Source: Candidatus Zhuqueibacterota bacterium (lineage in GTDB: Bacteria; Zhuqueibacterota; Zhuqueibacteria; Thermofontimicrobiales; Thermofontimicrobiaceae). Taken from it: DNA of 64,000 nucleotides. A model generated the notes under the pieces. That model saw nothing but the letters and a program-made list of their open reading frames with translations. It searched no databases and was not told the origin of the DNA. The stretch lies in contig JBMOPW010000004.1 in the NCBI GenBank assembly GCA_049322915.1, positions 99,343 to 163,342 on the forward strand. Direction: 5' to 3'. The position numbers were made by a program, and so were the translations under genes. Below, one piece after another: positions 1 through 64,000 of the stretch (the stretch's first letter is position 1; every line of letters begins with the position of its first letter).

Positions 1-1
1 T

Positions 2-310
2 TTGCTCGATCTGGTCGGTGATGCGGACCAGCAGATTTACATGGAAGTGAATTCGAACAAATATGCCCAACCCATTGTGAAGCGCGTCTGGGATATCGCT
101 GATGACCTGGGGATCGGGACGTTCATTCCGGAAGTGATGTACGAGGTGTATGACGACCATCTGAATTTACTGGAAGCTGGAATACCCTGCATCGATATCA
201 TTGATTTTGATTATGACTACTGGCACACCGTCGAAGATACGCCGGATAAATGCAGCCCGCAAAGCCTGGAAAATGTCGGCAGAGTCGTGCGGGAGATTCT
301 CTACCAGTAG
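2..310 (+). CDS. M28-family peptidase / glutaminyl cyclase-like protein, C-terminal part (truncated by window start)
   Basis: LDLVGD, DDHLN and YWHTVEDTPDK motifs typical of the M28/QC C-terminal half. Confidence 0.75.
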   Translation: MLDLVGDADQQIYMEVNSNKYAQPIVKRVWDIADDLGIGTFIPEVMYEVYDDHLNLLEAGIPCIDIIDFDYDYWHTVEDTPDKCSPQSLENVGRVVREILYQ

Positions 311-428
311 CGCTGAACCCGCTGTACCGCATAATGGTTATAATGGTATAAGATGAACATCGCTGCGAAATTTTTTAGAGTTCCAATCATGTGCTTTGCC
401 TGAATCGCTGGAAAGATGTGGAGGAATC

Positions 429-1070
429 ATGAATTTATTGACAATACTTTTCAAAGGCGGAATTGTAATGATTCCGATTTTCCTTTGTTCCCTTGTTGCG
501 CTGGCCGTGGTGATCGAGCGTTGGCTATTTCTTCGGAAGGCGCGGATCAATGCCCGAAGCTTCATGCTTCAGGTGAGATCTCTGTTTTTGAAAAAGAAGA
601 TCTCCGATGCCGTCATTCTGTGCAAGCGTACGACTGCGCCCATTGCGAAGATCACCAAGGCGGCTGTGGAGCGCTACAACCGTCCGCGGGCTGAAATCAG
701 AGAAGCCATCGAAAGCGCCGGCAGAGTCGAAATTTACCAGCTTGAAAAGAACCTGGGAATTTTGGGAACAATGTCGGCCATTGCACCGCTGTTGGGATTT
801 TTGGGCACAGTCACCGGAATGATACAGGCGTTCATTCAGGTGCAGGAACTGGGAGGCAATGTGGATTCCAGTGTGCTGGCCGGCGGAATCTGGGAAGCGC
901 TGGTGACCACAGCCGCAGGGCTGATCGTTGGCATTCCCGCCTTGATCGCCTACAACTGGCTCCAGAGTAAAGTCGAATATCTCGTGTTCGAAATGGAAGA
1001 AAATTCAACGGCGCTGCTGGATATGCTCATTCTGGGAGGTGAGACGGCTGATGAAATTTCAAATGACTAA
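429..1070 (+). CDS. exbB: MotA/TolQ/ExbB proton channel protein
   Basis: APLLGFLGTVTGMI and GIWEALVTTAAGL motifs; ATG at 429 follows a GGAGG RBS. Confidence 0.9.
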   Translation: MNLLTILFKGGIVMIPIFLCSLVALAVVIERWLFLRKARINARSFMLQVRSLFLKKKISDAVILCKRTTAPIAKITKAAVERYNRPRAEIREAIESAGRVEIYQLEKNLGILGTMSAIAPLLGFLGTVTGMIQAFIQVQELGGNVDSSVLAGGIWEALVTTAAGLIVGIPALIAYNWLQSKVEYLVFEMEENSTALLDMLILGGETADEISND

Positions 1071-1458
1071 ACAGCGATTGGTGGCCTTTTCCACCATTTC
1101 ACTGACGGACATTGTGCTGCTGCTATTGATCTTTTTCCTGCTATCCTCCTCGTTTTTCGTGCAGCCGGGAATCAAGGTGGATTTGCCGAAAGCGCTCACC
1201 GGCCAGCCGGAGATGCGGGACCGAATTTATATTTCAATCACGGACAGGGAATTGATTTTTGTGAATCACCGGAAGGTGGCTAAAAGCGACCTCAGCTATG
1301 AGCTGTCCCAATTGCTGAAAACCCATCCGGAGAAGATGGTTGTGCTTCAGGCCGACAAAGACCTCACCGTCGAAGTGCTGGTTGAAGTTGTCGATATTGC
1401 CAAATTAGCCGGCGCTCAAAAATTCATGATTGCAACCCAGCCGGGGAGCCGTTTGTGA
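1051..1458 (+). CDS. exbD: ExbD/TolR biopolymer transport protein
   Basis: SLTDIVLLLLIFFLL TM helix with conserved Asp; VDLP and ADKD motifs; directly follows exbB. Confidence 0.9.
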   Translation: MKFQMTKQRLVAFSTISLTDIVLLLLIFFLLSSSFFVQPGIKVDLPKALTGQPEMRDRIYISITDRELIFVNHRKVAKSDLSYELSQLLKTHPEKMVVLQADKDLTVEVLVEVVDIAKLAGAQKFMIATQPGSRL

Positions 1459-2234
1459 TGACGGAATTCAGAGAAAAAAACGCGTGGATCGCCGCTGTAA
1501 TTTCACTCGTGGCTCACGGTGTGCTCCTCTTGATTTTCGCTCTGTACTCGCTTCATCTCGATATCGAAATACCGGACCTGACCGAAATTTCATTTGTCAG
1601 CGGCCCGGATTTCAGCGCGACGCAGTCGGCGCCCATCGTCCCGGCTTCCAGGCCGACGCCTGTCAAAGAAGAAGTGGCGCCGAAACCGGAATTGGTCAAT
1701 TTGCCGCTTCGAAAAATGCTGGAAAAAGAGGCGCCGGAATTGAAGGATCTGAGTCAGAAAAAACAGATCCCGGCCCAGGAAAATCTCGTCCTGCCGCCGG
1801 TCGCCAAAAGCGAGGAGCTGGAAAATGCCGTCGGGACTGCGCTGTCCAATACTCACTCGGACGAGAAAGAGATCGCCACGTCGGTCGAGAGCCTTGCCGC
1901 AGACCAAAAACTCACCCCATCGCCGGGGACGCAGTCGGACGCCAAGGGTCAGGCGCCCTACGAGATCGAAGGCGATGCCGCCGCGCGGACTGTCACAGCG
2001 AAGATGATACCGGCGTATCCCGAAAATCTTCAGAAAGAAGCCACCATTAAAATCCGATTTTCTGTCCTGCCGAGCGGCCGGGTCGGCGAAATGTTGCCGA
2101 TTATCAAGTCCGACGCGGCGTTGGAGAAACTAACATTGGATGCCCTGCGTCAATGGCAATTCAATCCCCTGCCGACGACAGTCCCCCAGCGAATTGAAAC
2201 AGGTATCATTACGTTTCGGTATCTGCTCAAATAG
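1455..2234 (+). CDS. tonB: TonB family energy transducer
   Basis: N-terminal TM helix with SLVAH (S-x3-H), Pro-rich linker, C-terminal PAYP...WQFNP TonB_C domain. Confidence 0.85.
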   Translation: MMTEFREKNAWIAAVISLVAHGVLLLIFALYSLHLDIEIPDLTEISFVSGPDFSATQSAPIVPASRPTPVKEEVAPKPELVNLPLRKMLEKEAPELKDLSQKKQIPAQENLVLPPVAKSEELENAVGTALSNTHSDEKEIATSVESLAADQKLTPSPGTQSDAKGQAPYEIEGDAAARTVTAKMIPAYPENLQKEATIKIRFSVLPSGRVGEMLPIIKSDAALEKLTLDALRQWQFNPLPTTVPQRIETGIITFRYLLK

Positions 2235-2593
2235 AGCATGCAAAAGTCGCCGGCGTGAACCGTCGATTGGCGCGTCTCTCCTCAGCATATCTTCGTGCAG
2301 CTTTTTCACAACAATAAATTTCTCAAAAATTAAAATAGAGCTTGAAAACAATGGAGTTTGATTGAAAATTACGGATAATTAAAAAAAAGCAATATTGATT
2401 TTTTAACTTGATTATAAATTATTCTCTGTTTATTTTAGCAACGCACTTATGGCCATTCATTCATACTTCGCAACGCAGCGCCCTGTCAACTGCCTGGTGC
2501 CGGTGAGACATGTTGCTCTTTGGTAATGCCGAACGAGCAAGATTTTGCAGCCATTTTGATTGGAAGTTCACGTGATCGTGTGGAGGTGAATCT

Positions 2594-4414
2594 GTGAATC
2601 GGAAGCAGAAGAGGGAAGCAAAACAGAAGACTGAATTGAAAGCTAAATCCCTGTTAAAGAAACCAGTCCTTCGTAAACAAAGAAAACAACCCATTGTCAG
2701 CGCTCATGCTTCATCGATAAAAATCGTGGACCTACCGCCAAATTCCCCTCATGAAATGAATCAGTACATTCGCCAATTCGAAGAACAACACAATGCTCTC
2801 AAGTACCAGGCCGATACATTTCAATCGAATTATTTTTCACTGTTAGAGTCCATCCGCGAGGCCATCCTGGTGGTAGATGCTGATTTTGCGATTCGGCAAG
2901 TCAATACAAATTTTATACATCTCAGCGGATACCCGAAAGATGAAATTCAGGGTGGGAATTTCCAGCAATTATTCTTCCAGAAAGAGGATAGAAAAAAAAT
3001 CTGCGCTGCGATGAATCAAAAGCGCGGGGCAGCGTCCGTTCAAAGTTCAGCGGCGCTTGAGCTGCAATTAATTCGCAGCGATCGCACCATTGTGCCCGTT
3101 GAAATGCGCTGGACTCAGTCCGAGGCGCCGGACACCTACTTCATCTTTTTTCACGATCTTTCCCCGACGAAAAATTACGAGCGGGAATTGCAGCAGCAGA
3201 AAAAGGAACTGGCTTTGCTGGCGGCGATTTCCAGTTCGATGACCCAGCCTAAATATTTGAATAAAGATCTGCAGTCCGTTCTGGAGAGCGTGTGTACGAT
3301 CATGGGATTTGAGCAAAGTGCAGTCTGTCTCGGAGATTCCCGGCTAAATAACTTCGGCCCCATCGCCCTTGTGGGTATGACCCCCTCCGAAACTGAAAGT
3401 CTGCTGGAGCGATATTTTGACCTCATCAGTCAACTCAAAAAAGAAAAGAAGCTGATTGCCTTCAACCCCTCTTCAGATATCTTCTCTGAATTATTCAGTC
3501 GGCCACCGCACTGCCGGTCCATCGCGCTTGTCCCGCTGTCGATTCGGAAGAACCTGTTCGGCGCGTTTGCTGTCGCCAGTGTGAATCATATTGACTTTGA
3601 TGAGGAGACGAAAGAGCTTCTGGCTACGATCGGGCAGCAACTCTCCATTCATATCGAGAATGCCATGTTGTTCAAAGAGCTGGATGCAAAGAGCCGCGAG
3701 GTGGAGTCCATCAACAAAGAATTGAGTTCCTTTGTCTGCACCGTGTCCCACGATTTGAAGACGCCTATCATTGCCCTGCATGGATTTTTAAATCTGTTCA
3801 AAGAGCATCATGGCGCCGGCATCGATGATGAAGGGAATGAATATTTAGACAGAGTCTTATGCAACGCCGAGTACATGGAGAAGATGATCAATGACTTGCT
3901 GAAACTCTCGCGAGCTGGCCATGTGGTCGGCGCGAAATGCCGGTTCTCGACGTATAAGCTGGTCAATGAAATATTGATGAGCCTGTATCCCCGGCTGCAT
4001 GAGAAAAACATCCAGTATGTCGTTTCGAAAAAGCTTCCTGTTGTTTTCGGCGACAGGAACCGGATGCAAACAGTGTTCGAAAATCTCATCGTAAACGCCA
4101 TCAAATACTCGTCCCCTGAACGCGTTCCGCAGATAGAAATTGGCTGCAAAGAGAAAAAGGATAGCCATCAATTTTGGGTGAAGGATAATGGGATTGGCAT
4201 CGATTCAGAAAATCACGAGCGCATTTTTGAGGTGTTCCAAAAGGTCAGGCAGAACAGCGATACGCACGAAGGGACGGGCGTTGGTTTGACAATTGTGAAA
4301 AAGATCATCGAGCATCACGATGGCCGCGTCTGGGTGGAGTCGAAACTCAACCGCGGCGCGACGTTTTATTTCACTTTGCCCAAAAGTCCCACCAAAGCGA
4401 AAAAGTTGAAATGA
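2594..4414 (+). CDS. Cytoplasmic PAS-GAF sensor histidine kinase
   Basis: H-box SHDLKTP, N-box ENLIVNAIKY, DNGIG and GTGVGL; PAS- and GAF-like segments; no TM helix; GGAGGTG RBS before the GTG start. Confidence 0.9.
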   Translation: MNRKQKREAKQKTELKAKSLLKKPVLRKQRKQPIVSAHASSIKIVDLPPNSPHEMNQYIRQFEEQHNALKYQADTFQSNYFSLLESIREAILVVDADFAIRQVNTNFIHLSGYPKDEIQGGNFQQLFFQKEDRKKICAAMNQKRGAASVQSSAALELQLIRSDRTIVPVEMRWTQSEAPDTYFIFFHDLSPTKNYERELQQQKKELALLAAISSSMTQPKYLNKDLQSVLESVCTIMGFEQSAVCLGDSRLNNFGPIALVGMTPSETESLLERYFDLISQLKKEKKLIAFNPSSDIFSELFSRPPHCRSIALVPLSIRKNLFGAFAVASVNHIDFDEETKELLATIGQQLSIHIENAMLFKELDAKSREVESINKELSSFVCTVSHDLKTPIIALHGFLNLFKEHHGAGIDDEGNEYLDRVLCNAEYMEKMINDLLKLSRAGHVVGAKCRFSTYKLVNEILMSLYPRLHEKNIQYVVSKKLPVVFGDRNRMQTVFENLIVNAIKYSSPERVPQIEIGCKEKKDSHQFWVKDNGIGIDSENHERIFEVFQKVRQNSDTHEGTGVGLTIVKKIIEHHDGRVWVESKLNRGATFYFTLPKSPTKAKKLK

Positions 4415-5088
4415 CCGGAGAGCGGAAGCCGATTCAGCATTCGAAAAGCCATGCATCAGATTTCGAGAGATATTAAACCCATAGAAAGCAATCGCCGCAA
4501 AGACGCTAAGCCTCAAAGAAATGATTTATACAACCTGAATTTTTAAAATGAAATGCCAAATGAGCGTTTAACGTATTATTTTAGTATGGAGTAGATCGAC
4601 TGTGTCGATGCTTCATTCTATATTTCTTTAGAAATGACGTAGCTAAATTTGATTATGAGTAGCTATTCAGCTTCACTTCAAAATTCTTTGAATACAATGT
4701 AAAGATTCTTTCCCTCATCACCGGCCCTTCTCCCAGAGCTTACCCTTACCCATATCTTTTCTAACGCTGAGGTCGCAGAGACCGCAGAGGTACGCAGAGT
4801 TTTGGTAATGAAAAAAAGCTGTTTGCAAACTTATGAAACCAGGTATTTTCCTGGTTATTTTGGTCTTCTGTTACTATTGGTGAACATGATTTTCATTGTT
4901 TGATTGAAAATTTTAATATCACTCCGGCCAATTCAAAGCTGGTCTTTTCTCTGCGCCCTTGGTGACCACTTCGTTTCATTTTATTTCTAAGTATTTTAAA
5001 AACAGCTTCTGTTTTCATAAAGATATTTGGCACCATCGCGTCCTGGCGGCAATTCTTCAGATTTCCATTGCATTCGTTGGGTGTAAAA

Positions 5089-6753
5089 TCAATAGCTTTG
5101 TTTGTGGACGTTCTTCACAGCGCGACCGGATGGGTCGATCATGTGCCGCAATTCCTTATCCCATTCCAGCGCGACAGGGGTGCTGCATGCAACGGACGGT
5201 CCGCCCGGGACGCAGCGCGCGGCATCGTCGTGAGGGAAGAGTTCGTCAAACATGGTTCGGTAAAAATAGGCCTCTTTTGTGACCGGCGTATTGATGGGAA
5301 ACCTGAAATGGGCGTTCGCCATTTGCTGGTCTGTTATTTCTTTCTCCGCGATATCTTTCAGCGTGTTAATCCATGAATAGCCAACACCATCGGAGAACTG
5401 CTCCTTCTGGCGATTGCTGATCGAAGCCGGCAGATAGTCGCGGAAGGCATCCCGCAGGATCTGTTTTTCCATGCGACCATTTCGGGCCAGTTTATCCTCC
5501 GGATTGATGGCCATGGCTACATCGAGGAATTCGCGATCCAGAAATGGCACGCGCGCCTCGACGCCCCAGGATGCCATGGATTTATTCGCGCGCAGGCAAT
5601 CGAATTTGAACAACTGCTGGAGCTTGCGCACTGTCTCCTCGTGCAATGCCTGGGCGTTTGGCGCTTTATGAAAATAAAGATAGCCGCCAAAAATCTCGTC
5701 CGCGCCCTCGCCGGAGAGCACCATTTTCACACCCATGGACTTGATGCGCCGGGCCAAAAGGTACATGGGCGTTGAGGCGCGAATTGTTGTCACGTCATAG
5801 GTTTCGATGTGATAAATGACGTCCCGCAGGGCATCCAATCCCTCCTGTATCGTGAAATGAAATTCATGATGCACCGAGCCAATATAGTCAGCCACTTCGC
5901 GGGCTGCTGCCAGATCCGGCGATTCTTTCAGACCAATGGCAAAGCTGTGAAGCTGCGGCCACCAGGCTTCTTTCATGTCGTTGCTCTCAATGCGGCGCTG
6001 GGAATACTTTTTGGCGATGGCCGCGATGATGGACGAGTCAAGTCCCCCGGAGAGCAATACGCCATAGGGCACGTCGGACATCAACTGTCGGTGAACCGCA
6101 TCTTCCAGCGCGCGACGCAGCAATTTTTTATCGGCGCCATTGGATTTCACATCCTCGTAGTTTTGCCAGGTTGGATGATAGTATTTTTTCAGTGCGCCCT
6201 CTTTGCTGGAGAGATAATGGCCCGGCGGAAAATCCTGAATCGATTTGCAGACAGGAACAAGCGCTTTCATTTCCGACGCCACATAAAAATTGCCATGCGC
6301 ATCGTGGCCCATGTACAGCGGAACAATGCCAATATGGTCGCGGGCGATGAGATACGATCCGGCATCGCTGTCGTACAGAATGAAGGCGAAGATACCGTTG
6401 AGGTCGTTCAGGAAACCTGCCCCCTTTTCGCGATACAGCGCATTGATCACTTCGCAGTCCGATTCTGTGGTGAACTCGTACGGCCGGGTCAGGTTTCTTT
6501 CCAGTTCCTTATGATTATAGATTTCACCATTCACAGCCAGCGCCAGTTTACCGTCGGTGGACAGAAGCGGCTGAGCGCCATTTTGAATATCCACAATAGC
6601 CAGTCGCTCATGGGCTAAAATCGCGTGATCGTTGGTGTACATTCCGGACCAATCCGGCCCGCGATGGCGTAGCAGTTTCGACAGTGCCAGCGCTTTTTTT
6701 CGCATTTCAGTGACATCAGTTTTAATATCGAGAATACCCAGTATGGAACACAT
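5089..6753 (-). CDS. asnB: Asparagine synthetase B (glutamine-hydrolysing)
   Basis: N-terminal MCSI (Ntn Cys), HRGPD, SGGLDSS, SGEGADE. Confidence 0.97.
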   Translation of the reverse strand: MCSILGILDIKTDVTEMRKKALALSKLLRHRGPDWSGMYTNDHAILAHERLAIVDIQNGAQPLLSTDGKLALAVNGEIYNHKELERNLTRPYEFTTESDCEVINALYREKGAGFLNDLNGIFAFILYDSDAGSYLIARDHIGIVPLYMGHDAHGNFYVASEMKALVPVCKSIQDFPPGHYLSSKEGALKKYYHPTWQNYEDVKSNGADKKLLRRALEDAVHRQLMSDVPYGVLLSGGLDSSIIAAIAKKYSQRRIESNDMKEAWWPQLHSFAIGLKESPDLAAAREVADYIGSVHHEFHFTIQEGLDALRDVIYHIETYDVTTIRASTPMYLLARRIKSMGVKMVLSGEGADEIFGGYLYFHKAPNAQALHEETVRKLQQLFKFDCLRANKSMASWGVEARVPFLDREFLDVAMAINPEDKLARNGRMEKQILRDAFRDYLPASISNRQKEQFSDGVGYSWINTLKDIAEKEITDQQMANAHFRFPINTPVTKEAYFYRTMFDELFPHDDAARCVPGGPSVACSTPVALEWDKELRHMIDPSGRAVKNVHKQSY

Positions 6754-6916
6754 TGTCTAACTCCGTAGGCTGCGAGGTGAAAAATTATACTTGAATTGAA
6801 AAAAGTTATACGCCTTTCAATCCAATTTTGATTCAATTATACATGCGTCATGAAAATTCTACTGAAAGATTCGTGTGAATATGAAAATTTAATCATCAAC
6901 CGGGCCTATGAATCTT

Positions 6917-7015
6917 AAAAAAAAGTGGTTTTCGGATTTGAACTGAAACCCGGTCAGCGAATAGAGAAAATATTCCGCGGACAGGATAATTCGATAGTAA
7001 ATCCGAAAACCACTT
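6917..7015 (-). terminator. 17-bp perfect inverted repeat followed by a U-tract on the minus strand, between icd and asnB
   Basis: AAGTGGTTTTCGGATTT (6923-6939) / AAATCCGAAAACCACTT (6999-7015); A8 run at 6917-6924. Confidence 0.5.
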
Positions 7016-7056
7016 CGTTGGTTTCGATGGAAATTTTCAGAATTTTTATTAGCTAA

Positions 7057-9336
<2,280 letters not shown>

Positions 9337-9541
9337 TTAAATTTGCAGGGAAAGATGATAAAAGTGAAAATAAGATTCTATGAATTTCTCCTATCCTAAT
9401 GAGGTCTTATAACTCGTTGATATTCAAATTGTTCTATCGGATAAAAGCGTTTTGCACACTTTGTTTTTTTGGTGAGGAATAAAGAATAAAATCGAAACTC
9501 GACTCACTTCGAAATTATTATATGAAAAAATCCGGCCTTTA

Positions 9542-9570
9542 ATAATAAAACAAAACCATCAAAATGTCAA
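9542..9570 (-). promoter_or_regulatory. Sigma70-type promoter for icd
   Basis: Minus strand TTGACA-N17-TATTAT. Confidence 0.6.
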
Positions 9571-9619
9571 GTAAAATATAGGTGCGAAAAATGAATGTGA
9601 TAATAATTACTCCGGCGTT

Positions 9620-9649
9620 GCGAACCTTTTTATTTGAACTCTCGTCTTA
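9620..9649 (+). promoter_or_regulatory. Putative ECF autoregulatory promoter
   Basis: GCGAACCTTTT-N12-CGTCTTA (AAC...CGTC ECF pattern) ~26 nt upstream of the ECF gene. Confidence 0.6.
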
Positions 9650-9675
9650 CAGTCAGAAAAAGGGAGCCCTTTCGA

Positions 9676-10272
9676 GTGAATCAGGATACCGTGCTTGTTG
9701 AGCGTGCGCGCCAGGGTGAGAAAGCTGCGTTTCGGGAACTGGTGGAGCGCTATAAAAAAAGAATCTACTATCTGTCACGGGATTTAACCGGGAACCATCA
9801 CGACGCTGAGGATTTGTCCCAGGAAGTGTTTATCAAAGCCTATCGGTCGTTGAAGGATTTTCGCGGCGACGCCCAATTCAGCTCCTGGCTTTACCGGATT
9901 GCGGTCAATACGAGCATCAGCCAGCGCCGCAAAAAATCCTATGCGGCCATGACGCTGCATGATTTCATTGAAGAAGATCGTGGCGACAATCAGGATCAGG
10001 AACATTTGTCGACAGGGCAGAATCCGGAAAGGAGCGCCGAAGCCGGATTGATGCAGGCCCATATCGATGCAGCGCTGCAGCGACTCGCGCCGCGGGAGAG
10101 GTCGATTTTTGTGCTGCGCCATTACCACGATTTGCCGCTGAAGGAGATTGCGGAGACGCTGAGCATCACAGTGGGCAGCGTGAAAAGTCTGCATTTCCGG
10201 GCGATCAAACGGCTCCGGAAAGAATTGTCTTTTTATCGGGAAGAATTTGGATTGGAGGATGCCAATGAGTGA
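9676..10272 (+). CDS. ECF RNA polymerase sigma factor
   Basis: DAEDLSQEVFIKAY and FSSWLYRIAVN (region 2), EIAETLSITVGSVKS (region 4); GTG start at 9676 inferred. Confidence 0.93.
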   Translation: MNQDTVLVERARQGEKAAFRELVERYKKRIYYLSRDLTGNHHDAEDLSQEVFIKAYRSLKDFRGDAQFSSWLYRIAVNTSISQRRKKSYAAMTLHDFIEEDRGDNQDQEHLSTGQNPERSAEAGLMQAHIDAALQRLAPRERSIFVLRHYHDLPLKEIAETLSITVGSVKSLHFRAIKRLRKELSFYREEFGLEDANE

Positions 10273-11104
10273 ATGCCGAAAATGTCGCGCCATGTTTGCC
10301 GAGGGTCTCAGCGATGAATTGAGCCGGGAACAAAAAAAATGGTTTTTCCACCACATCGAAACGTGTCCTGTATGCGGCGCTGAATACCGGCGGATGACAC
10401 AGGTGGTGCAGACCATGAAGCGACGCACATTGGATGAGCCGGAGGCGGCGTTCTGGGACAATTACTGGGACAGGCTGGAAGAGAAACTGTCGGACCGGCA
10501 GCGAACAGGATTCCCGCTGCGAACCTGGTGGCAGCAGTTGAACGGACGCGTTCGGTTCCAGCCACAGCTTGCCTACCGTTTCGCCGTGGGCATCGCGCTC
10601 ATCGCGGTTGGGGTGTTGATTGGCAAGTTTTATTTTAGCAACAGCCTACCCACGCCTCAAATATCGGTGATGCAGGCGCAACGCGATACATCGGCGCAGC
10701 ACGTGGCGCTGGAAACCCGCACCAACCGCTATCTGGATCGGTCGAAAATTCTGCTGCTGGGTTTAGTCAATTTCGACACGAAGAATGAAGACACCTACGC
10801 CCTGGATATTCCCTATCAGAAGCAAATTTCCCAGGACCTGGTTCAGGAGGCGGATTATCTCAGAGATCAACTGACAGATCCGGCGCAACAGCAGGTGCGC
10901 GAGCTCATCATCAATCTGGAAATGATCCTGCTGCAAATTGCCAACTTCGAAAATGTGAACGACCTGGCAGCCATCGAGGTGGTGAAAAGCGGCGTGGACG
11001 AGACCGGTATCCTGTTGAAAATTAATCTTGATATGATGAATCGGCAGGGACAACTGCCGGGAACAACCACTGAACAGAAGAAAAAAAATCAAATCCATAT
11101 ATAA
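10265..11104 (+). CDS. Zinc-binding (ZAS) transmembrane anti-sigma factor
   Basis: HIETCPVC (HxxxCxxC), a single TM helix, start overlapping the sigma gene end. Confidence 0.85.
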   Translation: MSECRKCRAMFAEGLSDELSREQKKWFFHHIETCPVCGAEYRRMTQVVQTMKRRTLDEPEAAFWDNYWDRLEEKLSDRQRTGFPLRTWWQQLNGRVRFQPQLAYRFAVGIALIAVGVLIGKFYFSNSLPTPQISVMQAQRDTSAQHVALETRTNRYLDRSKILLLGLVNFDTKNEDTYALDIPYQKQISQDLVQEADYLRDQLTDPAQQQVRELIINLEMILLQIANFENVNDLAAIEVVKSGVDETGILLKINLDMMNRQGQLPGTTTEQKKKNQIHI

Positions 11105-11117
11105 AAGGAGTGAACCC

Positions 11118-12695
11118 ATGTTCAACCATAAAGTGAGAATAGCATCATTCTTAACTCTTCTGACCCTGCTGGCGATTGTTTGGCCGGTCAGGGCGATTGT
11201 GTTCGAAGAGCAAGAACAGGCCGATGAAGCCTATAAAATTGCCTACAAATTCATCCTCGACGAGCAATGGGAAAAGGCTTTGGCGTCGTTCGAAAAACTG
11301 GTGGAGGATTTTCCCGAGAGCGACTGGATCGATGACTCGCGTTTCTGGCAATGTTTTGCCAGAGAGAAAAAAGGCGAGGACCTGGAATTGGTCTTTCAAT
11401 GTTACGATACGTTTCTCAAAAATTTCAGCGGCAGCGAATGGGCGGATGACGCCAAATCGAATATGATTCGAATCGGACAGGATTTAGCCCGGTCGGGCAA
11501 GCCGGAATACAGGCAAATGGTGGAATATCTGAAACAGAGCGAAAACGAGGAAGTGAGTCTGGCTGCATTGTACGCGCTGCAAAATATCGGCGATGAGCGG
11601 GCGCTTCAGGCCACTATCAATTTATACGACCGGACAGAAAACGAAAATATCCGCGCGAAAATTTTGTATGTGCTGGGAAATTTTCATTCTGCGGCAGCGA
11701 CCAAAAAGTTGATTGAAATTGCCAGAAGCGATCCGGACCCGAAAGTACAGCAAAAGGCGGTCTACGCATTGGGCACTAAGCGGGACGAGCAATCGATTGC
11801 AGCGTTGAAAGACATTGTGTTTTCCAAAGCCGATGGCGACGTGCGCAAACATGCGCTGTACGCATTGGGCAACGCAGACGTCAAAGACATGGCGCCGTTT
11901 TTAGGCAAGCTGGCGCGGGAAAATGAGGATGAATCGCTGGCGAAAGCAGCAACGTATTCGCTGGGGAACCTGAAAGACAATGCCGCCACCGATGAGTTGC
12001 GCAATATCATTAAATCGGCGAAGTTGCCTTCGGTGAAAGAGGCAGCCATTTACGCCATCAGTAATCGGCGCGATGTGCATTCGCTGGATATTCTGCGCGA
12101 TGCAGCCTTGAACGCCACTGATCCGCGGTTGAGCCGATCCGCAGTGTATGCGATCGCCAACATTCAGGATGAGCAGGTCATGGGTATTTTGAATGAAATC
12201 GTCGATTCAAAAGTGGATGTCGAAACCCGGGAAGCAGCGCTTTATGCAATCGGCAACTATGGCGGCGATGGAGCCCGGGATGTACTGATCAAAATCGCCA
12301 CAACCCATCCCGATGAAAAGCTGGCCAGGGTTGCGGCCTACTCGCTGGGCAATCTGGCGGAAAGAGGTGATATTGAATTATTGTACGACGTATTGAAAAA
12401 GGCTCAGTTTCCCGAAGTGAAAAAAGCAGTGCTTTACGCTGTCATGAACAAGGGGGGCAATGCCAGCGTCGGGATGGTTTCCAAAATATTGAAAGAGGAG
12501 CGCGATATCAAGTTGAGGCAGGCGGCAGTCCGTTCGTTAGCCAATTCTGATAGCGATGAGGCGGTGGCTGTTCTCGTGGAGATCATCAATAACGAAACAG
12601 AGATGATCCTCAGAAAAGATGCCGTGGCAGTGCTTGGGCAGATCGGCACGCCAAAAGCGCAGGAAGCGCTCATAAAAATATTGGAGAAAAAATAA
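11118..12695 (+). CDS. Exported HEAT/PBS-repeat protein with N-terminal TPR/BamD-like domain
   Basis: Signal peptide; FPESDWIDD / FSGSEWADD motifs; many ~33-aa A(L/V)YALG repeats. Confidence 0.8.
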   Translation: MFNHKVRIASFLTLLTLLAIVWPVRAIVFEEQEQADEAYKIAYKFILDEQWEKALASFEKLVEDFPESDWIDDSRFWQCFAREKKGEDLELVFQCYDTFLKNFSGSEWADDAKSNMIRIGQDLARSGKPEYRQMVEYLKQSENEEVSLAALYALQNIGDERALQATINLYDRTENENIRAKILYVLGNFHSAAATKKLIEIARSDPDPKVQQKAVYALGTKRDEQSIAALKDIVFSKADGDVRKHALYALGNADVKDMAPFLGKLARENEDESLAKAATYSLGNLKDNAATDELRNIIKSAKLPSVKEAAIYAISNRRDVHSLDILRDAALNATDPRLSRSAVYAIANIQDEQVMGILNEIVDSKVDVETREAALYAIGNYGGDGARDVLIKIATTHPDEKLARVAAYSLGNLAERGDIELLYDVLKKAQFPEVKKAVLYAVMNKGGNASVGMVSKILKEERDIKLRQAAVRSLANSDSDEAVAVLVEIINNETEMILRKDAVAVLGQIGTPKAQEALIKILEKK

Positions 12696-12713
12696 CTGTT
12701 CACCGAATCGAAT

Positions 12714-12747
12714 GCGCCCATTCAGCGATGAGGGGATGGGCGCTTTC
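12714..12747 (+). terminator. Intergenic hairpin (weak terminator or mRNA stabiliser)
   Basis: GCGCCCAT / ATGGGCGC followed by TTT. Confidence 0.35.
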
Positions 12748-12789
12748 GCAAGACCAAGAAAACAAGCGTGTTGCATGATCGAGAGGTCC

Positions 12790-14124
12790 ATGATGAAACC
12801 TGGAAAATATCAGTTCAGTATTTTATTCTTTTTTCTGCTCGTGTGCGTCCAACCGTTAATTTCGGATACCATCCTGAAACATCCCGATCCGACCGAACCC
12901 CTGGAGCAGCGGTGGCAATGGGCGCTGGGACAGGTACGGGATAAAGAATTGAAAGATGGTTTCTGGATCGGCTACAGCTTTCAAAAACTGATGGGCGAGC
13001 AATCGACGATCTGTTCGTCCCGCAGCGGGGACTGGCAGGATCACACGTCGCTGGACGAACTGATCAATGGTCGGAAATCCGGGCCAGACGCGGACAAGCG
13101 CTCTGATGATGAAATCATCCGCGATGAAGCGCGGAATGCGCTGGAAAGAGCATCGCGCCGCGAACAGGAAGGGACTAAAATACTAAAGGAAGTGGCCGTG
13201 CTATTCCAGTTTGGCCGGGAAGGTGGACTGCGCGATGTGCAGGTCAATAATATCTCGCTGTCCGTTGATCTGGGAAAACTGCCGCTGATCTGGCTTCATG
13301 GCGCTGATACGGAGCAGAGCATCCACCGCATTGAGCATATCTATTTTGAAATGAAAGATAAATCGCTGAAGGACGAACTGATCACAGCGGCCGGCGTCCA
13401 CGAGAGCTCCGAATGCGTGGTGGCGTTCCTGAAGCGCATCCTGGAAAGCGACACCTCGCTGGATTCGCGCGAGAATGCCGTGTTCTGGCTGGGTCAACAG
13501 GATCGGCGGGACGCGCTGCACATATTGGAAAACGCGGCGCAGAAAAATAAGTCCCAATCGATTCGGGAAAAAGCAGTGTTTGGAATGAGTCAAATGCGGC
13601 TGCCGGAGGCCACAGCGGCGTTGATCAACCTGGCGAAAAGCGCAGACCACGAAGACGTGCGCGAGCAGGCCATTTTCTGGCTTGGTCAGAAGGATGATAC
13701 TCAGGTGGTGAAATTGCTGGTCGCCATCGCCAATGCGGATCCCTCGGAAAGCGTCATGGAAAAGGCTGTGTTCGCATTGAGTCAGCAGTCGAATGAAGTC
13801 GCAGTGGAGGCGTTGATCGATCTGGCCAGGCGCGGAAAAACCGAAGGCGCGCGAATGAAAGCCATTTTTTGGTTGGGACAAAAAGCATCAGCGCGAGCCG
13901 GCGAGGCGCTGGAAGACGTTGCCTATGACGATGACGATTTGGAAATTCAGGAACAGGCCGTGTTTGCTGTATCGCAACTGCCTGGAAAATATAGTGTGCC
14001 CGTGTTGATAAAATTGAGTAAAAGCCATCCCAATCCCGGGGTCCGAAAAAAGGCAGTGTTCTGGTTGGGGCAAAGCGATGATCCCCGCGCTCTTGAAACC
14101 TTGATCGATATTGTCCGTAAGTAG
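12790..14124 (+). CDS. Exported HEAT-repeat protein
   Basis: Signal peptide; alternating A(V/I)FWLGQ and AVFALSQ-type repeats; GAGAGG RBS. Confidence 0.8.
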   Translation: MMKPGKYQFSILFFFLLVCVQPLISDTILKHPDPTEPLEQRWQWALGQVRDKELKDGFWIGYSFQKLMGEQSTICSSRSGDWQDHTSLDELINGRKSGPDADKRSDDEIIRDEARNALERASRREQEGTKILKEVAVLFQFGREGGLRDVQVNNISLSVDLGKLPLIWLHGADTEQSIHRIEHIYFEMKDKSLKDELITAAGVHESSECVVAFLKRILESDTSLDSRENAVFWLGQQDRRDALHILENAAQKNKSQSIREKAVFGMSQMRLPEATAALINLAKSADHEDVREQAIFWLGQKDDTQVVKLLVAIANADPSESVMEKAVFALSQQSNEVAVEALIDLARRGKTEGARMKAIFWLGQKASARAGEALEDVAYDDDDLEIQEQAVFAVSQLPGKYSVPVLIKLSKSHPNPGVRKKAVFWLGQSDDPRALETLIDIVRK

Positions 14125-14144
14125 CGATAAAATCTTACTGAAGT

Positions 14145-14173
14145 GGCAACCTTTTCGGAGGGAGATTGTCTTA
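14145..14173 (+). promoter_or_regulatory. Second putative ECF promoter, upstream of the DUF5916-type gene
   Basis: GGCAACCTTTT-N11-TGTCTTA, matching the element at 9620-9649. Confidence 0.5.
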
Positions 14174-14307
14174 TTGATAGGCTCATGAGAAACACCTGCA
14201 ATCATGAGTTGCAGCAACCAAATCAGAAAAGGTGCTGAACGACTCCTTCGATCCGTTGAAGAGAAGCAGCCTGACCCACAAATCAAATCGCAAAAAATGA
14301 GGCCCCC

Positions 14308-16956
14308 ATGACGAACAAACTGTTCTGCGTCATTTTGATAATCCTGTCCGTAATAGCCCTGGCGCATGGCGCGGACGCTGATGTGTCCGATTCATTGATC
14401 GTTCGAGCCGCGCGTTTGGACGAATCCATCACAGTCGATGGTCTGCTGACCGAGAAAGTGTGGCAGAATGGTAACGGCGTGACGCAATTTACCCAACGCG
14501 ATCCGAATGAAGGCGGTCGACCCACCGAAAAAACCGAAGTGCGCGTTGCCTACGATGAGAGCGCAATTTACATTGGCGCTCGAATGTACGATTCGGCCGC
14601 TGATTCGATCATTGCGCAACTGGCTCGCAGGGATTCGTTCACGAATTCCGATCTGTTCATTGTCTTCATCGATCCGTATTATGACCGACGCAGCGGTTAC
14701 TTTTTTGCCCTGACAGCGGCTGGCGCGCTGTTGGACGGTGTCCTGCTGAATGACGACTGGGACGATGATTCATGGGATGGTGTATGGGAAGGCAAAACGC
14801 ACATCGACGCGCATGGCTGGTCGGCAGAATTTCGCGTCCCCTATTCTCAGCTTCGTTTTCACCAAAAGGAAAAATATATCTGGAGCATCAATTTCCGGCG
14901 CGATATACAGCGGAAGAACGAGCGCGATTATCTGGTGTTCACGCCTAAAAATGGCAGTGGATTTGTCTCCCGTTTCGTCGATCTGGTGGGAATCGAGAAT
15001 GTCGAACCGGTCCGGCAGATTGAATTGTCGCCCTATTTCCGAACCAAGGCAGAATTCACCCATGCGGAACCGGGCGATCCATTCAATGATGGGTCGCGCT
15101 TTCTGCCTGGTACCGGCGCCGATATGAAGATCGGAATCGGCAATAATCTGACATTGGACGCTACAGTGAACCCTGATTTCGGACAGGTGGAAGTGGATCC
15201 GGCTGTGGTCAACCTGAGCGACATCGAAACATTTTACGACGAGAAGCGCCCATTCTTCATCGAAGGTTCGAGCATATTTTCGTTTGGACGCGGCGGGTCC
15301 AATAGTTTTTATTCGTTGAACTGGTCGGAACCGGATATATTTTACACCCGCCGCATCGGACGGGCGCCGCAAGGCGGTTTGCCCGAATCTTATGATTATG
15401 TCGATATGCCCGAAGGAGCCCGGATCATCGGCGCCGGCAAGCTGTCCGGGAAAATTGGGACGACCTGGAATGTCGGCACGCTGCACGCCGTCACAGCCAG
15501 GGAAAAAGCGGAATTGTCGCTCGGCAATGACAAATTTTTCTCCGAGGTGGAGCCGCTCACCTATTATGGCATTTTCCGGGCGCAGAAGGAGATTGAACAG
15601 GGCCGGCGCGGGCTTGGTTTTATATCCACCATCACCCATCGGAAATTTGAGAATGATGCATTGCGTCCCGACATGAATGATGGTTCTGAAATATTTGGCG
15701 CCGATGGCTGGACATTTCTGGATAAGGAAAAAGTGTGGGTGATTACCGGCTGGGCCGGGATTTCCCATATTCGCGGAATTCAGGAGCGTATGATCGGCTT
15801 GCAGCGCAGCGCCAACCACTATCTCCAAAAACCGGGTGTATCCCATGTGGCTGTGGATAGCAACGCCACTGACATGACTGGCTACGCCGGTCGTTTTTAC
15901 CTCAACAAACAGAAAGGCAATTTCATTTTAAACGCTGCGTTTGGATTTATCAATCCGAAATTCAATGTGAACGATCTGGGATTTTTTTGGCGCAACGATG
16001 TGATAAATGGACATGTTGTCGCTGGATACAAATGGGTGAAACCCGGCAAAATTTTTCGCCGCGCTGAATTGCATCTTTCACCGTTTGCATCGTACGACTT
16101 TGGAGGTCATTGCACATGGAGCGGCCTGTTTCAATACGGGGACTTGGATTTTCTCAATTATTATTCATTCAACTGGTACTGGGCCTACAATCCGGAAACT
16201 GTGAATAATCGGCTCACCCGCGGCGGGCCATTGACGCTGAATCCGGCCGGATGGGAAGCGCAGGGAAGTATCGTTTCCGATGACCGCAAGCCGATTGTGG
16301 TTGAGTTGAGTCTCAGCGGTGGAAATTACCCATCGGCGAAATTCTGGGGCATCAGTTCAGCCGTGGAATGGAAGCCGGCGTCCAATATCTTGCTGGTCGT
16401 CGGGCCGAACGTCACGTGGGAACGCACAACTGCGCAGTACATCAATACTTTTGAAGATATGACCGCGACTGAAACCTATGGGGCGCGTTATGTTTTCGGT
16501 CAATTGGACCAGACGACGCTATCCACTGACATTCGGCTGAATTGGACGTTCACTCCGAAACTGTCGCTGCAACTTTACGCGCAGCCGTTCATTTCATCGG
16601 GCAACTATTATGATTTCAAAGAACTCGCCCGGCCGAAAAGCTATGACTTCATTATCTACGGCCAGGGCGAATCTTCGTTCGATGCAGGGAATTACGTGGC
16701 CGATCCGGATGGCGATGGCCCGGCGCCGGCCATCGCCATTGACAACCCTGATTTCAATTACAAATCGCTGCGCGGTAATGCAGTGCTGCGTTGGGAATAC
16801 CAGCCTGGTTCCACGCTCTACTTTGTATGGACGCAATTGCGGGAAAATATTGAGACAATTGGAGATTTCCAATTCACGAATTCCATGAGCCGGTTATGGA
16901 GCGCTGATGTGGATAATATTTTCATGATTAAAATGAGCTACTGGATTGGATTATAG
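14308..16956 (+). CDS. CBM9-like / DUF5916-type exported protein (probable outer-membrane protein)
   Basis: Signal peptide; VDGLLTEKVW, TVNPDFGQVEVD, EKRPFFIEG, FYTRRIG; C-terminal KMSYW. Confidence 0.8.
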   Translation: MTNKLFCVILIILSVIALAHGADADVSDSLIVRAARLDESITVDGLLTEKVWQNGNGVTQFTQRDPNEGGRPTEKTEVRVAYDESAIYIGARMYDSAADSIIAQLARRDSFTNSDLFIVFIDPYYDRRSGYFFALTAAGALLDGVLLNDDWDDDSWDGVWEGKTHIDAHGWSAEFRVPYSQLRFHQKEKYIWSINFRRDIQRKNERDYLVFTPKNGSGFVSRFVDLVGIENVEPVRQIELSPYFRTKAEFTHAEPGDPFNDGSRFLPGTGADMKIGIGNNLTLDATVNPDFGQVEVDPAVVNLSDIETFYDEKRPFFIEGSSIFSFGRGGSNSFYSLNWSEPDIFYTRRIGRAPQGGLPESYDYVDMPEGARIIGAGKLSGKIGTTWNVGTLHAVTAREKAELSLGNDKFFSEVEPLTYYGIFRAQKEIEQGRRGLGFISTITHRKFENDALRPDMNDGSEIFGADGWTFLDKEKVWVITGWAGISHIRGIQERMIGLQRSANHYLQKPGVSHVAVDSNATDMTGYAGRFYLNKQKGNFILNAAFGFINPKFNVNDLGFFWRNDVINGHVVAGYKWVKPGKIFRRAELHLSPFASYDFGGHCTWSGLFQYGDLDFLNYYSFNWYWAYNPETVNNRLTRGGPLTLNPAGWEAQGSIVSDDRKPIVVELSLSGGNYPSAKFWGISSAVEWKPASNILLVVGPNVTWERTTAQYINTFEDMTATETYGARYVFGQLDQTTLSTDIRLNWTFTPKLSLQLYAQPFISSGNYYDFKELARPKSYDFIIYGQGESSFDAGNYVADPDGDGPAPAIAIDNPDFNYKSLRGNAVLRWEYQPGSTLYFVWTQLRENIETIGDFQFTNSMSRLWSADVDNIFMIKMSYWIGL

Positions 16957-17037
16957 TCACAACCAGTTTCAATTGATTTGAACAATGGAGTGAATCTTCA
17001 CGTGCAACGTGCATTGAATAATTTAATGGAGGCGACA

Positions 17038-17757
17038 ATGAAACGATATAGCTTTATTTTAACGGCGGGAATCGCGCTCAGTCTGTTTTCCGCTTCGCTC
17101 CTTTTTTCCCAAAATCGGACAGAGACAAAGTTGAAGCAAGAGGAACGTGCCCTCGAACAGGCGCAGATGGAGTTAGAATCCCTCGCCATGCCGGAAATTG
17201 AGGTGGATTTGAGCGGGCTTGAGGCATCCATGCGGGAGTTAGAGTTTTCGTTGCAGCAGTTGGAATCCCTTCAATTGCAGGAATTCGATTTCGATCTGCC
17301 GGCCATCCCTGAGATCGCGGTGGATATCCCGCCTCTGCCAGAAATAGATGTGCATATCCCCTGGATAGATTTCGTGATGCCTGAGATCGACATTCCGGAA
17401 ATTGCATTTGATGGGCGCATCTTCGAGCGCGAGGCATGGTCTCATTGGGGCGACAGCAGTCTGAGCGAAGATGAGCAGTTAAAAATTTCCGCCCTTCGGG
17501 CGATGAAGCGAAAACAGTCGAATGAAGTGATCCCGGCCGTGGAGAAAATTCTCCGAAACGAGGAGAGCGCGCCCTTGCGGTTCGAGGCAGTCAATTTGCT
17601 GAGATACCACCTGGATGACGCGCGTTCCATCGAACTGTTGGGCCAGGCGGCGAAATCCGATGTGAATATTGATGTCCGCAAACGGGCTGTGAATATTCTG
17701 GGCCGCAGCGCCGATGCCCGGGCCGTGACGATTCTCGAGGAAATCGCCAACCGATGA
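17038..17757 (+). CDS. Exported protein with acidic Pro-Glu-Ile linker and C-terminal HEAT repeats
   Basis: Signal peptide, coiled coil, repeated (D)IPEI motifs, VRKRAVNILG. Confidence 0.7.
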   Translation: MKRYSFILTAGIALSLFSASLLFSQNRTETKLKQEERALEQAQMELESLAMPEIEVDLSGLEASMRELEFSLQQLESLQLQEFDFDLPAIPEIAVDIPPLPEIDVHIPWIDFVMPEIDIPEIAFDGRIFEREAWSHWGDSSLSEDEQLKISALRAMKRKQSNEVIPAVEKILRNEESAPLRFEAVNLLRYHLDDARSIELLGQAAKSDVNIDVRKRAVNILGRSADARAVTILEEIANR

Positions 17758-17824
17758 CCCGCTAAAAACAGGATTGAACAAAATCTTTGCCGATCTACCT
17801 GGTATCTGTTTAACTGCATGAACG

Positions 17825-17873
17825 CGTTCGATATGTATCCAGCGCCGGTTCAGGAAGAATATCCCGAACGATC
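17825..17873. repeat. Palindromic REP-like intergenic repeat (related copies at ~24345-24410 and 32767-32834)
   Basis: GATATGTATCCAGCGC and AATATCCCGAACGATC also occur at 32777-32792 and 32819-32834. Confidence 0.6.
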
Positions 17874-18124
17874 CGTAGTGCAAATGAAGAAACCGGTGTT
17901 GCTATTTCAAGTCGTGATGGTATCTACTCAGGTGACCATGCTGAAGCATGGCGCTGGTTTAAAATTGTACCGACACCACGATTTATCGTAGTGTTCAAAA
18001 ATCAATGAGCCAAGTTCGCGGCAAGGATACACGCCTGAATAGCGACGAAAATTCTCTTTAACCCGGGACCATGAACCTTGAAATCTGGAACCTGAGCAGT
18101 TACCCATGATTTTAAAAATAATGC

Positions 18125-18152
18125 TTGACATCTCAAAAATTTGTGGTATATT
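18125..18152 (+). promoter_or_regulatory. Sigma70 promoter for the leader-chorismate mutase-aroF operon
   Basis: TTGACA-N16-TATATT with extended -10 TG. Confidence 0.65.
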
Positions 18153-18180
18153 AACCCATCGAAAATTCAATCTGGAGATA

Positions 18181-18267
18181 ATGGTTATCATGAACGACCA
18201 GTTTGGACATCATTGGACTCATCGATTTTATTACTTTATTTTCCGCTCCAGAGCAGTGGGAGGTTGA
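18181..18267 (+). CDS. Aromatic-amino-acid leader peptide (MVIMNDQFGHHWTHRFYYFIFRSRAVGG)
   Basis: 28-codon ORF after GGAG with 4 Phe, 2 Tyr and 1 Trp, including an FYYFIF cluster; lies upstream of aromatic biosynthesis genes; too short for the ORF track. Confidence 0.8.
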   Translation: MVIMNDQFGHHWTHRFYYFIFRSRAVGG

Positions 18268-18295
18268 CAATTATTTCATATACAGTATGAATGTT

Positions 18296-18330
18296 AACCC
18301 GCTGCGAGTCGAAAACAGCGGGTTTTTTTT
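18296..18330 (+). terminator. Attenuator terminator
   Basis: AACCCGCTG / CAGCGGGTT stem plus T8; GCAGTGGG (18253-18260) can pair alternatively with CCCGCTGC (18298-18305). Confidence 0.8.
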
Positions 18331-18730
18331 ATCTGAAAAATATGCTATCAGTGCTCGCCGGCCAGGTGAAGAAATTTATTTTCTCATTTCAGGAATGACG
18401 AGTGTATTGTATGAATTAAATTATCAAAATGATATAGAATCCGAAAGTTGCCAGAGCGGTTTCTGAAGACGTGGCAGGCGCAGAGCGAAGCCATGTCAAC
18501 GTTTATGAATTGCTCCGATATTTATGGCAGAGAGTTTGCGGAATTTCAAATCGTCAGTCGTTTGCTAAAAATTCTTAATGGTCTTTCTTACTCGTCGTTT
18601 TCGCTCAGACCGAATGAGTGACATCCCCTGGCGAGTCGTGGCTGATTTTCAGCAATGAGAAGGAACAGCCCCGGACGATGCAACATACGGGTTAAGCTGA
18701 TACAAGACTAAATTTGAAAGGGAAGCGCTC

Positions 18731-19018
18731 ATGACACTGGAGAAACTACGTCAGGAAATTGACAGTCTTGATGAGTCGCTCGTCAGACTGTTGAATGAGC
18801 GGGCGAAAGTCTGCCAGAAAATTGGGACATTGAAGCGCGAATTGAATGTTCCCATACTCCATTCAGCGCGGGAGGCGGAAGTGATTGCCCGGGTGACGGT
18901 AAAGAATACCGGGCCGTTGACAGACGAAACTGTTGAAGCGATTTATAAACTTATTATAACCTCATGTCGAACTTTACAAGAGAAGGAAATAGAACATGCT
19001 AATCGTAATGAAAGATAA
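18731..19018 (+). CDS. Chorismate mutase (AroQ class)
   Basis: LEKLRQEIDSLD, LLNERA, IGTLK and REAEVI motifs. Confidence 0.9.
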   Translation: MTLEKLRQEIDSLDESLVRLLNERAKVCQKIGTLKRELNVPILHSAREAEVIARVTVKNTGPLTDETVEAIYKLIITSCRTLQEKEIEHANRNER

Positions 19019-20009
19019 CGCTACTGCCGAACAGATCGAGGCGGTGAAAGAGAGATTGGAGTCGTACAAACTACAGATTCATCAGGTCAATGGTGCGATC
19101 CGAACCATTCTGGCTGCGCTGGGCGACTCGGTCAACGTGGATTTCAGTTTTTTCGAAAATATGGATGGTGTGCTCAATGTGGTCCGAATTATGGAGCCAT
19201 ATAAGTTGTGCAGCCGCACGTTCCAGGCTGAAAACTCGGTCATTAAATTCAATGGGATCGAGCTTGGTGGCGATCGGATTGTCGTGATGGCCGGCCCCTG
19301 CGCTGTGGAGAGTGAAGAGCAAATGCGCAAGATTGCCAAGGCGGTTTCCCAGGCCGGCGCCACGGTGTTACGGGGCGGCGTTTTCAAACCGCGAACATCG
19401 CCGTATGCATTTCAGGGCATGGGACTTGAAGGCCTGAAAATGATGCGCGCGGTGGCGGACGAGTTCCACCTGCCGATCGTCACCGAAATTCTCGAGGTCA
19501 GCCAATTGGATGAGATTTATGAGTATGTCGATATTTTCCAGGTTGGCGCGCGCAATATGCAGAATTTCTCGTTGCTCCGGGCTTTGAGCAAAACCAATAA
19601 ACCGGTGCTGCTCAAGCGGGGCATGTCGGCGACGATCCAGGAGTTTTTGATGGCGGCCGAATATATCATGTCCGGCGGGAATTACAACGTGATCTTATGC
19701 GAACGCGGCATTCGGACATTCGAGCAAATCACGCGAAACACTATGGATATTTCCGCCATCCCGGTTGTGAAAAAAATGAGCCATTTGCCGATCATCGGCG
19801 ACCCCAGCCACGGGACCGGCAAGCGGGATCATGTGGCGCCCATGGCGCGCGCGGCGGTTGCTGCCGGCGCGGATGGTTTGATCATCGAAGTCCATCACGA
19901 TCCGGATCACGCGATGTCCGACGGCCCGCAATCGCTTTTGCCGGATCAATTCCAGCGATTGATGGAAGAATTGAAAGTCATCGCCTGGGCTATTGGCCGC
20001 ACTGTATAA
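18996..20009 (+). CDS. aroF: DAHP synthase (type I-beta, with N-terminal regulatory domain)
   Basis: MAGPCAVES, FKPRTSPYAFQG, GARNMQNF, ILCERGIRTF, DPSH. Confidence 0.95.
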   Translation: MLIVMKDNATAEQIEAVKERLESYKLQIHQVNGAIRTILAALGDSVNVDFSFFENMDGVLNVVRIMEPYKLCSRTFQAENSVIKFNGIELGGDRIVVMAGPCAVESEEQMRKIAKAVSQAGATVLRGGVFKPRTSPYAFQGMGLEGLKMMRAVADEFHLPIVTEILEVSQLDEIYEYVDIFQVGARNMQNFSLLRALSKTNKPVLLKRGMSATIQEFLMAAEYIMSGGNYNVILCERGIRTFEQITRNTMDISAIPVVKKMSHLPIIGDPSHGTGKRDHVAPMARAAVAAGADGLIIEVHHDPDHAMSDGPQSLLPDQFQRLMEELKVIAWAIGRTV

Positions 20010-20037
20010 AATTGTCGAATCCGACTCGCGCTAATTC

Positions 20038-22137
20038 TTACTGAATGAAGATCATCCCGGTCGTTGCCGGGATTGAAATTTCGCCGGTCACATTCTCTTG
20101 CAGAATCTCTGTGCCGGCGATATCTCCATTCACAATCACCGACCATGTCCCTTTGGGGAGCGTGAACAGCGCCGGTTCCTTTGAATGCCCATTCATCAGC
20201 ACCAGCACGTTGTGACTATCCCCGGCGCCCGCTTTCCTGATCCAAAATCCCAACCCAAATTCGTTTTTACACTTCAAAAAATGGATGTCGCGAATGTCCG
20301 AGTTCCGAAAAGCCGGATGCGCTTTTCGCACCCGAATCAGTCCGCGGTAATAATCGTATAGCTCCTGATTCAGGGCTTTGTGGGCGTAGTTGATCCAGTT
20401 GGTTTCATTATCTTTATTGTAGCTATTGTGATCGATTTTGTACTGGTTGGTATCAGGCCGGGCAGTCGGCGCGATCACTTTGCTGCGGGCAAATTCCTGT
20501 CCCTGATGAATCATCACGCCGCCCTGGGAAACGAACAGAAACAGCGCGCCCAGTTTGCTTATTTTCATCTGCTGCTCGGTGAGACGGATATGCTCGGTCA
20601 GATTGATGATCCGCTGATTCGGCTTCACCGCACGGACGCCAATTCGCACAAAATCCCCGAAGGTATGGTCGTCGTGGGATTCCAGATAATTAATTGAATG
20701 GTCCGGCTTCTGGAAAAGCCCGCCCTGACTTACGACTGAACCGCCAACATAGCCGGCAAGCGCGCCGGTATTGTTCTCTTTTTCCCAATGGCCAAAGATG
20801 AATCCGGTATTGTTATGGGGATTCTGGCCCTTGACGCCATTGCGAAACTTGTCATTCCAGGCGGCCCAGCCTAACCGGGAGAAAGCCGCCGGCGCGTAGC
20901 CATCACCCCAGGGCTCGGCAATGATGTAGGCGTTGGGATTGATGCTTCGGGCGCGTTCGAGTATCTGTTTGCATGTCTCTTCATCGATGAGATACGCCAG
21001 GTCAAACCGAAACCCATCGATATGGTATTCCGTCATCCAATGGGTGATGCTGTCCAGAATCAGTCGCCGGGCCATGGGCCGTTCTGTTTTGAAGTCATTG
21101 CCGCAGCCGCTCTTGCTTAAAAATTCCCGCTTCGAATTGAGCCGGAAATAATATTTCTTATCGATGTACTTGAAGGGACTGAGATCATACTGGGACACGT
21201 GGTTGTACACCACATCCATGATGACAGCGATTCCCTGGCGATGCAGCGCCTTCACCATGTCTTTGAATTCGCGAACCTGCCGACCGTCCGCGCCGTTGTA
21301 CTCCCCCGGTTTCATGGCGCCGTTCGACGCGTAATAGGACTCCGGCGCGAAAAAATAAGAGGTCATGTATCCCCAGTGATTGCGCTCGTACGGATTCCAC
21401 GTGTTGAACACCGGCGCGGATTTATCTTTGTACGGCACTTCGATATTGCCAAAATCCTGGCAGGGCAGCAATTCAACAGCGTTCACGCCCAGATCCAGCA
21501 GATAGTCAATGCCGCCGGATTTGCCCGGCTCGATCAATCCGGGATAGGTTCCGGGACTCTCTGCTTCGGCGCTGGCGTGAATCGTCATATCGCGTACATG
21601 CATTTCGTAGATGACCAGATCCCGAATCGGGGTTTGAATCCAGGTGTCATCTTCCCAGTCATACTCAGAATTGATGATGAGCGATTTTGCCGGATGGAGA
21701 TAGGAGTTTCGCGTCACCACCGCTCTGGAATAGGGATCCGCGACAATTTTCGAGGCATCAAACATGGTGGCTCTCGTCGCCGGCCCATCGATGCGGTAGC
21801 CATAGTACAGGCCATATCGCTCCCCGTCCAGTTGATATTCCCAGACGTTGTCACTGTCCTTTTTCATCGGAAATTCCTGGCCGGCGCTGTCCTGGTGGCT
21901 GGCGAACGTGACCAGCGTGACAGCAGTTGCAGTGGGGGCGAACAAGCGGAATATCGTGTTTCCCGATTCGATGGTGGCGCCTAACGACCTGGAGGAATAA
22001 CAGCGATCGAGAGAAGGATAGTAGTCTTTGTAGCGCGATTGAGCCATGAGAGTCTCCTTTGAAAAAATCGGCTCCGAAAGAATAGTCATCAGCAGAAGAA
22101 AGAGGGAGATAATATTAAAAATTGAAATTCGGTTCAT
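20038..22137 (-). CDS. Secreted type I pullulanase / GH13 debranching enzyme
   Basis: Signal peptide; DVVYNH, DGFRFDL, AEPW, NYLESHDD, HNSYN. Confidence 0.88.
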   Translation of the reverse strand: MNRISIFNIISLFLLLMTILSEPIFSKETLMAQSRYKDYYPSLDRCYSSRSLGATIESGNTIFRLFAPTATAVTLVTFASHQDSAGQEFPMKKDSDNVWEYQLDGERYGLYYGYRIDGPATRATMFDASKIVADPYSRAVVTRNSYLHPAKSLIINSEYDWEDDTWIQTPIRDLVIYEMHVRDMTIHASAEAESPGTYPGLIEPGKSGGIDYLLDLGVNAVELLPCQDFGNIEVPYKDKSAPVFNTWNPYERNHWGYMTSYFFAPESYYASNGAMKPGEYNGADGRQVREFKDMVKALHRQGIAVIMDVVYNHVSQYDLSPFKYIDKKYYFRLNSKREFLSKSGCGNDFKTERPMARRLILDSITHWMTEYHIDGFRFDLAYLIDEETCKQILERARSINPNAYIIAEPWGDGYAPAAFSRLGWAAWNDKFRNGVKGQNPHNNTGFIFGHWEKENNTGALAGYVGGSVVSQGGLFQKPDHSINYLESHDDHTFGDFVRIGVRAVKPNQRIINLTEHIRLTEQQMKISKLGALFLFVSQGGVMIHQGQEFARSKVIAPTARPDTNQYKIDHNSYNKDNETNWINYAHKALNQELYDYYRGLIRVRKAHPAFRNSDIRDIHFLKCKNEFGLGFWIRKAGAGDSHNVLVLMNGHSKEPALFTLPKGTWSVIVNGDIAGTEILQENVTGEISIPATTGMIFIQ

Positions 22138-22227
22138 CGGATTTTTCTCCCATTTTTTGAAAACTCTGTTAGTTTAATTGCGCCAATAATTTGGCTTGAA
22201 TTCAAAATCAATTCACTTCCAAATAAT

Positions 22228-22914
22228 TCATTGAATATTATCCGTTTCAGGGAAAATCAATTCGTCCGATTGAATAATATTGATTCCACCGGCCTTAAAT
22301 TTTTCGAGCATTTTGTTCTTTTTGGAGTCTGTTTCCGAAATGATCGCATCTGCAATCAGGCTCACTTTGTAGTTTCGATTTTTTGCAGCGAAGACGGTTT
22401 TGTTCAAACAATAGGCAGCGTCCAGGCCGATGGCGAAAATTTCATCGACACGATTCTTGGTGAGAAATTCATCCAGCGCAGGATTGCTGAACGCGTCCAT
22501 TTTGTGTTTGGAAAAAGTATTATCCGAAATGATTTTCACGCGGGAATCGATTTTCGCTCCTTCGCTTCCCTCAGCCATAACATTTTTTGTGGCGAAGTTG
22601 AGCAGCCAGTTTGTGTTTTCGTGATAAATATACACCACCGGCATGGAGGAGGAATCAGTCCAATCAATAACCTCATTCACTTTATTGATGAATACCTCCG
22701 CCTGTTGCAGGTAGCCCTCGGTAATGGATTTTGTCCCGGTGGTTCCCTCCTGAATATCAATGACGAGAAGGGCAGAAACAGGATTTTCGTATTGAGCAAT
22801 GGGCTGGCCTTTGGAAATTGTTGAGGAACTCATGAACAAATAGGTAACGTATATAGCAAGCAACGCGATTAGAATTCCCAGAGAGATGAGAGTTTTTACA
22901 ATTATTCGTTTCAT
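22228..22914 (-). CDS. Isochorismatase-family cysteine hydrolase with N-terminal membrane anchor
   Basis: ALLVIDIQ, FSKHKMDAF, GLDAAYC. Confidence 0.85.
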   Translation of the reverse strand: MKRIIVKTLISLGILIALLAIYVTYLFMSSSTISKGQPIAQYENPVSALLVIDIQEGTTGTKSITEGYLQQAEVFINKVNEVIDWTDSSSMPVVYIYHENTNWLLNFATKNVMAEGSEGAKIDSRVKIISDNTFSKHKMDAFSNPALDEFLTKNRVDEIFAIGLDAAYCLNKTVFAAKNRNYKVSLIADAIISETDSKKNKMLEKFKAGGINIIQSDELIFPETDNIQ

Positions 22915-22995
22915 TGGACAACTCCTAATTTAAAGCTGGTAAACAGATTTTGTAATACTAGTACTTTTAATTTTTATGGCTAAATAGGTATTCTT

Positions 22996-23112
22996 AACAC
23001 AAAGTCCGCGAAGAGAGCGCAAAGTTCACTCAGAATTGTTGTTTAAAAATTTCAGTTTTCCTTAAACGATTTTTCTTTGTGCACTTCATGCAAACGTAGA
23101 GCACTTTGTGTT
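22996..23112. repeat. MITE/REP-like element with 10-bp terminal inverted repeats
   Basis: AACACAAAGT / ACTTTGTGTT, with internal CAAAG-type iterations. Confidence 0.5.
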
Positions 23113-23132
23113 CAATCATTCCGTTGCAAAAG

Positions 23133-24161
23133 TTAGACATCAGTTTCACAGCCAATCCGCTTATAGATATTTTCCAGTTCACGCTCCGCTTCCTGCACGA
23201 TTTCATCGAGCATTTCTTTCATCGGCTGAATTTTATCGACGAGACCGACACTCTGTCCGGCCATTAATGAGCCGAAATCGACGTCGCCCTTTTGGACAGC
23301 GTTGCGAAGCGCGCCCACCCAATAATTTTCCACAGTGTACTGGGCGTCTTTCTTGGTAATTTCGCCGGCGCGATGTTTTTGAATGAGTTCCATCTGCAGA
23401 TCAGCAAAATCGCTCATGCCTTTGTTTCGGATGGCGCGAACAGCCACGACGTTCAGTTCAGAACCAACCGCCGGCGTGGCAATGGCGTCGCGCGCTTTGG
23501 CTTTGATGAACGCTTCCTTGAATTTGGGGTGCACGTTGCATTCTTCAGTCATCACAAACCGCGTGCCCATTTGAATGCCGGCGGCGCCCATGAGCAGAAG
23601 ATGCGCCATCAATCGCCCGGTGGCAATTCCCCCTGCGACAAAAATCGGGATGTTATCGACCGCAAAGAGAACCTGCTGCAGCAGAATTATCAGCGACACA
23701 TGGCCGATATGCCCGCCGGCTTCGCTGCCCTCCAGCATCAGCGCATCCACGCCGGAGTCGATCATGCGGCTGGCAATGGATTCATTGGAAGCGAACGCCA
23801 TCACTCTGGCGCCGCTCTCTTTGGCGATTTTTATTTCTGAGCCGCGCGGAAAACTGCCGGCAAAAATAATGAACGGCACCTGCTTCTCTGCTGCAATGCG
23901 GAGATGCTCCCTGTAGTTGGGGGCAATGGTGATCAGGTTCACTGCGAACGGCTTGTCCGTCAATTCCCTGATCCTGTCGATTTCGCCGGAAAACATGTCC
24001 GGCGGTAAATTCCCGCCGGCTATACAGCCGAACGCGCCGTGATTGCATACGGTGGCGACTAATTTATGATCGGAAATCCAGGTCATGGCCCCGGCCATGA
24101 TGGGATATTCCACACCTAAAAATTCTTTTCCTCGTGTCCATAATTTCGAAAGACGATTCAT
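23133..24161 (-). CDS. FabK-like enoyl-ACP reductase / nitronate monooxygenase family flavoprotein
   Basis: YPIMAGAM, EGSEAGGHIG, AGGIATG, GIQMGTRF, GSLMAGQSVG. Confidence 0.85.
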   Translation of the reverse strand: MNRLSKLWTRGKEFLGVEYPIMAGAMTWISDHKLVATVCNHGAFGCIAGGNLPPDMFSGEIDRIRELTDKPFAVNLITIAPNYREHLRIAAEKQVPFIIFAGSFPRGSEIKIAKESGARVMAFASNESIASRMIDSGVDALMLEGSEAGGHIGHVSLIILLQQVLFAVDNIPIFVAGGIATGRLMAHLLLMGAAGIQMGTRFVMTEECNVHPKFKEAFIKAKARDAIATPAVGSELNVVAVRAIRNKGMSDFADLQMELIQKHRAGEITKKDAQYTVENYWVGALRNAVQKGDVDFGSLMAGQSVGLVDKIQPMKEMLDEIVQEAERELENIYKRIGCETDV

Positions 24162-24244
24162 CAAAAACCTCCGGTAAAGTAATAAATAAAAAAGGTTATC
24201 CTGTGTGATTCGCTGGATAACCCGAAGCGGCAAAAAATTGGGAT

Positions 24245-24273
24245 AGTATACAATTTAAATTTGATAATGTCAA
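24245..24273 (-). promoter_or_regulatory. Sigma70 promoter for the FabK-like gene
   Basis: Minus strand TTGACA-N17-TATACT. Confidence 0.7.
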
Positions 24274-24524
24274 GAAAATTTTGGGAGGTCGAATTATAAA
24301 TCCGTGACTGTTCAGGCATTTGTAGTGTGCAAATACCGCCAACCGATCGTTCGCGGTAAGCTTGCTCGGGGACATACGTCCCAGCCATCGCCCGCGCTCG
24401 GCCTGTGCATCCAATGCGACTTTCGATTTCATCCAGGTGGTATAGATATCGTTCCTGTCAAAAGAGGCGGAATCAAAAATGATAAGAAAAATTAAATCGC
24501 ACCGATAATATTTTCTTCACGTCT

Positions 24525-25280
24525 TCAGCCAATCAATTTTAACACGGCCCGGATGAATGTCAGGGGATGCGGCGGGCAGCCGGGAATGTATAAATCAACA
24601 TGAAAATGATTGAGAAAGTCGCGGTTCAATTCGGGAGATTCAGAAAAAATACCGGCGCTGATGGCGCAGGCGCCAACGGCGATCACGATGCGTGGTTCAT
24701 TCACGCTATGATAGGCATCTATTAAAGCCGGCGCCATGTTTTTTGTTATCGGACCTGTGATAACGATTCCGTCGGAATGACGGGGTGACGCTACAAAATT
24801 AATTCCAAATCGTCTCATATCAAAGTTCACATTTCCGGCAGCAGTCAGTTCCATTTCACAGCCGTTGCATCCGCCGGCCGATACCTGACGGAGTTTAAGG
24901 GAACGACCGAATAATCTCTTGATTTCTTCATGAGTCGTAATTGCTGCTTCTTCATAAAATTCAGCCGTCATACCAGAGACGATTGATAAAGCATCACGGT
25001 TCGCGGCGCCCAACAAATGATTGTGAGTGAATTGAATGGCGTTAGCAGAACATACCCGTTGGCATTCACCGCAGAAAATGCATTTGCCCAGATCAAGTTG
25101 CAAGGGATGCAATGTAATCGCCCCGGTGGGACAGGCCTCCACACATACCTGACAATTTTTCTGACATTTTCGCTCATTAAGCAATGGGAATCCCCGAAAA
25201 ATTTCCGGCAATTGGGCTTGCCGTATATCAGGGATGGCTTGATACCCGTGTTGTTTTCTCAATTTGAGTAATTCGAACAT
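24525..25280 (-). CDS. Ehr small subunit (HycG/HyfI/NuoB-like) fused to a 2[4Fe-4S] ferredoxin
   Basis: Two CxxCxxxC clusters, then GGCNGCE, SPRHSD, GAC and PGCPP. Confidence 0.88.
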   Translation of the reverse strand: MFELLKLRKQHGYQAIPDIRQAQLPEIFRGFPLLNERKCQKNCQVCVEACPTGAITLHPLQLDLGKCIFCGECQRVCSANAIQFTHNHLLGAANRDALSIVSGMTAEFYEEAAITTHEEIKRLFGRSLKLRQVSAGGCNGCEMELTAAGNVNFDMRRFGINFVASPRHSDGIVITGPITKNMAPALIDAYHSVNEPRIVIAVGACAISAGIFSESPELNRDFLNHFHVDLYIPGCPPHPLTFIRAVLKLIG

Positions 25281-25292
25281 GACGCATTCCTT

Positions 25293-26780
25293 TTAAAGAT
25301 CGAAACCGCAGTAAGAAAGATTGTAACTTTTGTTGCACAATGGGAAATCGGATATGCCTTCGTTTCGCACAGCCAGGGTCAGGGCAAACCAATTATGAAA
25401 CGACGGGTCTTTAATTTTGTAACGGGATATTTGTCCATTGCAATCTGTAATAACCACATGAGCAATTTCACCTCTCCAGCCTTCGGACATCGAGACGACG
25501 AAATGTTCCGGTTTAATTTCCCCAATTGGCTGATTGATTTTCCCTCCATTTAAATTTGCCAGTTGTTCCTGAATAATACTGAGTGACTGCATAATTTCCA
25601 TGTACCGGATATACGCTCTGGCAAACACATCTCCGGTGCGCAAGGAGTAGGCATAGACCGGGAAATAGGCATAGGCCCCACAAGGGAAATCTGCTCTGAC
25701 ATCGATGGGAATCCCACTTGCCCGCGCCGCAGGCCCAACCATGCCAATATCTCTGGCGGTTTCTTTGGTGACAACGCCGGTTTTTTCAAAACGGGAAAGG
25801 ACAGATGAGGAAGAAAATAACACTTCAGCAGCCAGTTCTGTTTTTTCTTTTAACTCATCGATGATCGCAGTAATTTTTTCCCGTAATTCAGTGGAAATAT
25901 CATAATAAACGCCCCCGGGAGTCAAAAGTCCCCGGCCAAAACGGCTGCCGCACAATGCCAGAGAAGTGTTGCAGGCTGTTGTGCGCAGGGCGCTGAACAC
26001 CGCATTCCCGGTGAGATAGGCAATATCGCCGGCAAGCGCAGAAAGATCGCCCAGATGCACTGCCACTCTTTCCAATTCGAGGGCGATGGCGCGAATCAAC
26101 TCAGCGCGATGGGAAATTTTTGTTCCGCTCAACGACTCAACTGCAGCAGCAAAAGCGCCGGCATGTCCAATGATGGTATCTCCGGCAATCGATTCGGCTA
26201 ATTTTAATAGAAAGGTAAAGTTATTTCTCTTCTTTACAAAAAGCTGTTCAACGCCACGATGCTGGAATCCCAATTGAATTTCCAGATGATGAACAGTCTC
26301 GCCGGTGCAGGAAAATCGGAAATGGCCGGGTTCAATGACGCCGGCATGGATGGGACCAACGCCTACTTCATGGACTTCTTCGCCTTCCATGCGAAAAAAT
26401 GAGTATTGCGTTTCATTATGGTCAATGCCGGCGATGCCGCGCCTCAGCGGTTTAAGCCAGGGATGTCCTTCGGGTTTGACGCCAAATTGCTCGAATATTT
26501 CCCGCTCAAATATATGCAAGGAAGGAGCTTTCGGCGTTAGCGCCGGATATGATTTTTGAGTTCCCACAACAGCGCCGGCCAGATTCAACAGGGAATGTAA
26601 ATCATCCGCCAGAATTGCGTACAGGGTGAGTCCTTGTTTGCACTCCGCGCCAAAAAACTGGACCAGTCTTTTGCCGTTCCTGATTTTTGAAATAATCTGC
26701 TCTCCGAGTTCTTCCATCGAAAGACGTGGAATTTGAGCTAACGGAACAGCCTGTAAATTTTTAATCTTGAGCCACTTCAT
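25293..26780 (-). CDS. Ehr large subunit (HycE/HyfG/NuoCD-like) lacking the NiFe-binding cysteines
   Basis: VGPIHAGVIEPGHFRF and HRGVE present; ESIAGD and SDFPLCNKSYNLSY replace the RxCGxC and DPCxxC motifs. Confidence 0.88.
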   Translation of the reverse strand: MKWLKIKNLQAVPLAQIPRLSMEELGEQIISKIRNGKRLVQFFGAECKQGLTLYAILADDLHSLLNLAGAVVGTQKSYPALTPKAPSLHIFEREIFEQFGVKPEGHPWLKPLRRGIAGIDHNETQYSFFRMEGEEVHEVGVGPIHAGVIEPGHFRFSCTGETVHHLEIQLGFQHRGVEQLFVKKRNNFTFLLKLAESIAGDTIIGHAGAFAAAVESLSGTKISHRAELIRAIALELERVAVHLGDLSALAGDIAYLTGNAVFSALRTTACNTSLALCGSRFGRGLLTPGGVYYDISTELREKITAIIDELKEKTELAAEVLFSSSSVLSRFEKTGVVTKETARDIGMVGPAARASGIPIDVRADFPCGAYAYFPVYAYSLRTGDVFARAYIRYMEIMQSLSIIQEQLANLNGGKINQPIGEIKPEHFVVSMSEGWRGEIAHVVITDCNGQISRYKIKDPSFHNWFALTLAVRNEGISDFPLCNKSYNLSYCGFDL

Positions 26781-26795
26781 ATTTATATAATTTCC

Positions 26796-28229
26796 TTAAT
26801 GCAAAAATTGTGCAGCCTGGTGCAGCAAATCTAAAACTTTTTCAGGGATATTTACGCCAATGCCCAGCAGCATAAATAATAAAGCCAATTGCGCCAGATA
26901 AGCAAAGACGGAGAGACGACTTGTCGCTTGTATTGAATCTGCTTCATTGAAACACATTTGGAAAACAACCCGAAGCATTCCAAAAATTACAAAAATGATG
27001 AGCAGAAAAAATGGAATAGCGAGCCAGCCCTGGCCATTTTCAAAAAAAGCGGTGATGATGAGAAATTTACTTAGAAATATCGGGAAAGGCGGCACGCCTG
27101 CAATCGCCAGAATCGATAATAGCCAGAGCCAGCCGGTTAGCGGTTCACGATTCAGAATGCCGCGAATGTCTTTGATCATTTTGCTGCCATATAAGCTCAG
27201 GATATTTCCAGATGTTAAAAACAGTGCTGATTTGGAAAAAGAATGCGCGGCAGTATGAAGCATGGCAGCGAAGATGCCGGTCCTGCCCATCGACAGCCCG
27301 ATAAACAGGATCCCCATGTTTTCGATAGAAGAATATGCCAGCATTCTCTTGTAATTTTTTATGCCCAGCATGAATACGGCGCTGATAAAGAGCGACAAGA
27401 ATCCGATGAGTAAAATCAGGTTATTTGAAAAGGAACTTAAATTTGCCTGAATCATAATTTCCTGAACTCTGACCAACCCGAGAAATGCCGTGTTCAGCAG
27501 GGTTCCGGAAAGCAATGCTGAAACAGGCGAAGGCGCTTCGGAATGAGCGTCCGGCAGCCAGGCGTGAATGGGTGCAACACCGATTTTGGTGCCGAACCCT
27601 ACCAGAATGAAAGCGAAGGCCATTTTAAGCCAGAAGGGATTTATTTGCAATGCATTGGCATATAAATCAGGGAAAAATAAGGTTCCTATGGTTGTCGATC
27701 CCATGGATAGAATGACAATGCCGACAAAAGCCAGGGCGATTCCCACTGAGCAGATAAAGACATATTTCCAGGTCGCTTCGAGGGATGATTTCTTCTTTTC
27801 AAAGTTAATGAGGACGGCGCTGGTCAAAGTAGTAGCCTCGACAAAAACCCAGAGCAGCGCAAGGTGATTGGAAAGAATCACACCGATCATGGCGACCACA
27901 AATAGCAGCATAGAAGCTGAGTAGTACGCCTGTCTTCTGGCGTCGACTTCATGTTTTTGAAAATAAAATATGCTGTAAATGGTTGATCCGATAAAAACTA
28001 TTGCCATGATGAGTAAAAAATACAAGCCGATCATGTCCAGTCGAAAATATTTTCCCAGCCACCAGGGCAATTCATAGGATAAAAAGCCCAGCCAGGCGCC
28101 AACGCTGAAAATTAAAATGAGCGCTGCGCTCATCAACAAGGCGGAAAGGCTGATCATTCGATGATGCTTTATCAGCGCCAAAACAGCCAGTATTAGCGGT
28201 ATGATGAAAATCAGACCAAACATAATCAA
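26796..28229 (-). CDS. hyfF: HyfF-like antiporter membrane subunit
   Basis: WVFVEATT, LEATWKY, GFGTK, HAWLPDAHSEAP, KRMLAYSSIEN. Confidence 0.88.
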   Translation of the reverse strand: MIMFGLIFIIPLILAVLALIKHHRMISLSALLMSAALILIFSVGAWLGFLSYELPWWLGKYFRLDMIGLYFLLIMAIVFIGSTIYSIFYFQKHEVDARRQAYYSASMLLFVVAMIGVILSNHLALLWVFVEATTLTSAVLINFEKKKSSLEATWKYVFICSVGIALAFVGIVILSMGSTTIGTLFFPDLYANALQINPFWLKMAFAFILVGFGTKIGVAPIHAWLPDAHSEAPSPVSALLSGTLLNTAFLGLVRVQEIMIQANLSSFSNNLILLIGFLSLFISAVFMLGIKNYKRMLAYSSIENMGILFIGLSMGRTGIFAAMLHTAAHSFSKSALFLTSGNILSLYGSKMIKDIRGILNREPLTGWLWLLSILAIAGVPPFPIFLSKFLIITAFFENGQGWLAIPFFLLIIFVIFGMLRVVFQMCFNEADSIQATSRLSVFAYLAQLALLFMLLGIGVNIPEKVLDLLHQAAQFLH

Positions 28230-28864
28230 TCCTTCAATTGTGTCAAGACCTCGATTTGGTTGCCGTCGTACATGGCCTGGATTTTATTGAAGAAAATGAC
28301 CAGTAAGAAAACACCGACAAACAAATCCAGCAGCACGCCAAGATTCACCAGCATGGGCATTTCATTGGCAATCGAGAGTGATAGAAGAAAAATGCCATTT
28401 TCCATCATCATGAAACACAAGATATGTGTGATAATTCGTTTACGGGTTACAATGAGAAACAGGCTGGCGATGATCATGGAAATGGACACGCCAAAATAGA
28501 GCGGCTTCACATCTGCCTGCACTCGAGCAGCCCAAAACGCTGTGACAAATGAGAAGATGAAAATGGCGCTGGCAATAATCAGGGAGTAAAATTGGGAAAT
28601 ATAAGGTTCAACTTCCCGGCCGATTTCATTTTTTCGAATTGTTCGAAGTAAAAACCAGGGAATAACAATGGCCTTTATGATCAGTGTTTCCAGTATCAAA
28701 AAGGCAATATTGATCCAGATGATCTCATGAATATCGATGATCACTAACAGAAACAGGATGAGTCCCTGAAAAGCAAGCATTTTAATGAATGCTTCGATGC
28801 GGCTGGCAGCGAACACGTAAAGCATCATGGTTCCGAATAATATGATAAGGACGTCGGACATCAA
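28226..28864 (-). CDS. hyfE: HyfE-like membrane subunit
   Basis: Hydrophobic; IKAIVIP and ENGIFL motifs; position in the operon. Confidence 0.8.
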   Translation of the reverse strand: MMSDVLIILFGTMMLYVFAASRIEAFIKMLAFQGLILFLLVIIDIHEIIWINIAFLILETLIIKAIVIPWFLLRTIRKNEIGREVEPYISQFYSLIIASAIFIFSFVTAFWAARVQADVKPLYFGVSISMIIASLFLIVTRKRIITHILCFMMMENGIFLLSLSIANEMPMLVNLGVLLDLFVGVFLLVIFFNKIQAMYDGNQIEVLTQLKD

Positions 28865-29778
28865 ATTCCTCCATATCTGAAAAACAATACGATGGCAAAT
28901 GCGGTCAATGCCAGAGCGGTCATAAGGAAAATGAATTGCGGCACATGTGACATGCGCAGGCGCGCCATTAACGACTCAACCGAGGCGATGGCCAGCGCCA
29001 TGATCATAAAAAGCGCCAGATAGAATATCGTCCCCGGCAGCAAGCCGAATCCCGGTGGGACTAACAGGTTTGCCAGCAAGGTCATTATTAACACCATTTT
29101 TAACGAAACAGCATACTGCATGAAAGCAAGGTCAGGACCGGAATAATCCAGAATCATGACTTCGTGGATCATGGTCAATTCGAGATGTGTATTGGGATCA
29201 TCCACCGGCAGCCGGCTGCCTTCCACTAAGATCATGATGAACAGAGCGATGGCGCCCAGGGACTTGACCAGAACCGAAAAGCCTGCGCTGTAATTGAGGC
29301 TGGCAAAAATGGTATCAAAGGAATCCTGACCGGTTACCATTGCCAGAGTGCCCAATAAAACGAAAAATGCCGGTTCGACAACACTGGCAAAGGTGACCTC
29401 GCGTGCAGCGCCCATGCCTTCGAAGCTGCTGCCGGTATCCATCGCCGCGGCAACTAACAGGAAACGGGCGAAACCCAATGAATACGCGAATAGCACAAAA
29501 TCGGCAGGGAAACTTAAAATAGCTTTTTGCTGAGGCAGAGGAATTGTAAGCGCCGCAAATATGATGGCGGCAATATTGACAGCCGGCGCCAGTCGGAACA
29601 CAAAGGATGTCGTTTTACTGATGACTTCACCTTTGCGCAGTAGTTTGAAAAAATCATAAAATGGCTGCCAAATAGGGGCTCCTACATGTCCTGCCCAAAT
29701 CGCTTTGGTTTTATTTATAATGCCAATGAGCAAAAAAGGCGCTATCGAAAAAAGAAAAATGGCAAAGCAGATTTTCAT
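28861..29778 (-). CDS. hyfC: HyfC/HycD (NuoH-like) membrane subunit
   Basis: QPFYDFFKLLRK, DTGSSFEGMGAARE, RLPVDDPNTHLELTMIHE. Confidence 0.88.
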   Translation of the reverse strand: MKICFAIFLFSIAPFLLIGIINKTKAIWAGHVGAPIWQPFYDFFKLLRKGEVISKTTSFVFRLAPAVNIAAIIFAALTIPLPQQKAILSFPADFVLFAYSLGFARFLLVAAAMDTGSSFEGMGAAREVTFASVVEPAFFVLLGTLAMVTGQDSFDTIFASLNYSAGFSVLVKSLGAIALFIMILVEGSRLPVDDPNTHLELTMIHEVMILDYSGPDLAFMQYAVSLKMVLIMTLLANLLVPPGFGLLPGTIFYLALFMIMALAIASVESLMARLRMSHVPQFIFLMTALALTAFAIVLFFRYGGI

Positions 29779-31757
29779 TACCGGACTCCGATAATCCAAA
29801 CAATTATTATGATGAGAAAAATGAGACCGTACAAAATGTACTGTTGCGTGCGGCCGCTTTGTACCCAGGAAAATAGCATTAAAAACTTTTTCAGGGAGCC
29901 TAACAGCGGACGAATGAGCCAGCGTTCCAGTGCATCATCGCTGTGGCTTTCGTAGTGCGCTGATAGGGGGAATAATTCCTGCGGACGGGAAAGATGCTTT
30001 TTTAATTGCACGATTTCGCTCACTAAATCTAAAAATGAAGAGGCAAACGAACTGGCGGTATATTGCAATCGGCTGCTCTCGGCCTGATACCCGCAATCCC
30101 AGGTTTTAAAAATCGTAACTGTCTTGCCGCGCAATGCTAACCAGCGCATGGCTACAAAGAATAAAATTAATCCGGCAAAAATCCAGAGCGCCTTACTTAA
30201 TTTTAAGTAAATAGAGGAGATAATTGCCAGTGAATGTGCATCCGGTACAAACAGGTGAATCGTATGATTCAACAGAGGCAGAACGATCGGAGCGCCGAGT
30301 CCTGTGAGCAGAATTAATCCAGCCAATGCGAACATGGGTATCAGAAATAATGCGGAAGCCTCGGTCGGTTCAGGATTCCATTGTGATCGGGATGATCCCT
30401 GAAAGACAATGCCAAATACTTTGGTGAAGCAAATCATCGCCATGACTCCGATAAATGACAGACCGATCATGCCAAAAAGCATCACAAGATTAATCATTAA
30501 ATTGTCGACCGCCATGCCATTGACCATTCCTGAATACAGGGCAAATTCGCTGATGAATCCATTGAGTAATGGCAGTCCGGTGATAGCAAGTGAGCCAAGC
30601 AGGAAGAGGCCGGCGGTGTAAGGCATGGAGTGAACCAGTCCGCCTAATTTTTCTATATCGCGGGTATGTGTTTTGACGTAAACGACCCCTGCGCCATAAA
30701 ACAGCAGACTCTTAAATGTAAAATGATTAAATACATGCAGGATGGCGCCAAGATAACCCAGGGCAGCGATGACCGGATTTCCGGTAACCATGCCTATCAT
30801 TCCCAGTCCGATGCCAATGCCGATGATGCCGATATTTTCAATGCTATGAAAAGCTAACAATCTTTTCAAGTCATGCTGAGCGATGGCGTTCATCACTCCC
30901 AGGATGCCGGCTGACAATCCAATGCCGAACACCGTGTAGGCCAGCCAGGGCGCCGGAATGCCAATCAGCAGCAAAAGTCGTAAGATGCCATAGATACCGG
31001 TTTTAATCATAATCCCGGACATCATAGCGGATACGCCGCTGGGCGCTGCGGGATGGGCTAACGGCAGCCAGGAATGCATGGGTATAAAACCCGCTTTGGT
31101 GCCAAAACCGATAAACAGCAATAGAAAAATAATGGATGCAGCAGTTTTATCGAATTGAGCCAATTGACCAAACGCTGAAAAGTCCATGGTCCCGACTCGC
31201 AAGGCAGCCCAGCTAAAACCGATAATTAAGAAAGCAACGCCAACCTGCATGGCGATGAAATAATAAATAGCTGCCCGATGGACTTCTTCCTTGCCATTTT
31301 CAAAACTGACCAGAAAGAAGGAGGCTAACGACATGATTTCCCAGACAATTAAAAAAAGCAGGACATTCTGCACGACGACCACAAACATCATGGCTGTCAC
31401 CAATAGTCCCATAAAAAAATAATAGCTGCTAAGGGAATACCTGGAATTTTCCTGATACATCTTCATGTAGCCGATGGAGTAAACAGCCGCCAGCATGCCG
31501 CCAAATGAGATAATCAATAGGAAGAATGCGGACAATCCGTCTACTACAATCGAAGCATCGCCGATTGGCCCGGAAAAATGCCAGCGCATCGATTGCGTCT
31601 GGCCGCTCGTTAAAACTGAAAAAGCAATGGGGAGAATAAAAAACTGAGCAACGCTGATGCCTGTCAGGAAAAACCAGCCTTTGCTGCGCTGAGTAACAAA
31701 AATGGCGCCCACTCCGCCCAATACGATTAATGATATTCCAATTAATAAACGAATCAT
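29778..31757 (-). CDS. hyfB: HyfB/HycC-like antiporter membrane subunit
   Basis: WEIMSLAS, GFGTKAG, HSWLPLAHPAAPS, KRLLAFHSIENIG, TWDCGY. Confidence 0.88.
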   Translation of the reverse strand: MIRLLIGISLIVLGGVGAIFVTQRSKGWFFLTGISVAQFFILPIAFSVLTSGQTQSMRWHFSGPIGDASIVVDGLSAFFLLIISFGGMLAAVYSIGYMKMYQENSRYSLSSYYFFMGLLVTAMMFVVVVQNVLLFLIVWEIMSLASFFLVSFENGKEEVHRAAIYYFIAMQVGVAFLIIGFSWAALRVGTMDFSAFGQLAQFDKTAASIIFLLLFIGFGTKAGFIPMHSWLPLAHPAAPSGVSAMMSGIMIKTGIYGILRLLLLIGIPAPWLAYTVFGIGLSAGILGVMNAIAQHDLKRLLAFHSIENIGIIGIGIGLGMIGMVTGNPVIAALGYLGAILHVFNHFTFKSLLFYGAGVVYVKTHTRDIEKLGGLVHSMPYTAGLFLLGSLAITGLPLLNGFISEFALYSGMVNGMAVDNLMINLVMLFGMIGLSFIGVMAMICFTKVFGIVFQGSSRSQWNPEPTEASALFLIPMFALAGLILLTGLGAPIVLPLLNHTIHLFVPDAHSLAIISSIYLKLSKALWIFAGLILFFVAMRWLALRGKTVTIFKTWDCGYQAESSRLQYTASSFASSFLDLVSEIVQLKKHLSRPQELFPLSAHYESHSDDALERWLIRPLLGSLKKFLMLFSWVQSGRTQQYILYGLIFLIIIIVWIIGVR

Positions 31758-31773
31758 GAATTCACCGTTCTTG

Positions 31774-32442
31774 CTATTGCCACTGAAGTTCTTTTTCTCT
31801 GACAAAATCAAGGAGTTCCATCTTGGGTACGCGACGAATCAACATCTCGCGGAATTCCTCCAACTGACACATATAGGATATTTCTGCCAATACTTCCAGA
31901 TGACGACGGGGACTATTGGTGAGCAGAACCAATAAAGTATGCACCGGCTTTCCATCCAGCGCGCCAAAGTCGACTGGTTCCTGCAAAAAACAGATTGATA
32001 TGCTGGCGTCCTCGACAGCGGCAATAATGGGATTCCTCGGATGAGGAATGGCTATCCCATGACCAATCGCGGTGGTCATTAATTTTTCTCGATTCAATAA
32101 TGCATTTAAAATTTCCTCCGAGCCGATTGCCTCAGGGTCTGGAATTCTTTTGATTGCATTGTGCAGCACCTCAGCAACCGTCTTTCCCTGGATATCGAAA
32201 TGCACGCCGCCTTTGACCAGCAAATCCGTAAAATTGGTCTGGCGCTTTGCCTGTGATAAATCGATCAGATTCGATGACATTTCGATTTTATTACTCAGTA
32301 TCCACTCATTGATTTCTAATTTGTTGAACCGATATTGATGATGAATTCGATAACACGGTATCTTTTTCTCTTTGATCCAACGATAGACCGTCTTTTCCGA
32401 TACCTGTAACAGCTCGACTACATCTTTAATTTTTAAGTCCAT
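31774..32442 (-). CDS. Excisionase-type HTH fused to a PTS EIIA (PtsN-like) domain
   Basis: IKDVVELLQVSEKTVYRW HTH; RE..TTAIGHGIAIPHPR with the phospho-acceptor His. Confidence 0.88.
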   Translation of the reverse strand: MDLKIKDVVELLQVSEKTVYRWIKEKKIPCYRIHHQYRFNKLEINEWILSNKIEMSSNLIDLSQAKRQTNFTDLLVKGGVHFDIQGKTVAEVLHNAIKRIPDPEAIGSEEILNALLNREKLMTTAIGHGIAIPHPRNPIIAAVEDASISICFLQEPVDFGALDGKPVHTLLVLLTNSPRRHLEVLAEISYMCQLEEFREMLIRRVPKMELLDFVREKELQWQ

Positions 32443-32471
32443 AAGATTATCCTCATTTTTTTAAAGCCGCT

Positions 32472-32500
32472 AATATAACAATATATCCTAAAACTAGCAA
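32472..32500 (-). promoter_or_regulatory. Sigma70 promoter for the HTH-EIIA/ehr operon
   Basis: Minus strand TTGCTA-N17-TATATT. Confidence 0.5.
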
Positions 32501-33046
32501 GGAATTCATTTAAAATATTTTAATGTCCACTAATAAGAATGTGCTGAGAATTCAATAGATCAATTATCGGTATCCAACAAAAACTAATTATCATTATGAA
32601 TGGGATTTTGAAGATTTGGCAGGCATGCCGATTGTCTGTTTGAAGAGAAATGCGTGGATTTTTATAAAGTCTGAGCGATGAATGAAATGACAAATCTGAT
32701 ACTGAACAGAATAACAAAACTTATTGTGAGGGGCTACAAATTTTGTGATCGACCACGGGACAATCCGATCGCGCCGGATATGTATCCAGCGCAGTCAACG
32801 GCTGGGACGTCAGGGATAAATATCCCGAACGATCAGTTGGCATCTTCTTGTAAATTCGTGACTTGGCGTCTTTGCGGCAAGAACACATGCCTGAATAGTG
32901 ACTCGTTCCGTAATGTTAGCCATTCATATCGCTCAATGTTCGAGCGCTATGCCTCGACAATTCTTCATTATTTCGCATTATTATTCCTTGACTATTTGAT
33001 GCTTCTGAGTTAAATTAACGCTAATCATTTAAAGATGGAGGGAAAA

Positions 33047-36034
33047 ATGAATTCAGTCAGGTATCGCGTCATCGGTATTTTGTTTCTGGTTTTATGGTGT
33101 TCACACTCTTTTGCCGGGGAAGAATACTGGCAGCAATACGTGCACTACGATTTCAATGTGACGCTCGATGTGGAGAAGCATGCGCTCAGCGGGGACGCCA
33201 TCATCACGTATAAAAACAACTCGCCGGACACGCTGGATCGCATCTATCTGCATCTTTATCCCAACGCATTCAGGGATGAAAACTCCACCCTGTCACGCGA
33301 GTCAAGGCGATATTACTCCGGCGCCATTACGCCGGAGAACAATGGCTATATCGATATTCTGGAATTCAGAATCACGCGCAAAGACGCCAGTGCGAATGTC
33401 AACGAAGCGCCGGTGGTGGCTTATCACGTGAAGGATACGATCCTGGAATCCATGCTGCCTGAGGCGCTCCGGCCGGGAGAGGAGTTGCAACTGTACGTTA
33501 AATTCTATGAGAAAATTTCATCGCTGGTCCGACGCGGCGGCTGGCGCGGCAATCAATACGACATCTCCCAATGGTACCCCAAACTGGTGGTGTACGACCA
33601 AAAGGGCTGGCACGCGGACGAGTATCACGCTTCCGGGGAGTTCTATGGCGAGTTTGCCACGTTCGACGTGGCGATTAATCTGCCCTACAATTACATTGTC
33701 GGCGCGACCGGCGTGCCGGTGGCCGGCGATCCCGGCTGGACCTGGGTGCAGGTGGACACCTGTCTTTCCGATGCCGCATGGGACTCGGCTTATGTCGAAA
33801 TGAAAGCGGCCATTGAAGCCCGGGCGGATCAGGGACTGGAACGGACCGTGAAATTTCACGCGGAAAATGTCCACGACTTCGCCTGGCTGGCGTGTCCGGA
33901 TTTTCTGTACGAACGGGGCGAATGGAATGGAATTCCGGTGCATGTGCTCTATCGTTCGCAGGCCAGGCATGAATGGACCAAAGTCGTGGCGCAGCGCGGC
34001 GAAAATGTGCTGAAATGGCTGTCGGAAAAATATGGCATGTATCCCTATCCCCAGTTGAGCATCACCCACGGACTGTTGGGCGGCGGCATGGAATATCCCA
34101 TGCTGGTGATGAACTCCGGGCCGTGGGAAGGATTGATTTCGCACGAAGTCGGCCATATTTATTTTTACGGCCTGTTTGCCAGCGACGAACTGGCCGAAGC
34201 GTGGATGGACGAAGGTGGCACGTCGTATCAGGAATACTGGTATCAGGTGAGCAATTACGGTCCCTACGCCTACGAGGGCGAGGAGGAGGAGCGTTCCGGG
34301 CTGCAAAAATTGTATCCGAGAATTCCCCGAAAAGAGAGGGAGGCCTTCTATCTCACCGATTACATGACCAGCGGCTACAATGAACCAATGTCCCAATACG
34401 CGCATGAGTTCAAAGGGGGGTACGGGATCAATGCCTATTCCAAAGGCGCCTGGTTTTACGCCATGCTTCATTATATTGTCGGCGATAGCCTCTGGGGCGA
34501 AATCAATCACGCCTATTTCGACCGATGGGCGTTCAAGCATGTGAATGAACAGCGGTTCCGCGAAGTCTGCGAAGACGTGAGCGGCATGGATCTGGGCTGG
34601 TTTTTCGATCAATGGCTGCACAATACAGTGGGTGTCGATTACTCGCTGGGCAAAATCTCCAAAACTCAGGAGGCCGACGGCCGCTGGCGCACCGATGTGC
34701 GCATCAAACGGAACGACGCCGGCATCATGCCGGTGGATGTTCAGGTGACGACGGAGAATGGAGAAAAATTTGTTCAACGCTGGGACGGCAAGGACAAATT
34801 CGGCCTGCTCACGTTTTATACAGCGGCAAAGCCCGGAAATGTCGTGCTCGACCCGGAGGACAATGTTCTGGATAGAAATCGACTGAACAATGGCGGCTGG
34901 AAAATTCAATTGTTGCCGGATCTGCCGCATGCGTGGGATTACACGCCCCGAAACGTCTACCTCGTGAAATATACTCCCAAATTCTGGTACAATGACGTGG
35001 ATGGCCTGTGGCTGGGGTTGCGTCTGCGCGGCAATTACATGCAGAAATTCAATCGGTCGGAACTGGGTCTGACCTACGGCCTCCTCTCAAACGATGTCGG
35101 GTTCAATGTCGCGTTTGGCCACCCATTGCTTCCCAATAGTGAAAAATTGCAATTCGATGTCTCCGGCGTGAAGCGCGAAGGCCGCGCTATTGGCGAACTG
35201 GGTTTCACCTATCGCACGGGCAGCGAGCAAAACGCGCCGCTGGTTCATCAGTTCAATATTGCTTTTAACGCGGCGCAGCTTTTGAAAGGCGATGAGGCGT
35301 ATGCGGTCAGGCGAATTCGGGTGGACGGGCACGCTGTTCACATCCCTGAATGGGAGTTGGGACGGGTCCACAAAATCATGGGAAGTTATCGGATCGAAGG
35401 TAGGCGGAATCGCTGGAGCACAAGTCTGGGATTGACGGTGGAATCTTCGCAGGCGATGTGGGGCAGCGAGTTCGATTATTGGAAATTCAGCGGACAGGCA
35501 AAAATGCGATATGTATTTGGGCTGAATCAATTCGCGTGCCGTCTGTTCGGCGGCGCCTTCAGCGGCGATGATGCCCCGATTCAGGAATTGTTCTACACCG
35601 ATGGCGCCAATCCCCGGGAACGATTTCAGACCTTTTATTTGCGAAGTCTTGCCGCGTTCCCTGCGGAGGCCAATTACCATTTTCCCGGCGGCGGGAATTT
35701 GCGCGGATTTATCGACCATCCGTCCGGGACGGAGCAGATCGCGGCGCTGAATGCTGAAGCCTCTTTCGGATGTTTAATGCCCCTGGCGCGAAAGGTGCTG
35801 CCGCGGCGCTGGAACATCCAACTGTCAACGTTCTACGATGTCGCCCGGATTGAGAAGTCCGTCCTGAGCGACGATACTCTTATGGATGCCGGCGTTGGTC
35901 TGAAACTCAACGCGTGGATGCTTTCCCGTCGCGTGACCATGCGTTTCGATTTCCCGATCTGGGTGAACCATCCGATGCCGGGGGATAAGGAAACCGAATT
36001 CCGCTGGCTGTTCAGTTTTCAAAACGCGATTTGA
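33047..36034 (+). CDS. Exported M1-family metalloaminopeptidase with C-terminal beta-barrel-like region
   Basis: Signal peptide; YWQQ, GGMEYP, HEVGH-x18-E; C-terminal GGGNLRGF...DAGVGL...FDFP. Confidence 0.85.
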   Translation: MNSVRYRVIGILFLVLWCSHSFAGEEYWQQYVHYDFNVTLDVEKHALSGDAIITYKNNSPDTLDRIYLHLYPNAFRDENSTLSRESRRYYSGAITPENNGYIDILEFRITRKDASANVNEAPVVAYHVKDTILESMLPEALRPGEELQLYVKFYEKISSLVRRGGWRGNQYDISQWYPKLVVYDQKGWHADEYHASGEFYGEFATFDVAINLPYNYIVGATGVPVAGDPGWTWVQVDTCLSDAAWDSAYVEMKAAIEARADQGLERTVKFHAENVHDFAWLACPDFLYERGEWNGIPVHVLYRSQARHEWTKVVAQRGENVLKWLSEKYGMYPYPQLSITHGLLGGGMEYPMLVMNSGPWEGLISHEVGHIYFYGLFASDELAEAWMDEGGTSYQEYWYQVSNYGPYAYEGEEEERSGLQKLYPRIPRKEREAFYLTDYMTSGYNEPMSQYAHEFKGGYGINAYSKGAWFYAMLHYIVGDSLWGEINHAYFDRWAFKHVNEQRFREVCEDVSGMDLGWFFDQWLHNTVGVDYSLGKISKTQEADGRWRTDVRIKRNDAGIMPVDVQVTTENGEKFVQRWDGKDKFGLLTFYTAAKPGNVVLDPEDNVLDRNRLNNGGWKIQLLPDLPHAWDYTPRNVYLVKYTPKFWYNDVDGLWLGLRLRGNYMQKFNRSELGLTYGLLSNDVGFNVAFGHPLLPNSEKLQFDVSGVKREGRAIGELGFTYRTGSEQNAPLVHQFNIAFNAAQLLKGDEAYAVRRIRVDGHAVHIPEWELGRVHKIMGSYRIEGRRNRWSTSLGLTVESSQAMWGSEFDYWKFSGQAKMRYVFGLNQFACRLFGGAFSGDDAPIQELFYTDGANPRERFQTFYLRSLAAFPAEANYHFPGGGNLRGFIDHPSGTEQIAALNAEASFGCLMPLARKVLPRRWNIQLSTFYDVARIEKSVLSDDTLMDAGVGLKLNAWMLSRRVTMRFDFPIWVNHPMPGDKETEFRWLFSFQNAI

Positions 36035-36150
36035 TGCAGACCCTGTTTCGAAAAAATGTCTTTGAACTGTCAGCAACGGGCTGAAAGCGATGGCCTTTCG
36101 CAGCTTTAATTTTCGGTTCTTGCGCCGGGTATGAAATTAACGAAGATGAG

Positions 36151-39100
36151 ATGGGTATGAAAAAAATTCTGATGCTGTCCGCATATTTGTTACTGATGAG
36201 TTCTCTGCTTTCAGCCGGAGAAGTGACCATCGAACAGGCGAAAGCCATCGCTCAAAATATCTATCAACAAAAACTGCCTCGGGTTTCGGCCCTGACCACG
36301 GAGGCGGCGGCGCTCGCCAGGCCGGTGACCATCAGTGGAGAAAGCGGGGCGCTCCTGTATGTGTTCAATGCGAGCGATAGCGGTGGCTTTGTCATTGTGG
36401 CAGCGGACGATGCTGTCCGGCCGCTGCTGGGCTATTCGCTGCATGGCCGTTATGGCGACCGATCCCTTCCCCCGGCGCTGTCCGATTTGCTGGACAGCTA
36501 CACCAGGCAAATTGAAATTGCCCGGCAAAGTCAACTCGAAGCGGATGAATCGATTCGCGCTGACTGGGAATATTATCGTTCCGGGAGACAGGCGCTGCAA
36601 AAGGCTGTCCCGGTTGTCGATCCGTTGATAACCAGCCTGTGGGACCAGGACCGATATTATAATGCATTCTGTCCGGTCGATCCGAGCGGCGCGGATGGCC
36701 ATGCCCGCGTCGGTTGCGTGGCCACGGCCATGGCGCAGATCATGCGTTACCACGAGTATCCTCCCCATGGGTATGGATCTCATAGCTTTTTTCACTACCA
36801 GTACGGCGAAATCTCGGCTAATTTTGAAAACGCCAGCTATCACTGGGACCAGATGGGAGATTGGGTCACCGACTATAATGATGAAGTTGCGGAGTTATGT
36901 TTTCACTGCGGCGTGGCCGTGGAAATGGGCTACGGGCCTGAAGGTTCCGGCGCCTATTCAAACGATGTGCCGTACGCGTTGCGAACCTTTTTCAACTATG
37001 CGCCGACAACGCAGCTTGAGTATAGTGATTATTACACCACTGCCGGATGGATTGCACTGCTGAAGAGCGAGCTGGACGAGTATCGTCCCGTCTACATGAG
37101 CGGCAGCGGCTCCGGCGGACATGCGTTTGTCTGCGACGGCTACGATGACTCTGATCTGTTACATTTCAATTGGGGCTGGGGCGGACTGTACAATGGATAT
37201 TACCAGATCACGGAACTGAATCCGGGCACTCATATTTACAGCTACGGCCAGGCGGCTGTCGTGGGAATTCAATCCGCCATGCCGCCCATGGCCGATTTTT
37301 CAGCCAATACCGCGACGGTGATCACCCACGGCGCTGTCGATTTTTTCGATCAATCGGAGCATATCCCGGCCGACTGGTACTGGGAATTTGAGGGAGGGAC
37401 GCCAGCCAATTCCACGGAAAGGAATCCGGCAGGCATCGTTTATTCCATCCCCGGCAGCTACCAGGTCTCGCTCACCGCGTCGAATTTAATGGGCAGCGAC
37501 ACCAAAACAGCGATCGATTTTATCACGGTTTCCGATACGGCCAGGCCTGTCGCAGATTTTGGTTTCAGCGACGCCTTGCCGGCCGTGGGCCAGGAAGTCC
37601 TTTTCACAGATCAATCGCTGAATCATCCGCAGTCCTGGGCATGGCAATTCGAACCCGGCGCGGTGACATTTTTGCTAGGCACCCATGAATTTTCTCAGCA
37701 TCCTGTGGTGGCGTTCGACGAGCCAGTCGCCTATACGGTGACGCTGACGGTGACAAACGCCAATGGGGAGTCCGTCGTTTCCCGGCCGGAAGCAATCCGC
37801 GCCGGCGGTTACCCTCTGCCGTTCACTGAGGATTTTGAATTGGGCACGTTCAAGGATAAATGGAGCATTGAAAACCCGGATGGCGGAATTACCTGGGATG
37901 GCTATTACAAAGTCTCCGGCAATTTGCCCAGCCGGCGCGCGGCCTGGATCAATTGCTACGACTACGAATCGGTGGGGGAGCGGGACCGATTGATTTCTCC
38001 CCGGATAAATTTCTTCCCGGCGCACAATCCAACGCTCTATTTTAAACACGCCTATGCCATCTATAACATGACGCGACGGGATTCGCTCATCATTTATATT
38101 TCAGTCCTGAATAGCCCCCACTGGGAGCGCATCTTTGCGCGGGGCGAAGATGGCAGCGGAAATTTTGCCACGGATCCGCCGACGCTCGGCGAATTCATCC
38201 CCAGGTACAGCGACGACTGGTGCGGCGTCGGTTTTGGAGCGAGCCCCATTTCCATCGATCTCAGTCCCTGGAGTCGCAACGCCGATGTTCGCATCATGTT
38301 CGAATCGTACAATGGTCACGGCAATAGCCTGTACATTGACGATCTGGTGATAACCGGCGAAGTGGCGCTCTGCATTGCCCGGCCTATGGCAGATGGAGTG
38401 TTTCGCGAAGACGAAATGCCCGCCGCTGCCATTGCAAATCTGGATACGGTTTTTTACTGCCCAAACACAGCCGATTCGCTGGTGTTCACCGCCAACTCGG
38501 ACAACGCTTGCATCGTTCCCTCAGTGTACCAGAATCAACTCTATCTGTCGTTTGTGCATGACTTCTTTGGCGCAGGCCAGGTCACGGTGACGGCGATGAA
38601 CAGCAATCGGGTGACCGTCTCCGATACGTTTCAAGTCACCATCCTGCCGGTGAACGATCCGCCCCAACTGAATCTGCCGGATTCGCTGGTGATGCGGCCC
38701 GATTCTGCCTCCATGTTGAATGTCTGGGATTGCGCGCTGGACAGGGATTGTCCTGACTCGCTGCTGCAATTCACATTTGCAGCGTCTGTCCCGAGTCTCG
38801 CCCTGGACTACCATGACCGCAGCGGGGATGTGTGGCTGATTTCTCCCGGTGATTTTGTCGAGGGAGTCCTGTATATTTCCGTCGCGGATGATAGCAACGC
38901 CACTACGTCTGATTCGCTGAAAATTTTCATGAACGCGGAATCGGATATTGTCCGGCCGGAACCGGCTGCGCCGGTGAGTTACCAGTTCTATCAGAACTAC
39001 CCCAATCCATTCAATGCAATCACCCATTTCCGGTTTGGACTTCCGCTGAAAGGACATGTGCGGCTGGAGATTTTCAATGCATTGGGCCAGCGCCTCGCCA

Positions 39101-39237
39101 CAATTGTGGATGAGGTGATAAACGCCGGCGCTTTTGAAGTTGCTTTCAATGCCGGAAATTTGCCCAGCGGCTTGTACCTGGCGCGAATCCAATCCGGTCA
39201 ATTTACCAGTGTCAACAAATTTTTATTGATGAAATAA
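36151..39237 (+). CDS. C10 (streptopain-like) cysteine peptidase with prodomain, PKD domains and a T9SS/FlgD-type C-terminal domain
   Basis: VGCVATAMAQIM, GHAFVCDGY, HFNWGWGG; PKD W.W.F motifs; QNYPNPFN...LPSGLY. Confidence 0.92.
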   Translation: MGMKKILMLSAYLLLMSSLLSAGEVTIEQAKAIAQNIYQQKLPRVSALTTEAAALARPVTISGESGALLYVFNASDSGGFVIVAADDAVRPLLGYSLHGRYGDRSLPPALSDLLDSYTRQIEIARQSQLEADESIRADWEYYRSGRQALQKAVPVVDPLITSLWDQDRYYNAFCPVDPSGADGHARVGCVATAMAQIMRYHEYPPHGYGSHSFFHYQYGEISANFENASYHWDQMGDWVTDYNDEVAELCFHCGVAVEMGYGPEGSGAYSNDVPYALRTFFNYAPTTQLEYSDYYTTAGWIALLKSELDEYRPVYMSGSGSGGHAFVCDGYDDSDLLHFNWGWGGLYNGYYQITELNPGTHIYSYGQAAVVGIQSAMPPMADFSANTATVITHGAVDFFDQSEHIPADWYWEFEGGTPANSTERNPAGIVYSIPGSYQVSLTASNLMGSDTKTAIDFITVSDTARPVADFGFSDALPAVGQEVLFTDQSLNHPQSWAWQFEPGAVTFLLGTHEFSQHPVVAFDEPVAYTVTLTVTNANGESVVSRPEAIRAGGYPLPFTEDFELGTFKDKWSIENPDGGITWDGYYKVSGNLPSRRAAWINCYDYESVGERDRLISPRINFFPAHNPTLYFKHAYAIYNMTRRDSLIIYISVLNSPHWERIFARGEDGSGNFATDPPTLGEFIPRYSDDWCGVGFGASPISIDLSPWSRNADVRIMFESYNGHGNSLYIDDLVITGEVALCIARPMADGVFREDEMPAAAIANLDTVFYCPNTADSLVFTANSDNACIVPSVYQNQLYLSFVHDFFGAGQVTVTAMNSNRVTVSDTFQVTILPVNDPPQLNLPDSLVMRPDSASMLNVWDCALDRDCPDSLLQFTFAASVPSLALDYHDRSGDVWLISPGDFVEGVLYISVADDSNATTSDSLKIFMNAESDIVRPEPAAPVSYQFYQNYPNPFNAITHFRFGLPLKGHVRLEIFNALGQRLATIVDEVINAGAFEVAFNAGNLPSGLYLARIQSGQFTSVNKFLLMK

Positions 39238-39280
39238 CGCAGAGGTACTGAATAGCAATGGCGCATGGTGAGAACGAGCG

Positions 39281-41428
39281 ATGCTGACCACACTTAAAAA
39301 ATACTTCGGGTTCACGGCATTCCGGCCGCTGCAGGAAGAGATCATCAAAACCATCCTGGCAAAACAGGATGTATTTGTGCTCATGCCCACCGGCGGCGGA
39401 AAATCCCTGTGCTATCAACTGCCGTCGATCCTCAACGATGGGTTGACCATCGTCGTTTCCCCGTTGATTGCTCTCATGAAAGATCAGGTCGATTCGCTCC
39501 GGGATTACGGGATAACCGCGGCGTTCATCAACAGTTCACAGAGCTACGAGCAGATTTCCGATATCAAAAAGGAACTGGTGAGCAACAAAATTAAGCTGCT
39601 CTACGTGGCGCCGGAGCGATTGGCCATTCCTGAATTCCTCGAGTTTTTGAGCGCATTGAAACTATGCCTGTTCACCATCGACGAAGCCCATTGCATTTCC
39701 GAATGGGGCCACGATTTCCGACCGGATTACCGCAAACTGGTGCTGCTCAAACGGAAATTCCCGGCCGTGCCCATGGCCGCGTTCACTGCAACAGCCACAC
39801 CGATTGTCCAGCAGGATATCGTGCAGCATCTGGAACTGAAAAACCCCCAGCTCTTCAAGGCCAGTTTCAATCGGCCAAATCTGTTTTATACGGTGCTCAA
39901 CAAAGGCGAAACCTATCAGCAGTTGACCGATTACCTGCACAGCCATGCCGGTGATTCCGGCATCATCTATTGCCAGAGCCGCAACACAGTGGATTCGCTG
40001 ACAGCAGCATTGCAGCAGGATGGTTACAAAGCCGTGGCCTACCATGCCGGCATGGAGCCCGCCGAGCGCACCCGCAATCAGGATCAGTTCATCAAAGACA
40101 ATGTGGATATCGTAGTGGCCACCATCGCCTTCGGCATGGGCATCGATAAACCGAACGTGCGGTTTGTCATTCACTACGACCTGCCCAAAAATCTGGAGCG
40201 ATATTATCAGGAAACCGGCCGCGCCGGCCGGGACGGACTGAAAAGCGATTGTATCCTGTTTTACAGCTATGGCGACCGCGCGAAAATCGAATATTTTCTC
40301 AAGCAGATGGAGGACGATCACGAGCGGGAAATTGCCTACCAGAAGCTGATCCGGATGGTCGGCTTTTGTGAGAGCAATGTCTGCCGTCGGAAAATTATGC
40401 TCGATTATTTTGGCGAGGCCCATACGTTCGAGCGCTGCGACATGTGCGATAATTGCCTCAAAGACACTGAGACCTTCGACGGCACAATTATCGCGCAGAA
40501 ACTGCTGTCCTGCGTCTACCGTCTCAACCAGCGATTTGGTTTGACGTATGTGGTGGATGTCCTCAAGGGTTCGAAGAGCGAGCGCATTTTTCAGAATGGC
40601 CACCAAAAGCTATCCACCTACGGCATCGGCCCGGAGCACACAAAAAAACAGTGGGAAGCCTACGGCCGACAGCTCATTCAGCAGGGACACCTGACTATCG
40701 AGGGCGGCGAATATCCGGTGCTGAAACTCACGGAGAAAAGCCGGGCGGTGCTGTTCAACCAGGAGAAGGTGCTGCTCAGCGCAGTGAAAATATCTGAGGC
40801 CATTTCAGTCAGAGAGAAGGAACCTCTTTTCGATGGAAATTTGTTCGAGGCCCTGCGGCAGCTTCGAAAGCGAATCGCCGACGAGCGAAATGTACCGCCG
40901 TTTGTGATTTTTCACGACACAACGTTGAAAGAAATGGCGGTGCGCCAGCCGAAAACCTGGAGCGAACTGAGTTCCATCGTGGGCATGGGACAGTCGAAAT
41001 TGAAGCGCTATGGTCCACGGTTTTTGAAAGAAATTCTGGCCTATCGCCAGGGCCAGGTCGCGTTGGGACATGCCGCCTCCACTGCGCACGCCGGCTCAGG
41101 GAGGACAGAACTGCCCACAGAGCAGACAACGCTCCGGATGCTTCAACACGGATTATCGCCGGAACAGGTGGCGGAAGAAAGAGCTATTTCGGCTCGAACT
41201 GTGTACCACCATATCGAGACCCTCATTCTGTCCGGTGAGAATCTCATTCTGGATAGGTTTTTGCCTTCCGACAAACATCGCGTGATCCGCAAGGTGCTGC
41301 ATCAGTTAGGCGTCGATGATCTGGACAAAGTCCAGGCGCGTTTGGGCGACGGCTATGCCCGCCATGAGATTCGGCTGGTGCGGGCGAAAATGAACGCGGA
41401 GAAAAGGACGCGATCCAATGAAACGTGA
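39281..41428 (+). CDS. recQ: ATP-dependent DNA helicase RecQ
   Basis: MPTGGGKSLCYQ, DEAHCISEWGHDFRP, QETGRAGRDG, Zn-binding CDMCDNC, RQC and HRDC domains. Confidence 0.97.
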   Translation: MLTTLKKYFGFTAFRPLQEEIIKTILAKQDVFVLMPTGGGKSLCYQLPSILNDGLTIVVSPLIALMKDQVDSLRDYGITAAFINSSQSYEQISDIKKELVSNKIKLLYVAPERLAIPEFLEFLSALKLCLFTIDEAHCISEWGHDFRPDYRKLVLLKRKFPAVPMAAFTATATPIVQQDIVQHLELKNPQLFKASFNRPNLFYTVLNKGETYQQLTDYLHSHAGDSGIIYCQSRNTVDSLTAALQQDGYKAVAYHAGMEPAERTRNQDQFIKDNVDIVVATIAFGMGIDKPNVRFVIHYDLPKNLERYYQETGRAGRDGLKSDCILFYSYGDRAKIEYFLKQMEDDHEREIAYQKLIRMVGFCESNVCRRKIMLDYFGEAHTFERCDMCDNCLKDTETFDGTIIAQKLLSCVYRLNQRFGLTYVVDVLKGSKSERIFQNGHQKLSTYGIGPEHTKKQWEAYGRQLIQQGHLTIEGGEYPVLKLTEKSRAVLFNQEKVLLSAVKISEAISVREKEPLFDGNLFEALRQLRKRIADERNVPPFVIFHDTTLKEMAVRQPKTWSELSSIVGMGQSKLKRYGPRFLKEILAYRQGQVALGHAASTAHAGSGRTELPTEQTTLRMLQHGLSPEQVAEERAISARTVYHHIETLILSGENLILDRFLPSDKHRVIRKVLHQLGVDDLDKVQARLGDGYARHEIRLVRAKMNAEKRTRSNET

Positions 41429-41434
41429 TCAGCC
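40905..41434 (+). repeat. 530-bp direct repeat, copy 1 (recQ 3' end)
   Basis: Aligns ungapped to 62629-63158 (offset 21724) with about 14 substitutions by manual count. Confidence 0.95.
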
Positions 41435-42169
41435 AGTGATGTCATAGAGTTCATGCGCGACCATTTCGAAGATTCTGATTTTGACATGACCAAAGACATT
41501 GGCGCCGGCCCATACAAACTGCCATATCGCTGGCGTCCCTTAACCTGGGAAGTGGACAGCGTTGAATACTGCAACGAACGCGCCACCTCGACCCAGCAGA
41601 CCGGTTTTTCGTTCGTAGCCCAGGCCCGTTCCTGGCTGCCGGATCCCATCGGCGGCGTGCTATGGTTCAGCGTGGACGATACTTACAGCACTGTCTACGT
41701 GCCCATGTACTGCGGCATTAGCGAAGTCCCGAAAAGTTACGCTGTCGGCACCGGATCGTTTGATGATTTCACCTGGGAATCAGCGTTCTGGGTGTTCAAT
41801 AACTACACCTACTCCCGGTATTCCGATATGATTGTGGACGTGCAGAAAGTACAGCGAGAACTGGAAGGCAGATTTTTGGCGGATCAGGCGGGCATTGAAA
41901 AAGCCGCGCTGGAGCTGTTCAACAAATCGCCGCGCCTGGCTGTGGATTATCTCACCGAATATTCTGTGAAGACCGGCAATGAAACAGTGAAACGCTGGAA
42001 AAAACTGGGTGAGTTCCTCATTTACAAATACCTCGACGGTAATGTGAAAAACGAACTGGGGAAAGTGACCCATCCCGGCTATCCCCAATCCTGGTATCGC
42101 ACAATCGTGAAAGAAACCGACGATCATTTTAAAATGAAAAAACTGGAAGGCGAGGGAGGCACGCATTAA
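41435..42169 (+). pseudogene. 5'-truncated C69-family dipeptidase (C-terminal half only)
   Basis: DVIEFMRDHFE, PYRWRPL, NERATSTQQTGF and KYLDGN resemble the C69 C-terminus; the N-terminal catalytic region is absent, and homology begins at the repeat junction. Confidence 0.75.
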
Positions 42170-42192
42170 TCCCTTGCCCGAATAAAATGAAG

Positions 42193-42240
42193 AACGTACG
42201 GCAGTCCTCCTGGTTGGGGTGACTGTCGCACGTTTTTTTT
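42193..42240 (+). terminator. Intrinsic terminator
   Basis: ACGTACGGCAGTC...GACTGTCGCACGT imperfect stem followed by a T-run. Confidence 0.7.
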
Positions 42241-42284
42241 ATCGAATCCGTAAAACGAGCTATCTTTAATATATTATATCAATA

Positions 42285-42884
42285 TTACTTTGTCCCTATT
42301 GAAAATGATAAAACGGAAAATTTTCCAACAACTATAAAACCAAATGACATGGTATATTCAGTATTTTTATAATTATAAACCTTAACACCCCCTGAAAGAC
42401 CGCTATTACCTAATTCTCCTTCATGCGTATCAATTTTTCCCCTGACATATTCAGTTTTTGAATCCATATAATCTTCAACAGTTTTTACAACTTTTTTCAT
42501 TTCATTGAATTTGCTTTTTATTTTTGTTTCATCTGAATTAGAAATAGTGATCTTAAATTCTTTCTTGATTAGAAGATCATTTTTAAAATAATAACTTGCA
42601 TCTCCTGTTAAGCCTAAAAACTTTGTATTATAAACTATTTTTGAATCTGTATTTTCTGAAATTTTTCCTTTCTCTATACTTTTGATTGATTCAGAATCGT
42701 TTCCTAATTCTGTACGCCAAAAAGGGTCTGTTGAATAACCCGCTTCATCATATCCAGCTTTTGAACTCGAAAATAATTTAATGGGTTTGACCTGTGTATG
42801 CATGCAAGAAGTCAAAAATAAACCGACAAGTACAAAAAGAAGTAACGATGTTTTCGATACGAAATTCATAATTCGATTCTCCAT
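42285..42884 (-). CDS. Putative lipoprotein, unknown function
   Basis: Lipobox-like FLTSC after a hydrophobic stretch; AT-rich. Confidence 0.6.
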   Translation of the reverse strand: MENRIMNFVSKTSLLLFVLVGLFLTSCMHTQVKPIKLFSSSKAGYDEAGYSTDPFWRTELGNDSESIKSIEKGKISENTDSKIVYNTKFLGLTGDASYYFKNDLLIKKEFKITISNSDETKIKSKFNEMKKVVKTVEDYMDSKTEYVRGKIDTHEGELGNSGLSGGVKVYNYKNTEYTMSFGFIVVGKFSVLSFSIGTK

Positions 42885-43077
42885 AGTTATTAGTATTTTT
42901 TAATTAGAGGGTATAATGATTGTTTCACCTGTGCTGACTTCAATGAAACAGGAGAAGTAACTCCACCTTTTTGCTTTCAATTTGTTTTAAACAATGTAAA
43001 AGTCGGCCTCAGGTACAAAGAAAGCTATCACATTACCCAACAAAAAAGTGATATATTCGAATCACATACAAATATTA

Positions 43078-44100
43078 TTATATCTTTTGAGATTTTACAA
43101 TACCGTCGATAATTACTTTATCTTCCTTTTCTTCCCACGTATTCCAATCTTTCCACTCTAATTCACCTTCACTTACAGTGATCGAATTAAAGAGGAAAGG
43201 TAAATATACTTCGTACATAAAAGCTGAACCATGTAAAATCATTCCTAAAGGATTTGATAGTGGATCTACAATATGCTGACGTATAATGCCTTTGTTGCCC
43301 CAAAGCGAATTTAAGCCTGATTTATTATATGGATCACGAATTGCTATTGACCGATTATAACTAACCTTAACCTCTTCACCAATTTGGAACTTGGGTATTT
43401 TTTTCTTTTTACAATAAAGAGAAAATTTTTCTTCGATGTCTTTCAGAATTTCTGACTTTGGATTTTCTTTCACATATAATCTTATTGCTACTTCAGCAAT
43501 CAATTGAAGTTCGTTTGCTGGTAAATTCAGAGCATCAGACAACAGAATTATTGAATTAGTATCTCTTATTTTACCTAGTGCTATTAAAGACCCCATTTGG
43601 ATTTCATGATTGTTTGATTTAAGTAGTTCCTCAAGTGAAGTTACGGCAATTCCACCGTATGTAGAAATTGATTCCGCAATTAATTCTATGTTCTTATTTT
43701 TTTCAATTTCTAACAAATGAAACAGCAAATCTAGTTTTTCTGTATTCGTTCTTTTGATAATTGATTCACTTTTAATATCTTTAATTTTCATTACAGACTC
43801 TATAGTCTCTTTTGTTAGTTGATTAGAATCTGATGATAACCGTTTAATCAATTCGGGCAATGCATCCAATACTTTCATGTCGCCAGCACTTTTTATTGCA
43901 ATTTCACAAATTGAACTATCATGATCATTAATAATTTGTGAAAGTAATTTAGCAGCTTCGGAACGATCAAGTCTCATTAATATTTGAAAAGCGTCAAAAC
44001 GCAAAGCACGATCTCTTGATTTAGTGATTACTTTGATTAATTTTTTATAGTTTTTATTCTTTTCTAATTTGCTTAAATTGGGTTTAAAAATGTATAGCAT
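43078..44100 (-). CDS. HEAT-repeat protein
   Basis: FKPNLSKL N-terminus; ALGKIRD-type HEAT repeats; GGAGG RBS. Confidence 0.7.
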   Translation of the reverse strand: MLYIFKPNLSKLEKNKNYKKLIKVITKSRDRALRFDAFQILMRLDRSEAAKLLSQIINDHDSSICEIAIKSAGDMKVLDALPELIKRLSSDSNQLTKETIESVMKIKDIKSESIIKRTNTEKLDLLFHLLEIEKNKNIELIAESISTYGGIAVTSLEELLKSNNHEIQMGSLIALGKIRDTNSIILLSDALNLPANELQLIAEVAIRLYVKENPKSEILKDIEEKFSLYCKKKKIPKFQIGEEVKVSYNRSIAIRDPYNKSGLNSLWGNKGIIRQHIVDPLSNPLGMILHGSAFMYEVYLPFLFNSITVSEGELEWKDWNTWEEKEDKVIIDGIVKSQKI

Positions 44101-44464
44101 GAAACCTCCATAAATTAAAATTTAATATATAGATAGTAGTTAAACTAAATCGCTGACAAGTAATTCTAAGTTTGCTAGATTACATCCTGCACTATCATAA
44201 TTCTATATCCTAAAACGACGATAACGGCAAAGCCATTTGTGGAAGAATTTTGTAATTTTTCTGGAAATTATTCAGCCCGCGTAACGTGCTGTAAAGTATG
44301 CTATACATAAAATGGCTTATTGTGCAACCAATACCTACCAAAATTCAAACACCGTATGTTGCTTTGCTAAAAAAACATATCCTGCCATCTGAAAAGATTC
44401 CTGACTTTTTTTAAGAAAAGTTCCATTATTAGAAATTTGATCATTTCAAGAACTCCGCTGTTAT

Positions 44465-44917
44465 TTAAAAAGATAATTGTTGAAATTCTCTTTCCACCTC
44501 GTTTATCCCATGCCCAAAAACACCGAAAGTCTCCTGGGGAAATTTCCCCAAATAAAACCCGGCCTTGCTGCCGGCTAATGAAGCGTCGATGTGCAGGCAA
44601 AATCCTTCCAGGTTGCTTTGCTGCCAATCCCAGTTTTTTGCCGGCTCGATCCACAGAAAATTTGGTTGAATGGCCACTAAATGCTCTGCCAATTTTTCCA
44701 CCACGGTATTTTTTGAACCCAAAATATATCCACTGCCCCAACTGGAAAAATCCTTCTGCCCGGCAATAAATTCCTCCACAGATCCTTCTGCAAGACACGC
44801 TTCATCAATCGCATGGTTTATGCGATGGATAATATCAGTTTTATTGATCGTTTTCAATGGAATTAGCTTTTCGAGAGATTTCTGTTTTTTAAATAGAAAA
44901 ATTTTTAAGAAACCCAT
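44465..44917 (-). CDS. Hypothetical protein
   Basis: GGAG RBS; MGFLKIFLFKK start; co-oriented with the island genes. Confidence 0.5.
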   Translation of the reverse strand: MGFLKIFLFKKQKSLEKLIPLKTINKTDIIHRINHAIDEACLAEGSVEEFIAGQKDFSSWGSGYILGSKNTVVEKLAEHLVAIQPNFLWIEPAKNWDWQQSNLEGFCLHIDASLAGSKAGFYLGKFPQETFGVFGHGINEVEREFQQLSF

Positions 44918-45008
44918 TAATTACTCCGCCTGATCATAACAATAAAATTCGTATCCTGTATGAATTTGATCTCGTCCATGCTCTGCCACATAATTATACG
45001 TATCCGAA

Positions 45009-45926
45009 TTACATGCCAACAAATTCCGGGCCGTTTTTGATATGCAGAAAAAGATTCACGCCTTCAGGCTCCTGGCCAACACGAATATTTTTCGGATCGA
45101 TCCCGCTCGATGTGGCCAGCGCGATGAGCCTGTCCGCGCTGCGATGATTCAGGTGCCAGTCGCCCACAATTTCCATGTAATTGCGCGTTGGATTTTCCGT
45201 TGAAAAGTTGCCGATCACCATTTCTCCATTTTCTTCCAGGAATGATGTATATCGGTTGAGCAGCCGAACGAACGTGTTGTCATCGAAATAGTCGAAAAGT
45301 CCGCCGGACCAGATGAGGCGATAGCGTTTGTCCGTCCTGAATTTGAACGCGTTTTTGTTCATGAAATTAATGTGGTTAAGATATGGCGAACAAATGGTTG
45401 TCGCGTATTCTATTGCTTTCGGATCGAATTCGATGCAATCGAACATCATTCTTCCATTGGAATTGGAGCTGTAAAAATCGAGCAAGTCCCTCGCCGGCCC
45501 GCTGGCTACATTCAGGATATGTATCGGACTGTCGGTTTTGCAATTGGACTTTTCTATTTGGTTCAGCAGATTGATAAAATAATCTTTCCTGTTGCGAACC
45601 GCTCTCGGTGCATTATGCCAGTGGAAATAGTGATCCCAATTCACGAGATCCGGAACAGGGGACAGATGCCCGGTATAAATTTTGTCGATAATTTCGAAAT
45701 CGCCGTTATAACCGTGTGGCTTTTGAAAACTGAATCCTTGCATGGTTTCCGGGCCAAGGGCCGGGCCGAATGCCTCCCGAATGGCAGATAAATCGTTCGT
45801 ACTGACATCTCCGCTTACGATTTCATTGTTCAATACTCGCAGCCAGGAATTCAGTTGGCGATATTCCGATTTGACCGGACCTCCGCGGTCCACCATGTTC
45901 CGGATGAAGGAGATGTGTTGCTGCAT
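45009..45926 (-). CDS. Class I SAM-dependent methyltransferase, PhcB-like
   Basis: KPHGYNGDFEIIDKIY, AVRNRK, ILNVASGPAR, GLFDYF, IGNF; AAGGA RBS before MQQ. Confidence 0.8.
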   Translation of the reverse strand: MQQHISFIRNMVDRGGPVKSEYRQLNSWLRVLNNEIVSGDVSTNDLSAIREAFGPALGPETMQGFSFQKPHGYNGDFEIIDKIYTGHLSPVPDLVNWDHYFHWHNAPRAVRNRKDYFINLLNQIEKSNCKTDSPIHILNVASGPARDLLDFYSSNSNGRMMFDCIEFDPKAIEYATTICSPYLNHINFMNKNAFKFRTDKRYRLIWSGGLFDYFDDNTFVRLLNRYTSFLEENGEMVIGNFSTENPTRNYMEIVGDWHLNHRSADRLIALATSSGIDPKNIRVGQEPEGVNLFLHIKNGPEFVGM

Positions 45927-45949
45927 GGGTTTCCTTTCATATTTTAATT

Positions 45950-46402
45950 TCATAGCTGCCCTGTCACAAGTCGATAGAGAATAATTGCCAATGACCCTGC
46001 TGCAAAAATTCCGAAAAAATAAAGATATTCCATTCCAAATCTTTTCCATGAGAATTTGGATTTTGCCCAATCCGGTATTTCCCCTTCAAATGTTACTGTA
46101 AGGCTGCCAACTCGAAATAAAATATATGCCGGTAGGTAGAAAAACAGGATAAGTAAAGGGACTCCAAAAATTAATTGCGGTATTTGTGCAATAAGAGCAG
46201 GTAATAACCCTGAGGTAGCAATAAAAAGAACTCGTTCATTTAAAAAACGTTTGTTAGAATATTCAGGTTTTTGCTCATTATAAGTTTGATTCTGTTGGGG
46301 ATCCAGCTTTCTTAAACAATCACGGCAAGAAGGTTTTTTATCCCAAACAAATGAATTCCTGAACGATAATTTTGCACCACAATAAAAACAATTTTGAGCC
46401 AT
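45950..46402 (-). CDS. Zn-ribbon membrane protein
   Basis: CFYC...CRDC followed by about three TM segments. Confidence 0.6.
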   Translation of the reverse strand: MAQNCFYCGAKLSFRNSFVWDKKPSCRDCLRKLDPQQNQTYNEQKPEYSNKRFLNERVLFIATSGLLPALIAQIPQLIFGVPLLILFFYLPAYILFRVGSLTVTFEGEIPDWAKSKFSWKRFGMEYLYFFGIFAAGSLAIILYRLVTGQL

Positions 46403-46517
46403 AATTAACCTTTCAATTTTATAATTGCAAATATTTTTAAAATTAGAATTGATTTAATACCAATATCACTTCGGACCGATGACAACAACGACAATAATAA
46501 ACAGTACTATTATCTCC

Positions 46518-47201
46518 CTACAGAAATAAATTCAATCCAACAGTCGGTTCCATCCACATCCGCGTTCCCCCGCTGTAATGATAAAAATGCCCGTTTATCT
46601 GCAAGTCCAGGACGATCTTTTCGTGAACCTGCACCATACCGCCACCTCCCAGCGAGGTGCATATAGTCGATCCTTCATCCTGAAATTTGATTGTGCCCCA
46701 ATAGGTTTTTTCATAACCGTATGAGCCTTCCGGCACAGGAACTATTGCATAATAATTCGCTTGGGTAATGCCCTTTCGGTTATGATAGCCAACACTAGCT
46801 CGCAGGTATGGAATCAGTTTGTCTTTTGGGGGGAATAAATATCTCAATCCAAAGTTGAATTGTGAAATACTGCCGCCCGTTGTTTCAAGCTTTTCAAAAT
46901 CAGCGTCGGCATCGATGTCGCCAGCTTGTCGGACTAATTTTTCATCCGATTTCAAAGTCGATTTGAAAAAGGAAAAATCAATGATGTATTTTGAGTTAAC
47001 TTGATAGGCGAAGCTGAAACCAAACTTTTTCAAAGCTACGTATTTGTCAGTATCATCTCCTTTGTAGGGCACAAAAATAGAGAAGGAGGGGCCGAGCATG
47101 AACTTTTTAATGTTTGAAGGATTGTTGGCTTGGCCCAAAATGTTTTCAGAAATAAGCAATACAATGACGAATATGACAACAATACAAATCCTGTTTTTCA
47201 T
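46518..47201 (-). CDS. Outer-membrane beta-barrel protein
   Basis: Signal peptide; amphipathic strands (FNFGLRYLF, IPYLRASVGY); C-terminal VGLNLFL. Confidence 0.7.
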   Translation of the reverse strand: MKNRICIVVIFVIVLLISENILGQANNPSNIKKFMLGPSFSIFVPYKGDDTDKYVALKKFGFSFAYQVNSKYIIDFSFFKSTLKSDEKLVRQAGDIDADADFEKLETTGGSISQFNFGLRYLFPPKDKLIPYLRASVGYHNRKGITQANYYAIVPVPEGSYGYEKTYWGTIKFQDEGSTICTSLGGGGMVQVHEKIVLDLQINGHFYHYSGGTRMWMEPTVGLNLFL

Positions 47202-47215
47202 TTAGTATTCTCCGA

Positions 47216-47791
47216 TTATTTAAATTTATCCATAACCAAAATGGACTGAGCCTTCACCTCATCATTCGTTTCTTTCCCGCTAACCTGGCTTACCTTTTCT
47301 TTGAGCATGTCATACGTCATATTAATATACCCAAACGCTTGTTTCGGTTTGTTGGTGAACAGAATCCCTTCATATTTTGCAGCGATTGAATATGCTACAT
47401 TGGATTCTGTTTCTCCCTTTAGCTGTTTTAGTTTTTCCAAATCAATGTTTTTCAGAATGACGCTGAATCCTTTCCAGGCTTCCATGCGTTTTGCATCGTT
47501 TTCTGATGAGTCCATAATAGCCAGCAAATCTTTGACGATGACTGTTTTCAACCCATTTTTTTGTTGTAACAGCGGAAGCACCTCGCCCATTACGCCCATG
47601 GCTGAAAATCCTTTGGCTTTTTCTATTTTGCGGACTAGCTTTTGGTCATTCTTTGTCAGATCAATGAAGTCATTCACTTTTTTATGAACATCAACATCCG
47701 GGGATGAGAATTTCAAACCAGCTTGTTGAGAGGCGCAACCGAGAATTAACAATGTTATTATAATTGAGAAAAGTTGTTTTATTCGAACCAT
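47216..47791 (-). CDS. Putative lipoprotein
   Basis: Lipobox ILGC; AAGGAG RBS. Confidence 0.65.
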   Translation of the reverse strand: MVRIKQLFSIIITLLILGCASQQAGLKFSSPDVDVHKKVNDFIDLTKNDQKLVRKIEKAKGFSAMGVMGEVLPLLQQKNGLKTVIVKDLLAIMDSSENDAKRMEAWKGFSVILKNIDLEKLKQLKGETESNVAYSIAAKYEGILFTNKPKQAFGYINMTYDMLKEKVSQVSGKETNDEVKAQSILVMDKFK

Positions 47792-47827
47792 GATGTTACT
47801 CCTTCTGTTTTTAAGGTTTATTAAAAT

Positions 47828-49012
47828 TTAGCGATCTGTATAAATTGTTTTGTTCCCAATGGTAATGGAGTTTTCTGTAACTGAAGGCCTTCCTTCTCCG
47901 TTTTTGAACAGGTCTACTATCTGGCCATATTTTTTCGTAATTGGAACAGATATTTTACGAACTGAGCTGCTTGTTTCAATTTTCAAAAACTCATCGAATA
48001 CATCATTCTTAATATATTCCATTTCAATGTGAGTTACCAATCCTGAAAGATGTCTTGTATGGAACCTGAACCAGAGGGTTTTATACTTTTGCCAGGCAAA
48101 TAATCGCACCGATGCGTTCTTTTGATGATCAGGATTCATTTGGTTAATGAGTTCAAAATAGTTTTTATCAATTTCTTCTTTTTGTGTTTGGTACAAATTA
48201 TGGTAACGGTCTGTCTGGGCCATCATCGCATCGAAACCCATATTGGAATAAATGGCAGGTTTATTTCGGTCGAGATAGTTCAGTATGCTGACAATTGTGT
48301 TGTATGATTTCGTAATCTCATTCTTCTTTGCAGACTCCTCTATTCTAATTTTTTCCATTTTGTTTTTTGCTTCATCAATATTCTGCCCGTTTGGGTATCT
48401 TTTTAAATACAAGTCAAATGAAGCAACCGAATTTTCTTTTGATGCTCTTGTGAAAAATTCATTTTCCGGGTATTCGAATGATGTGTCTGCCTTGGCTTTT
48501 TGATAGGAGACGTCGTATAGTTTTTCCTGGGCTTTGTTAGAATATTTACCTGAGGGATTTTTTTCTAAAAAGCCTTGGTAGGAAGTGATCGAATTGGTTT
48601 TGCGTGCTAACGAAAAATCCAATAACTCCTTGGCTTGGGACAAATAACTGTGTTGAGGATTTTTACTGATGAAATTTTTCAATGTATCGATATTGGGATT
48701 GGCTTCCAATAGGTTAAATTCGTATTTTTCTATTTTCAATTTTGCGCTATCGGTCCAGATTGTCCCCTCATTTTCTGTAATGAAATTTTTATACAATTTC
48801 AAATCAAAGGTATCTTTAATGCTTTCAAAATTGATTCGGGCAATTTCATTCCTGGCAGCAATTGCATACTTACCTTCCGGAAATTCTGAAAGAAAATTAG
48901 TGAATGCTTCCACCGTATTTATAGATTTCGCTTCATCGAAAGCTTTTTTAGATTTGCTGCATGAAAATAGAATAATAAATATGAGTAGAAAAATAAAATA
49001 TTTTGAACGCAT
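47828..49012 (-). CDS. Lipoprotein with five ~35-aa helical repeats
   Basis: Lipobox LFSC; repeats of F..A...N(T/S)...(F/Y)..FL...P.G.Y...A. Confidence 0.7.
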   Translation of the reverse strand: MRSKYFIFLLIFIILFSCSKSKKAFDEAKSINTVEAFTNFLSEFPEGKYAIAARNEIARINFESIKDTFDLKLYKNFITENEGTIWTDSAKLKIEKYEFNLLEANPNIDTLKNFISKNPQHSYLSQAKELLDFSLARKTNSITSYQGFLEKNPSGKYSNKAQEKLYDVSYQKAKADTSFEYPENEFFTRASKENSVASFDLYLKRYPNGQNIDEAKNKMEKIRIEESAKKNEITKSYNTIVSILNYLDRNKPAIYSNMGFDAMMAQTDRYHNLYQTQKEEIDKNYFELINQMNPDHQKNASVRLFAWQKYKTLWFRFHTRHLSGLVTHIEMEYIKNDVFDEFLKIETSSSVRKISVPITKKYGQIVDLFKNGEGRPSVTENSITIGNKTIYTDR

Positions 49013-49086
49013 GATAAGCTCCCTTAGCGTATTTTGGGAAATCTAAATGAAATCAGTTTTTAAGTCCTGAATTTTGAGATGATATT

Positions 49087-49791
49087 TTAAAACAAAAATC
49101 CCAGCTTCACCATCATCACCGAATTGGCAATCTCGGCTTCGTCCAGCACTGAACCCATTCCGCGATAGTAACGGGCGTCGGCGGTTATGCCAGACGGGAA
49201 TTCGATGCCAATGCCGAGGATATAGCCAAATTCGGTGCCTTCGAATTCATCGAAATCCTCTTCCTCCTGGTCGGAGTCGTCGCCGGAACTGACTTCAACC
49301 ATAAGTTTGGAACTGGACAAAAACGAAATCACCGGGCCGCCGAACAAAACAAATTGAGATGTGTAGCTCTGGTTCAGTTTTTTCAGTTTCAGGAGAAGCG
49401 GAATTTCGATATAGTTGAGCTTGTATACAATTTTTGTATCAAAGTTGTAACGCTCGCCTGTGTAATCATCCCTGAATGAAATATCACCGGAATAATTAGC
49501 GCCGCGCATGGTATAATTAAATTCAGGCTGGAGCACGAGCACGTCGTTCATTCGATATTGAAAAAAATACCCGAATGAGAATCCGAGCCGCGAACCTTTG
49601 GTGAACGATCCGCCGGACATGCCCATTTCGCTGAAAGCCGAGCTGAATGCATCGACCATTTCTTCAGCGTCCTTGCCTATCCAGTTAGCCATGTTAAAAC
49701 TGGATGAAATACCGTGTTTGATCGGCGAGGTTTGAGCAAAAGAGAGTGTGGCGCATAAGAGCAGAATTAGTGTGCAAGTAGTTTTCTTCAT
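49087..49791 (-). CDS. PorT/porin-family outer-membrane beta-barrel
   Basis: Signal peptide; LQPEFNYTMRG, LNYIEIPLLLK, GPVISF, DARYYRG; C-terminal Phe. Confidence 0.8.
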   Translation of the reverse strand: MKKTTCTLILLLCATLSFAQTSPIKHGISSSFNMANWIGKDAEEMVDAFSSAFSEMGMSGGSFTKGSRLGFSFGYFFQYRMNDVLVLQPEFNYTMRGANYSGDISFRDDYTGERYNFDTKIVYKLNYIEIPLLLKLKKLNQSYTSQFVLFGGPVISFLSSSKLMVEVSSGDDSDQEEEDFDEFEGTEFGYILGIGIEFPSGITADARYYRGMGSVLDEAEIANSVMMVKLGFLF

Positions 49792-50055
49792 TGTTTCTCC
49801 TAAGTCGGATAAACCGGAAATTGCAAAACTCAATAACCAAATAACATGCAAATTACAAAGCCAAATTTCAAAAAATCAAACTCGGACAGGTTCGTCTGGT
49901 TGTTCATTTTTGAAAAATGTTTGAAAATTGATATTTTGTAATTTGGAATTTATTTGATATCAGCTAAAGGCTTGTGCGTCCTCTGGCGCATTGAATTTTA
50001 TTTTTAAGGAACTAACATTTTTTTAAATATTTTCTCACTGAAATCAACTATTTTT

Positions 50056-50256
50056 CTAAATCCCTTCCCCTCGACTAATCGCTTCCATCACAATTCTTCT
50101 GGCGGCTCGGGCGCCACCGTCGTTGGGATTAAGCTGCAGCGCTTTTTCGTAGCAGGCCAATGCTTCACGATAGCGTTTCTGGTAGGCAAGGTCCTGTCCT
50201 TTGTAAAACCACTGTCTGGCTTCTTCTGCTAAATTGCCTTTGTTTTTAAAAAACAT
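50056..50256 (-). CDS. Small single-TPR protein
   Basis: WFYKGQDLAYQKRYREALACYEKALQLNPND; GGAGG RBS. Confidence 0.7.
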   Translation of the reverse strand: MFFKNKGNLAEEARQWFYKGQDLAYQKRYREALACYEKALQLNPNDGGARAARRIVMEAISRGEGI

Positions 50257-50444
50257 AATTTCCTCCAATAATGTTAACATATTCAATAGTTATTGTTTTA
50301 ATTATAAGTACATATTTTTGCACTGTACAGAGAAATGTCCAAAATAAAAAAGGAACTGGAAATTGGACTTTTCATTTCCCATTTTCCGGTTCCCAATTTT
50401 CCGTTAAACTAATTCAGAGGATTGTGCTCTTAGTTTCTATTTGA

Positions 50445-50921
50445 TTACTGAATACTGTCTCCTGTGGAAGAGAAATCCTTAACCAGGTGGCACTTGTCGA
50501 GTTTTTCCCTGCCTTCAACAGCGCTGAGAAGGACAAGATTAGTGCGGGCTTTCAGAAATCCCATTTTAACCTGCTGTTCCAGGTAATAGGTTTGGCCGGC
50601 TTTAAGATTCAGAATCTGCTCGCTCTTGTTTTCGGATTGGGACATCAATTGATGCCGGCCCGGGTCCAAAAGCATGTACAGGTAGCGTTGGCCGGTGGTG
50701 GTGCCCACTTTTTTATTGTCGCAGAAAACATCCATGCCCACGGCGAATCCGTATGTTGTGGGGCGAATAACGTACACGAGCGCTTTGTCTTCCGGCACGG
50801 CCACGGCTTTGGCGCGTTGATCCAGGGCAAGGTCTGCCTTGGGCATGGAACCGGCGCAGGAAAACAGAATCGAACATACAAAGAACAGGAAGAGTACGTA
50901 GATTAATTTTTGTCTTTTCAT
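50445..50921 (-). CDS. DUF2846-type lipoprotein
   Basis: Lipobox LFSCA; KALVYVIRP, LDPGRHQL, AGQTYYLEQ. Confidence 0.8.
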   Translation of the reverse strand: MKRQKLIYVLFLFFVCSILFSCAGSMPKADLALDQRAKAVAVPEDKALVYVIRPTTYGFAVGMDVFCDNKKVGTTTGQRYLYMLLDPGRHQLMSQSENKSEQILNLKAGQTYYLEQQVKMGFLKARTNLVLLSAVEGREKLDKCHLVKDFSSTGDSIQ

Positions 50922-51013
50922 CAGGTGCTCCATTTATCTTTAAGAAGCATGAAAACGATCGTTGCAAGCTGTTTGAATTTAGCGTATTCGATTTATTAAT
51001 TTTGTTTTGGAGA

Positions 51014-51628
51014 TTAGAAAAGGTACCGCATGTTCAACAGCACACCTTTGGAGTTGGGCACGTACGAAAATGAATATTTAAGATTTTCAGGAATGAAGCC
51101 GGATAAATTGCTTTCATTATAAATCGTTTCCCATTTATGCTGTGACGCGCCGTAAATTCCGCCGATGATCAAACCGCCGATGGTGAAACCAATGGTCATA
51201 TTTCGAATCACTTCATCGCCGTTGGTGACGGTTTCGCCGTTCATCAGGGCTTGATTTTCAGCGTCGTTCACGCCCTGCACAGCGCCGAGAAAACCGGACA
51301 ATCCGCCGATCAGCGCGCCCCAGATGGCGTATTCAGCAGCTTTTGTTCCGCGGCTGATTTTGATCAGGTAGACGTTATTGAGTCCGATATTTTCTTCATT
51401 GGAAATTATACCGGGGGCGGTGGCAGGTTTGAAGGTCAGCACGTCATCCAAAATGCTCAGGCTGTTGACATTGTACAGCGTGGTGGACTCGTCATTGAGG
51501 TAAATCATCGCTTTGGAGTACTGGTGGCTTCCCGGAAAGAATAATTCGGCGGAGGTTCCATTCTGAGAAAATGCCTGCACAGAAAGAGAAAGTAGAATGA
51601 GTAAAGAGAGCGTGATTTTTTTCTTCAT
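51014..51628 (-). CDS. Exported/membrane protein with glycine-zipper helices
   Basis: Signal peptide; GALIGGLSGFLG and GFTIGGLIIGGIYG. Confidence 0.65.
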   Translation of the reverse strand: MKKKITLSLLILLSLSVQAFSQNGTSAELFFPGSHQYSKAMIYLNDESTTLYNVNSLSILDDVLTFKPATAPGIISNEENIGLNNVYLIKISRGTKAAEYAIWGALIGGLSGFLGAVQGVNDAENQALMNGETVTNGDEVIRNMTIGFTIGGLIIGGIYGASQHKWETIYNESNLSGFIPENLKYSFSYVPNSKGVLLNMRYLF

Positions 51629-51855
51629 GTAGCGTTACTCCTGAAAAAAAATTATTAGTAAATGAAGTGATTTAGTTATTTTTAAATTTTTTCCGGATTG
51701 AAGTAAAACAAAGGCTGCTCAAATTCGAGATAATCCATTGAAATCGGATTTGTATGTTTGTTTCACGTATCTGAATAGAGCAGCTCTTTGCTCGATGTGA
51801 TGGAAGGTGCGGGTCCATCATCGTGTTAAAATGCATGAAGCATGTCAACGTAATG

Positions 51856-51884
51856 AAGACGTATGAGTTGTGAAGATTTTGCAA
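51856..51884 (-). promoter_or_regulatory. ECF-type promoter motif, copy C
   Basis: Minus strand TTGCAAAATCTTCACAACTCATACGTCTT. Confidence 0.7.
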
Positions 51885-52065
51885 AAAGTTTGAATTGATG
51901 TAAATATTTTAATCATTTGGTCTGGTCAATTATGTTTTGATGATGCGAATTTCCGATTCATACCATCAAATTCATGAGCGAGAAATTTGTACTCTTAATC
52001 CGGTTGATTCCCCGGAATTAGAGAACTGGTGGAAAGTGAGAATCGATTTCCCGCTAAGATCCAGA

Positions 52066-52380
52066 TTAATAGTTGCCGGACAAAAGAAGCTCCCATAAGG
52101 CATACCTCGCTCCGGTAGAACCGCATTGGGGGCATTTCATGGTGTCTCTTCGGGCTGAGTGAGGTTCACAATAGATTGTGCCACAATCGTAACAGGCAGC
52201 AAGTCCTGTGTGTCCGTGGGCGATATACCAGGTCGGTTTCTTTTGTTCAAACGTTGTCCGCCAGTTTGCGTCAACTTCGTATTCACACCAGTAATTGCAT
52301 TTGAAACATTCAGCGCGAAGTTTAATTGTTCTATTAGGACGAGCCAGATCTGCACCGTTTTGTCTTGTCTGAATATTCAT
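52066..52380 (-). CDS. Small Cys/His-rich Zn-binding protein
   Basis: CFKC...CYDCGTIYCEPH...CPQCG; GGAGA RBS. Confidence 0.6.
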   Translation of the reverse strand: MNIQTRQNGADLARPNRTIKLRAECFKCNYWCEYEVDANWRTTFEQKKPTWYIAHGHTGLAACYDCGTIYCEPHSARRDTMKCPQCGSTGARYALWELLLSGNY

Positions 52381-52481
52381 TGTTTATCTCCGGAATAATG
52401 TGTGCAATATTTTCACTATCAAGCTTTTAAAAAATGGTTTGGTATACCCACTAGGACTGCGTTTGGGTTTGGTTGCCAGAA

Positions 52482-52814
52482 TTACAAACTTCGAAATCCA
52501 TCCAGCGTTATTTTTGCTTTTTGATGTCCCTGCCGTGAAGCCTTTTCCATTAACTCCACCGCTTTATCGAAGCTCTGCGGAACACCCTCGCCGGCGCCAT
52601 AGAGCACGCCCAAATTAAACTGCGCTTCAGCGAGACCTTTGCCGGCAGCTTTCTTATACCAATACGCGGCCTCGCGTAAATCCTGATTGACTCCTTTGCC
52701 GTATTCGTAGGCTTCGCCAAGTTTATTCTGGGCAAGCGCATCGCCCTGTTCTGCTTTTTCTTTCAACGCCTGAATGTTGGTGCCGCCGAAGATTTTTTTG
52801 AAAAAATTTGACAT
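52482..52814 (-). CDS. Sel1-repeat protein
   Basis: AQNKLGEAYEYGKGVNQD...WYKKAA and AQFNLGVLYGAGEGVPQ. Confidence 0.85.
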   Translation of the reverse strand: MSNFFKKIFGGTNIQALKEKAEQGDALAQNKLGEAYEYGKGVNQDLREAAYWYKKAAGKGLAEAQFNLGVLYGAGEGVPQSFDKAVELMEKASRQGHQKAKITLDGFRSL

Positions 52815-52900
52815 GGGTTTGTCCTAGATTTTATTTTAGCTCTCGATTGTTATTACTTAAGATTTATGAAAACGGGCATACATGGAATTCGGTCGATTGA

Positions 52901-53809
52901 TTAACTTGTTTTTCGAACGATCCATCCCAATAAACCAAAGAGAAACTCGAGTCCGCCAAAAATGATCGCACCAATCCAGATGGTATGTTCAGCGATCGCG
53001 GTGGCGAATATTCCAAGCAATAAAATGCTAAGCCCGATTCCAATATGTTTGGTGAATTTTTGTAAATCATCGCCTTTTTTGATTACATCACGTTTTTCAA
53101 CATTGGTCGTAATTTCGGACTGGCAGGCAGGGCAAGTTTCAATCGAGTTAACGACCAGACTCCCGCACTTTGCACAATCGATGACATAGTCTTCATTTTC
53201 AGCTTTCCCATTTTCAGGTTTAGCGGATTTGAATTTCCGGGTGAGCAATGTCCTCGCTTCGGCGAATTTCTTTTTTTGCAGATCAGTAAAATCTATTGCA
53301 TAAAGTGAGCGCTTGTGCTTGCCTTTTTGCAGGGTGTCGCTACTCAGTATAAAATCGATACTCCCGGCGCCGGAACCCTTCACATTGAATAAAATAGCTT
53401 TGATTTCACTGAATAAAAATTCTTTGTCGATTTTATTTGGGATTAAATTCGAAGTTAAATTTAGCAGACCTGATGTGAGTTTACCGATTGCGCCGGAGCC
53501 GCCAGTTTTAATTTGAATTTTATTTTCATAAATGTGTAATTCAGTAAGCATACCTTTGGCGATAAGCAACGGCTCAGAATTATTGGGACTGGATTGCGGC
53601 TTTTCAGGCGCATGTTTCAAATTATCTTTTCGAATTGTTTCCTGAACAGGAATTTTCGATGTATCCCCCTTAAACAATTTCCCGCCACATTTTTCGTTAA
53701 ATTTTTTGGGATAGGATTGAACATTTTCATGAATTTCAGAACAGACTCCGATGCTACTGTCGTAATAGTCGCAATGGGGGCAGTAGTCTTCCATTGATAG
53801 GTTAGCCAT
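52901..53809 (-). CDS. Membrane-anchored protein with Cys-rich N-terminus, beta-rich (PH-like) middle domain and Zn ribbon
   Basis: CPHC..C..C; CAKC...CPAC; two C-terminal TM helices; GAGGGGAG RBS. Confidence 0.65.
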   Translation of the reverse strand: MANLSMEDYCPHCDYYDSSIGVCSEIHENVQSYPKKFNEKCGGKLFKGDTSKIPVQETIRKDNLKHAPEKPQSSPNNSEPLLIAKGMLTELHIYENKIQIKTGGSGAIGKLTSGLLNLTSNLIPNKIDKEFLFSEIKAILFNVKGSGAGSIDFILSSDTLQKGKHKRSLYAIDFTDLQKKKFAEARTLLTRKFKSAKPENGKAENEDYVIDCAKCGSLVVNSIETCPACQSEITTNVEKRDVIKKGDDLQKFTKHIGIGLSILLLGIFATAIAEHTIWIGAIIFGGLEFLFGLLGWIVRKTS

Positions 53810-53876
53810 TTAAAATCTCCCTCGATATTAGTAAAATGTTATGTCTCTTTTTGGAGAACCGTATACTAACATAAGA

Positions 53877-53905
53877 AAGACGCATCAGTTGTGAAAATTT
53901 TGCAA
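53877..53905 (-). promoter_or_regulatory. ECF-type promoter motif, copy B
   Basis: Minus strand TTGCAAAATTTTCACAACTGATGCGTCTT; 26/29 identical to copy C. Confidence 0.7.
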
Positions 53906-54032
53906 TTATTCAAAAGTGAATGAAAAAAAGAGAGGGTTCCGGGTAAGTTTGTGAAGAGAAATCGAAGCATTAAAACGAAAATGGATTCTTGGGGATATAG
54001 AGAGGCAACAATAACTGCTCATTTAAAAAAAG

Positions 54033-54569
54033 CTAATTTTTCTGACTGCCGCCAACCTCCATATTCGCGATCTTCCGGCCCCGCAAATACAGCACGTACA
54101 CGCCTGCATCGAGATCGTCTATTTTGATTTCGCCGCCGGGGAGCACCGGGTAGCTGCACAAAAATTCACCTTTGGGGGAATAGATTTCCAGTTTGTCGTG
54201 AATGGTCTGCAATTTGAACGTGACGCGACCGCCATCATGAACCCACGGTTTTCCAAGCTCTTCCACCGGCGTGCTGCGCGTGGCAAACTGGAATGGCACA
54301 ATTTCAAGGCTGAGAATAATCTCTTTGGCTTTTGTCAGTGTATCTCTGACATGCGTCTTGCGTTTGACTACTTCTTTTCCAATTTCTTCGAACACCAGGT
54401 TTTTAATTTTCAATTGCAATTTATTCAATTGCCTTTTGTTCTCTCTGTTCAATTCCCTGTTTTGCTGCAAAAAATCTTTCAGCCCTAATCGGTCTAATTC
54501 TTTCTGAAGCTCGGAAATTAGTTTGTCTCTGGAATTTTCGTTTAAAAAATTCTCATCGTTTTTCATCAT
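54033..54569 (-). CDS. Soluble putative anti-sigma factor (helical N-terminus, small beta-sandwich C-terminus)
   Basis: Starts 10 nt after the sigma stop; no TM helix; FATRS linker; GEIKIDDLDAGVYVL motif. Confidence 0.55.
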   Translation of the reverse strand: MMKNDENFLNENSRDKLISELQKELDRLGLKDFLQQNRELNRENKRQLNKLQLKIKNLVFEEIGKEVVKRKTHVRDTLTKAKEIILSLEIVPFQFATRSTPVEELGKPWVHDGGRVTFKLQTIHDKLEIYSPKGEFLCSYPVLPGGEIKIDDLDAGVYVLYLRGRKIANMEVGGSQKN

Positions 54570-54579
54570 TTTTCCTCTG

Positions 54580-55158
54580 TTATATTTTTCCAAGTTTTTT
54601 CAATATGCAGCGAAATAGTTTTACCTTTTGCCTGTGCCAGATGCTTCCGGCAGTTGTGGGCGGGCAGTTGTTTCGTTGGGCAATTTTTTTCAGTGAAAAG
54701 CCATGAACATAGTCCAGCAGTATGTTTCGAATATGTTCCTGTGGAAAATTGCTGATACACGAATTCAGCGCCAGTTCCAGTTCGGCTTGTGTGATGAGCC
54801 CGGGAGACTCGGTTTGCTGCCAGTTTACAAATGAAACCAGGTCGATGTAACTCTCGCCATTGGCAGACTCGGAGTTTTGAAACATGGTGCCTGTTTTTTT
54901 TCTGCGCAGGTAATCGCAGAAAGCGTTTCGGCAACAAATGAACAGATAATCTTTGAAGCTTTTTATTTTTTTGCCGGCATTCACGGTTCGGATGATTTTC
55001 AAAAAGACGTTTTGCACTACATCTTCAATATCACCCCGATCGCGGATTTTATCGATGAAATAGGCGTACGTCCTCTCCAAATATCGCTGGAAGAGTTCAT
55101 TCAAAGATTCGATATCGCCAAGTTGCTGATATTTTTTAAGTAATTCTTCGTCTGTCAT
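54580..55158 (-). CDS. ECF RNA polymerase sigma factor
   Basis: MTDEELL, DIEDVVQNVFLKI, FKDYLFICCRNAFCDYLRR, GFSLKKIAQ. Confidence 0.88.
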   Translation of the reverse strand: MTDEELLKKYQQLGDIESLNELFQRYLERTYAYFIDKIRDRGDIEDVVQNVFLKIIRTVNAGKKIKSFKDYLFICCRNAFCDYLRRKKTGTMFQNSESANGESYIDLVSFVNWQQTESPGLITQAELELALNSCISNFPQEHIRNILLDYVHGFSLKKIAQRNNCPPTTAGSIWHRQKVKLFRCILKKLGKI

Positions 55159-55330
55159 GTTTTTTTTTGAATCGATTCATTGTGCTAATTTTTTGGATAG
55201 CCCCGGGGTGCGGCGATCCCCATTGGTCTTTACACAGATTTTCCATTGTGTCTGCTTCGGCCGCGAGCAAACGCAAAGATCGATTTGGCCTCCCGGGTAT
55301 TCCAATCGGGTTCTGTGGGTTCCGATTATA

Positions 55331-55359
55331 AAGACGTTTGAAACGGAAATATTTTTCAA
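55331..55359 (-). promoter_or_regulatory. ECF-type promoter motif, copy A (upstream of the sigma gene)
   Basis: Minus strand TTGAAAAA-N15-CGTCTT, same spacing as copies B and C. Confidence 0.55.
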
Positions 55360-57461
55360 AAATTTTGCCAGAGCGAAGGGAGCATCCAAAAAAGATGTCC
55401 GCTTTCCAGAAATCGGGCTTGGGCCGCCCATTTTAACCTTGTCTGCTGCAAGGCTTTGGAATACGAAAACTGGTTGGCAAACAGGTTCCAGTAAAAATCC
55501 ATGGAAAATTCGGCAGAGGCGCGGTCATCTGTGACGGACATATTCCCCAGAAATGCTTGCCCCCCGGCTTTTAAAAAAGCAGGAGCAAATCCACAGAAGG
55601 AAAGTGAGGTAGCATTATTTCCGGCGCTGTTGCAGCCGTTCAAATAGAAAAAAAGCGGAGGCGCAGATATTTCAGAAAATATATCATTTGCGGTCACGGC
55701 TTGTGCGCGACCTGATTTACACTGTTTTTCCCACAAAAAAATGTGTGTTTTCAGGGAAGCCGGGTCCGGGCTGCAATGCCCGGCGAAATGGATGATATGA
55801 AAATGATTCGATCTCAGTGATCTCATCACAGAACCGAAATCGGATTCGTGGGATAAAAGCGTGGAAATTTTCAGGCTCAGCCCGTGCTCCCTGGCAATTT
55901 TGTGGAACCGGTTTTTCAACAAAATTATTTCATTGTCCACAAATGGAATGTCCGGCGGCGTATCCGAAGCGATGAGCAAAATATTTATTGGGTCGTCCGT
56001 GGGGAAATGATAGACATCCGTCACCTTTCCATCGACCAGTGACCGATATATTGCTTTGCGCAGCGAAACGAAGGAGTCGCCGTTGTGGAGAATTTCAAAT
56101 GGAAATCGAATCAGTTCCTCGATTTCAGATGAAAAAACAAGGTCGCTATTCTTTTCTGTGGCGTAAAATTTACTGAATAAATCCAGAGAGTCCTGTGTTG
56201 GAAAAAGGTCTGAAAATAATTTTTGCCCAAGTTTTTTAAGCGATTGAATATTCCCGAAATCACTAATGATGTAGCGATGTGGATCGAGCGCATTATTCAA
56301 TTGGTGGACTTCAGTGATATCGCCGTTTTTGGACGTGCAGATTTTCTGAAATTCTTCCGTAAAAAAAATCTTCAATTTTTCTGAGGACTCGACACCGTAT
56401 TTAGGCGATTGGACTGATGGCGGCTGTTCGGAAATGTTCTCCGCGATCCAGGTCCTCAAGAAATAATTATTCAGGGCGAATTTTTGATCGGAATTTTGTT
56501 TTGCAAATCCCAGCCATGAGAGCGTGTTAAGCCGTTTTTGAATATGGTTGATTGAAATATTCAGTTTTGGTGCGATGGCTTCGATATAGGATGGTTCAAG
56601 ATGGATCAGGTTGGCAAGAATTTGATAATCCACCTGGTCAAAATATTGGAAGTCGTCTCTGAAAAAAAGGTCTAACACATTGTTTTGGCGAATGGTTTCA
56701 ATGGTGGCTTTTAGATTGCCCTGGTCAAAAAAGTAAAAACAAATCATTTGAACTAAAAAAGGCAGGCAGCCGGCAAATTCGATGATTTTATCCTGTTCCG
56801 CCACATCCCCAGTGCAGCGTCGAATGAGCGCCCGGGCTTCATCTTCGTCCCACGGCGTGATATAATCCGGGGGAGAGAACGCCTGCAAAAATGGCGCTAA
56901 AAAATGTGTGGTGCTGAGTTTGTCGTACGAGGCCAGACCATGATTGGAAGCCAAAATAACGGAAAGCATCGGCTGGTTCAAAAGAATGGCTCGGAATTGA
57001 TGCAGGAATTGTTCATCCTGCACAGCGACGCGAAACAATGCTTCGGACTCGTCGACCAACAACACAACGTGCACGGATTTTTTCCTGCACTGACGAATGA
57101 GGCAGCGAAGGTCCCAATAGAGGGATTCGCGTTCGAAGTGGTCGAGATCGAATTCAATTTCCAACCGGCTGAATTCAAATTCAGCCGGTTCGAGGGCGTC
57201 GATGAAGCTCAACTTCAAATCATAAACAGAATTAGCGCCGGACACATCCCAAAACAGAGGAATCATTCTGTCCTGTTTTCGGTACTGGCGCTGCAAGTAA
57301 CGGAGCAACGACGTTTTGCCCATGCGTCGCGCGCCAATGAGCCAGTTGAATTGCCGCTGTAAAGGCAGGTATTTTTGGATCAGGTCTTTACGGCCAATAA
57401 AGTCCGCGTCGTTTTTAATCCAGTCGCCGACGATAAACGGATTCTTTTGATATTCGGTCAT
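55356..57461 (-). CDS. STAND-like ATPase - winged helix - CHAT (caspase-like) protease
   Basis: NPFIVG...FIGR, Walker A GARRMGKTS, Walker B LLVDESE, GCLPF, wHTH; CHAT motifs FPFEILH, ILLIASD, IIHFAGH, FYLNGCNS, FSMDFY. Confidence 0.88.
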   Translation of the reverse strand: MTEYQKNPFIVGDWIKNDADFIGRKDLIQKYLPLQRQFNWLIGARRMGKTSLLRYLQRQYRKQDRMIPLFWDVSGANSVYDLKLSFIDALEPAEFEFSRLEIEFDLDHFERESLYWDLRCLIRQCRKKSVHVVLLVDESEALFRVAVQDEQFLHQFRAILLNQPMLSVILASNHGLASYDKLSTTHFLAPFLQAFSPPDYITPWDEDEARALIRRCTGDVAEQDKIIEFAGCLPFLVQMICFYFFDQGNLKATIETIRQNNVLDLFFRDDFQYFDQVDYQILANLIHLEPSYIEAIAPKLNISINHIQKRLNTLSWLGFAKQNSDQKFALNNYFLRTWIAENISEQPPSVQSPKYGVESSEKLKIFFTEEFQKICTSKNGDITEVHQLNNALDPHRYIISDFGNIQSLKKLGQKLFSDLFPTQDSLDLFSKFYATEKNSDLVFSSEIEELIRFPFEILHNGDSFVSLRKAIYRSLVDGKVTDVYHFPTDDPINILLIASDTPPDIPFVDNEIILLKNRFHKIAREHGLSLKISTLLSHESDFGSVMRSLRSNHFHIIHFAGHCSPDPASLKTHIFLWEKQCKSGRAQAVTANDIFSEISAPPLFFYLNGCNSAGNNATSLSFCGFAPAFLKAGGQAFLGNMSVTDDRASAEFSMDFYWNLFANQFSYSKALQQTRLKWAAQARFLESGHLFWMLPSLWQNF

Positions 57462-57478
57462 AGGTTCAGATTCAGAAT

Positions 57479-60400
57479 TCAGTTCGTTGTAAAATCGGTC
57501 CAGTGGCTTGCTGATTTTTCAGGTTTCAATTGCGTCTTCGAATTTTTTAGAATGTTTATAACGTCCTGTTTTTTTATGGTTCGGCGATGTTCATCCAGCG
57601 CCTGGTTGATTAGATTCAGGCACAGCACCTGGATCAGATAGGGCTTGCATTTGGTGGCCTCCAATATGGCTTCCAGGGCTTCGTTTTTAAATTTGAATAT
57701 TCCCTTCACCGGCACATAGATAAGCTTTTTTGCGTCTTCCCGGGAGATTGGTTTTAATTCAATTAATGTGAAAAGATTCCACCAGGGGCTTTCCGGGCGA
57801 TTCCAGTTATTAATGTAAGAAGTGCCGGAAATAATGGCGGCGAAATTCATGGAAAATTCCTGCATGAAAATTCGGCGCAGTTGTGCATGGATCGCCTGGT
57901 CGTATTGGTTCATGGCATCGGCTTCATCGATGAGAAGTACGATTTTAACCGTTTTAATCGTACTTTGATTCATGTGAAAAATTATCTTCCGGAAATCATT
58001 ATTAAAATCGCGGTAGTTGTAGTTATCTTTTTTATCCTGAATTCGAAGGCCACAGTCTTTTGGTACATTGTCCACCTGTTCAACAATATCGTGCATCATG
58101 CCGTGAAAAAACTCCCACTGACCAATGCCCTGCAAATCTACAAACACCGGGATGAATTTGTAATCCGGATCATTTTTTTCCGTGAGCTGGTTTTTAATCT
58201 GCAACAAAAGCGAGGTTTTACCAATTCTCCGTTCGCCGGTTATCATGATGCTGTTGTTGTGCACGATGGAAAGAATTCGGTTTTGGATTTCGTTTCTTCC
58301 AAAAAAAAGATTTTGTTTGAAAATGGGTTCACCGGCAATATACGGATTGAACCGGCGCCGGCGAATGAGTTGATTGATTTTGTAATAACGATAAATGAAG
58401 AAGAGAGCGATTAGCGCCAGAACCAGGCTGAATAAAAACCACTTGAACCAAAAACGTAAAATTAGCGGTGTCGTTTCCAAATGAATTTGGACTGAAGCGA
58501 ATTCCGATGACATGAGTCCATTGGGAGTTGCTGTTTTAATTTCAAAGGTGTGATTTCTGCCAGGCTCTAATTCTGTGTAAATTATTCTGTTATTGCGGGT
58601 GAATTCGCTCCATTGGCCCGGTTTTTCATCCTTGATAATTCGATAGGAATATCGCAATGCCTGTGAAGGAAACGACGAATGGTAGCCGAAAAATTCTATG
58701 GCGCAGACAGGGTCATTATAACTGCGAAAGATAGGGCGCTGCAATGCTGATTCTTCGTAAATGTCATTGCCGATCTGGCAGTTTCGTATGGTGATGACAG
58801 GTGGGATGGATTGCATTTGAAACTGGAGGAGTTCACCCTCAAGGGTGATGCCGGTTATCTTGTTTTTATCGTCACACAAAAAATTCGGAGAGAAAACATC
58901 GTCAAATTTACTATGAAAATCGATTTCAGGGAAAGCGTAAAGGTTCCCGTTGTCAAAATAACTTAAACCGTAGTTCGAGGCGAGAATTGGCTGGCCATAA
59001 GAATCGAAGCCAATGCTTTTTATGTTGCTGCTAATTACTTTTGAATTACTGCCCCAATGCGTGCACGTATCGCCTTTCAAAAACGCGATGCCTTCATCTA
59101 CTGAAAGCACCCAGAGAGAGCTGTCCCTTGCCGGATGCAGTGAAAGAAGGTTTGAAATTTTTTCAATGGATGGATTCGATACAGTTCTGAAAACATCGTC
59201 CTCCAGAACAGCAATGCCGGTGTTGTACGTAGCAACCCACACTGTGCCATCGAGCGTTTCGGCAATGTCGACGATTTCATGACCCGGCAGTCCCTGGTCA
59301 ACCGAATACCGCGTTAATGTGTTTCCATCCCAGCAAGCCAGGCCGGGGCTGATCAACCTTTCATGCTCCAGGAAAAAGTCCCTGAAATTTAACGACTTTC
59401 CCATGAACGCTTCTCTCAAGTGAGCATCGGACAAAATGCACTCCCGGGGCAGAAATTCGAATTGCTTCCCATCCAATCGCGCGTAATCCGCATTGCGAAG
59501 GCACACGTATAGTTGATTATCGCTGCTCTCACCTATTCCCCAAATGGACGGATGGGGCAGGTTTTCTTTATAAATTCTGATTCCATTTTTTTGGAGCAAG
59601 ACCAATCCATTGTCCAGCGTTCCCATCCAAAAATTACCGGCGTTATCTTCGTAAAATGTAGAGATGGAGCGACCCGCATTTTTCATGGCGTGACTCTGGT
59701 AAAATCTGCCATCTTTCCACATGAACAAACCAAAATCCAGGGTTCCAACAAACAAATCACCGCTTTTGCTTCGGTGCAATGCGGAAATTTTATGGGATGG
59801 CATTCCAAAGTCGCTGTTGTAATGGATGAGCGTGTCCTGGTTTACATAGAATAATCCAACGCTGTAGCTGCCAACCCATGCGCCGTTATCCGGATCATTG
59901 TTTATTGACGAAATATTATAAATATTTTTTCCCTGGGATTTTTTATAATTCCTGTTTGAATTAAAAGAATAAAAGCAATTGGTATTGTAGAAAAAATCAC
60001 CGTGGCTCCATTCAAATTGATCCGCGAGACCGGAGTCATAAATTTCAGGGATTTGAAATGAAAATCCGAGTATGTTAATCTTGTTTTTCGGAATGTCAAA
60101 TTTGAATATGCCGCGGAGAAGAGTTCCCCAGAGTTCGTTATTCAACAAGTGGAGATTTTGGATGTTGTAATAATAGGATCCGGTAAATTGAAGCCATGGT
60201 TTTTGGGTGAATTGGGAATTCTCCGATTTGAACAATGTGCTCGATCTGGTGCCAAACCAGACTGTGTTGGTTTCATCCACAAGCTGTGAAGTTACGATAA
60301 CTTCAGGTGAAAAGGAATGGTGCTCGGCGAATTCGGAATATTCAATTATCGGGGATTTGGGATTATTCAAATGCATGAGATATGAGTGCGCGCCGATCCA

Positions 60401-61744
60401 AAGTCGGTTTTGGGAGTCGACGAAAATGGTGGAGATGCATTTCGCTGGAAATTCACTTTCCGGAATTGGTCTGTCGAATTTTTCCCCATCCCAGCGAAGA
60501 ATGCCATTCCCTAACGTAGCGAACCAAAAATTTTCATCGTAATCCTGGGCGCAGTCCGTCACTTTAATGTTTTTAAGGCTGTCGGGCCATATAAATCGCG
60601 AGTTTTTCTGACCATCGAAATAATAGATTTGATTTGCGCCATAGCTGAACCAGACTTTGCCTGATTTGTCTTCGAAAATCAAATTATTATTTAGAATTTC
60701 GTATGGCGAGGGATTTGTTGCCTGCGAAGGTATTGGATAGGAACTGATTTGTGGATTTAGGTATTTATAAATACCCGTTGAAGTAGCAAACCAAATATTT
60801 TGAAACCTGTCCTGGAACATGGTTCCACGTTCAGTATTTACGATCGAAAAATTGTGAAGCTCATTATTTTCCATGCAATAAATTGATTCATTTTTTAAAA
60901 ACCAGATCCTGCCCTGTAAATCCTCCATGAAAAAGTCGAAATAATAACCCCCTGAAAAAATATTTTGTGTTTGAAAAACTGTCTTAAGCTCCGGGAACTG
61001 TAAAATTTTGTTGCGTGTTAGAATGAGTGAATATTTTTCATCTTTGCTCACGAAATAGCTTAGAATGTGTTGATTATTTTTGAGAAGTGGGGTTAGATTA
61101 TTTCGATCCTGTTCACTAAAGAGGTAAACCCCGGAACGTGCATAAAAGAAATGATAGTTCTGATCATCGATTTGGAAAATTTGGAGGATATCATCCCGAA
61201 GCAAATCATATTTTTCAGTGAGATTAATGCATTCTGTTCCATCAAATCGAAATAACCCAACGTGGTTGACGTCAATCCATATCCGTTCGTTTCGATCTTT
61301 GAAAAGGGAGGTGAAATGCTCTTTTCGGAAAAAAGAATTGAATTCGAATGGATAAAGCGATTCGAAATCATATATCCAAATGCCCTCGTAATTAATCGCA
61401 ATCCAAAGTTTGCCCTCATCATCCTTGATTACTTTCTGGATGAATAACGATGGAAGCTTTTCGTTGATTTCCAGTGGAATGAATTGCAGACCGTCATACC
61501 GATAAATACCGTCGTTAATGGTGACGATAAGGAGGTTGCCTTTATTGTCTTCCAAGACGTGCCGAATTTCATTTGTTGGCAAGCCGTTACTTGTTGTGAA
61601 ATGCGTCCACAGGGAAGGATTGGAAATGGGATTTTCTGCTCCGATTGCCGGGGCTAAAAAGAACAAGGTGCCTGAAAAACCAAAAAGCAGAAATCGAAAG
61701 AAAATGAAGAATGCTTTAGCGAACATATTCCGAATAAATTTCAT
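57479..61744 (-). CDS. Transmembrane receptor: beta-propeller (Reg_prop) repeats + YYY domain + TM helix + cytoplasmic STAND-like ATPase
   Basis: Signal peptide; many D..G.lWigT..G repeats (GLPTNEI, GMPSHKI, GLPGHEI); LRYSYRI...W...YTELEPG YYY domain; TM helix; NPYIAG...FFGR, GERRIGKTS, LLIDEAD. The start is uncertain (61843, 61744 or 61726). Confidence 0.88.
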   Translation of the reverse strand: MKFIRNMFAKAFFIFFRFLLFGFSGTLFFLAPAIGAENPISNPSLWTHFTTSNGLPTNEIRHVLEDNKGNLLIVTINDGIYRYDGLQFIPLEINEKLPSLFIQKVIKDDEGKLWIAINYEGIWIYDFESLYPFEFNSFFRKEHFTSLFKDRNERIWIDVNHVGLFRFDGTECINLTEKYDLLRDDILQIFQIDDQNYHFFYARSGVYLFSEQDRNNLTPLLKNNQHILSYFVSKDEKYSLILTRNKILQFPELKTVFQTQNIFSGGYYFDFFMEDLQGRIWFLKNESIYCMENNELHNFSIVNTERGTMFQDRFQNIWFATSTGIYKYLNPQISSYPIPSQATNPSPYEILNNNLIFEDKSGKVWFSYGANQIYYFDGQKNSRFIWPDSLKNIKVTDCAQDYDENFWFATLGNGILRWDGEKFDRPIPESEFPAKCISTIFVDSQNRLWIGAHSYLMHLNNPKSPIIEYSEFAEHHSFSPEVIVTSQLVDETNTVWFGTRSSTLFKSENSQFTQKPWLQFTGSYYYNIQNLHLLNNELWGTLLRGIFKFDIPKNKINILGFSFQIPEIYDSGLADQFEWSHGDFFYNTNCFYSFNSNRNYKKSQGKNIYNISSINNDPDNGAWVGSYSVGLFYVNQDTLIHYNSDFGMPSHKISALHRSKSGDLFVGTLDFGLFMWKDGRFYQSHAMKNAGRSISTFYEDNAGNFWMGTLDNGLVLLQKNGIRIYKENLPHPSIWGIGESSDNQLYVCLRNADYARLDGKQFEFLPRECILSDAHLREAFMGKSLNFRDFFLEHERLISPGLACWDGNTLTRYSVDQGLPGHEIVDIAETLDGTVWVATYNTGIAVLEDDVFRTVSNPSIEKISNLLSLHPARDSSLWVLSVDEGIAFLKGDTCTHWGSNSKVISSNIKSIGFDSYGQPILASNYGLSYFDNGNLYAFPEIDFHSKFDDVFSPNFLCDDKNKITGITLEGELLQFQMQSIPPVITIRNCQIGNDIYEESALQRPIFRSYNDPVCAIEFFGYHSSFPSQALRYSYRIIKDEKPGQWSEFTRNNRIIYTELEPGRNHTFEIKTATPNGLMSSEFASVQIHLETTPLILRFWFKWFLFSLVLALIALFFIYRYYKINQLIRRRRFNPYIAGEPIFKQNLFFGRNEIQNRILSIVHNNSIMITGERRIGKTSLLLQIKNQLTEKNDPDYKFIPVFVDLQGIGQWEFFHGMMHDIVEQVDNVPKDCGLRIQDKKDNYNYRDFNNDFRKIIFHMNQSTIKTVKIVLLIDEADAMNQYDQAIHAQLRRIFMQEFSMNFAAIISGTSYINNWNRPESPWWNLFTLIELKPISREDAKKLIYVPVKGIFKFKNEALEAILEATKCKPYLIQVLCLNLINQALDEHRRTIKKQDVINILKNSKTQLKPEKSASHWTDFTTN

Positions 61745-62055
61745 CAAGCAAAGCAGTAAAATGAACGACAGAAAAGAACTAAGGCTAAAAAAAATAGGAA
61801 ATAAAGACATGGAAATGGTAATAAAAATTTGTCTAAAAATCAAGGAAAAAGTTTTTCATTACTGGGTTTTTTATAGATCAGCCAGGTTCTATGCGTAACA
61901 TTTTAAAATTATATAAGATAGACTTTTTCTCTTGTATCTCACATTATTTAATCAAATCTTCTGCAAAGAATCTCACTTAATTTAGCCAAAATTTAATTTC
62001 CACTTTAGTTGTTTTTTTCTTATCTTGTTTCTGTCAATCAACAAAATAGACTTTT

Positions 62056-62640
62056 ATGGATGAAAAAAACGTGAACAGATCGCCCTGTTTCGCTATAGCC
62101 TGATCGTGCCGTTTCTTTCACACGAAGAGTTGCAACGGGGTGTCAAAGGCGAACTGTCGCAGCGCATGGTAAGGCAAATTCACACCATTCCCCATTCACA
62201 AAAATCTTAATTGGCCGAATCGACCATCCGTCGTTATCTTCGCTGCTACCGCAACAAGGGATTTGATGGCTTTAAACCGAAAAGCCGCAGCGATAGCGGC
62301 ACATCCCATAAAATCGACGGCGATACCCTGGAAAAAGCGTTTCTGTTGAAAAAAGAAGAACCACACCGCAGCTCGAAAAAGATTATTCAACTCATGGAAG
62401 CTCACCAGTGGGCGCCGTTGGGGTTGTTAAAGCCCAGTACACTGTCGCGGATTTTTAAGCAGCATGGTCTAACTTTCAAACAACTCAAACAGTCCCATAA
62501 AAGCTTTCGCGCCTTTCAGGCCGAACACCCAATCAAATATGGCAGTCGGATATTATGTATGGACCGTATCTGCCCGATCCTGAGCGACCCGCCGCTAAAA
62601 AACGAACCTATCTGGTGGCGATCCTGGATGATTTTTCCCG
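62056..62640 (+). mobile_element. Degenerate DDE transposase (IS481/Mu-like) fragment
   Basis: REQIALFRYSLI, STIRRYLRCYR...PKSRSD, WQSDIMYGP and LVAILDDFSR; frameshifts near 62065 and 62530, in-frame TAA at 62208; truncated at the repeat. Confidence 0.8.
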
Positions 62641-63158
62641 ACACAACGCTGAAAGAAATGGCGGTGCGCCAGCCGAAAACATGGAGCGAACTGAGTTCCA
62701 TCGTGGGCATGGGACAGTCGAAATTGAAGCGCTATGGTCTATGGTTTTTGAAAGAAATTCTGGCCTATCGCCAGGGCCAGGTCGCGCTGGGACATGCCGC
62801 ATCCGCTGCGCACGCCGGCTCAGGGCGGACAGAACTGCCCACAGAGCAGACAACGCTCCGGATGCTTCAACAGGGATTATCGCCGGAACAGGTGGCGGAA
62901 GAAAGAGCTATTTCGGCTCGAACTGTGTACCACCATATCGAGACCCTCATTCTGTCCGGTGAGAATCTCATTCTGGATAGGTTTTTGCCTTCCGACAAAC
63001 ACCGCGTGATCCGCAAGGTGCTGCATCAGTTAGGCGTGGATGATCTGGACAAAGTCCAGGCGCGTTTGGGCGACGGCTATTCCCGCCATGAGATTCGGCT
63101 GGTGCGGGCGAAAATGATCGCGGAGAAAAGGACGCGATCCAATGAAACGTGATCAGCC
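62629..63158 (+). repeat. 530-bp direct repeat, copy 2 (recQ 3' fragment)
   Basis: About 97% identical to 40905-41434 by manual count. Confidence 0.95.
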
Positions 63159-64000
63159 CGCGGCCCTGTGATGCAGGCGCTTTAAGAACTGCACGATCCC
63201 CCGGAACCGGAAATCCCCTTCTTCACCGCTTTTCGACCACCGCTGTCATAAGTGTACATCCGATTTGTCACGCACCCGACGAGTTCGCTATTTCGTTATG
63301 TTCATTATTGAACGATGCGCCGGGCGATTCAGATTGGCGAGAAAAAAAGAGCGGCTGCATGCTCTTTCAGGGTGATTTATTTTGCTATTTCGTTAAAAAA
63401 GACTTGATTTATTTACATAAAAGTATATATTCAACATAGACCTCACGCAACTCAATTCTCTGGCTATCATGTCTTCAATAAATTGCTCGATTCTTCATTT
63501 CGACTTTTGGATGAGGGTGTAATTTAAAATTCCAGATATTGTAGTTACATTTTCAATCGAATCTTTCAATACATGAATGTGCATCGTGGTGCGAATTCTC
63601 CGGAAAGTAACGCAACCATTTTGACTTGACGGGAATCTCTTCAGATGTCAGATTTTACCTGTTTAGAAAAGCAACATACGGTGTTAGAATTTTAGTAGAT
63701 ATCGGCTCCATAATAAAAACTATCTTTCTGTATAACATTCTTTTTTGGGCGTGATGCGGTCAGTCTAATATCCTGAGACATAGAAAATCATTTCACAAAA
63801 GGCACTGTTTCTATTGTTGTTCTGTGCCGCCGTATTTACCTGTTCCGGGATGTTATGCAGAAACTGTATAATTACTTGTTGCACATAGTAGCAAGCTACA
63901 AGTCTATAAATTAAAATAAGATATAATGAGTTATTCAATTTACTATATGATAGTATAGCCATTATGTCGTCATGTCGAGCACATTCATCTAAAACAGTCG

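Follow-up and report, generated by a model that had tools for sequence, protein, structure and literature searches.

Which sigma factor reads three similar promoter-like sites on a small gene island of an uncultured bacterium, and how this sigma factor might be set free, are the questions raised by this locus. The window, i.e. the whole stretch of 64,000 nucleotides that was analyzed, had been described in a sequence-only reading as carrying the minus-strand motif TTG[C/A]AAAA-N15-CGTCTT in front of an ECF sigma gene and of two downstream gene blocks, which was taken as support for a regulon with positive feedback. The motif is indeed found exactly at 55331-55359, 53877-53905 and 51856-51884 of the minus strand, with equal spacing and facing the genes in each case. 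The island DNA is AT-rich and the named homologues are from KSB1 (uncultured bacteria). The sites, here called P1, P2 and P3, and the features around them are as follows:

57479..61843, minus strand: membrane receptor of up to 1454 aa with Reg_prop propellers, Y_Y_Y and a transmembrane helix near residue 1132
55356..57461, minus strand: 701-aa protein without signal peptide, consisting of STAND-like AAA ATPase, winged helix and CHAT protease
55331..55359, minus strand: P1, predicted ECF promoter, -35 TTGAAAA, -10 CGTCTT, predicted start near 55325
54580..55158, minus strand: 192-aa ECF sigma factor, scoring over cut-off for Sigma70_r2 and TIGR02937
54033..54569, minus strand: soluble partner of 178 aa, probable anti-sigma, modelled as helical N-half, linker and beta-sandwich C-half
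53877..53905, minus strand: P2, predicted ECF promoter, -35 TTGCAAA, -10 CGTCTT, predicted start near 53871
52066..53809, minus strand: cargo block 1, between P2 and P3, coding for a Cys-motif membrane protein (302 aa), a Sel1-repeat protein (110 aa) and a Cys-rich protein (104 aa)
51856..51884, minus strand: P3, a duplicate of P2 and likewise a predicted ECF promoter, with its start predicted near 51850
51797..51821, minus strand: small hairpin in the P3 leader, its stem retained in the homologous locus L022
42285..51628, minus strand: cargo block 2, 12 co-oriented ORFs

P1 points at the sigma and partner genes, the sigma ATG lying 173 nt further on, and its -35 overlaps the TGA stop codon (55356-55358) of the upstream CHAT gene, an overlap absent from the earlier reading. 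The first cargo gene begins 68 nt after P2 and the second cargo block 228 nt after P3. An unguided repeat search of positions 42200-55500 reported P1-P3 as its first family. P2 and P3 have three mismatches over 29 positions, every one of them in the spacer, and their similarity spans 38 nt (84%) before it ends, making them direct repeats that share most of the spacer; the spacer of P1 is different. The 26/29 identity of P2 and P3, which had been put forward as support, is correct but adds no independent evidence, because both were copied from one ancestral promoter. The products of block 2 include exported or lipoprotein-like proteins, DUF2846 and TPR proteins, an OMP beta-barrel, a methyltransferase and HEAT repeats. 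No motif copy is found inside this 9-kb block, so that its coverage by P3 is putative. The 104-aa Cys-rich gene of block 1 is absent from a relative. Two further candidate features were rejected: a structured leader RNA after P3 reaches z = -2.6 in the window but is unsupported beyond the one hairpin because z is only 0.06 in L022, and a frameshift in the A9 run ahead of the sigma ATG finds no counterpart in the relatives, which are without an indel at that run. An Rfam search of positions 42000-64000 gave no match, and a terminator scan stayed at chance level.

Four homologous metagenome loci (L022, L023, L024 and L025) were compared with the window. The motif occurs at the 15-nt spacing in all four, behind the partner gene in each, and also upstream of sigma in the two loci long enough to cover that region (L023 and L024), the four loci amounting to two or three lineages since L023-L025 are mutual kin and L022 is 75% identical to the window at the DNA level. 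In L022-L025 the motif is followed by unrelated cargo genes. With a loosened pattern, G[CA]AAAA-N15-CGTCT, 1, 3, 2 and 1 matches were obtained in L022, L023, L024 and L025, respectively, at shuffle means of at most 0.03, the observed count being reached in 0, 0, 0 and 2 of 300 shuffles; all spacings of 12-19 except 15 gave one match altogether. When seven cargo sites are aligned, TGCAAAAT and CGTCTT are the same in all of them, whereas the spacer varies.

In L023 and L024 the sigma ATG stands 7 nt after CGTC, a position of the leaderless-mRNA type. In L024 about 130 nt separate the CHAT stop codon from the P1 counterpart, which is wholly intergenic; this argues against the P1 motif being a coding artefact. 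Compared with L023, the window has an 11-nt insertion at P1 that provides a new -35 and leaves the spacing unchanged. A relative of about 90% identity keeps P3 as an island of 75 nt (51820-51894) amid replaced flanks, and its homology at P1 ends at 55322, just beyond the predicted start, with no gaps within P1; the -35 and -10 of P2 are likewise unchanged in a relative. Outside these loci, a profile search of 167 genomes of the phylum found the partner in one, the window's own, and the profile was not found in a same-genus genome (94% complete). Searching genome contigs with the sigma factor gave four loci, all unrelated, and the motif was not found with two further sigma relatives (G015 and G017).

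The motif is also rare in the genome itself. Allowing one mismatch, the window contains four matches compared to a shuffle mean of 0.16, and none of 100 shuffles reached four, a post hoc test since the pattern was derived from the sites themselves. The strict pattern at spacing 15 gives four matches in the 6.25-Mb genome, namely P1-P3 and one inside an ORF on contig C20, and 0-1 match at each of 11 other spacings. A matrix built from five sites of L023-L025 and scored over 12,500,036 genome positions placed the window sites at ranks 1, 1 and 4, a ranking that is not fully independent because the sites of the matrix were chosen with the window-derived pattern. Rank 3 (C16:174131) has a near-equal score (23.5 bits) and points toward the 3' end of a gene on the opposite strand; it has no obvious target, indicating that strong matches also arise without one. 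Between 42000 and 62600, at 14 bits or more and spacings of 14-17, there are just two weak copies besides P1-P3, both inside genes, and no copy lies upstream of the receptor or protease gene. Of the 30 sigma70_r2 genes in the genome, a single one is preceded by the motif at a distance of no more than 500 nt (21.8 bits; the runner-up scores 13.0). The motif search that had been suggested for this genome and its homologous loci, run here as pattern and matrix scans, thus finds the motif concentrated at the island and recurring in all four loci.

The sigma factor has 11 relatives at E<=1e-30, and Asp82, at the position of RpoE Asn84, is the sole invariant column of 14 sigma rows. Asp at this position favoured -13C/-12G in mutagenesis (bioRxiv 2020.06.23.168245) and fits the CG of the motif; it is common to 12 of 25 aligned sigma factors of the genome. 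Gly at the position of RpoE Arg171, the -31 determinant, is found only in this one among the 25. The candidate promoters of three Lys171 sigma factors in the genome have C at -31 and P1-P3 have A, as has the candidate promoter of one other genome sigma factor (Leu171). Cross-reading by other sigma factors is possible, because Asp is widespread and the Leu171 sigma factor also goes with A at -31. Very probably, RNA polymerase with the adjacent sigma factor would read GCAAA/GAAAA (-35 to -31) and CGTC (-13 to -10) and start about 7 nt after CGTC. About half of ECF sigma factors autoregulate. The earlier proposal that these ECF-type promoters are tied to the sigma factor at 54580-55158, with autoregulation, gains support from the recurrence in 4/4 loci, the leaderless-type ATG in two of them and the restriction to 1 of 30 sigma genes, and as judged by sequence comparison P1-P3 are likely the cognate promoters of this sigma factor.

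There are other ways to account for the three sites. Use of P1-P3 as ECF promoters by another host sigma factor would be in line with the many sigma70_r2 genes, with the widespread Asp favouring CG at -13/-12, and with the near-identical ECF279 motif and the close ECF21 motif given in a published supplement. This appears improbable, however, as the motif accompanies the adjacent sigma factor in all homologous loci and stands upstream of no other sigma gene; a host-wide sigma factor would have targets elsewhere, and among the top 15 matrix matches those outside the island include none that is both intergenic and sense-facing toward a gene. Very improbable is the view that the sites are recombination or duplication scars (attachment-like) bracketing cargo block 1 and without any promoter role. 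It would draw on the 38-nt direct repeats, on a relative whose second motif copy is identical to P2 of the window at 29/29 positions, on L022, where the partner gene leads straight into a P3-type leader, common to P3, and on L023, where a second cargo promoter lies within a duplicate of about 400 nt. Duplication does account for the origin of P2 and P3, but not for the conservation pattern: across lineages only the boxes and their distance are conserved and the spacer is not, the boxes are not inverted arms, the spacer of P1 differs, and P1 fixes the position of the sigma ATG in L023 and L024. In addition, no integrase was found among 22 proteins scanned in 39281-63152. The least probable view takes the motif for a chance AT-rich pattern, or else for an operator through which a repressor or activator would control housekeeping promoters. 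Although the island composition and a weakly matching winged-helix-like part of the STAND-CHAT protein could be cited for it, the expected count at the score of the motif is 0.0004 per 13 kb at island composition, the motif is without symmetry and has the geometry of known ECF promoters, and sigma70-like sites occur at chance level (51 vs 48.6).

With P1-P3 taken as promoters of the adjacent sigma factor, the comparative evidence speaks for the regulon that had been claimed, but the loop would not be purely positive, because P1 would also drive the partner; if this is an anti-sigma, the loop carries a built-in brake. Our reading, which we consider probable, is that of a strictly local regulon of the ECF sigma factor via P1-P3, comprising the sigma gene, the partner gene and swappable cargo; the sigma factor would be freed once CHAT, as is probable, cuts the partner, a probable soluble anti-sigma. 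The complete route is quite possible, at slightly less than even chances: an extracellular signal would switch on the STAND-like AAA ATPase forming the cytoplasmic part of the receptor, which would activate the STAND-CHAT protein; CHAT would then cleave the linker of the partner, at the invariant Thr-Arg, and release the sigma factor, which would yield more sigma and more partner from P1, i.e. amplification with a brake, and turn on the cargo from P2 and P3, the receptor and protease genes remaining outside the feedback loop. His558/His562 and Cys610 of CHAT are invariant in 22/22 sequences. Arg-directed cleavage is a property of separase and is not known to be general among CHAT proteases.

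The partner is a probable soluble anti-sigma. It contains no hydrophobic segment, and the window protein has no Pfam, NCBIfam or PADLOC match; 33 partners searched against Pfam at E 0.05 gave no carboxypeptidase-regulatory, DUF5056 or DUF1822 match. In fold searches the best match reached Z 6.8 (beta-sandwich matches Z<6), all matches being generic helices or beta-sandwiches, and neither a known anti-sigma family or fold nor Csx30 was matched. P1-P3 might serve this sigma factor even if the partner is no protease-released anti-sigma: the partner could act as adaptor or effector, or the sigma factor or another target may be what the protease cuts. This is a possibility to be taken seriously although we consider it rather unlikely. 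The lack of a match to an anti-sigma family or solved fold is in line with it, as is Haliangium, where a caspase encoded downstream cleaves the sigma factor itself (bioRxiv 2023.06.23.546230). Elsewhere in the phylum, genomes have the STAND pair with a kinase replacing CHAT, suggesting that the output of the pair is interchangeable. On the other hand, the partner gene directly follows sigma (+1), at a distance of about 10 nt, both in the window and in L023, and the order CHAT-sigma-partner is preserved in L023 and L024. Thr97-Arg98 is invariant in 33/33 partner proteins (window protein included) and is placed by the model in a low-confidence, probably flexible linker between the two halves. 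Csx29/Csx30/CASP-sigma provides a precedent for a protease-released partner.

This type III-E CASP system (PMC10028731) also has a cytoplasmic CHAT protease, a soluble sigma partner, an ECF sigma and three copies of its motif within its own locus. It differs from the present system, where CHAT and an AAA ATPase form one fusion protein, Pfam and PADLOC scans of the island proteins gave no Cas match and thus no Cas7-11 or other CRISPR-associated gene, the apparent trigger is the membrane propeller-STAND receptor with the STAND-CHAT fusion, the partner has 178 aa and variable envelope and repeat proteins make up the putative targets. In Myxococcus xanthus, DdvS/DdvA (PMC6061681, PMC11506125) likewise combines an ECF sigma, several local promoters (four for DdvS, GTAA-N16-CGT), autoregulation, a CHAT domain and an island-limited regulon. 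DdvA, however, spans the membrane as a zinc-binding anti-sigma whose TPR-CHAT part is periplasmic, whereas here CHAT is cytoplasmic, ATPase-fused and separate from a soluble partner without zinc motif, the -35 is another one, and the cargo is neither CBASS nor CRISPR. According to the PMC7826278 supplement, the ECF54 gene lies close to one for a CHAT protein; its +1 neighbour codes for a small beta-sandwich protein with a carboxypeptidase-regulatory-like domain, and a classical anti-sigma is lacking. ECF54 differs in being actinobacterial, with subtilase and TPR-CHAT and the promoter GTATCAG/CTCC. The EACC2-caspase systems (PMC8195603) share a caspase-family peptidase, an ECF sigma and a small partner in a proposed proteolytic transcriptional switch, but neither EACC2 nor DUF1822 was detected here, where paired STAND ATPases and a propeller receptor are found instead.

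The motif itself is of ordinary ECF type, near ECF279 and ECF21 as given in the same supplement (PMC7826278): the ECF279 motif TTGCAA/CGTCTAA has TTGCAA/CGTCT in common with the window sites and differs in the last two bases, and ECF21 (GCAACC/CGTCT) and ECF116 (TGAAAC/CGTCTAAT) share the -10. Its geometry is that of the GTAA-N16-CGT and TGAAAC/CGTC types described in these sources. All three families differ in having membrane anti-sigmas, other hosts and other neighbourhoods; the +1 DUF5056 anti-sigma of ECF279 has two transmembrane helices, which the partner lacks. The interest lies in the circuit of membrane propeller-STAND receptor, cytoplasmic STAND-CHAT, sigma, soluble Thr-Arg-linker partner and swappable cargo, and the worth of the promoter in being a read-out that marks the output of this uncharacterised circuit in uncultured bacteria. 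The literature searched (largely without subscription papers) contained no account of the present STAND-CHAT/sigma module or of its promoter. The system is relevant to the control of transcription by CHAT proteases outside CRISPR systems, and to the question of whether paired STAND ATPases relay a signal across the membrane. On balance we favour the idea that duplication of the cargo promoter before new blocks brings these blocks into the regulon, and the duplicated promoter before unrelated cargo illustrates a way in which a regulon of this kind could be rewired. More speculatively, the locus may represent an NLR-like transmembrane route to transcription in which a STAND receptor with extracellular propeller activates cytoplasmic STAND-CHAT; cleavage of the partner, as a soluble anti-sigma of a new class, at Thr-Arg would then free the ECF sigma, the promoter being a plug-in socket copied before acquired ankyrin, Sel1, TPR, Lcl and envelope blocks to form a lineage-specific, inducible protective kit.

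The Atlas matches of the partner are below 0.9 and T9SS-tail-like, which is a lead only. A more distant relative of the sigma factor (G015), with no CHAT gene adjoining, is accompanied by a zinc-finger partner whose C-domain is weakly similar (probability 32%).

On the minus strand of the window, the order is receptor, CHAT protein, P1, sigma, partner, P2, three cargo genes, P3 and twelve cargo genes, where P1 to P3 denote three motif sites and cargo the variable genes behind P2 and P3.

Features of the island, in minus-strand order
57479..61843, minus strand: receptor, up to 1454 aa, with Reg_prop propellers, Y_Y_Y, transmembrane helix and AAA/STAND-like ATPase
55356..57461, minus strand: CHAT protein, 701 aa, AAA-winged-helix-CHAT
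55331-55359, minus strand: P1, exact match to TTG[C/A]AAAA-N15-CGTCTT, facing the minus-strand genes
54580..55158, minus strand: ECF sigma, 192 aa, downstream of P1
54033..54569, minus strand: partner (probable anti-sigma), soluble, 178 aa, starting 10 nt after sigma
53877-53905, minus strand: P2, exact match to the same pattern, facing the minus-strand genes
between P2 and P3, minus strand: cargo block 1, three genes
51856-51884, minus strand: P3, exact match to the same pattern, facing the minus-strand genes
behind P3 down to 42285, minus strand: cargo block 2, twelve co-oriented genes

The feature is real. The sequence-only reading had reported three copies with identical internal spacing facing genes, all of which proved to be exact matches, and a 26/29 identity of P2 and P3 within otherwise dissimilar DNA. 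The three mismatches between these two sites all fall in the spacer, and their similarity spans 38 nt (84%) and then ends. When one mismatch was allowed, four matches were seen in the window against a mean of 0.16 in window shuffles, a post hoc test. In the 6,251,638-base genome the strict pattern with spacing 15 occurs four times, the fourth copy lying within an ORF, while 11 alternative spacings gave 0–1 copies each.

Searching metagenomes with an alignment of the partner yielded four homologous loci (L022–L025), with partner identities of 73, 56, 50 and 54%. The motif lies behind the partner gene in all four, with cargo genes visible behind it in the three that reach far enough, and before sigma in both loci extending upstream of that gene (L023, L024); L023 carries a third copy further down. 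The pattern G[CA]AAAA-N15-CGTCT, a slight loosening made after these loci were seen, occurs 1, 3, 2 and 1 times, which was equalled by 0, 0, 0 and 2 of 300 shuffles, and other spacings gave one match in total. TGCAAAAT and CGTCTT stay unchanged throughout an alignment of seven cargo sites; spacer sequences differ between lineages and the upstream T/A tracts are partly retained. As L023–L025 are related to one another and L022 closely resembles the window, only two or three lineages are represented. The order CHAT-sigma-partner is conserved in L023 and L024, and seven protease and partner homologues agree in the length of their longest contig, which is circumstantial evidence. The cargo is entirely different between loci: L023 carries ankyrin, Lcl_C and propeller proteins, L024 and L025 unassigned ones. 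A palindromic 96-nt element occurs three times between the L023 cargo genes (1790-1885, 5668-5763, 9489-9584), two copies heading a duplicated promoter region.

P1 to P3 are very probably promoters of the adjacent ECF sigma. With a matrix built from five sites of L023–L025 (a six-site version was also made), the window sites take ranks 1, 1 and 4 among 12,500,036 genome positions, a ranking which is not fully independent because the matrix sites were chosen with a window-derived pattern. Rank 3 is a near-perfect copy on another contig (C16:174131-174159) which points at the 3' end of a gene on the other strand and is either a chance match or an antisense promoter. Of the 30 Sigma70_r2 genes, none but the window sigma has the motif in the 500 nt ahead of it: the others do not exceed 13.0 bits there, compared with 21.8 bits for this sigma.

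The residues of the sigma speak on both sides. In the portion of Todor et al. consulted (bioRxiv 2020.06.23.168245), Asp at the RpoE Asn84 position favoured -13C/-12G, and the -31 base depends on the residue at the RpoE Arg171 position, with C for Arg. The corresponding Asp82 does not vary across 14 sigma rows, and among 25 aligned genome sigmas (five long ones excluded) only the window sigma has Gly at position 171. Candidate promoters of three Lys171 sigmas, pattern matches only, have C at -31, where P1–P3 have A. Against specificity, Asp at the Asn84 position is common to 12 of the 25, and the candidate promoter of one Leu171 sigma also has A at -31. Four further ECF sigmas have candidate promoters for autoregulation (C4:109081, window ~9700; C45:112513; C28:22988; C35:126300), each with the -35 box 16 nt before [CT]GTCT.

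A relative, represented by ~90%-identical contigs from runs X3 and X4 sharing one variant pattern, was compared with the window. Around P3 a 75-nt island is retained with 4 differences, although 603 nt upstream are exchanged for 71 and the downstream DNA is unrelated; P2 carries a single change, located in its spacer. Since the relative's second motif copy is identical to window P2 (29/29) and L023 contains a 400-nt duplicate with the cargo promoter, cargo promoters appear to multiply by duplication. The likeness of P2 and P3, earlier taken as support for a regulon, is thus real but amounts to one piece of evidence, not two. The ECF-promoter reading was otherwise largely right, the motif being conserved and, among the 30 sigma genes, present upstream of this one alone.

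The CHAT stop codon falls inside the -35 part of P1, and in L023 the -35 lies within the final CHAT codons. P1 is nevertheless not a coding artefact, because L024 keeps a -35 ~130 nt behind the CHAT stop, beyond a palindromic element. Relative to L023, an 11-nt insertion in the window provides a new -35 at unchanged distance. ECF transcription is expected to start ~7 nt behind CGTC, which is where the sigma ATG sits in L023 and L024, suggesting a leaderless mRNA there, as judged from sequence. The window sigma instead has a 173-nt leader; its stretch 55158-55325 is without a Shine-Dalgarno and has an out-of-frame ATG ahead of a nine-A run. In the relative the match around P1 breaks off at 55322, shortly beyond the predicted start, and a different leader follows.

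We tentatively propose that the partner acts as an anti-sigma and is cleaved by the CHAT protease once receptor and STAND ATPase are activated. CHAT His558/His562/Cys610 are invariant in 22/22 aligned homologues (22 of 29 close matches), and partner Thr97-Arg98 is invariant in 33/33, placed by the predicted model in a linker with pLDDT <50 that connects the helical half to the beta-sandwich. A preference for Arg in cleavage is known from separase and is not general for CHAT proteases. Positive feedback through the sigma's own promoter would hold in part: P1 faces sigma, but its transcript would include the partner as well, so that amplification would come with a brake. As the window scan found no motif copy before the receptor and protease genes, these would stay outside the loop.

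The same membrane-ATPase/cytoplasmic-ATPase pair is present in other families of the phylum (L048, L054, L059, L061, L064), ending in a Ser/Thr kinase-like domain rather than CHAT (Pfam on L054 only), so that CHAT-sigma would be one output option. A protein of the pair is matched in 31 of 166 other genomes, nearly all via the ATPase part. More distant sigma relatives with a soluble +1 partner occur in genomes G015 (L020 15262-16661) and G017 (L029), the C-domains of these partners weakly resembling that of the window partner. The G015 partner is of the double zinc-finger type; no CHAT neighbour was seen in G015 and no motif was found at either sigma locus. The window's own genome has a second sigma/zinc-finger-type partner/CHAT locus (C14:51328-56254), in which the CHAT gene seems to be split into two ORFs and the P1–P3 motif is missing.

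As far as their descriptions were consulted, Csx29/Csx30/CASP-sigma (PMC10028731), likewise with three motifs in its own locus, and DdvS/DdvA (PMC6061681, PMC11506125), with four local GTAA-N16-CGT promoters of its own, work alike; the window circuit is a member of neither. In the part of PMC7826278 concerned, ECF54 shares the CHAT neighbour but differs in promoter and host, whereas ECF279 has an almost identical predicted motif and, unlike here, a membrane DUF5056 anti-sigma. Passages of Kaur et al. (PMC8195603) mention caspase-ECF-DUF1822 neighbourhoods, and for Haliangium bioRxiv 2023.06.23.546230 reports cleavage of the sigma itself. Our literature search found no description of this STAND-CHAT/sigma module. 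The promoter is a further member of an ordinary class, and the circuit behind it varies CHAT/anti-sigma/ECF signalling, having a cytoplasmic ATPase-fused protease and a soluble partner.

Signal- or lipoprotein-like N-termini were found in 7 and membrane segments in 2 of 15 cargo proteins (hydropathy and inspection by eye), and PADLOC gave only weak partial matches on the island proteins; our guess is an inducible protective or envelope kit. Additional promoters could lie in gaps of 244, 364 and 193 nt, so that P3 may not reach all of cargo block 2. This block is broken up by repeated intergenic elements (49825-50001, 44232-44401) that also occur at other places in the genome. The region has ~41% GC against 48.8% genome-wide. 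Named partner and protease homologues come from candidate division KSB1, and the module is patchy in the phylum, as the partner profile matched 1/167 genomes, the window's own. At the island edge (41453-42169) lies the C-terminal part only of a peptidase C69 gene, with a similar stretch on contig C27. The recQ 3' end is duplicated (62629-63158 and 40905-41434, 97% over 530 nt), and the second copy is joined to a transposase remnant at 62211; the two copies thus bracket the entire 21-kb segment.

Follow-up and report, generated by a model that had tools for sequence, protein, structure and literature searches.

Four neighbouring genes of a Candidatus Zhuqueibacterota bacterium raise the question of whether a receptor ATPase, a protease, a sigma factor and a small soluble protein form one signalling unit, and how such a unit would carry a signal from the envelope to transcription. 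The genes run g1-g2-g3-g4 on the minus strand of the window (the whole 64,000-nt stretch of DNA analysed), and the ORF list reproduces the single orientation and the spacing of 17, 197 and 10 nt given in a preliminary description of this DNA. We conclude that the cassette is real and conserved, and that it is an apparently undescribed form of protease-gated sigma control.

The receptor ATPase gene g1 (57479..61843, minus strand like all features below) is an ORF of 1454 aa with Pfam support, counted from a TTG at 61843. The ORF does reach that position, as first described, but the choice of start codon is uncertain: in-frame ATGs lie at ~61810 and ~61744, and the latter would give a classical signal-peptide-like N-terminus. 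By hydropathy, residues 44-69 (61637..61714) are a signal peptide or first transmembrane segment with the C-terminal end AIGA/E, and a single later transmembrane helix (residues 1126-1156; 58376..58468) is followed by RYYKINQLIRRRR, a positively charged stretch. Between them lies the extracytoplasmic sensor (residues 70-1125; 58469..61636), comprising Reg_prop beta-propeller repeats (Pfam E 3.3e-31, 103.8 bits, cut-off 20.4) and then a Y_Y_Y Ig-like domain (25.7 bits, slightly below the cut-off of 26.6). The only solved sequence relative of this ectodomain is 4a2l/4a2m (E 3.1e-14), with the record title 'two-component system sensor histidine kinase/response'. These Bacteroides hybrid sensors have the same order of Reg_prop propellers, Y_Y_Y and single transmembrane helix, but in g1 a P-loop ATPase replaces their histidine kinase, receiver and AraC modules, and the cassette has no phosphorelay component. 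This cytoplasmic module (residues 1160-1454; 57482..58366) carries the motifs NPYIAGEP...FFGRNE, Walker A GERRIGKTS and Walker B VLLIDEAD (LLIDE); it scores 35.0 bits with AAA_22 (cut-off 27) and 28.8 bits with ATPase_2, below the cut-off of 33.2. The seven g1-like partners examined in other loci all have an N-terminal hydrophobic segment, an ectodomain and one transmembrane-like segment, which in all seven ends ~20-35 residues before the ATPase.

The g2 ORF (55356-57461) joins a paralogous ATPase module (24% identical to that of g1, E 2e-13) to a CHAT protease domain (residues 405-701; 55359..56249; Pfam E 2.3e-18, 67.1 bits, cut-off 24). Its ATPase motifs read NPFIVGDW...FIGRKD, GARRMGKTS and VLLVDESE, and it scores 31.9 bits with AAA_22. 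Walker A Lys49, Walker B Asp137-Glu138 and the CHAT residues His562 (55776-55778) and Cys610 (55632-55634) are each unchanged in all 20 orthologues aligned, so that g2 is predicted from sequence to be catalytically competent. The ATPase, helical and winged-helix module (residues 1-345; 56427..57461; model pLDDT 82) best matches the folds of 2qen and 2fna (TM by target 0.67 and 0.62), which are archaeal ATPase_2 AAA+ proteins, with Orc1/Cdc6, RuvB and the NRC4 resistosome as lower matches. CHAT fold matches include separase and SAVED-CHAT besides Csx29 and DdvA.

These parts resemble the STAND/NLR NTPases (apoptosome, NAIP-NLRC4, Avs, nSTAND) in joining a P-loop NTPase, accompanied by helical and winged-helix domains, to a caspase-superfamily effector, in their paired sensor and executor logic, and in an hhGR.x[DE] motif preceding Walker A, which we take to define the STAND class; NRC4 is also among the fold matches. 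They differ in that the cassette sensor is extracytoplasmic and membrane-anchored where those have a cytosolic repeat domain, and in that the output would be a specific regulatory cleavage instead of cell death. The STAND label of the preliminary description thus stands in part: motifs and fold partly agree with it, but it is borderline by profile (nSTAND1 22.7 bits for g2, below the cut-off of 27.1), and the closest structures are ATPase_2 AAA+ proteins. The rest of what it read in g1 and g2 is borne out. Pfam and hydropathy agree on an exported propeller/YYY sensor with one transmembrane helix and a cytoplasmic P-loop ATPase, the shared NP(Y/F)xxG...F.GR, GxRRxGKTS and hhhhDE motifs are readable in both translations, and the proposed CHAT domain with His and Cys catalytic motifs has both its Pfam match and its invariant dyad.

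Gene g3 (54580..55158; 192 aa) was correctly recognised at the outset as an ECF sigma factor (group IV), with Sigma70_r2 (37.8 bits, cut-off 24) and NCBIfam TIGR02937 sigma70-ECF (66.4 bits, cut-off 42.9) both above cut-off and profile matches to E. coli sigmaE (1or7) and B. subtilis SigW (5wuq) over both sigma domains. Hydropathy finds no transmembrane-like segment in it. The family comprises 20 orthologue clusters besides its own, with four invariant cysteines and with the N-terminal residues G14 and D15 invariant or nearly so. Directly upstream of g3, in the window and in all three loci compared (L067, L068 and L070), lies a sigmaW-like promoter motif. In the window this is an exact TGAAAA-N16-CGTCT (55332..55358; 0 of 100 shuffles match), whose leading TGA is also the stop codon of g2 and which we take to resemble the SigW consensus TGAAAC-N16-CGTA. 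No second exact copy was found in the 6.25-Mb genome, where three one-mismatch sites all fall within long ORFs and yielded no regulon. The leader of ~170 nt between the motif and the g3 ATG (55159..55331) is a single-copy sequence in the genome and is absent from L067 and L068 by alignment; it has a fold z-score of -0.79 and no Rfam match at E<=1, the two snoRNA rows elsewhere in the stretch being chance matches.

The last gene, g4 (54033..54569), encodes the soluble candidate anti-sigma, which at 178 aa and with no transmembrane-like segment by hydropathy is the small cytoplasmic protein it had been taken for. Its family (17 clusters, 165-178 aa) is absent from Pfam, NCBIfam and PADLOC; neither Pfam nor NCBIfam finds a recognised anti-sigma domain, and there is no HxxxCxxC zinc motif because g4 has a single Cys. 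The model has helices at 11-35 and 42-78, a strand at 82-90 and a beta-sandwich at 107-172, and conservation peaks in the loop, with its invariant PFxxATR98, and in the beta-sandwich, not in the sigma-binding helices. Binding of this protein to the sigma had been set beforehand as a test of the proposal. Three runs of complex prediction gave ipSAE of 0.74, 0.72 and 0.71, whereas the highest of three controls scored 0.00; the model's prior exposure to solved ECF sigma/anti-sigma complexes may account for part of this score. The runs share at least 80% of their contacts, with partner pLDDT of at least 77; the pass mark is one that 116 of 157 solved complexes and 2 of 215 mismatched pairs attain, a calibration that is only rough because own alignments were used. 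Predicted contacts join g4 residues 7-84 to sigma residues 9-77 and 120-192, and the invariant g4 loop 107-111 to the conserved sigma N-terminus at residues 14-16. The model supports an anti-sigma-like clamp of g4 on sigma regions 2 and 4.

Whether the genes occur together elsewhere had also been named as a test. Gene order is the same in all three independent orthologous metagenome loci retrieved: L067 (the 3′ end of g1, then g2-g3) and L068 (g2-g3-g4), both cut by contig ends, and L069/L070, a single locus holding all four genes in order at 34% (g1), 34% (g2), 45% (g3) and 40% (g4) identity. The g1 figure for L070 covers residues 80-1439, with 53% in the ATPase module, and g1 and g2 overlap there by 10 nt. 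Outside the four, no gene is common to the orthologous loci. Further contigs link CHAT, sigma and g4 through longest contigs of equal size, which we take to be the same contig: six cases join CHAT and g4 clusters (17530, 5180, 12630, 8291, 10068, 33477) and seven join CHAT and sigma clusters (10531, 5180, 20092, 5769, 10068, 12630, 5156). Of the 16 other g4 clusters, six were matched in this way to CHAT-cluster contigs and two more to sigma-cluster contigs, and wherever context is known the family is met only with the cassette. Distribution is patchy: the same-genus genome G001 (94% complete) gave no match, the 12 same-family genomes gave weak partial ones at most, and none of 46 loci from ~185,000 species genomes holds a full-length orthologue.

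The pairing of the two ATPases extends well beyond the cassette. Upstream sequence was available over at least 900 nt at 52 loci, drawn from Vicinamibacteria, Chloroflexota and the class to which the window belongs. In 48 of these the g2-type ATPase is preceded, at no more than 400 nt, by a g1-type ATPase, and the g1 module is 35-44% identical to these partner-adjacent ATPases. P0130 (1874 aa) unites both halves in one protein, running from Reg_prop/Y_Y_Y through a hydrophobic transmembrane-like stretch (identified by eye from sequence) to two ATPases, the first g1-type (35% identity, E 1e-58) and the second g2-type (27%, E 1e-25). The adjacent pairs and this fusion give strong comparative support to the idea of a sensor and a helper ATPase. 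The g2-like partners of Vicinamibacteria and Chloroflexota lack an effector domain and have no sigma as a neighbour, and the ATPase pair is therefore not intrinsically dependent on protease or sigma. Signalling outputs among the 64 ATPase relatives scanned are Ser/Thr kinase (16), OmpR-type (8), ECF sigma (4) and PP2C (1). The term 'kinase-free' used in the preliminary description accordingly holds for the cassette itself but not for these 16 relatives. P0089 and P0133 are ATPase-Sigma70_ECF fusions, P0092 joins an ATPase to sigma region 4 and P0090 is an ATPase-kinase-Sigma70_ECF protein; such fusions place the sigma downstream of the ATPase, not upstream. Judged by the domains of these relatives, the cassette represents one of several output types in a larger family whose outputs are swappable (kinase, sigma, OmpR-type HTH, PP2C, TIR, SIR2, proteases).

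The preliminary description knew no account of this exact combination, and our literature search agrees, finding CHAT-sigma links only in Craspase, SAVED-CHAT and DdvA, none with the architecture of the cassette. In Craspase (Csx29/Csx30/CASP-sigma RpoE), the TPR-CHAT protein Csx29 cleaves Csx30, an inhibitor of an ECF sigma (PMC10028731). Both systems would have a cytoplasmic CHAT, a soluble sigma-binding inhibitor and an autoregulating ECF sigma, as predicted here; the g2 CHAT matches the Csx29 structure (8eey_B, Foldseek E 9.7e-11), and in g4 as in Csx30 the sigma-binding part is N-terminal and a separate conserved part C-terminal. They differ in the activator, which there is RNA-guided Cas7-11 and which here would be a transmembrane receptor ATPase with a fused ATPase module. 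The cassette also has no TPR arm and the window no CRISPR array, and a search with the g4 profile detects no similar sequence among solved chains, those of Csx30 included; cleavage of g4 is presumed. DdvA of Myxococcus xanthus (DdvA/DdvS) is described as an anti-sigma that spans the membrane, with TPR-CHAT in the periplasm and a zinc-binding anti-sigma domain in the cytoplasm; RseP-dependent intramembrane proteolysis is proposed for it (PMC11506125). There too CHAT is tied to ECF sigma release along a path that spans the envelope, and the fold matches g2 (8rot_A, E 4.3e-10). However, its CHAT is periplasmic and within the anti-sigma, whereas ours is predicted to be cytoplasmic and is ATPase-fused, the candidate anti-sigma is separate and soluble, and the membrane-spanning part is the ATPase receptor. 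RseA/DegS/RseP and RsiW proteolysis share the proposed course from envelope signal to anti-sigma proteolysis and release of an autoregulated ECF sigma, and g3 matches their sigmaE and SigW. In the cassette, by contrast, the candidate anti-sigma is soluble without a transmembrane segment, there is no site-1 or site-2 protease, and the signal would cross the membrane by way of the receptor ATPase to a cytoplasmic CHAT.

Computational support for domain content, cassette conservation, the promoter motif, the sigma-g4 complex and ATPase pairing and fusion points to one unit, a reading we put at a probability of about 0.5, and bears out in part the relay proposed in the preliminary description. What we infer beyond this is that the ATPases hetero-assemble and thereby activate CHAT, that CHAT cleaves g4 and at which site, and what kind of ligand is sensed. 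The g1 ectodomain would sense a ligand outside the cytoplasm, probably a glycan or something else close to the envelope, and the signal would cross one transmembrane helix to the g1 ATPase module, which would engage its g2 paralogue in a nucleotide-dependent hetero-assembly and so activate the CHAT protease. At rest the two N-terminal helices of g4 would clamp sigma regions 2 and 4. Active CHAT would cut g4, most likely in the invariant exposed loop around Arg98 between those helices and the beta-sandwich, and the freed sigma would transcribe its regulon, in which the g3-g4 operon itself would be read from the TGAAAA-N16-CGTCT promoter.

A conflict or anti-phage system is possible, though we hold it well below the single-relay reading. 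The ATPase pair would then detect an invader-derived or envelope-damage cue, with CHAT as a broad or toxic effector or its activator, and sigma and g4 would form an accessory transcriptional branch as in Craspase. Conflict-type effectors occur on more distant relatives among the 64 scanned (TIR 6, trypsin 3, SIR2 2, PNP 2, HEPN 1, caspase 1; 18 relatives when CHAT is included), and a defence role is therefore possible. Profile matches to nSTAND1/2, which are conflict-system families, fit it, as do the patchy distribution with no match in the same genus, a transposase-like HTH domain gene just upstream of the cassette, and the known CHAT-sigma links, all three defence-associated. However, PADLOC returned nothing for g2, g3 and g4 and a weak P-loop match only for g1; the closest of the 64 relatives by score carry signalling outputs (among the best six, a kinase in four and an N-terminal OmpR-type domain in one); the exported Reg_prop/Y_Y_Y sensor is of the type used in solute and glycan sensing; and the cassette is surrounded in the window by envelope proteins, with no defence genes or CRISPR-like array.

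Somewhat less probable still, g3-g4 might be an ordinary autoregulated ECF pair that controls the ATPase genes or is regulated apart from them, with CHAT acting elsewhere, for example in g1/g2 auto-processing or on unlinked substrates. Such pairs are very common as neighbours, a conserved promoter serves this one apart from g1-g2, recognition of g4 by CHAT is a presumption, and ATPase pairs without a sigma exist; yet the four-gene order persists at identities as low as 34% with none of the other neighbours in common, g4 keeps to the cassette wherever its context is known, the region upstream of g1 yielded no copy of the sigma promoter motif, and relatives fuse the ATPase module to ECF sigma. 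We think it improbable, and the least favoured of the three, that g4 is an adaptor or co-activator presenting sigma to CHAT for processing or degradation, or a tether to the ATPase assembly, such that activation turns transcription off or shifts its specificity without sigma release. The stronger conservation of the g4 loop and beta-sandwich, the predicted contact of loop 107-111 with the unusual conserved sigma N-terminus and the four invariant sigma cysteines would suit such a role, but the predicted contacts extend over surfaces of both sigma2 and sigma4, like those of inhibitory anti-sigma complexes, the conserved autoregulatory-type promoter suits release and amplification, and the Csx30 precedent is inhibitory. 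The cassette may also give the first view of a new transmembrane signalling chassis built on paired ATPases.

We found four genes on the minus strand that together form the cassette: g1 encodes a receptor ATPase (57479-61843, 1454-aa ORF), g2 an ATPase-CHAT protein (55356-57461, 701 aa), g3 an ECF sigma factor (54580-55158, 192 aa) and g4 a small candidate anti-sigma factor (54033-54569, 178 aa). The intergenic gaps, taken from g1 to g4, are 17, 197 and 10 nt. These gaps and every domain named in the preliminary description were borne out by ORF calls and profile searches, Y_Y_Y falling marginally below its cut-off. In g1, Pfam identifies Reg_prop repeats (E 3.3e-31, 103.8 bits), the Y_Y_Y domain at residues 1060-1121 (25.7 bits, 0.9 short of its cut-off of 26.6) and, at the C-terminus, a P-loop module (AAA_22, 35.0 bits; ATPase_2, 28.8 bits). 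Hydropathy scanning gives a hydrophobic N-terminal segment at 44-69 and one TM helix at 1126-1156 followed by a basic stretch, which puts the 1050-residue propeller region on the outside and the ATPase in the cytoplasm. The order of Reg_prop repeats, Y_Y_Y and TM helix fits an HTCS-type periplasmic sensor. A two-component sensor (4a2l/4a2m) is the sole solved relative of the ectodomain found by sequence; we take it to be a glycan sensor of a Bacteroides hybrid two-component system. For g1 the start codon is ambiguous (TTG at 61843, or ATGs near 61810 and 61744). Divergent from g1 is a plus-strand gene (62211-63152) with transposase-type HTH domains (HTH_28/HTH_29/HTH_32), HRDC and HTH_40. Since the GC content is raised there (0.49), this gene may be what is left of a mobile element adjoining the cassette. 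Downstream of g4, a 302-aa minus-strand ORF (52901-53809) gives weak matches to TackOD1 and HNH_5 (zinc-ribbon-like), both sub-cut-off, and has no counterpart in the orthologous cassette loci.

By profile, catalytic dyad and fold, the C-terminal half of g2 is a CHAT protease domain of the caspase/separase superfamily, with putative proteolytic activity. PF12770 matches residues 411-683 with 67.1 bits (cut-off 24), and the dyad, His562 (..AGH motif) and Cys610 (..NGC motif), is invariant in 20 of 20 orthologues. Foldseek matches of this half, at E 1e-10 to 1e-6 and with a caspase-like fold, include Csx29 (8eey_B, 8eex_B), DdvA (8rot_A), separase (7nj1_A) and SAVED-CHAT (8tl0_C). The same genome has seven CHAT-domain matches beyond g2, on contigs C14, C35, C19 and C45, including one in a 2829-aa open frame (C14) and one in a 1363-aa frame (C45).

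The ATPase modules of g1 and g2 are paralogues (24% identity, E 2e-13) with the motifs NP[YF]..G, F.GR..[DE], G.RR.GKTS and hhhh-DE in common. Walker A and B are intact in both (GERRIGKTS and LLIDE in g1; GARRMGKTS and LLVDE in g2), and Walker A Lys49 and Walker B Asp137-Glu138 are invariant across 20 aligned g2 orthologues. The P-loop is preceded by FFGRNE in g1 and FIGRKD in g2, where G23 and R24 are invariant; an hhGRExE-type motif N-terminal to the P-loop is said to have been set by Leipe et al. in 2004 as a STAND criterion. The STAND assignment made in the preliminary description holds for the Walker motifs and the GR motif but not for the curated profile. In Pfam, the g2 ATPase scores 31.9 bits with AAA_22 and 22.7 bits with nSTAND1, under the 27.1 cut-off, and g1 has no nSTAND match at E<=0.01; some relatives do pass the curated profile (metagenome proteins P0130, 38.6, and P0091, 30.6; the g1-like protein of locus L116, 32.6). 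The g2 model (pLDDT 82) joins an ATPase, helical and winged-helix core (residues 1-345) to CHAT. We use 'STAND-like AAA+' as a safe label for the modeled ATPase because the folds closest to this core are the archaeal ATPase_2 AAA+ proteins 2qen and 2fna (TM by target 0.67 and 0.62), followed by Orc1/Cdc6, RuvB and the NRC4 resistosome (an NLR, at rank 10).

A collection of 5.8 billion proteins yielded 29 homologue clusters of g2 (32-87% identity, 28 full length), all of them rare metagenomic sequences, two named candidate division KSB1. No full-length g2 orthologue was found among 46 loci fetched from ~185,000 species genomes, nor in 40 relatives of the window's genome, including a same-genus genome (94% complete); because of these absences the distribution of the cassette is described as patchy. 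Scanning metagenomes gave four loci that include the CHAT part, two of them (L069 and L070) identical in sequence, leaving three independent loci. Co-occurrence of the four genes elsewhere was a point to check in the preliminary description, and the window gene order is kept in all three. L070 carries g1 (34% identity to the window protein), g2 (34%), g3 (45%) and g4 (40%), with translational overlap of g1 and g2, and its GC content of 50%, against ~42% in the window, indicates a different lineage. L068 has g2, g3 and g4 on a contig that begins within g2, and L067 has the 3′ end of g1, g2 and the start of g3. Beyond the four genes, no neighbor is common to the window and the orthologous loci. 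Longest contigs of equal size gave 6 CHAT-g4, 7 CHAT-sigma and 5 sigma-g4 cluster coincidences, from which we infer that such clusters sit on the same contig. The g4 family (17 clusters, 165-178 aa) is found only with this cassette wherever context is known.

Pairing of the two ATPases extends beyond the cassette. Relatives of g2 residues 1-345 (g2-type ATPases) were present at E<1e-20 in 64 fetched loci, 52 of which had at least 900 nt of upstream sequence. In 48 of these 52 a relative of the g1 cytoplasmic module (g1-type ATPase) ends within 400 nt upstream on the same strand, a descriptive count and not a statistic, since the loci are kin and were retrieved with a shared P-loop pattern. The upstream partners have 35-53% identity to the g1 module, and pairs occur in Vicinamibacteria/Acidobacteriota, in Caldilineae/Chloroflexota and in the class to which the window belongs. 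The misses are L015, L047, L049 and L067; in L067 the end of g1 is present, at a distance of 720 nt upstream. All seven g1-like partners examined have the same topology: a hydrophobic segment at the N-terminus, a TPR/Ig or Reg_prop ectodomain and one TM-like segment that ends ~20-35 residues before the ATPase. In P0130 (1874 aa) a single chain carries Reg_prop/Y_Y_Y, then a hydrophobic TM-like stretch (read by eye), and after it both ATPases, g1-type (E 1e-58) and g2-type (E 1e-25). Adjacency, the translational overlap in L070 and the P0130 fusion are classical comparative signs that would point to physical partnership. P0130 also has a C-terminal domain of ~270 aa with no Pfam family.

Profiles identify g3 as an ECF (group IV) sigma factor, apparently with sigma regions 2 and 4 only. 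It scores 66.4 with the general ECF model TIGR02937 (cut-off 42.9; NCBIfam) and 37.8 bits with Sigma70_r2 (cut-off 24; Pfam), its profile aligns best to sigmaE (1or7; positions 1-184) and SigW (5wuq), and every score with NCBIfam equivalog/subfamily models is far under cut-off. Hydropathy scanning finds no TM segment in g3.

Alignment of the g2-g3 spacers yielded a conserved motif, TGAAAAAT-N-GTTT-N-AAACGTCT-N-T(T/A)AAT, located at 55332-55358 in the window and matched by 0 of 100 shuffles. In L067 and L068 it directly abuts the g3 start codon, so that transcripts of these loci may lack a leader; the L070 version, slightly diverged (TGGAAAAT...CCGTCTCTTAAT), overlaps the g2 end. Read as TGAAAA-N16-CGTC, the motif looks like a SigW-type ECF promoter, going by what we take to be the consensus of that type, and a conserved motif so placed upstream of g3 is what sigma/anti-sigma operons under positive autoregulation usually show. 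Motif searching revealed no regulon: across the genome, the window site is the only exact match to the strict motif. One-mismatch sites number three, against one in a reversed-pattern control, and all three are within long ORFs; a looser regular expression gave one further site in the window (589-615). Scans of the cassette for sigma-70 promoters and terminators returned fewer sites than shuffles. Between the motif and the g3 start codon of the window is a fairly GC-rich leader of ~170 nt (55159-55331, minus strand). The idea that it is a MITE was rejected, the leader being single-copy, with no Rfam match and an ordinary fold (z -0.79). The long g2-g3 spacer of L067 (3095-3440) has two copies of a short palindromic element (..CGAATTCATTCGGGTGT..), which may be small inserted repeats.

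No family match was found for g4 in Pfam, NCBIfam or PADLOC, nor any anti-sigma domain profile; with one Cys it lacks the HxxxCxxC zinc motif of class I (ZAS), and hydropathy scanning gives no TM segment. The sigma:partner pairing put forward in the preliminary description was put to structure prediction. With our own alignments (19 and 18 sequences), the predicted g3-g4 complex gave ipSAE 0.74, 0.72 and 0.71, while the best of three controls scored 0.00; at least 80% of contacts agree among runs and partner pLDDT is at least 77. Of 157 solved complexes 116 reach the ipSAE mark used, as do 2 of 215 mismatched pairs. In the predicted complex, g4 residues 7-84 (two long helices) contact sigma residues 9-77 (region 2) and 120-192 (region 4), and an invariant g4 loop at 107-111 (PW.HD) touches the sigma N-terminus at 14-16 (G14 invariant, D15 nearly so). 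The prediction supports binding of g4 to sigma regions 2 and 4; part of the score may be likeness to solved sigma/anti-sigma complexes, because such complexes exist. Four cysteines, Cys76, Cys134, Cys165 and Cys184, are invariant across g3 and 18 aligned orthologues, an uncommon feature among ECF sigmas, and might together make up a metal or redox site. Cys76 belongs to the predicted g4 contacts, Cys134 and Cys184 each have contact residues beside them, and Cys165 is not close to any.

The g4 model consists of helices 11-35 and 42-78, a strand (82-90), a loop (91-106) carrying the invariant P92-F93...R98, and a confident beta-sandwich (107-172). Foldseek found nothing in PDB at E<=0.001, and the g4 sequence profile nothing there below E 0.2. 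Because of this layout of helices, loop and then beta-sandwich, the loop is a candidate cleavage site. Csx30 binds sigma with its N-terminal domain and is cut further C-terminal (PMC10028731); the parallel in g4 is that its predicted sigma-binding N-terminus varies, while the loop and domain after it are far better conserved. The beta-sandwich (54033-54251, minus strand), with its GVY.L.L motif, also resembles T9SS C-terminal sorting domains (Por_Secre_tail), at sub-threshold scores only in Atlas feature and structure searches (0.85; TM 0.34-0.43). g4 has no signal peptide, and the domain may be a cytoplasmic re-use of the sorting-domain fold.

Searching 1.84 billion representative proteins by phmmer with g2 residues 1-345 gave 1104 matches at E<=1e-3, of which 300 reach E<=1e-10 and 36 reach E<=1e-30. 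A score gap separates 10 full-length CHAT orthologue clusters and one 280-aa fragment (all E<=1.5e-78) from the rest (E>=1e-43). CHAT orthologues and short proteins were left out of a Pfam scan, which covered 64 of the 150 matches listed, each long enough for an extra domain. Outputs were Ser/Thr kinase in 16, OmpR-type Trans_reg_C in 8 (two with FHA), TIR in 6, fused ECF sigma in 4, CHAT in 3 (P0199 has CHAT and TIR and is counted under both), Trypsin in 3, SIR2 in 2, PNP_UDP in 2, and PP2C/SpoIIE, HEPN and Caspase C14 in 1 each; another is the Reg_prop double-ATPase fusion P0130, and the remainder have the ATPase only, or FHA or TPR. The sigma domain of the fusions (P0089, P0133, P0092 with region 4 only, and P0090, also counted as a kinase) is Sigma70_ECF (PF07638), and P0090 has the order ATPase, Ser/Thr kinase, ECF sigma. 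We found no description of ATPase-ECF sigma fusions, and the ECF re-classification paper (PMC7826278) mentions no ATPase, CHAT, caspase, AAA or propeller in its main text. Three genomes of the window's class have a conserved unit of three genes, for a FadL/TodX-like outer-membrane protein, a TPR-TM-ATPase and an ATPase-Ser/Thr kinase (L116 5499-11051; L117 6334-11954; L118 3082-8757); in two of the three (L117 and L118) a GAF-sigma54 activator, transcribed divergently, adjoins it. The second ATPase of Vicinamibacteria and Chloroflexota lacks both an extra domain and a neighboring sigma. From these varied outputs and inputs, the ATPase module reads as a swappable input/output chassis, with the window cassette as its putative CHAT plus sigma/anti-sigma version.

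In the literature searched, three links between CHAT and sigma are described: Craspase Csx29/Csx30/CASP-sigma (PMC10028731), the type III-B SAVED-CHAT cascade and the transmembrane TPR-CHAT anti-sigma DdvA (PMC11506125). Unlike the cassette, none of them includes a receptor ATPase, an ATPase fused to CHAT or a partner resembling g4. The type III-E Craspase module is associated with Cas7-11/gRAMP and a CRISPR array, whereas the cassette has neither in the window array scan and the scanned neighbors: the 64-kb window has no array-like tandem repeat, and no Cas families were found among nine window ORFs scanned (47828-53809, 62211-63439) or eight L070 ORFs scanned (3292-17514). A paired receptor-ATPase/transducer-ATPase module was not described in the literature searched; the supplements of the ECF re-classification paper might list such neighborhoods. 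The eLife 2020 conflict-systems paper (PMC7159879) has no CHAT, nSTAND or relevant sigma passage in its main text. We class the cassette with protease-gated control of ECF sigma factors, here joined to an effector switch of STAND-like type.

The best reading, to which we give roughly even odds (about 0.5), is a chain of six steps. An outside cue would act on the g1 ectodomain, the g1 ATPase would switch state and hetero-assemble with the g2 ATPase, CHAT would turn active and cut g4, and the freed sigma would autoamplify; sigma-g4 binding is predicted and promoter conservation is observed. The main rival, a conflict or defence system, we consider unlikely: more distant ATPase relatives carry death effectors, the distribution is patchy and every known CHAT-sigma link has a defence context, but most of the closest relatives carry signaling outputs, the sensor is exported and of solute type, the neighbors are non-defence genes, and g2, g3 and g4 have no PADLOC matches. 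A sigma pair independent of the ATPases or upstream of them is somewhat less probable again; direct ATPase-sigma fusions argue that sigma acts downstream of the ATPase. Least probable among these alternatives is that g4 serves as an adaptor and not as an inhibitor.

Broader than the six-step chain, and put forward tentatively at a little under an even chance, is the proposal that the cassette is one output variant of an unrecognized modular class of two-paralogous-ATPase transmembrane signaling systems, for regulation and immunity. Its receptor would join an exported sensor of Reg_prop/Y_Y_Y or TPR/Ig type, by way of one TM helix, to ATPase A (g1-type), and its cytosolic transducer would be ATPase B (g2-type) with a swappable output (CHAT, kinase, ECF sigma, OmpR-type HTH, PP2C, TIR/SIR2). 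The signal would cross the membrane via nucleotide-dependent hetero-assembly instead of phosphotransfer, with NLR sensor-helper logic run from outside the cell.

If true, the six-step chain would give bacteria a third way to relay an external signal to a sigma factor, in addition to phosphorelay and regulated intramembrane proteolysis: the receptor ATPase would bring in an ATPase-protease, which would then cut a soluble anti-sigma. CHAT-controlled sigma release would then be decoupled from CRISPR, and NLR-style sensor-helper pairing placed at the membrane. Such a small orthogonal set of sigma, anti-sigma and protease could serve as a synthetic-biology switch. The paired-ATPase family, with its kinase, sigma, DNA-binding and death-effector outputs, occurs in Acidobacteriota, Chloroflexota and the window's lineage (KSB1, by two homologue names); it would join the census of prokaryotic signal transduction as a new member, and might link signaling with immunity.

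Follow-up and report, generated by a model that had tools for sequence, protein, structure and literature searches.

A membrane receptor ATPase as the apparent sensing half of a two-protein signalling relay

The receptor gene R, found in a 64,000-nt stretch of DNA from a Candidatus Zhuqueibacterota bacterium (the window), encodes what seems to be the sensor of a two-protein signalling relay that is widespread and has apparently not been described before. R is a membrane protein with a cytoplasmic ATPase, and its partner is a paralogous soluble ATPase fused to a caspase-like CHAT protease (A2-CHAT). We lean, with modest confidence, towards reading the two as a transmembrane sensor/helper ATPase relay that would switch on a protease freeing a sigma factor.

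Architecture of the receptor

R occupies a single open frame (57479..61843, minus strand), which comprises 1454 codons counting from the TTG at 61843; residues of R are numbered from this codon throughout. The ATG at 61744, residue 34 of the frame, agrees with the start of the same-genus orthologue and gives a product of roughly 1,420 aa, the alternative starts being the ATG at 61726 (the start of a 1415-aa database twin) and the TTG at 61843. The gene has the following features:

57479..61744, minus strand: receptor gene R (signal peptide or anchor, Reg_prop/Y_Y_Y ectodomain, one TM helix, C-terminal ATPase)
61637..61744, minus strand: N-terminal hydrophobic signal peptide or membrane anchor (residues 34-69, hydropathy)
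58481..61636, minus strand: predicted extracytoplasmic sensor of about 1,060 aa (Reg_prop propeller repeats, then a Y_Y_Y Ig-like domain)
58376..58468, minus strand: single internal TM helix (residues 1126-1156, hydropathy), then an Arg-rich stop-transfer sequence
57479..58360, minus strand: conserved cytoplasmic receptor ATPase module of 293 aa (P-loop core and helical lid, no winged helix)
58211..58237, minus strand: Walker A, GERRIGKTS (residues 1203-1211)
57923..57937, minus strand: Walker B, LLIDE, in the ATPase module
57770..57805, minus strand: motif W-x-RPESPWWNLF in the ATPase module

In Pfam, the Reg_prop repeats are matched with E 3.2e-31 (103.8 bits), and the Y_Y_Y domain (residues 1060-1121, nt 58481-58666) scores 25.7 bits, slightly below the cut-off of 26.6, which relatives pass. 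No His-kinase, receiver, GGDEF, SpoIIE or AraC domain was found in R by Pfam at E<=0.01, in agreement with the initial annotation, which had described such an ectodomain and a TM helix followed by an ATPase instead of a kinase. A phmmer comparison of the whole protein with PDB sequences gave no matches. Hydropathy reveals two hydrophobic stretches only, the N-terminal region up to residue 69 and residues 1126-1156, the latter enclosing the helix that had been placed at about 58390-58455. The helix is directly followed by RYYKINQLIRRRR, and by the positive-inside rule this sequence puts the C-terminus of R in the cytoplasm; the predicted topology is membrane-spanning, as had been supposed.

Only about 12 residues separate the TM helix from the N-terminal motif of the ATPase module. 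Apart from the listed elements, the module carries the motifs RRFNPYxAGEP and FFGR. Both GERRIGKTS, which lies exactly where the Walker A had been annotated, and LLIDE are invariant in an alignment of 27 receptor modules. As modelled by AlphaFold2, the C-terminal 293 aa of R (pLDDT 84.3, pTM 0.81) form a five-stranded P-loop core and a helical lid, after which come 15 disordered residues, with both winged helix and effector missing; the model thus bears out the earlier observation that the ATPase ends without either.

The assignment of this ATPase to the STAND class holds in part. The P-loop with its Walker A and B motifs fits it, and some relatives exceed the Pfam nSTAND1 cut-off of 27.1 bits, namely the receptors P0149 (34.4), P0151 (32.6), P0248 (32.6) and P0126 (29.5) and the partner proteins L081 (34.6), L067 (28.4) and L063 (27.8). 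The window proteins themselves stay below it (no match at E<=0.01 for R, 22.7 bits for A2-CHAT), and by fold the model is matched best by 2qen, an archaeal ATPase of PF01637 (E 1.1e-08, TMq 0.63), with the AAA+ proteins Orc1/Cdc6 and RFC next. R matches AAA_22 (residues 1196-1345, 35.0 bits, cut-off 27) and, below the cut-off of 33.2, ATPase_2 (PF01637; residues 1188-1405, 28.8 bits), for which relatives reach 35-41 bits. The profile of the module yields marginal P-loop matches only in PDB (ClpB 0.012, 2qen 0.019).

The AAA_22 match, together with a weak match to the PEP-CTERM-associated ATPase model TIGR03015 (E 9e-4, 18.7 bits, cut-off 324.5) and the presence of envelope genes downstream, could also mean that R is an ExeA/GspA-like envelope-assembly ATPase serving a periplasmic structure, the neighbouring ATPase being functionally unrelated. 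We regard this as very improbable, since R has its ATPase on the C-terminal side of the TM helix, the reverse of the ExeA topology, and since near-obligate pairing with a signalling-output partner, described below, does not suit an assembly role.

Pairing with a paralogous output ATPase

A2-CHAT starts 17 nt downstream of R:

55356..57461, minus strand: partner gene A2-CHAT, 701 aa (ATPase residues 7-265, winged helix about 269-340, CHAT 411-683)
57309..57335, minus strand: Walker A of the paralogous ATPase

The two ATPases are paralogous (R residues 1166-1431 against A2 residues 7-265, 24% identity, E 3e-15), and R stops at the point where A2 runs on into the winged helix. The latter is weakly supported by DUF4423, Sta1 and Lrs14 matches and by MarR matches in relatives; when the A2-CHAT family profile was compared with PDB, wHTH chains matched residues 271-330, and the best match of the family was 2fna (3.9e-07). 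Walker A reads G-x-RR-x-GKTS and Walker B reads D-E without exception in 22 partners. The CHAT domain scores 67.1 bits in Pfam, and its H558, H562 and C610 are invariant in 17/17 members of the family, which comprises 30 clusters. With its His/Cys dyad intact, the protease is predicted to be catalytically competent.

An exhaustive profile search with the R module returned 589 cluster representatives at E<=1e-30, and the architecture of R is thus far beyond chance. In metagenomes a single-protein query retrieved no relative, and an alignment query gave matches. Modules 40-58% identical to the cytoplasmic part of R are attached to Reg_prop, TPR or FG-GAP ectodomains in several phyla, among them Acidobacteriota, Chloroflexota, Gammaproteobacteria and the phylum of the window itself (some relatives carry the label candidate division KSB1). 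Of the two outcomes that would have undone the initial annotation, that the fusion is unique to this assembly is contradicted by its recurrence in many genomes and phyla, and a full-text literature search found no description of the R architecture or of a two-protein relay. An assembly-specific artefact was likewise rejected, since independent contigs and genomes carry the same architecture.

Pairing was counted with HMMs built for each module and run against six-frame ORFs of the loci, full-flank loci being those with at least 6 kb upstream and at least 2.6 kb downstream. A partner ATPase gene lies beside the R module in 57 of 58 such loci, although the counted loci are not fully independent (L005/L105 and L060/L159 share contigs, and L103/L104 are near-identical). 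In genomes the count is 43/44 (in 40 the A2 gene follows R directly on the same strand, in 3 it lies only upstream; L077 is the exception), and in metagenomes 14/14 (13 downstream, 1 upstream). With the looser requirement of at least 1.3 kb downstream, 59/68 genome and 47/56 metagenome loci are paired. The median distance between R and A2 module matches is 107.5 nt (n=124), and in L104 the R and A2 genes share 10 nt. Some of this adjacency of paralogues could stem from tandem duplication.

Both ends of the pair are swappable. The ectodomains of 28 receptor representatives are Reg_prop in 12, TPR in five and FG-GAP in one; nine have none recognised, and one, P0168, is a soluble relative whose fusion partners are SIR2 and a complete nSTAND1 domain. 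Among 24 partners, eight carry Pkinase and four an N-terminal Trans_reg_C, with no further domain recognised in 12. CHAT as the output is known from the window and L103/L104: none of 80 genome loci has a CHAT partner, and a window-type query found the A2 and CHAT combination in no other genome of the phylum.

The initial annotation had described R as a sensor-only NLR-like receptor. This is fair for the polypeptide itself, but the sensor/helper pair was missed, along with the downstream ATPase-wHTH-CHAT, sigma and small-protein genes; R as a lone receptor is rejected given its partner gene.

The pairing would fit equally well an inverted logic, in which R, having no output of its own, sequesters inactive A2 at the membrane like an anti-sigma anchor until the ligand frees it. 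This we consider improbable. Release would be impossible in the natural R-A2 fusion P0264 (1874 aa; R module 1032-1310, an A2-type ATPase from 1314, E 8e-27 against the window A2-CHAT), although this single fusion may be a gene-calling or assembly artefact, and the conservation of Walker A and B in R suggests an active nucleotide cycle, not a passive tether.

The four-gene cassette and the proposed relay

Two further genes follow A2-CHAT:

54580..55158, minus strand: ECF-type sigma-70 factor, 192 aa (Sigma70_r2; TIGR02937 66.4 bits, cut-off 42.9)
54033..54569, minus strand: cassette-specific 178-aa protein, starting 10 nt past the sigma stop codon

The same gene order (R, A2-CHAT, sigma, small protein) is found in L104 among unrelated flanking genes, with identities to the window of 53% for the R module, 46% for sigma (E 3e-56) and 40% for the small protein (E 2e-29). 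Moreover, the longest contigs are equal in size for nine R/A2-CHAT and six A2-CHAT/small-protein cluster pairs, which suggests that the cassette genes share contigs. The 197-nt gap between A2-CHAT and the sigma gene counts against a relay, since the two may be transcribed separately; a promoter and terminator scan, giving fewer sites than shuffled sequence, was uninformative on operon structure, and no RNA run is present among the listed sequencing runs carrying the locus, of which the single one with full coverage may be the source sample.

Three parts make up the 178-aa protein: a helical hairpin of variable sequence, the invariant loop LEI-l-PFQFATRS and, conserved again, a beta-sandwich of some 75 aa. 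Its family has 17 clusters only among 5.8 billion sequences. It matches no Pfam or NCBIfam family and no anti-sigma (ZASD), Csx30 or CalpT model; Foldseek against PDB gave nothing at E<=0.001 (generic beta-sandwich pieces only), and a wide VIA search, dominated by the helical hairpin (Z <=7.3), was uninformative. The ESM Atlas yielded sub-threshold leads only, to Por_Secre_tail-like (T9SS C-terminal domain) clusters (scores 0.82-0.85, TM 0.34-0.43), which we do not take to assign a family. In the invariant loop (residues 91-100) pLDDT is 62 against 84 and 86 in the flanks, as expected of an exposed recognition loop, which makes it a candidate cleavage loop and the protein a candidate sigma inhibitor and protease substrate.

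The domain anatomy, the paralogy of the two ATPases, their near-obligate pairing, the exchange of outputs, the conservation of the four-gene cassette and the intactness of the catalytic motifs are observed. From these data we infer that R and A2 make contact, which way control runs, what the protease cuts, that the 178-aa protein acts as an anti-sigma factor and that R has a ligand, as follows. The Reg_prop/Y_Y_Y ectodomain would bind a ligand outside the cytoplasm; the hybrid two-component sensors of Bacteroides suggest by analogy that this is probably a glycan. The signal would cross the single TM helix, joined by some 12 residues to the AAA+/STAND-like ATPase, which would act on A2, most likely by nucleating ATP-dependent hetero-oligomerisation with this soluble paralogue. 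A2 would supply the winged helix and output domain that R is without, a split of sensor and output that would resemble sensor/helper NLR pairs, e.g. NAIP-NLRC4. The activated CHAT protease may then cleave the 178-aa protein at its invariant, presumably exposed loop, and cleavage would release the adjacent ECF sigma and switch on its regulon. Precedents for protease control of sigma factors are CalpT and Csx30 (PMC12642450) and the periplasmic TPR-CHAT anti-sigma DdvA (PMC11506125).

The cassette is absent from all 13 other genomes of its own family, and the same-genus genome G124 lacks 13.6 kb spanning the cytoplasmic half of R and the partner genes; the cassette is thus dispensable, which counts against a relay. 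It also adjoins an IS-like remnant. Such patchiness would fit a defence or conflict system, the ectodomain sensing envelope attack by phage or predator, CHAT being a toxic or abortive effector and sigma inducing further defences. Typically for conflict systems, which likewise counts against a relay, CHAT is fused to a STAND-like ATPase, a common defence architecture (PMC10907252); the P-loop region of R has weak PADLOC matches to the candidate systems PDC-S01 (4.6e-06, 23.7 bits) and PDC-S27, the soluble relative P0168 carries SIR2 and nSTAND1, and DdvA/DdvS ties CHAT and an ECF sigma to defence (PMC11506125). Still, defence seems unlikely: most partner outputs are regulatory rather than toxic (Ser/Thr kinase, OmpR-type DNA-binding, winged helix alone), A2-CHAT has no match among the PADLOC defence models, the ectodomain is of the glycan-sensor type, and the neighbouring genes, including those downstream, encode envelope proteins and not defence functions.

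If the sensor/helper relay is true, bacteria have a further general transmembrane route, in which ATPase assembly instead of phosphotransfer is the coupling step. It would explain what many proteins do for which databases give no more than the label 'TPR repeat protein' or 'two-component regulator propeller domain-containing protein', offer a membrane-bound model for sensor/helper NLR logic, and add a CRISPR-independent example of caspase-like control over a sigma factor; its modular inputs and outputs might be used as engineerable sensors. More tentatively, and with some doubt, such pairs may form an unrecognised phylum-spanning transmembrane signalling class, distinct from two-component, ECF/anti-sigma, Ser/Thr-kinase and ToxR-like systems. 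In this class a receptor ATPase would read an external ligand and seed ATP-driven assembly of a paralogous helper ATPase with exchangeable outputs (kinase, DNA-binding, or a sigma-freeing protease cutting an inhibitor of a new family), as a bacterial and membrane-spanning counterpart of sensor/helper NLR pairs.

Comparison with known systems

Bacteroides hybrid two-component sensors, e.g. BT4663, combine a Reg_prop and Y_Y_Y sensor with HisKA/HATPase, receiver and AraC domains. R resembles them in its extracytoplasmic Reg_prop beta-propeller and Y_Y_Y domain followed by one TM helix, but lacks HisKA/HATPase, receiver and AraC, its cytoplasmic part being a P-loop ATPase.

With STAND/NLR ATPases (MalT, AfsR, NAIP-NLRC4, plant sensor/helper NLRs) R shares a P-loop ATPase of the oligomerisation type. 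As in NLR pairs, paralogues divide sensing and output, and A2 has a winged helix and swappable effectors (kinase, DNA-binding, protease). Unlike in these systems, sensing falls to a separate membrane protein, whose sensor faces the exterior of the cell and precedes the ATPase in the chain; a winged helix is missing from R, and the window proteins fall below the nSTAND1 cut-off.

PF01637 archaeal ATPases supply the best fold match of R (2qen PABY2304) and the best profile match of the A2-CHAT family (2fna), with ORC/Cdc6 AAA+ proteins next by fold for R, but those are soluble and have neither an ectodomain nor a TM helix nor a paired partner; we know of no established function of the archaeal PF01637 family. 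ExeA/GspA are membrane AAA_22 ATPases, and R too is bitopic and has an ATPase of the AAA_22 type, while its domain order is opposite, it has no peptidoglycan-binding domain, and its partner carries signalling outputs.

Finally, as in Craspase (TPR-CHAT Csx29)-Csx30-RpoE, CalpL-CalpT-CalpS and DdvA-DdvS, genes for a protease, an ECF sigma and a small partner stand together here; in those circuits cleavage is proposed or shown to free sigma (PMC12642450, PMC11506125, PMC10028731). The 178-aa protein differs from their small partners in having no recognisable anti-sigma, Csx30 or CalpT domain. The CHAT of DdvA is periplasmic and part of the anti-sigma, while the one here is predicted to be cytoplasmic and is fused to an ATPase, and the trigger would be a receptor ATPase in the membrane instead of CRISPR RNA or cyclic oligoadenylate.

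Receptor anatomy and the genes behind it

The receptor is encoded by one long frame on the minus strand. The ATG at 61744, the end coordinate of the initial annotation, agrees with the start of the same-genus orthologue, and an alternative start at 61726 is that of a database twin. The following features were identified in the gene and its product.

57479..61843, minus strand: receptor open frame
Receptor: Reg_prop repeats (Pfam, E 3.2e-31)
Receptor residues 1060-1121: Y_Y_Y domain (Pfam, 25.7 bits against a cut-off of 26.6)
58376-58468, minus strand: internal transmembrane helix, residues 1126-1156 (hydropathy)
58211-58237, minus strand: Walker A motif GERRIGKTS (exact position)
Receptor, within residues 1188-1405: AAA_22 (Pfam, 35.0 bits)
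Receptor, within residues 1188-1405: ATPase_2 (Pfam, 28.8 bits against a cut-off of 33.2)

The Pfam scan of the receptor gave no kinase, receiver, GGDEF, SpoIIE or AraC domain. Its hydropathy profile contains two hydrophobic stretches only, the N-terminal one and the internal helix, and since the latter is followed by RYYKINQLIRRRR, the propeller region (~1,060 aa) is predicted to be extracellular and the ATPase intracellular. The AlphaFold2 model of the last 293 residues (the receptor module), built on 27 aligned relatives (pLDDT 84.3, pTM 0.81), contains a five-stranded P-loop core and a helical lid, ends in 15 disordered residues and lacks a winged helix. The solved structure closest to the modelled ATPase is 2qen, the Walker-type ATPase PABY2304 (E 1.1e-08, TMq 0.63); RFC, Orc1/Cdc6 and TnsC come next. 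Pfam, hydropathy, the position of Walker A and the model therefore recover every element of the initial annotation of 57479..61744, which had described a Reg_prop and Y_Y_Y ectodomain joined by a membrane helix to a terminal ATPase.

Directly upstream of the receptor gene, an ORF on the plus strand (62211-63152) combines N-terminal HTH_28/29/32 (transposase-type) with C-terminal HRDC and HTH_40 (RecQ-tail type); it lies in a stretch with GC of 0.49-0.51, versus 0.35-0.45 nearby, and is possibly the remnant of an IS or a chimera.

The interpretation of the protein as a sensor-only NLR-like receptor holds in outline, but it is incomplete, as it overlooked the genes of an ATPase-CHAT partner, an ECF sigma factor and a small protein, which form a cassette with the receptor gene.

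55356..57461, minus strand, as the receptor: partner gene (A2-CHAT), 701 aa, 17 nt downstream of the receptor gene
Partner residues 411-683: CHAT caspase-like protease (Pfam, E 2.3e-18)
54580..55158, minus strand: full-length ECF sigma factor (Sigma70_r2; TIGR02937, 66.4 bits against a cut-off of 42.9)
54033..54569, minus strand: small protein, 178 aa

The N-terminus of the partner is paralogous to the receptor ATPase (receptor residues 1166-1431 versus partner residues 7-265, 24% identity, E 3e-15), and its sequence extends past the point where the receptor ends. A weakly supported winged helix follows, matching DUF4423, Sta1 and Lrs14 at residues 269-335 and, with the family profile, wHTH chains at residues 271-330. 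In the CHAT domain, H558, H562 and C610 do not vary among the 17 ATPase-CHAT family members compared.

The small-protein gene starts 10 nt past the sigma stop codon, and a small gene closely behind a sigma gene is the usual arrangement of sigma and anti-sigma factors. The protein has no family match in Pfam or NCBIfam. It consists of a variable N-terminal half, modelled with low confidence as a helical hairpin, an invariant stretch (KEIILNLEI-l-PFQFATRS) and a C-terminal beta-sandwich, which is modelled well (pLDDT 84-92). In the invariant loop, residues 91-100, the confidence falls to pLDDT 62.

Downstream of the cassette, 46518-53809 on the minus strand holds a run of small genes for predicted envelope or function-unknown proteins, which could be part of the sigma regulon. 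They include the following.

52482-52814, minus strand: Sel1-repeat protein
50445-50933, minus strand: DUF2846 protein
49087-49851, minus strand: OMP_b-brl_2 barrel
47828-49012, minus strand: YfiO-like lipoprotein

The same genome carries a second, membrane-free ATPase pair on another contig (C32, locus L002:967-3706), where the C-terminus of a Lon protease gene is followed by two neighbouring genes for soluble ATPases (528 aa and >388 aa); the first product is 31% identical to the receptor module.

Spread of the receptor module and its pairing with a second ATPase

The receptor module is marked by the motifs RRFNPYxAGEP, FFGR, GERRIGKTS, LLIDExD and W-x-R-P/E-E/G-SPW-W/Y-N-L/F-F, and is 41-58% identical to its counterparts in other phyla. 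A word-indexed search yielded 795 proteins at E<=0.001 among 2,730 candidates, including 18 Reg_prop-ectodomain clusters of 1312-1421 aa (one carries the label candidate division KSB1), Reg_prop forms of 1078 aa (Candidatus Amarolinea aalborgensis is the source of one) and numerous TPR forms of ~800 aa. When 1.84 billion cluster representatives were searched exhaustively with a profile, 15,747 matched at E<=0.001, 6,447 at E<=1e-10 and 589 at E<=1e-30. Among the 150 profile matches listed, the module is nearly always C-terminal, and its N-terminal companions in 28 representatives are Reg_prop (12), TPR (5), FG-GAP (1), a soluble SIR2+nSTAND1 fusion (1) and no recognised family (9). A relative of the module that resembles conflict-system proteins is the soluble P0168 (1173 aa), which has SIR2_2 and a full nSTAND1 (213.9 bits) besides its receptor-type ATPase module (residues 716-981).

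When one genome per species was scanned, 438 of the 490 pattern matches proved to be coding relatives of the module; the best 80 of the 438 belong to Acidobacteriota/Vicinamibacteria, Chloroflexota/Anaerolineae, Woeseiaceae and other Gammaproteobacteria, plus a single record with the label Cytophagia. In the phylum of the window, the module is present at E<=1e-30 in 32 of 167 genomes (30 of 165 without G158 and G162, which are flagged unpublished), and in none of the 13 other genomes of the same family. Two further genomes of the phylum have weak partner-type ATPase matches (G068:C307:8773-9609 and G069:C235:9847-10686; 27% identity, E 2.7e-12 and 1.8e-11) in ORFs of ~1,450 aa, which may be long receptor forms overlooked by the receptor query.

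Pairing was counted with separate HMMs for the receptor and partner modules, searched against all six-frame ORFs. Among loci with flanks of at least 6 kb upstream and 2.6 kb downstream, a partner was found in 43 of 44 genome loci (downstream on the same strand in 40, upstream only in three, none in L077) and in all 14 metagenome loci (13 downstream, one upstream). With at least 1.3 kb of downstream flank, the partner lies directly downstream in 59 of 68 genome loci and 47 of 56 metagenome loci, and the matches to the two modules lie a median of 107.5 nt apart (n=124). The loci of all these sets lack independence, as some contigs occur in both collections and relatives share ancestry. Receptor and partner are thus a near-obligate pair.

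The outputs of the partners vary. Eight of the 24 partners scanned end in a C-terminal Ser/Thr protein kinase and four carry an N-terminal OmpR-type Trans_reg_C domain; in the remaining 12 no additional domain was recognised, and they comprise proteins of 343-351 aa (ATPase and winged helix only), tailed Anaerolineae proteins of 436-453 aa, and two more. Partners of the Woeseiaceae and related type (L062, L063, L067, L079 and L081) share a conserved hydrophobic segment after the winged helix, probably a membrane segment, and in the first four of these loci the partner has the N-terminal OmpR-type DNA-binding domain and its gene is upstream of, and divergent from, the receptor gene. A role of the receptor in an ExeA-like assembly is contradicted both by the partner outputs and by the predicted topology, and seems very improbable.

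In one protein, P0264 (1874 aa), Reg_prop, Y_Y_Y and a receptor module (residues 1032-1310) are followed from residue 1314 by a partner-type ATPase (27% identity to the partner in the window, P0002, E 8e-27). Its sequence points to a natural receptor-partner fusion, a single case that could be an artefact. Inverted logic, with the receptor sequestering its partner, fits poorly with such a fusion, and we consider it unlikely.

The protease and sigma cassette in other genomes

A CHAT partner is absent from all 80 genome loci and is found in two metagenome loci, L103 and L104, whose layouts are near-identical, so that they may represent one organism. Behind the L104 receptor (1415 aa, Reg_prop, module 53% identical to that of the window), three genes keep the order seen in the window: an ATPase-CHAT gene (687 aa) that shares 10 nt with the receptor gene, a sigma factor (46% identical, E 3e-56) and a small protein (164 aa, 40% identical, E 2e-29). 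The genes around the L104 cassette bear no relation to those in the window: one side carries Na:alanine and SNF symporters, the other a BACON-domain protein. The ATPase-CHAT family comprises 30 clusters of 476-705 aa (29 of them at 669-705 aa) with identity down to 32%, and the small-protein family, across the entire collection, no more than 17 clusters of 165-178 aa. Moreover, the longest contig is equally long in nine receptor/ATPase-CHAT cluster pairs (11659, 10531, 7642, 10068, 8291, 33477, 16293, 62014 and 7929) and in six ATPase-CHAT/small-protein pairs (17530, 5180, 12630, 8291, 10068 and 33477), which is indirect evidence that the three genes share contigs. Judging by these sequences, the CHAT/sigma variant of the cassette is itself conserved.

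A same-genus genome, G124, matches window positions 61881-58866 with 82% nucleotide identity, and its receptor orthologue is 79% identical at the protein level across residues 33-992. A second match, to 45284-44832, starts 8 nt before the end of the first (~8-nt overlap; L195/L199, contig C5), and the resulting ORF of 1049 aa fuses the ectodomain in frame to the last ~89 residues of a methyltransferase-like gene (window 45009-46070). The 13.6 kb missing from G124 (45285-58865) contain Y_Y_Y, the transmembrane helix, the ATPase, the partner, the sigma and small genes and about a dozen envelope genes, all genes of 46518-53809 among them. The absence reflects either a deletion in the G124 lineage or a mis-joined assembly. 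From the ectodomain fusion without the 13.6 kb it follows that the genus had the receptor at one time and can do without the cassette. A ~205-bp repeat at window 49801-50005, which looks like a MITE, has at least 40 copies in G124 (76-90% identity) and only 11 weaker or partial extra copies in the genome of the window.

Patchiness and dispensability would suit a defence or conflict system, the strongest rival reading, as would the soluble relative fused to SIR2 and nSTAND1 and the combination of CHAT with STAND-like ATPases, which is typical of such systems (PMC10907252). However, the other partner outputs are regulatory, the neighbouring genes encode envelope proteins, and PADLOC gives only weak, P-loop matches for the receptor and none for the partner; a defence role is therefore doubtful.

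Proposed relay and known systems

Our preferred reading, held with moderate confidence, is that the receptor is the sensor half of a conserved, modular ATPase-pair relay, wired here to a caspase-like protease and an ECF sigma factor; the specific protease-to-sigma step is more tentative. Its basis is observed: the anatomy, the ATPase paralogy, the gene pairing, modular inputs and outputs, intact nucleotide and protease motifs, and the conserved four-gene cassette. The ectodomain would bind a ligand, and the signal would pass along the single transmembrane helix, from which only ~12 residues lead to the conserved RRFNPY motif. The receptor ATPase would then touch the partner ATPase and switch it on, in the simplest form by seeding a mixed ATP-dependent oligomer, like sensor NLRs with helper NLRs. 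The assembled partner would turn on its output by proximity. In the cassette of the window, the CHAT domain would cleave the small protein at its invariant loop and so free the sigma factor; where a partner has nothing beyond ATPase and winged helix, DNA may be bound by the latter, as in ORC/Cdc6.

Earlier examples of sigma circuits gated by a protease are CalpL-CalpT-CalpS and Craspase-Csx30 (PMC12642450). A further one is DdvA-DdvS, where the anti-sigma factor includes a periplasmic TPR-CHAT domain, DdvA being, per its authors, the only characterised anti-sigma factor of this kind (PMC11506125).

The receptor shares its ectodomain type with hybrid two-component sensors but lacks their defining cytoplasmic kinase, receiver and AraC parts. 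PF01637 and ORC/Cdc6 are fold neighbours of both ATPases. Their mode of working is likened to that of STAND/NLR modules, with partial family membership only: the modelled receptor differs in the missing winged helix, and the ATPase proteins of the window score under the nSTAND1 cut-off, with several relatives above it. A full-text search of openly available main articles yielded no description of a receptor-ATPase/partner-ATPase pair, and the relay is apparently undescribed. The one related phrase there, 'transmembrane STAND ATPases', denotes proteases of Pepco defence modules that are fused to sensors of this type. The new elements here are a large Reg_prop ectodomain as input, a CHAT protease as partner output, sigma and small-protein genes conserved behind the CHAT partner, and a putative natural receptor-partner fusion together with a candidate natural deletion variant.
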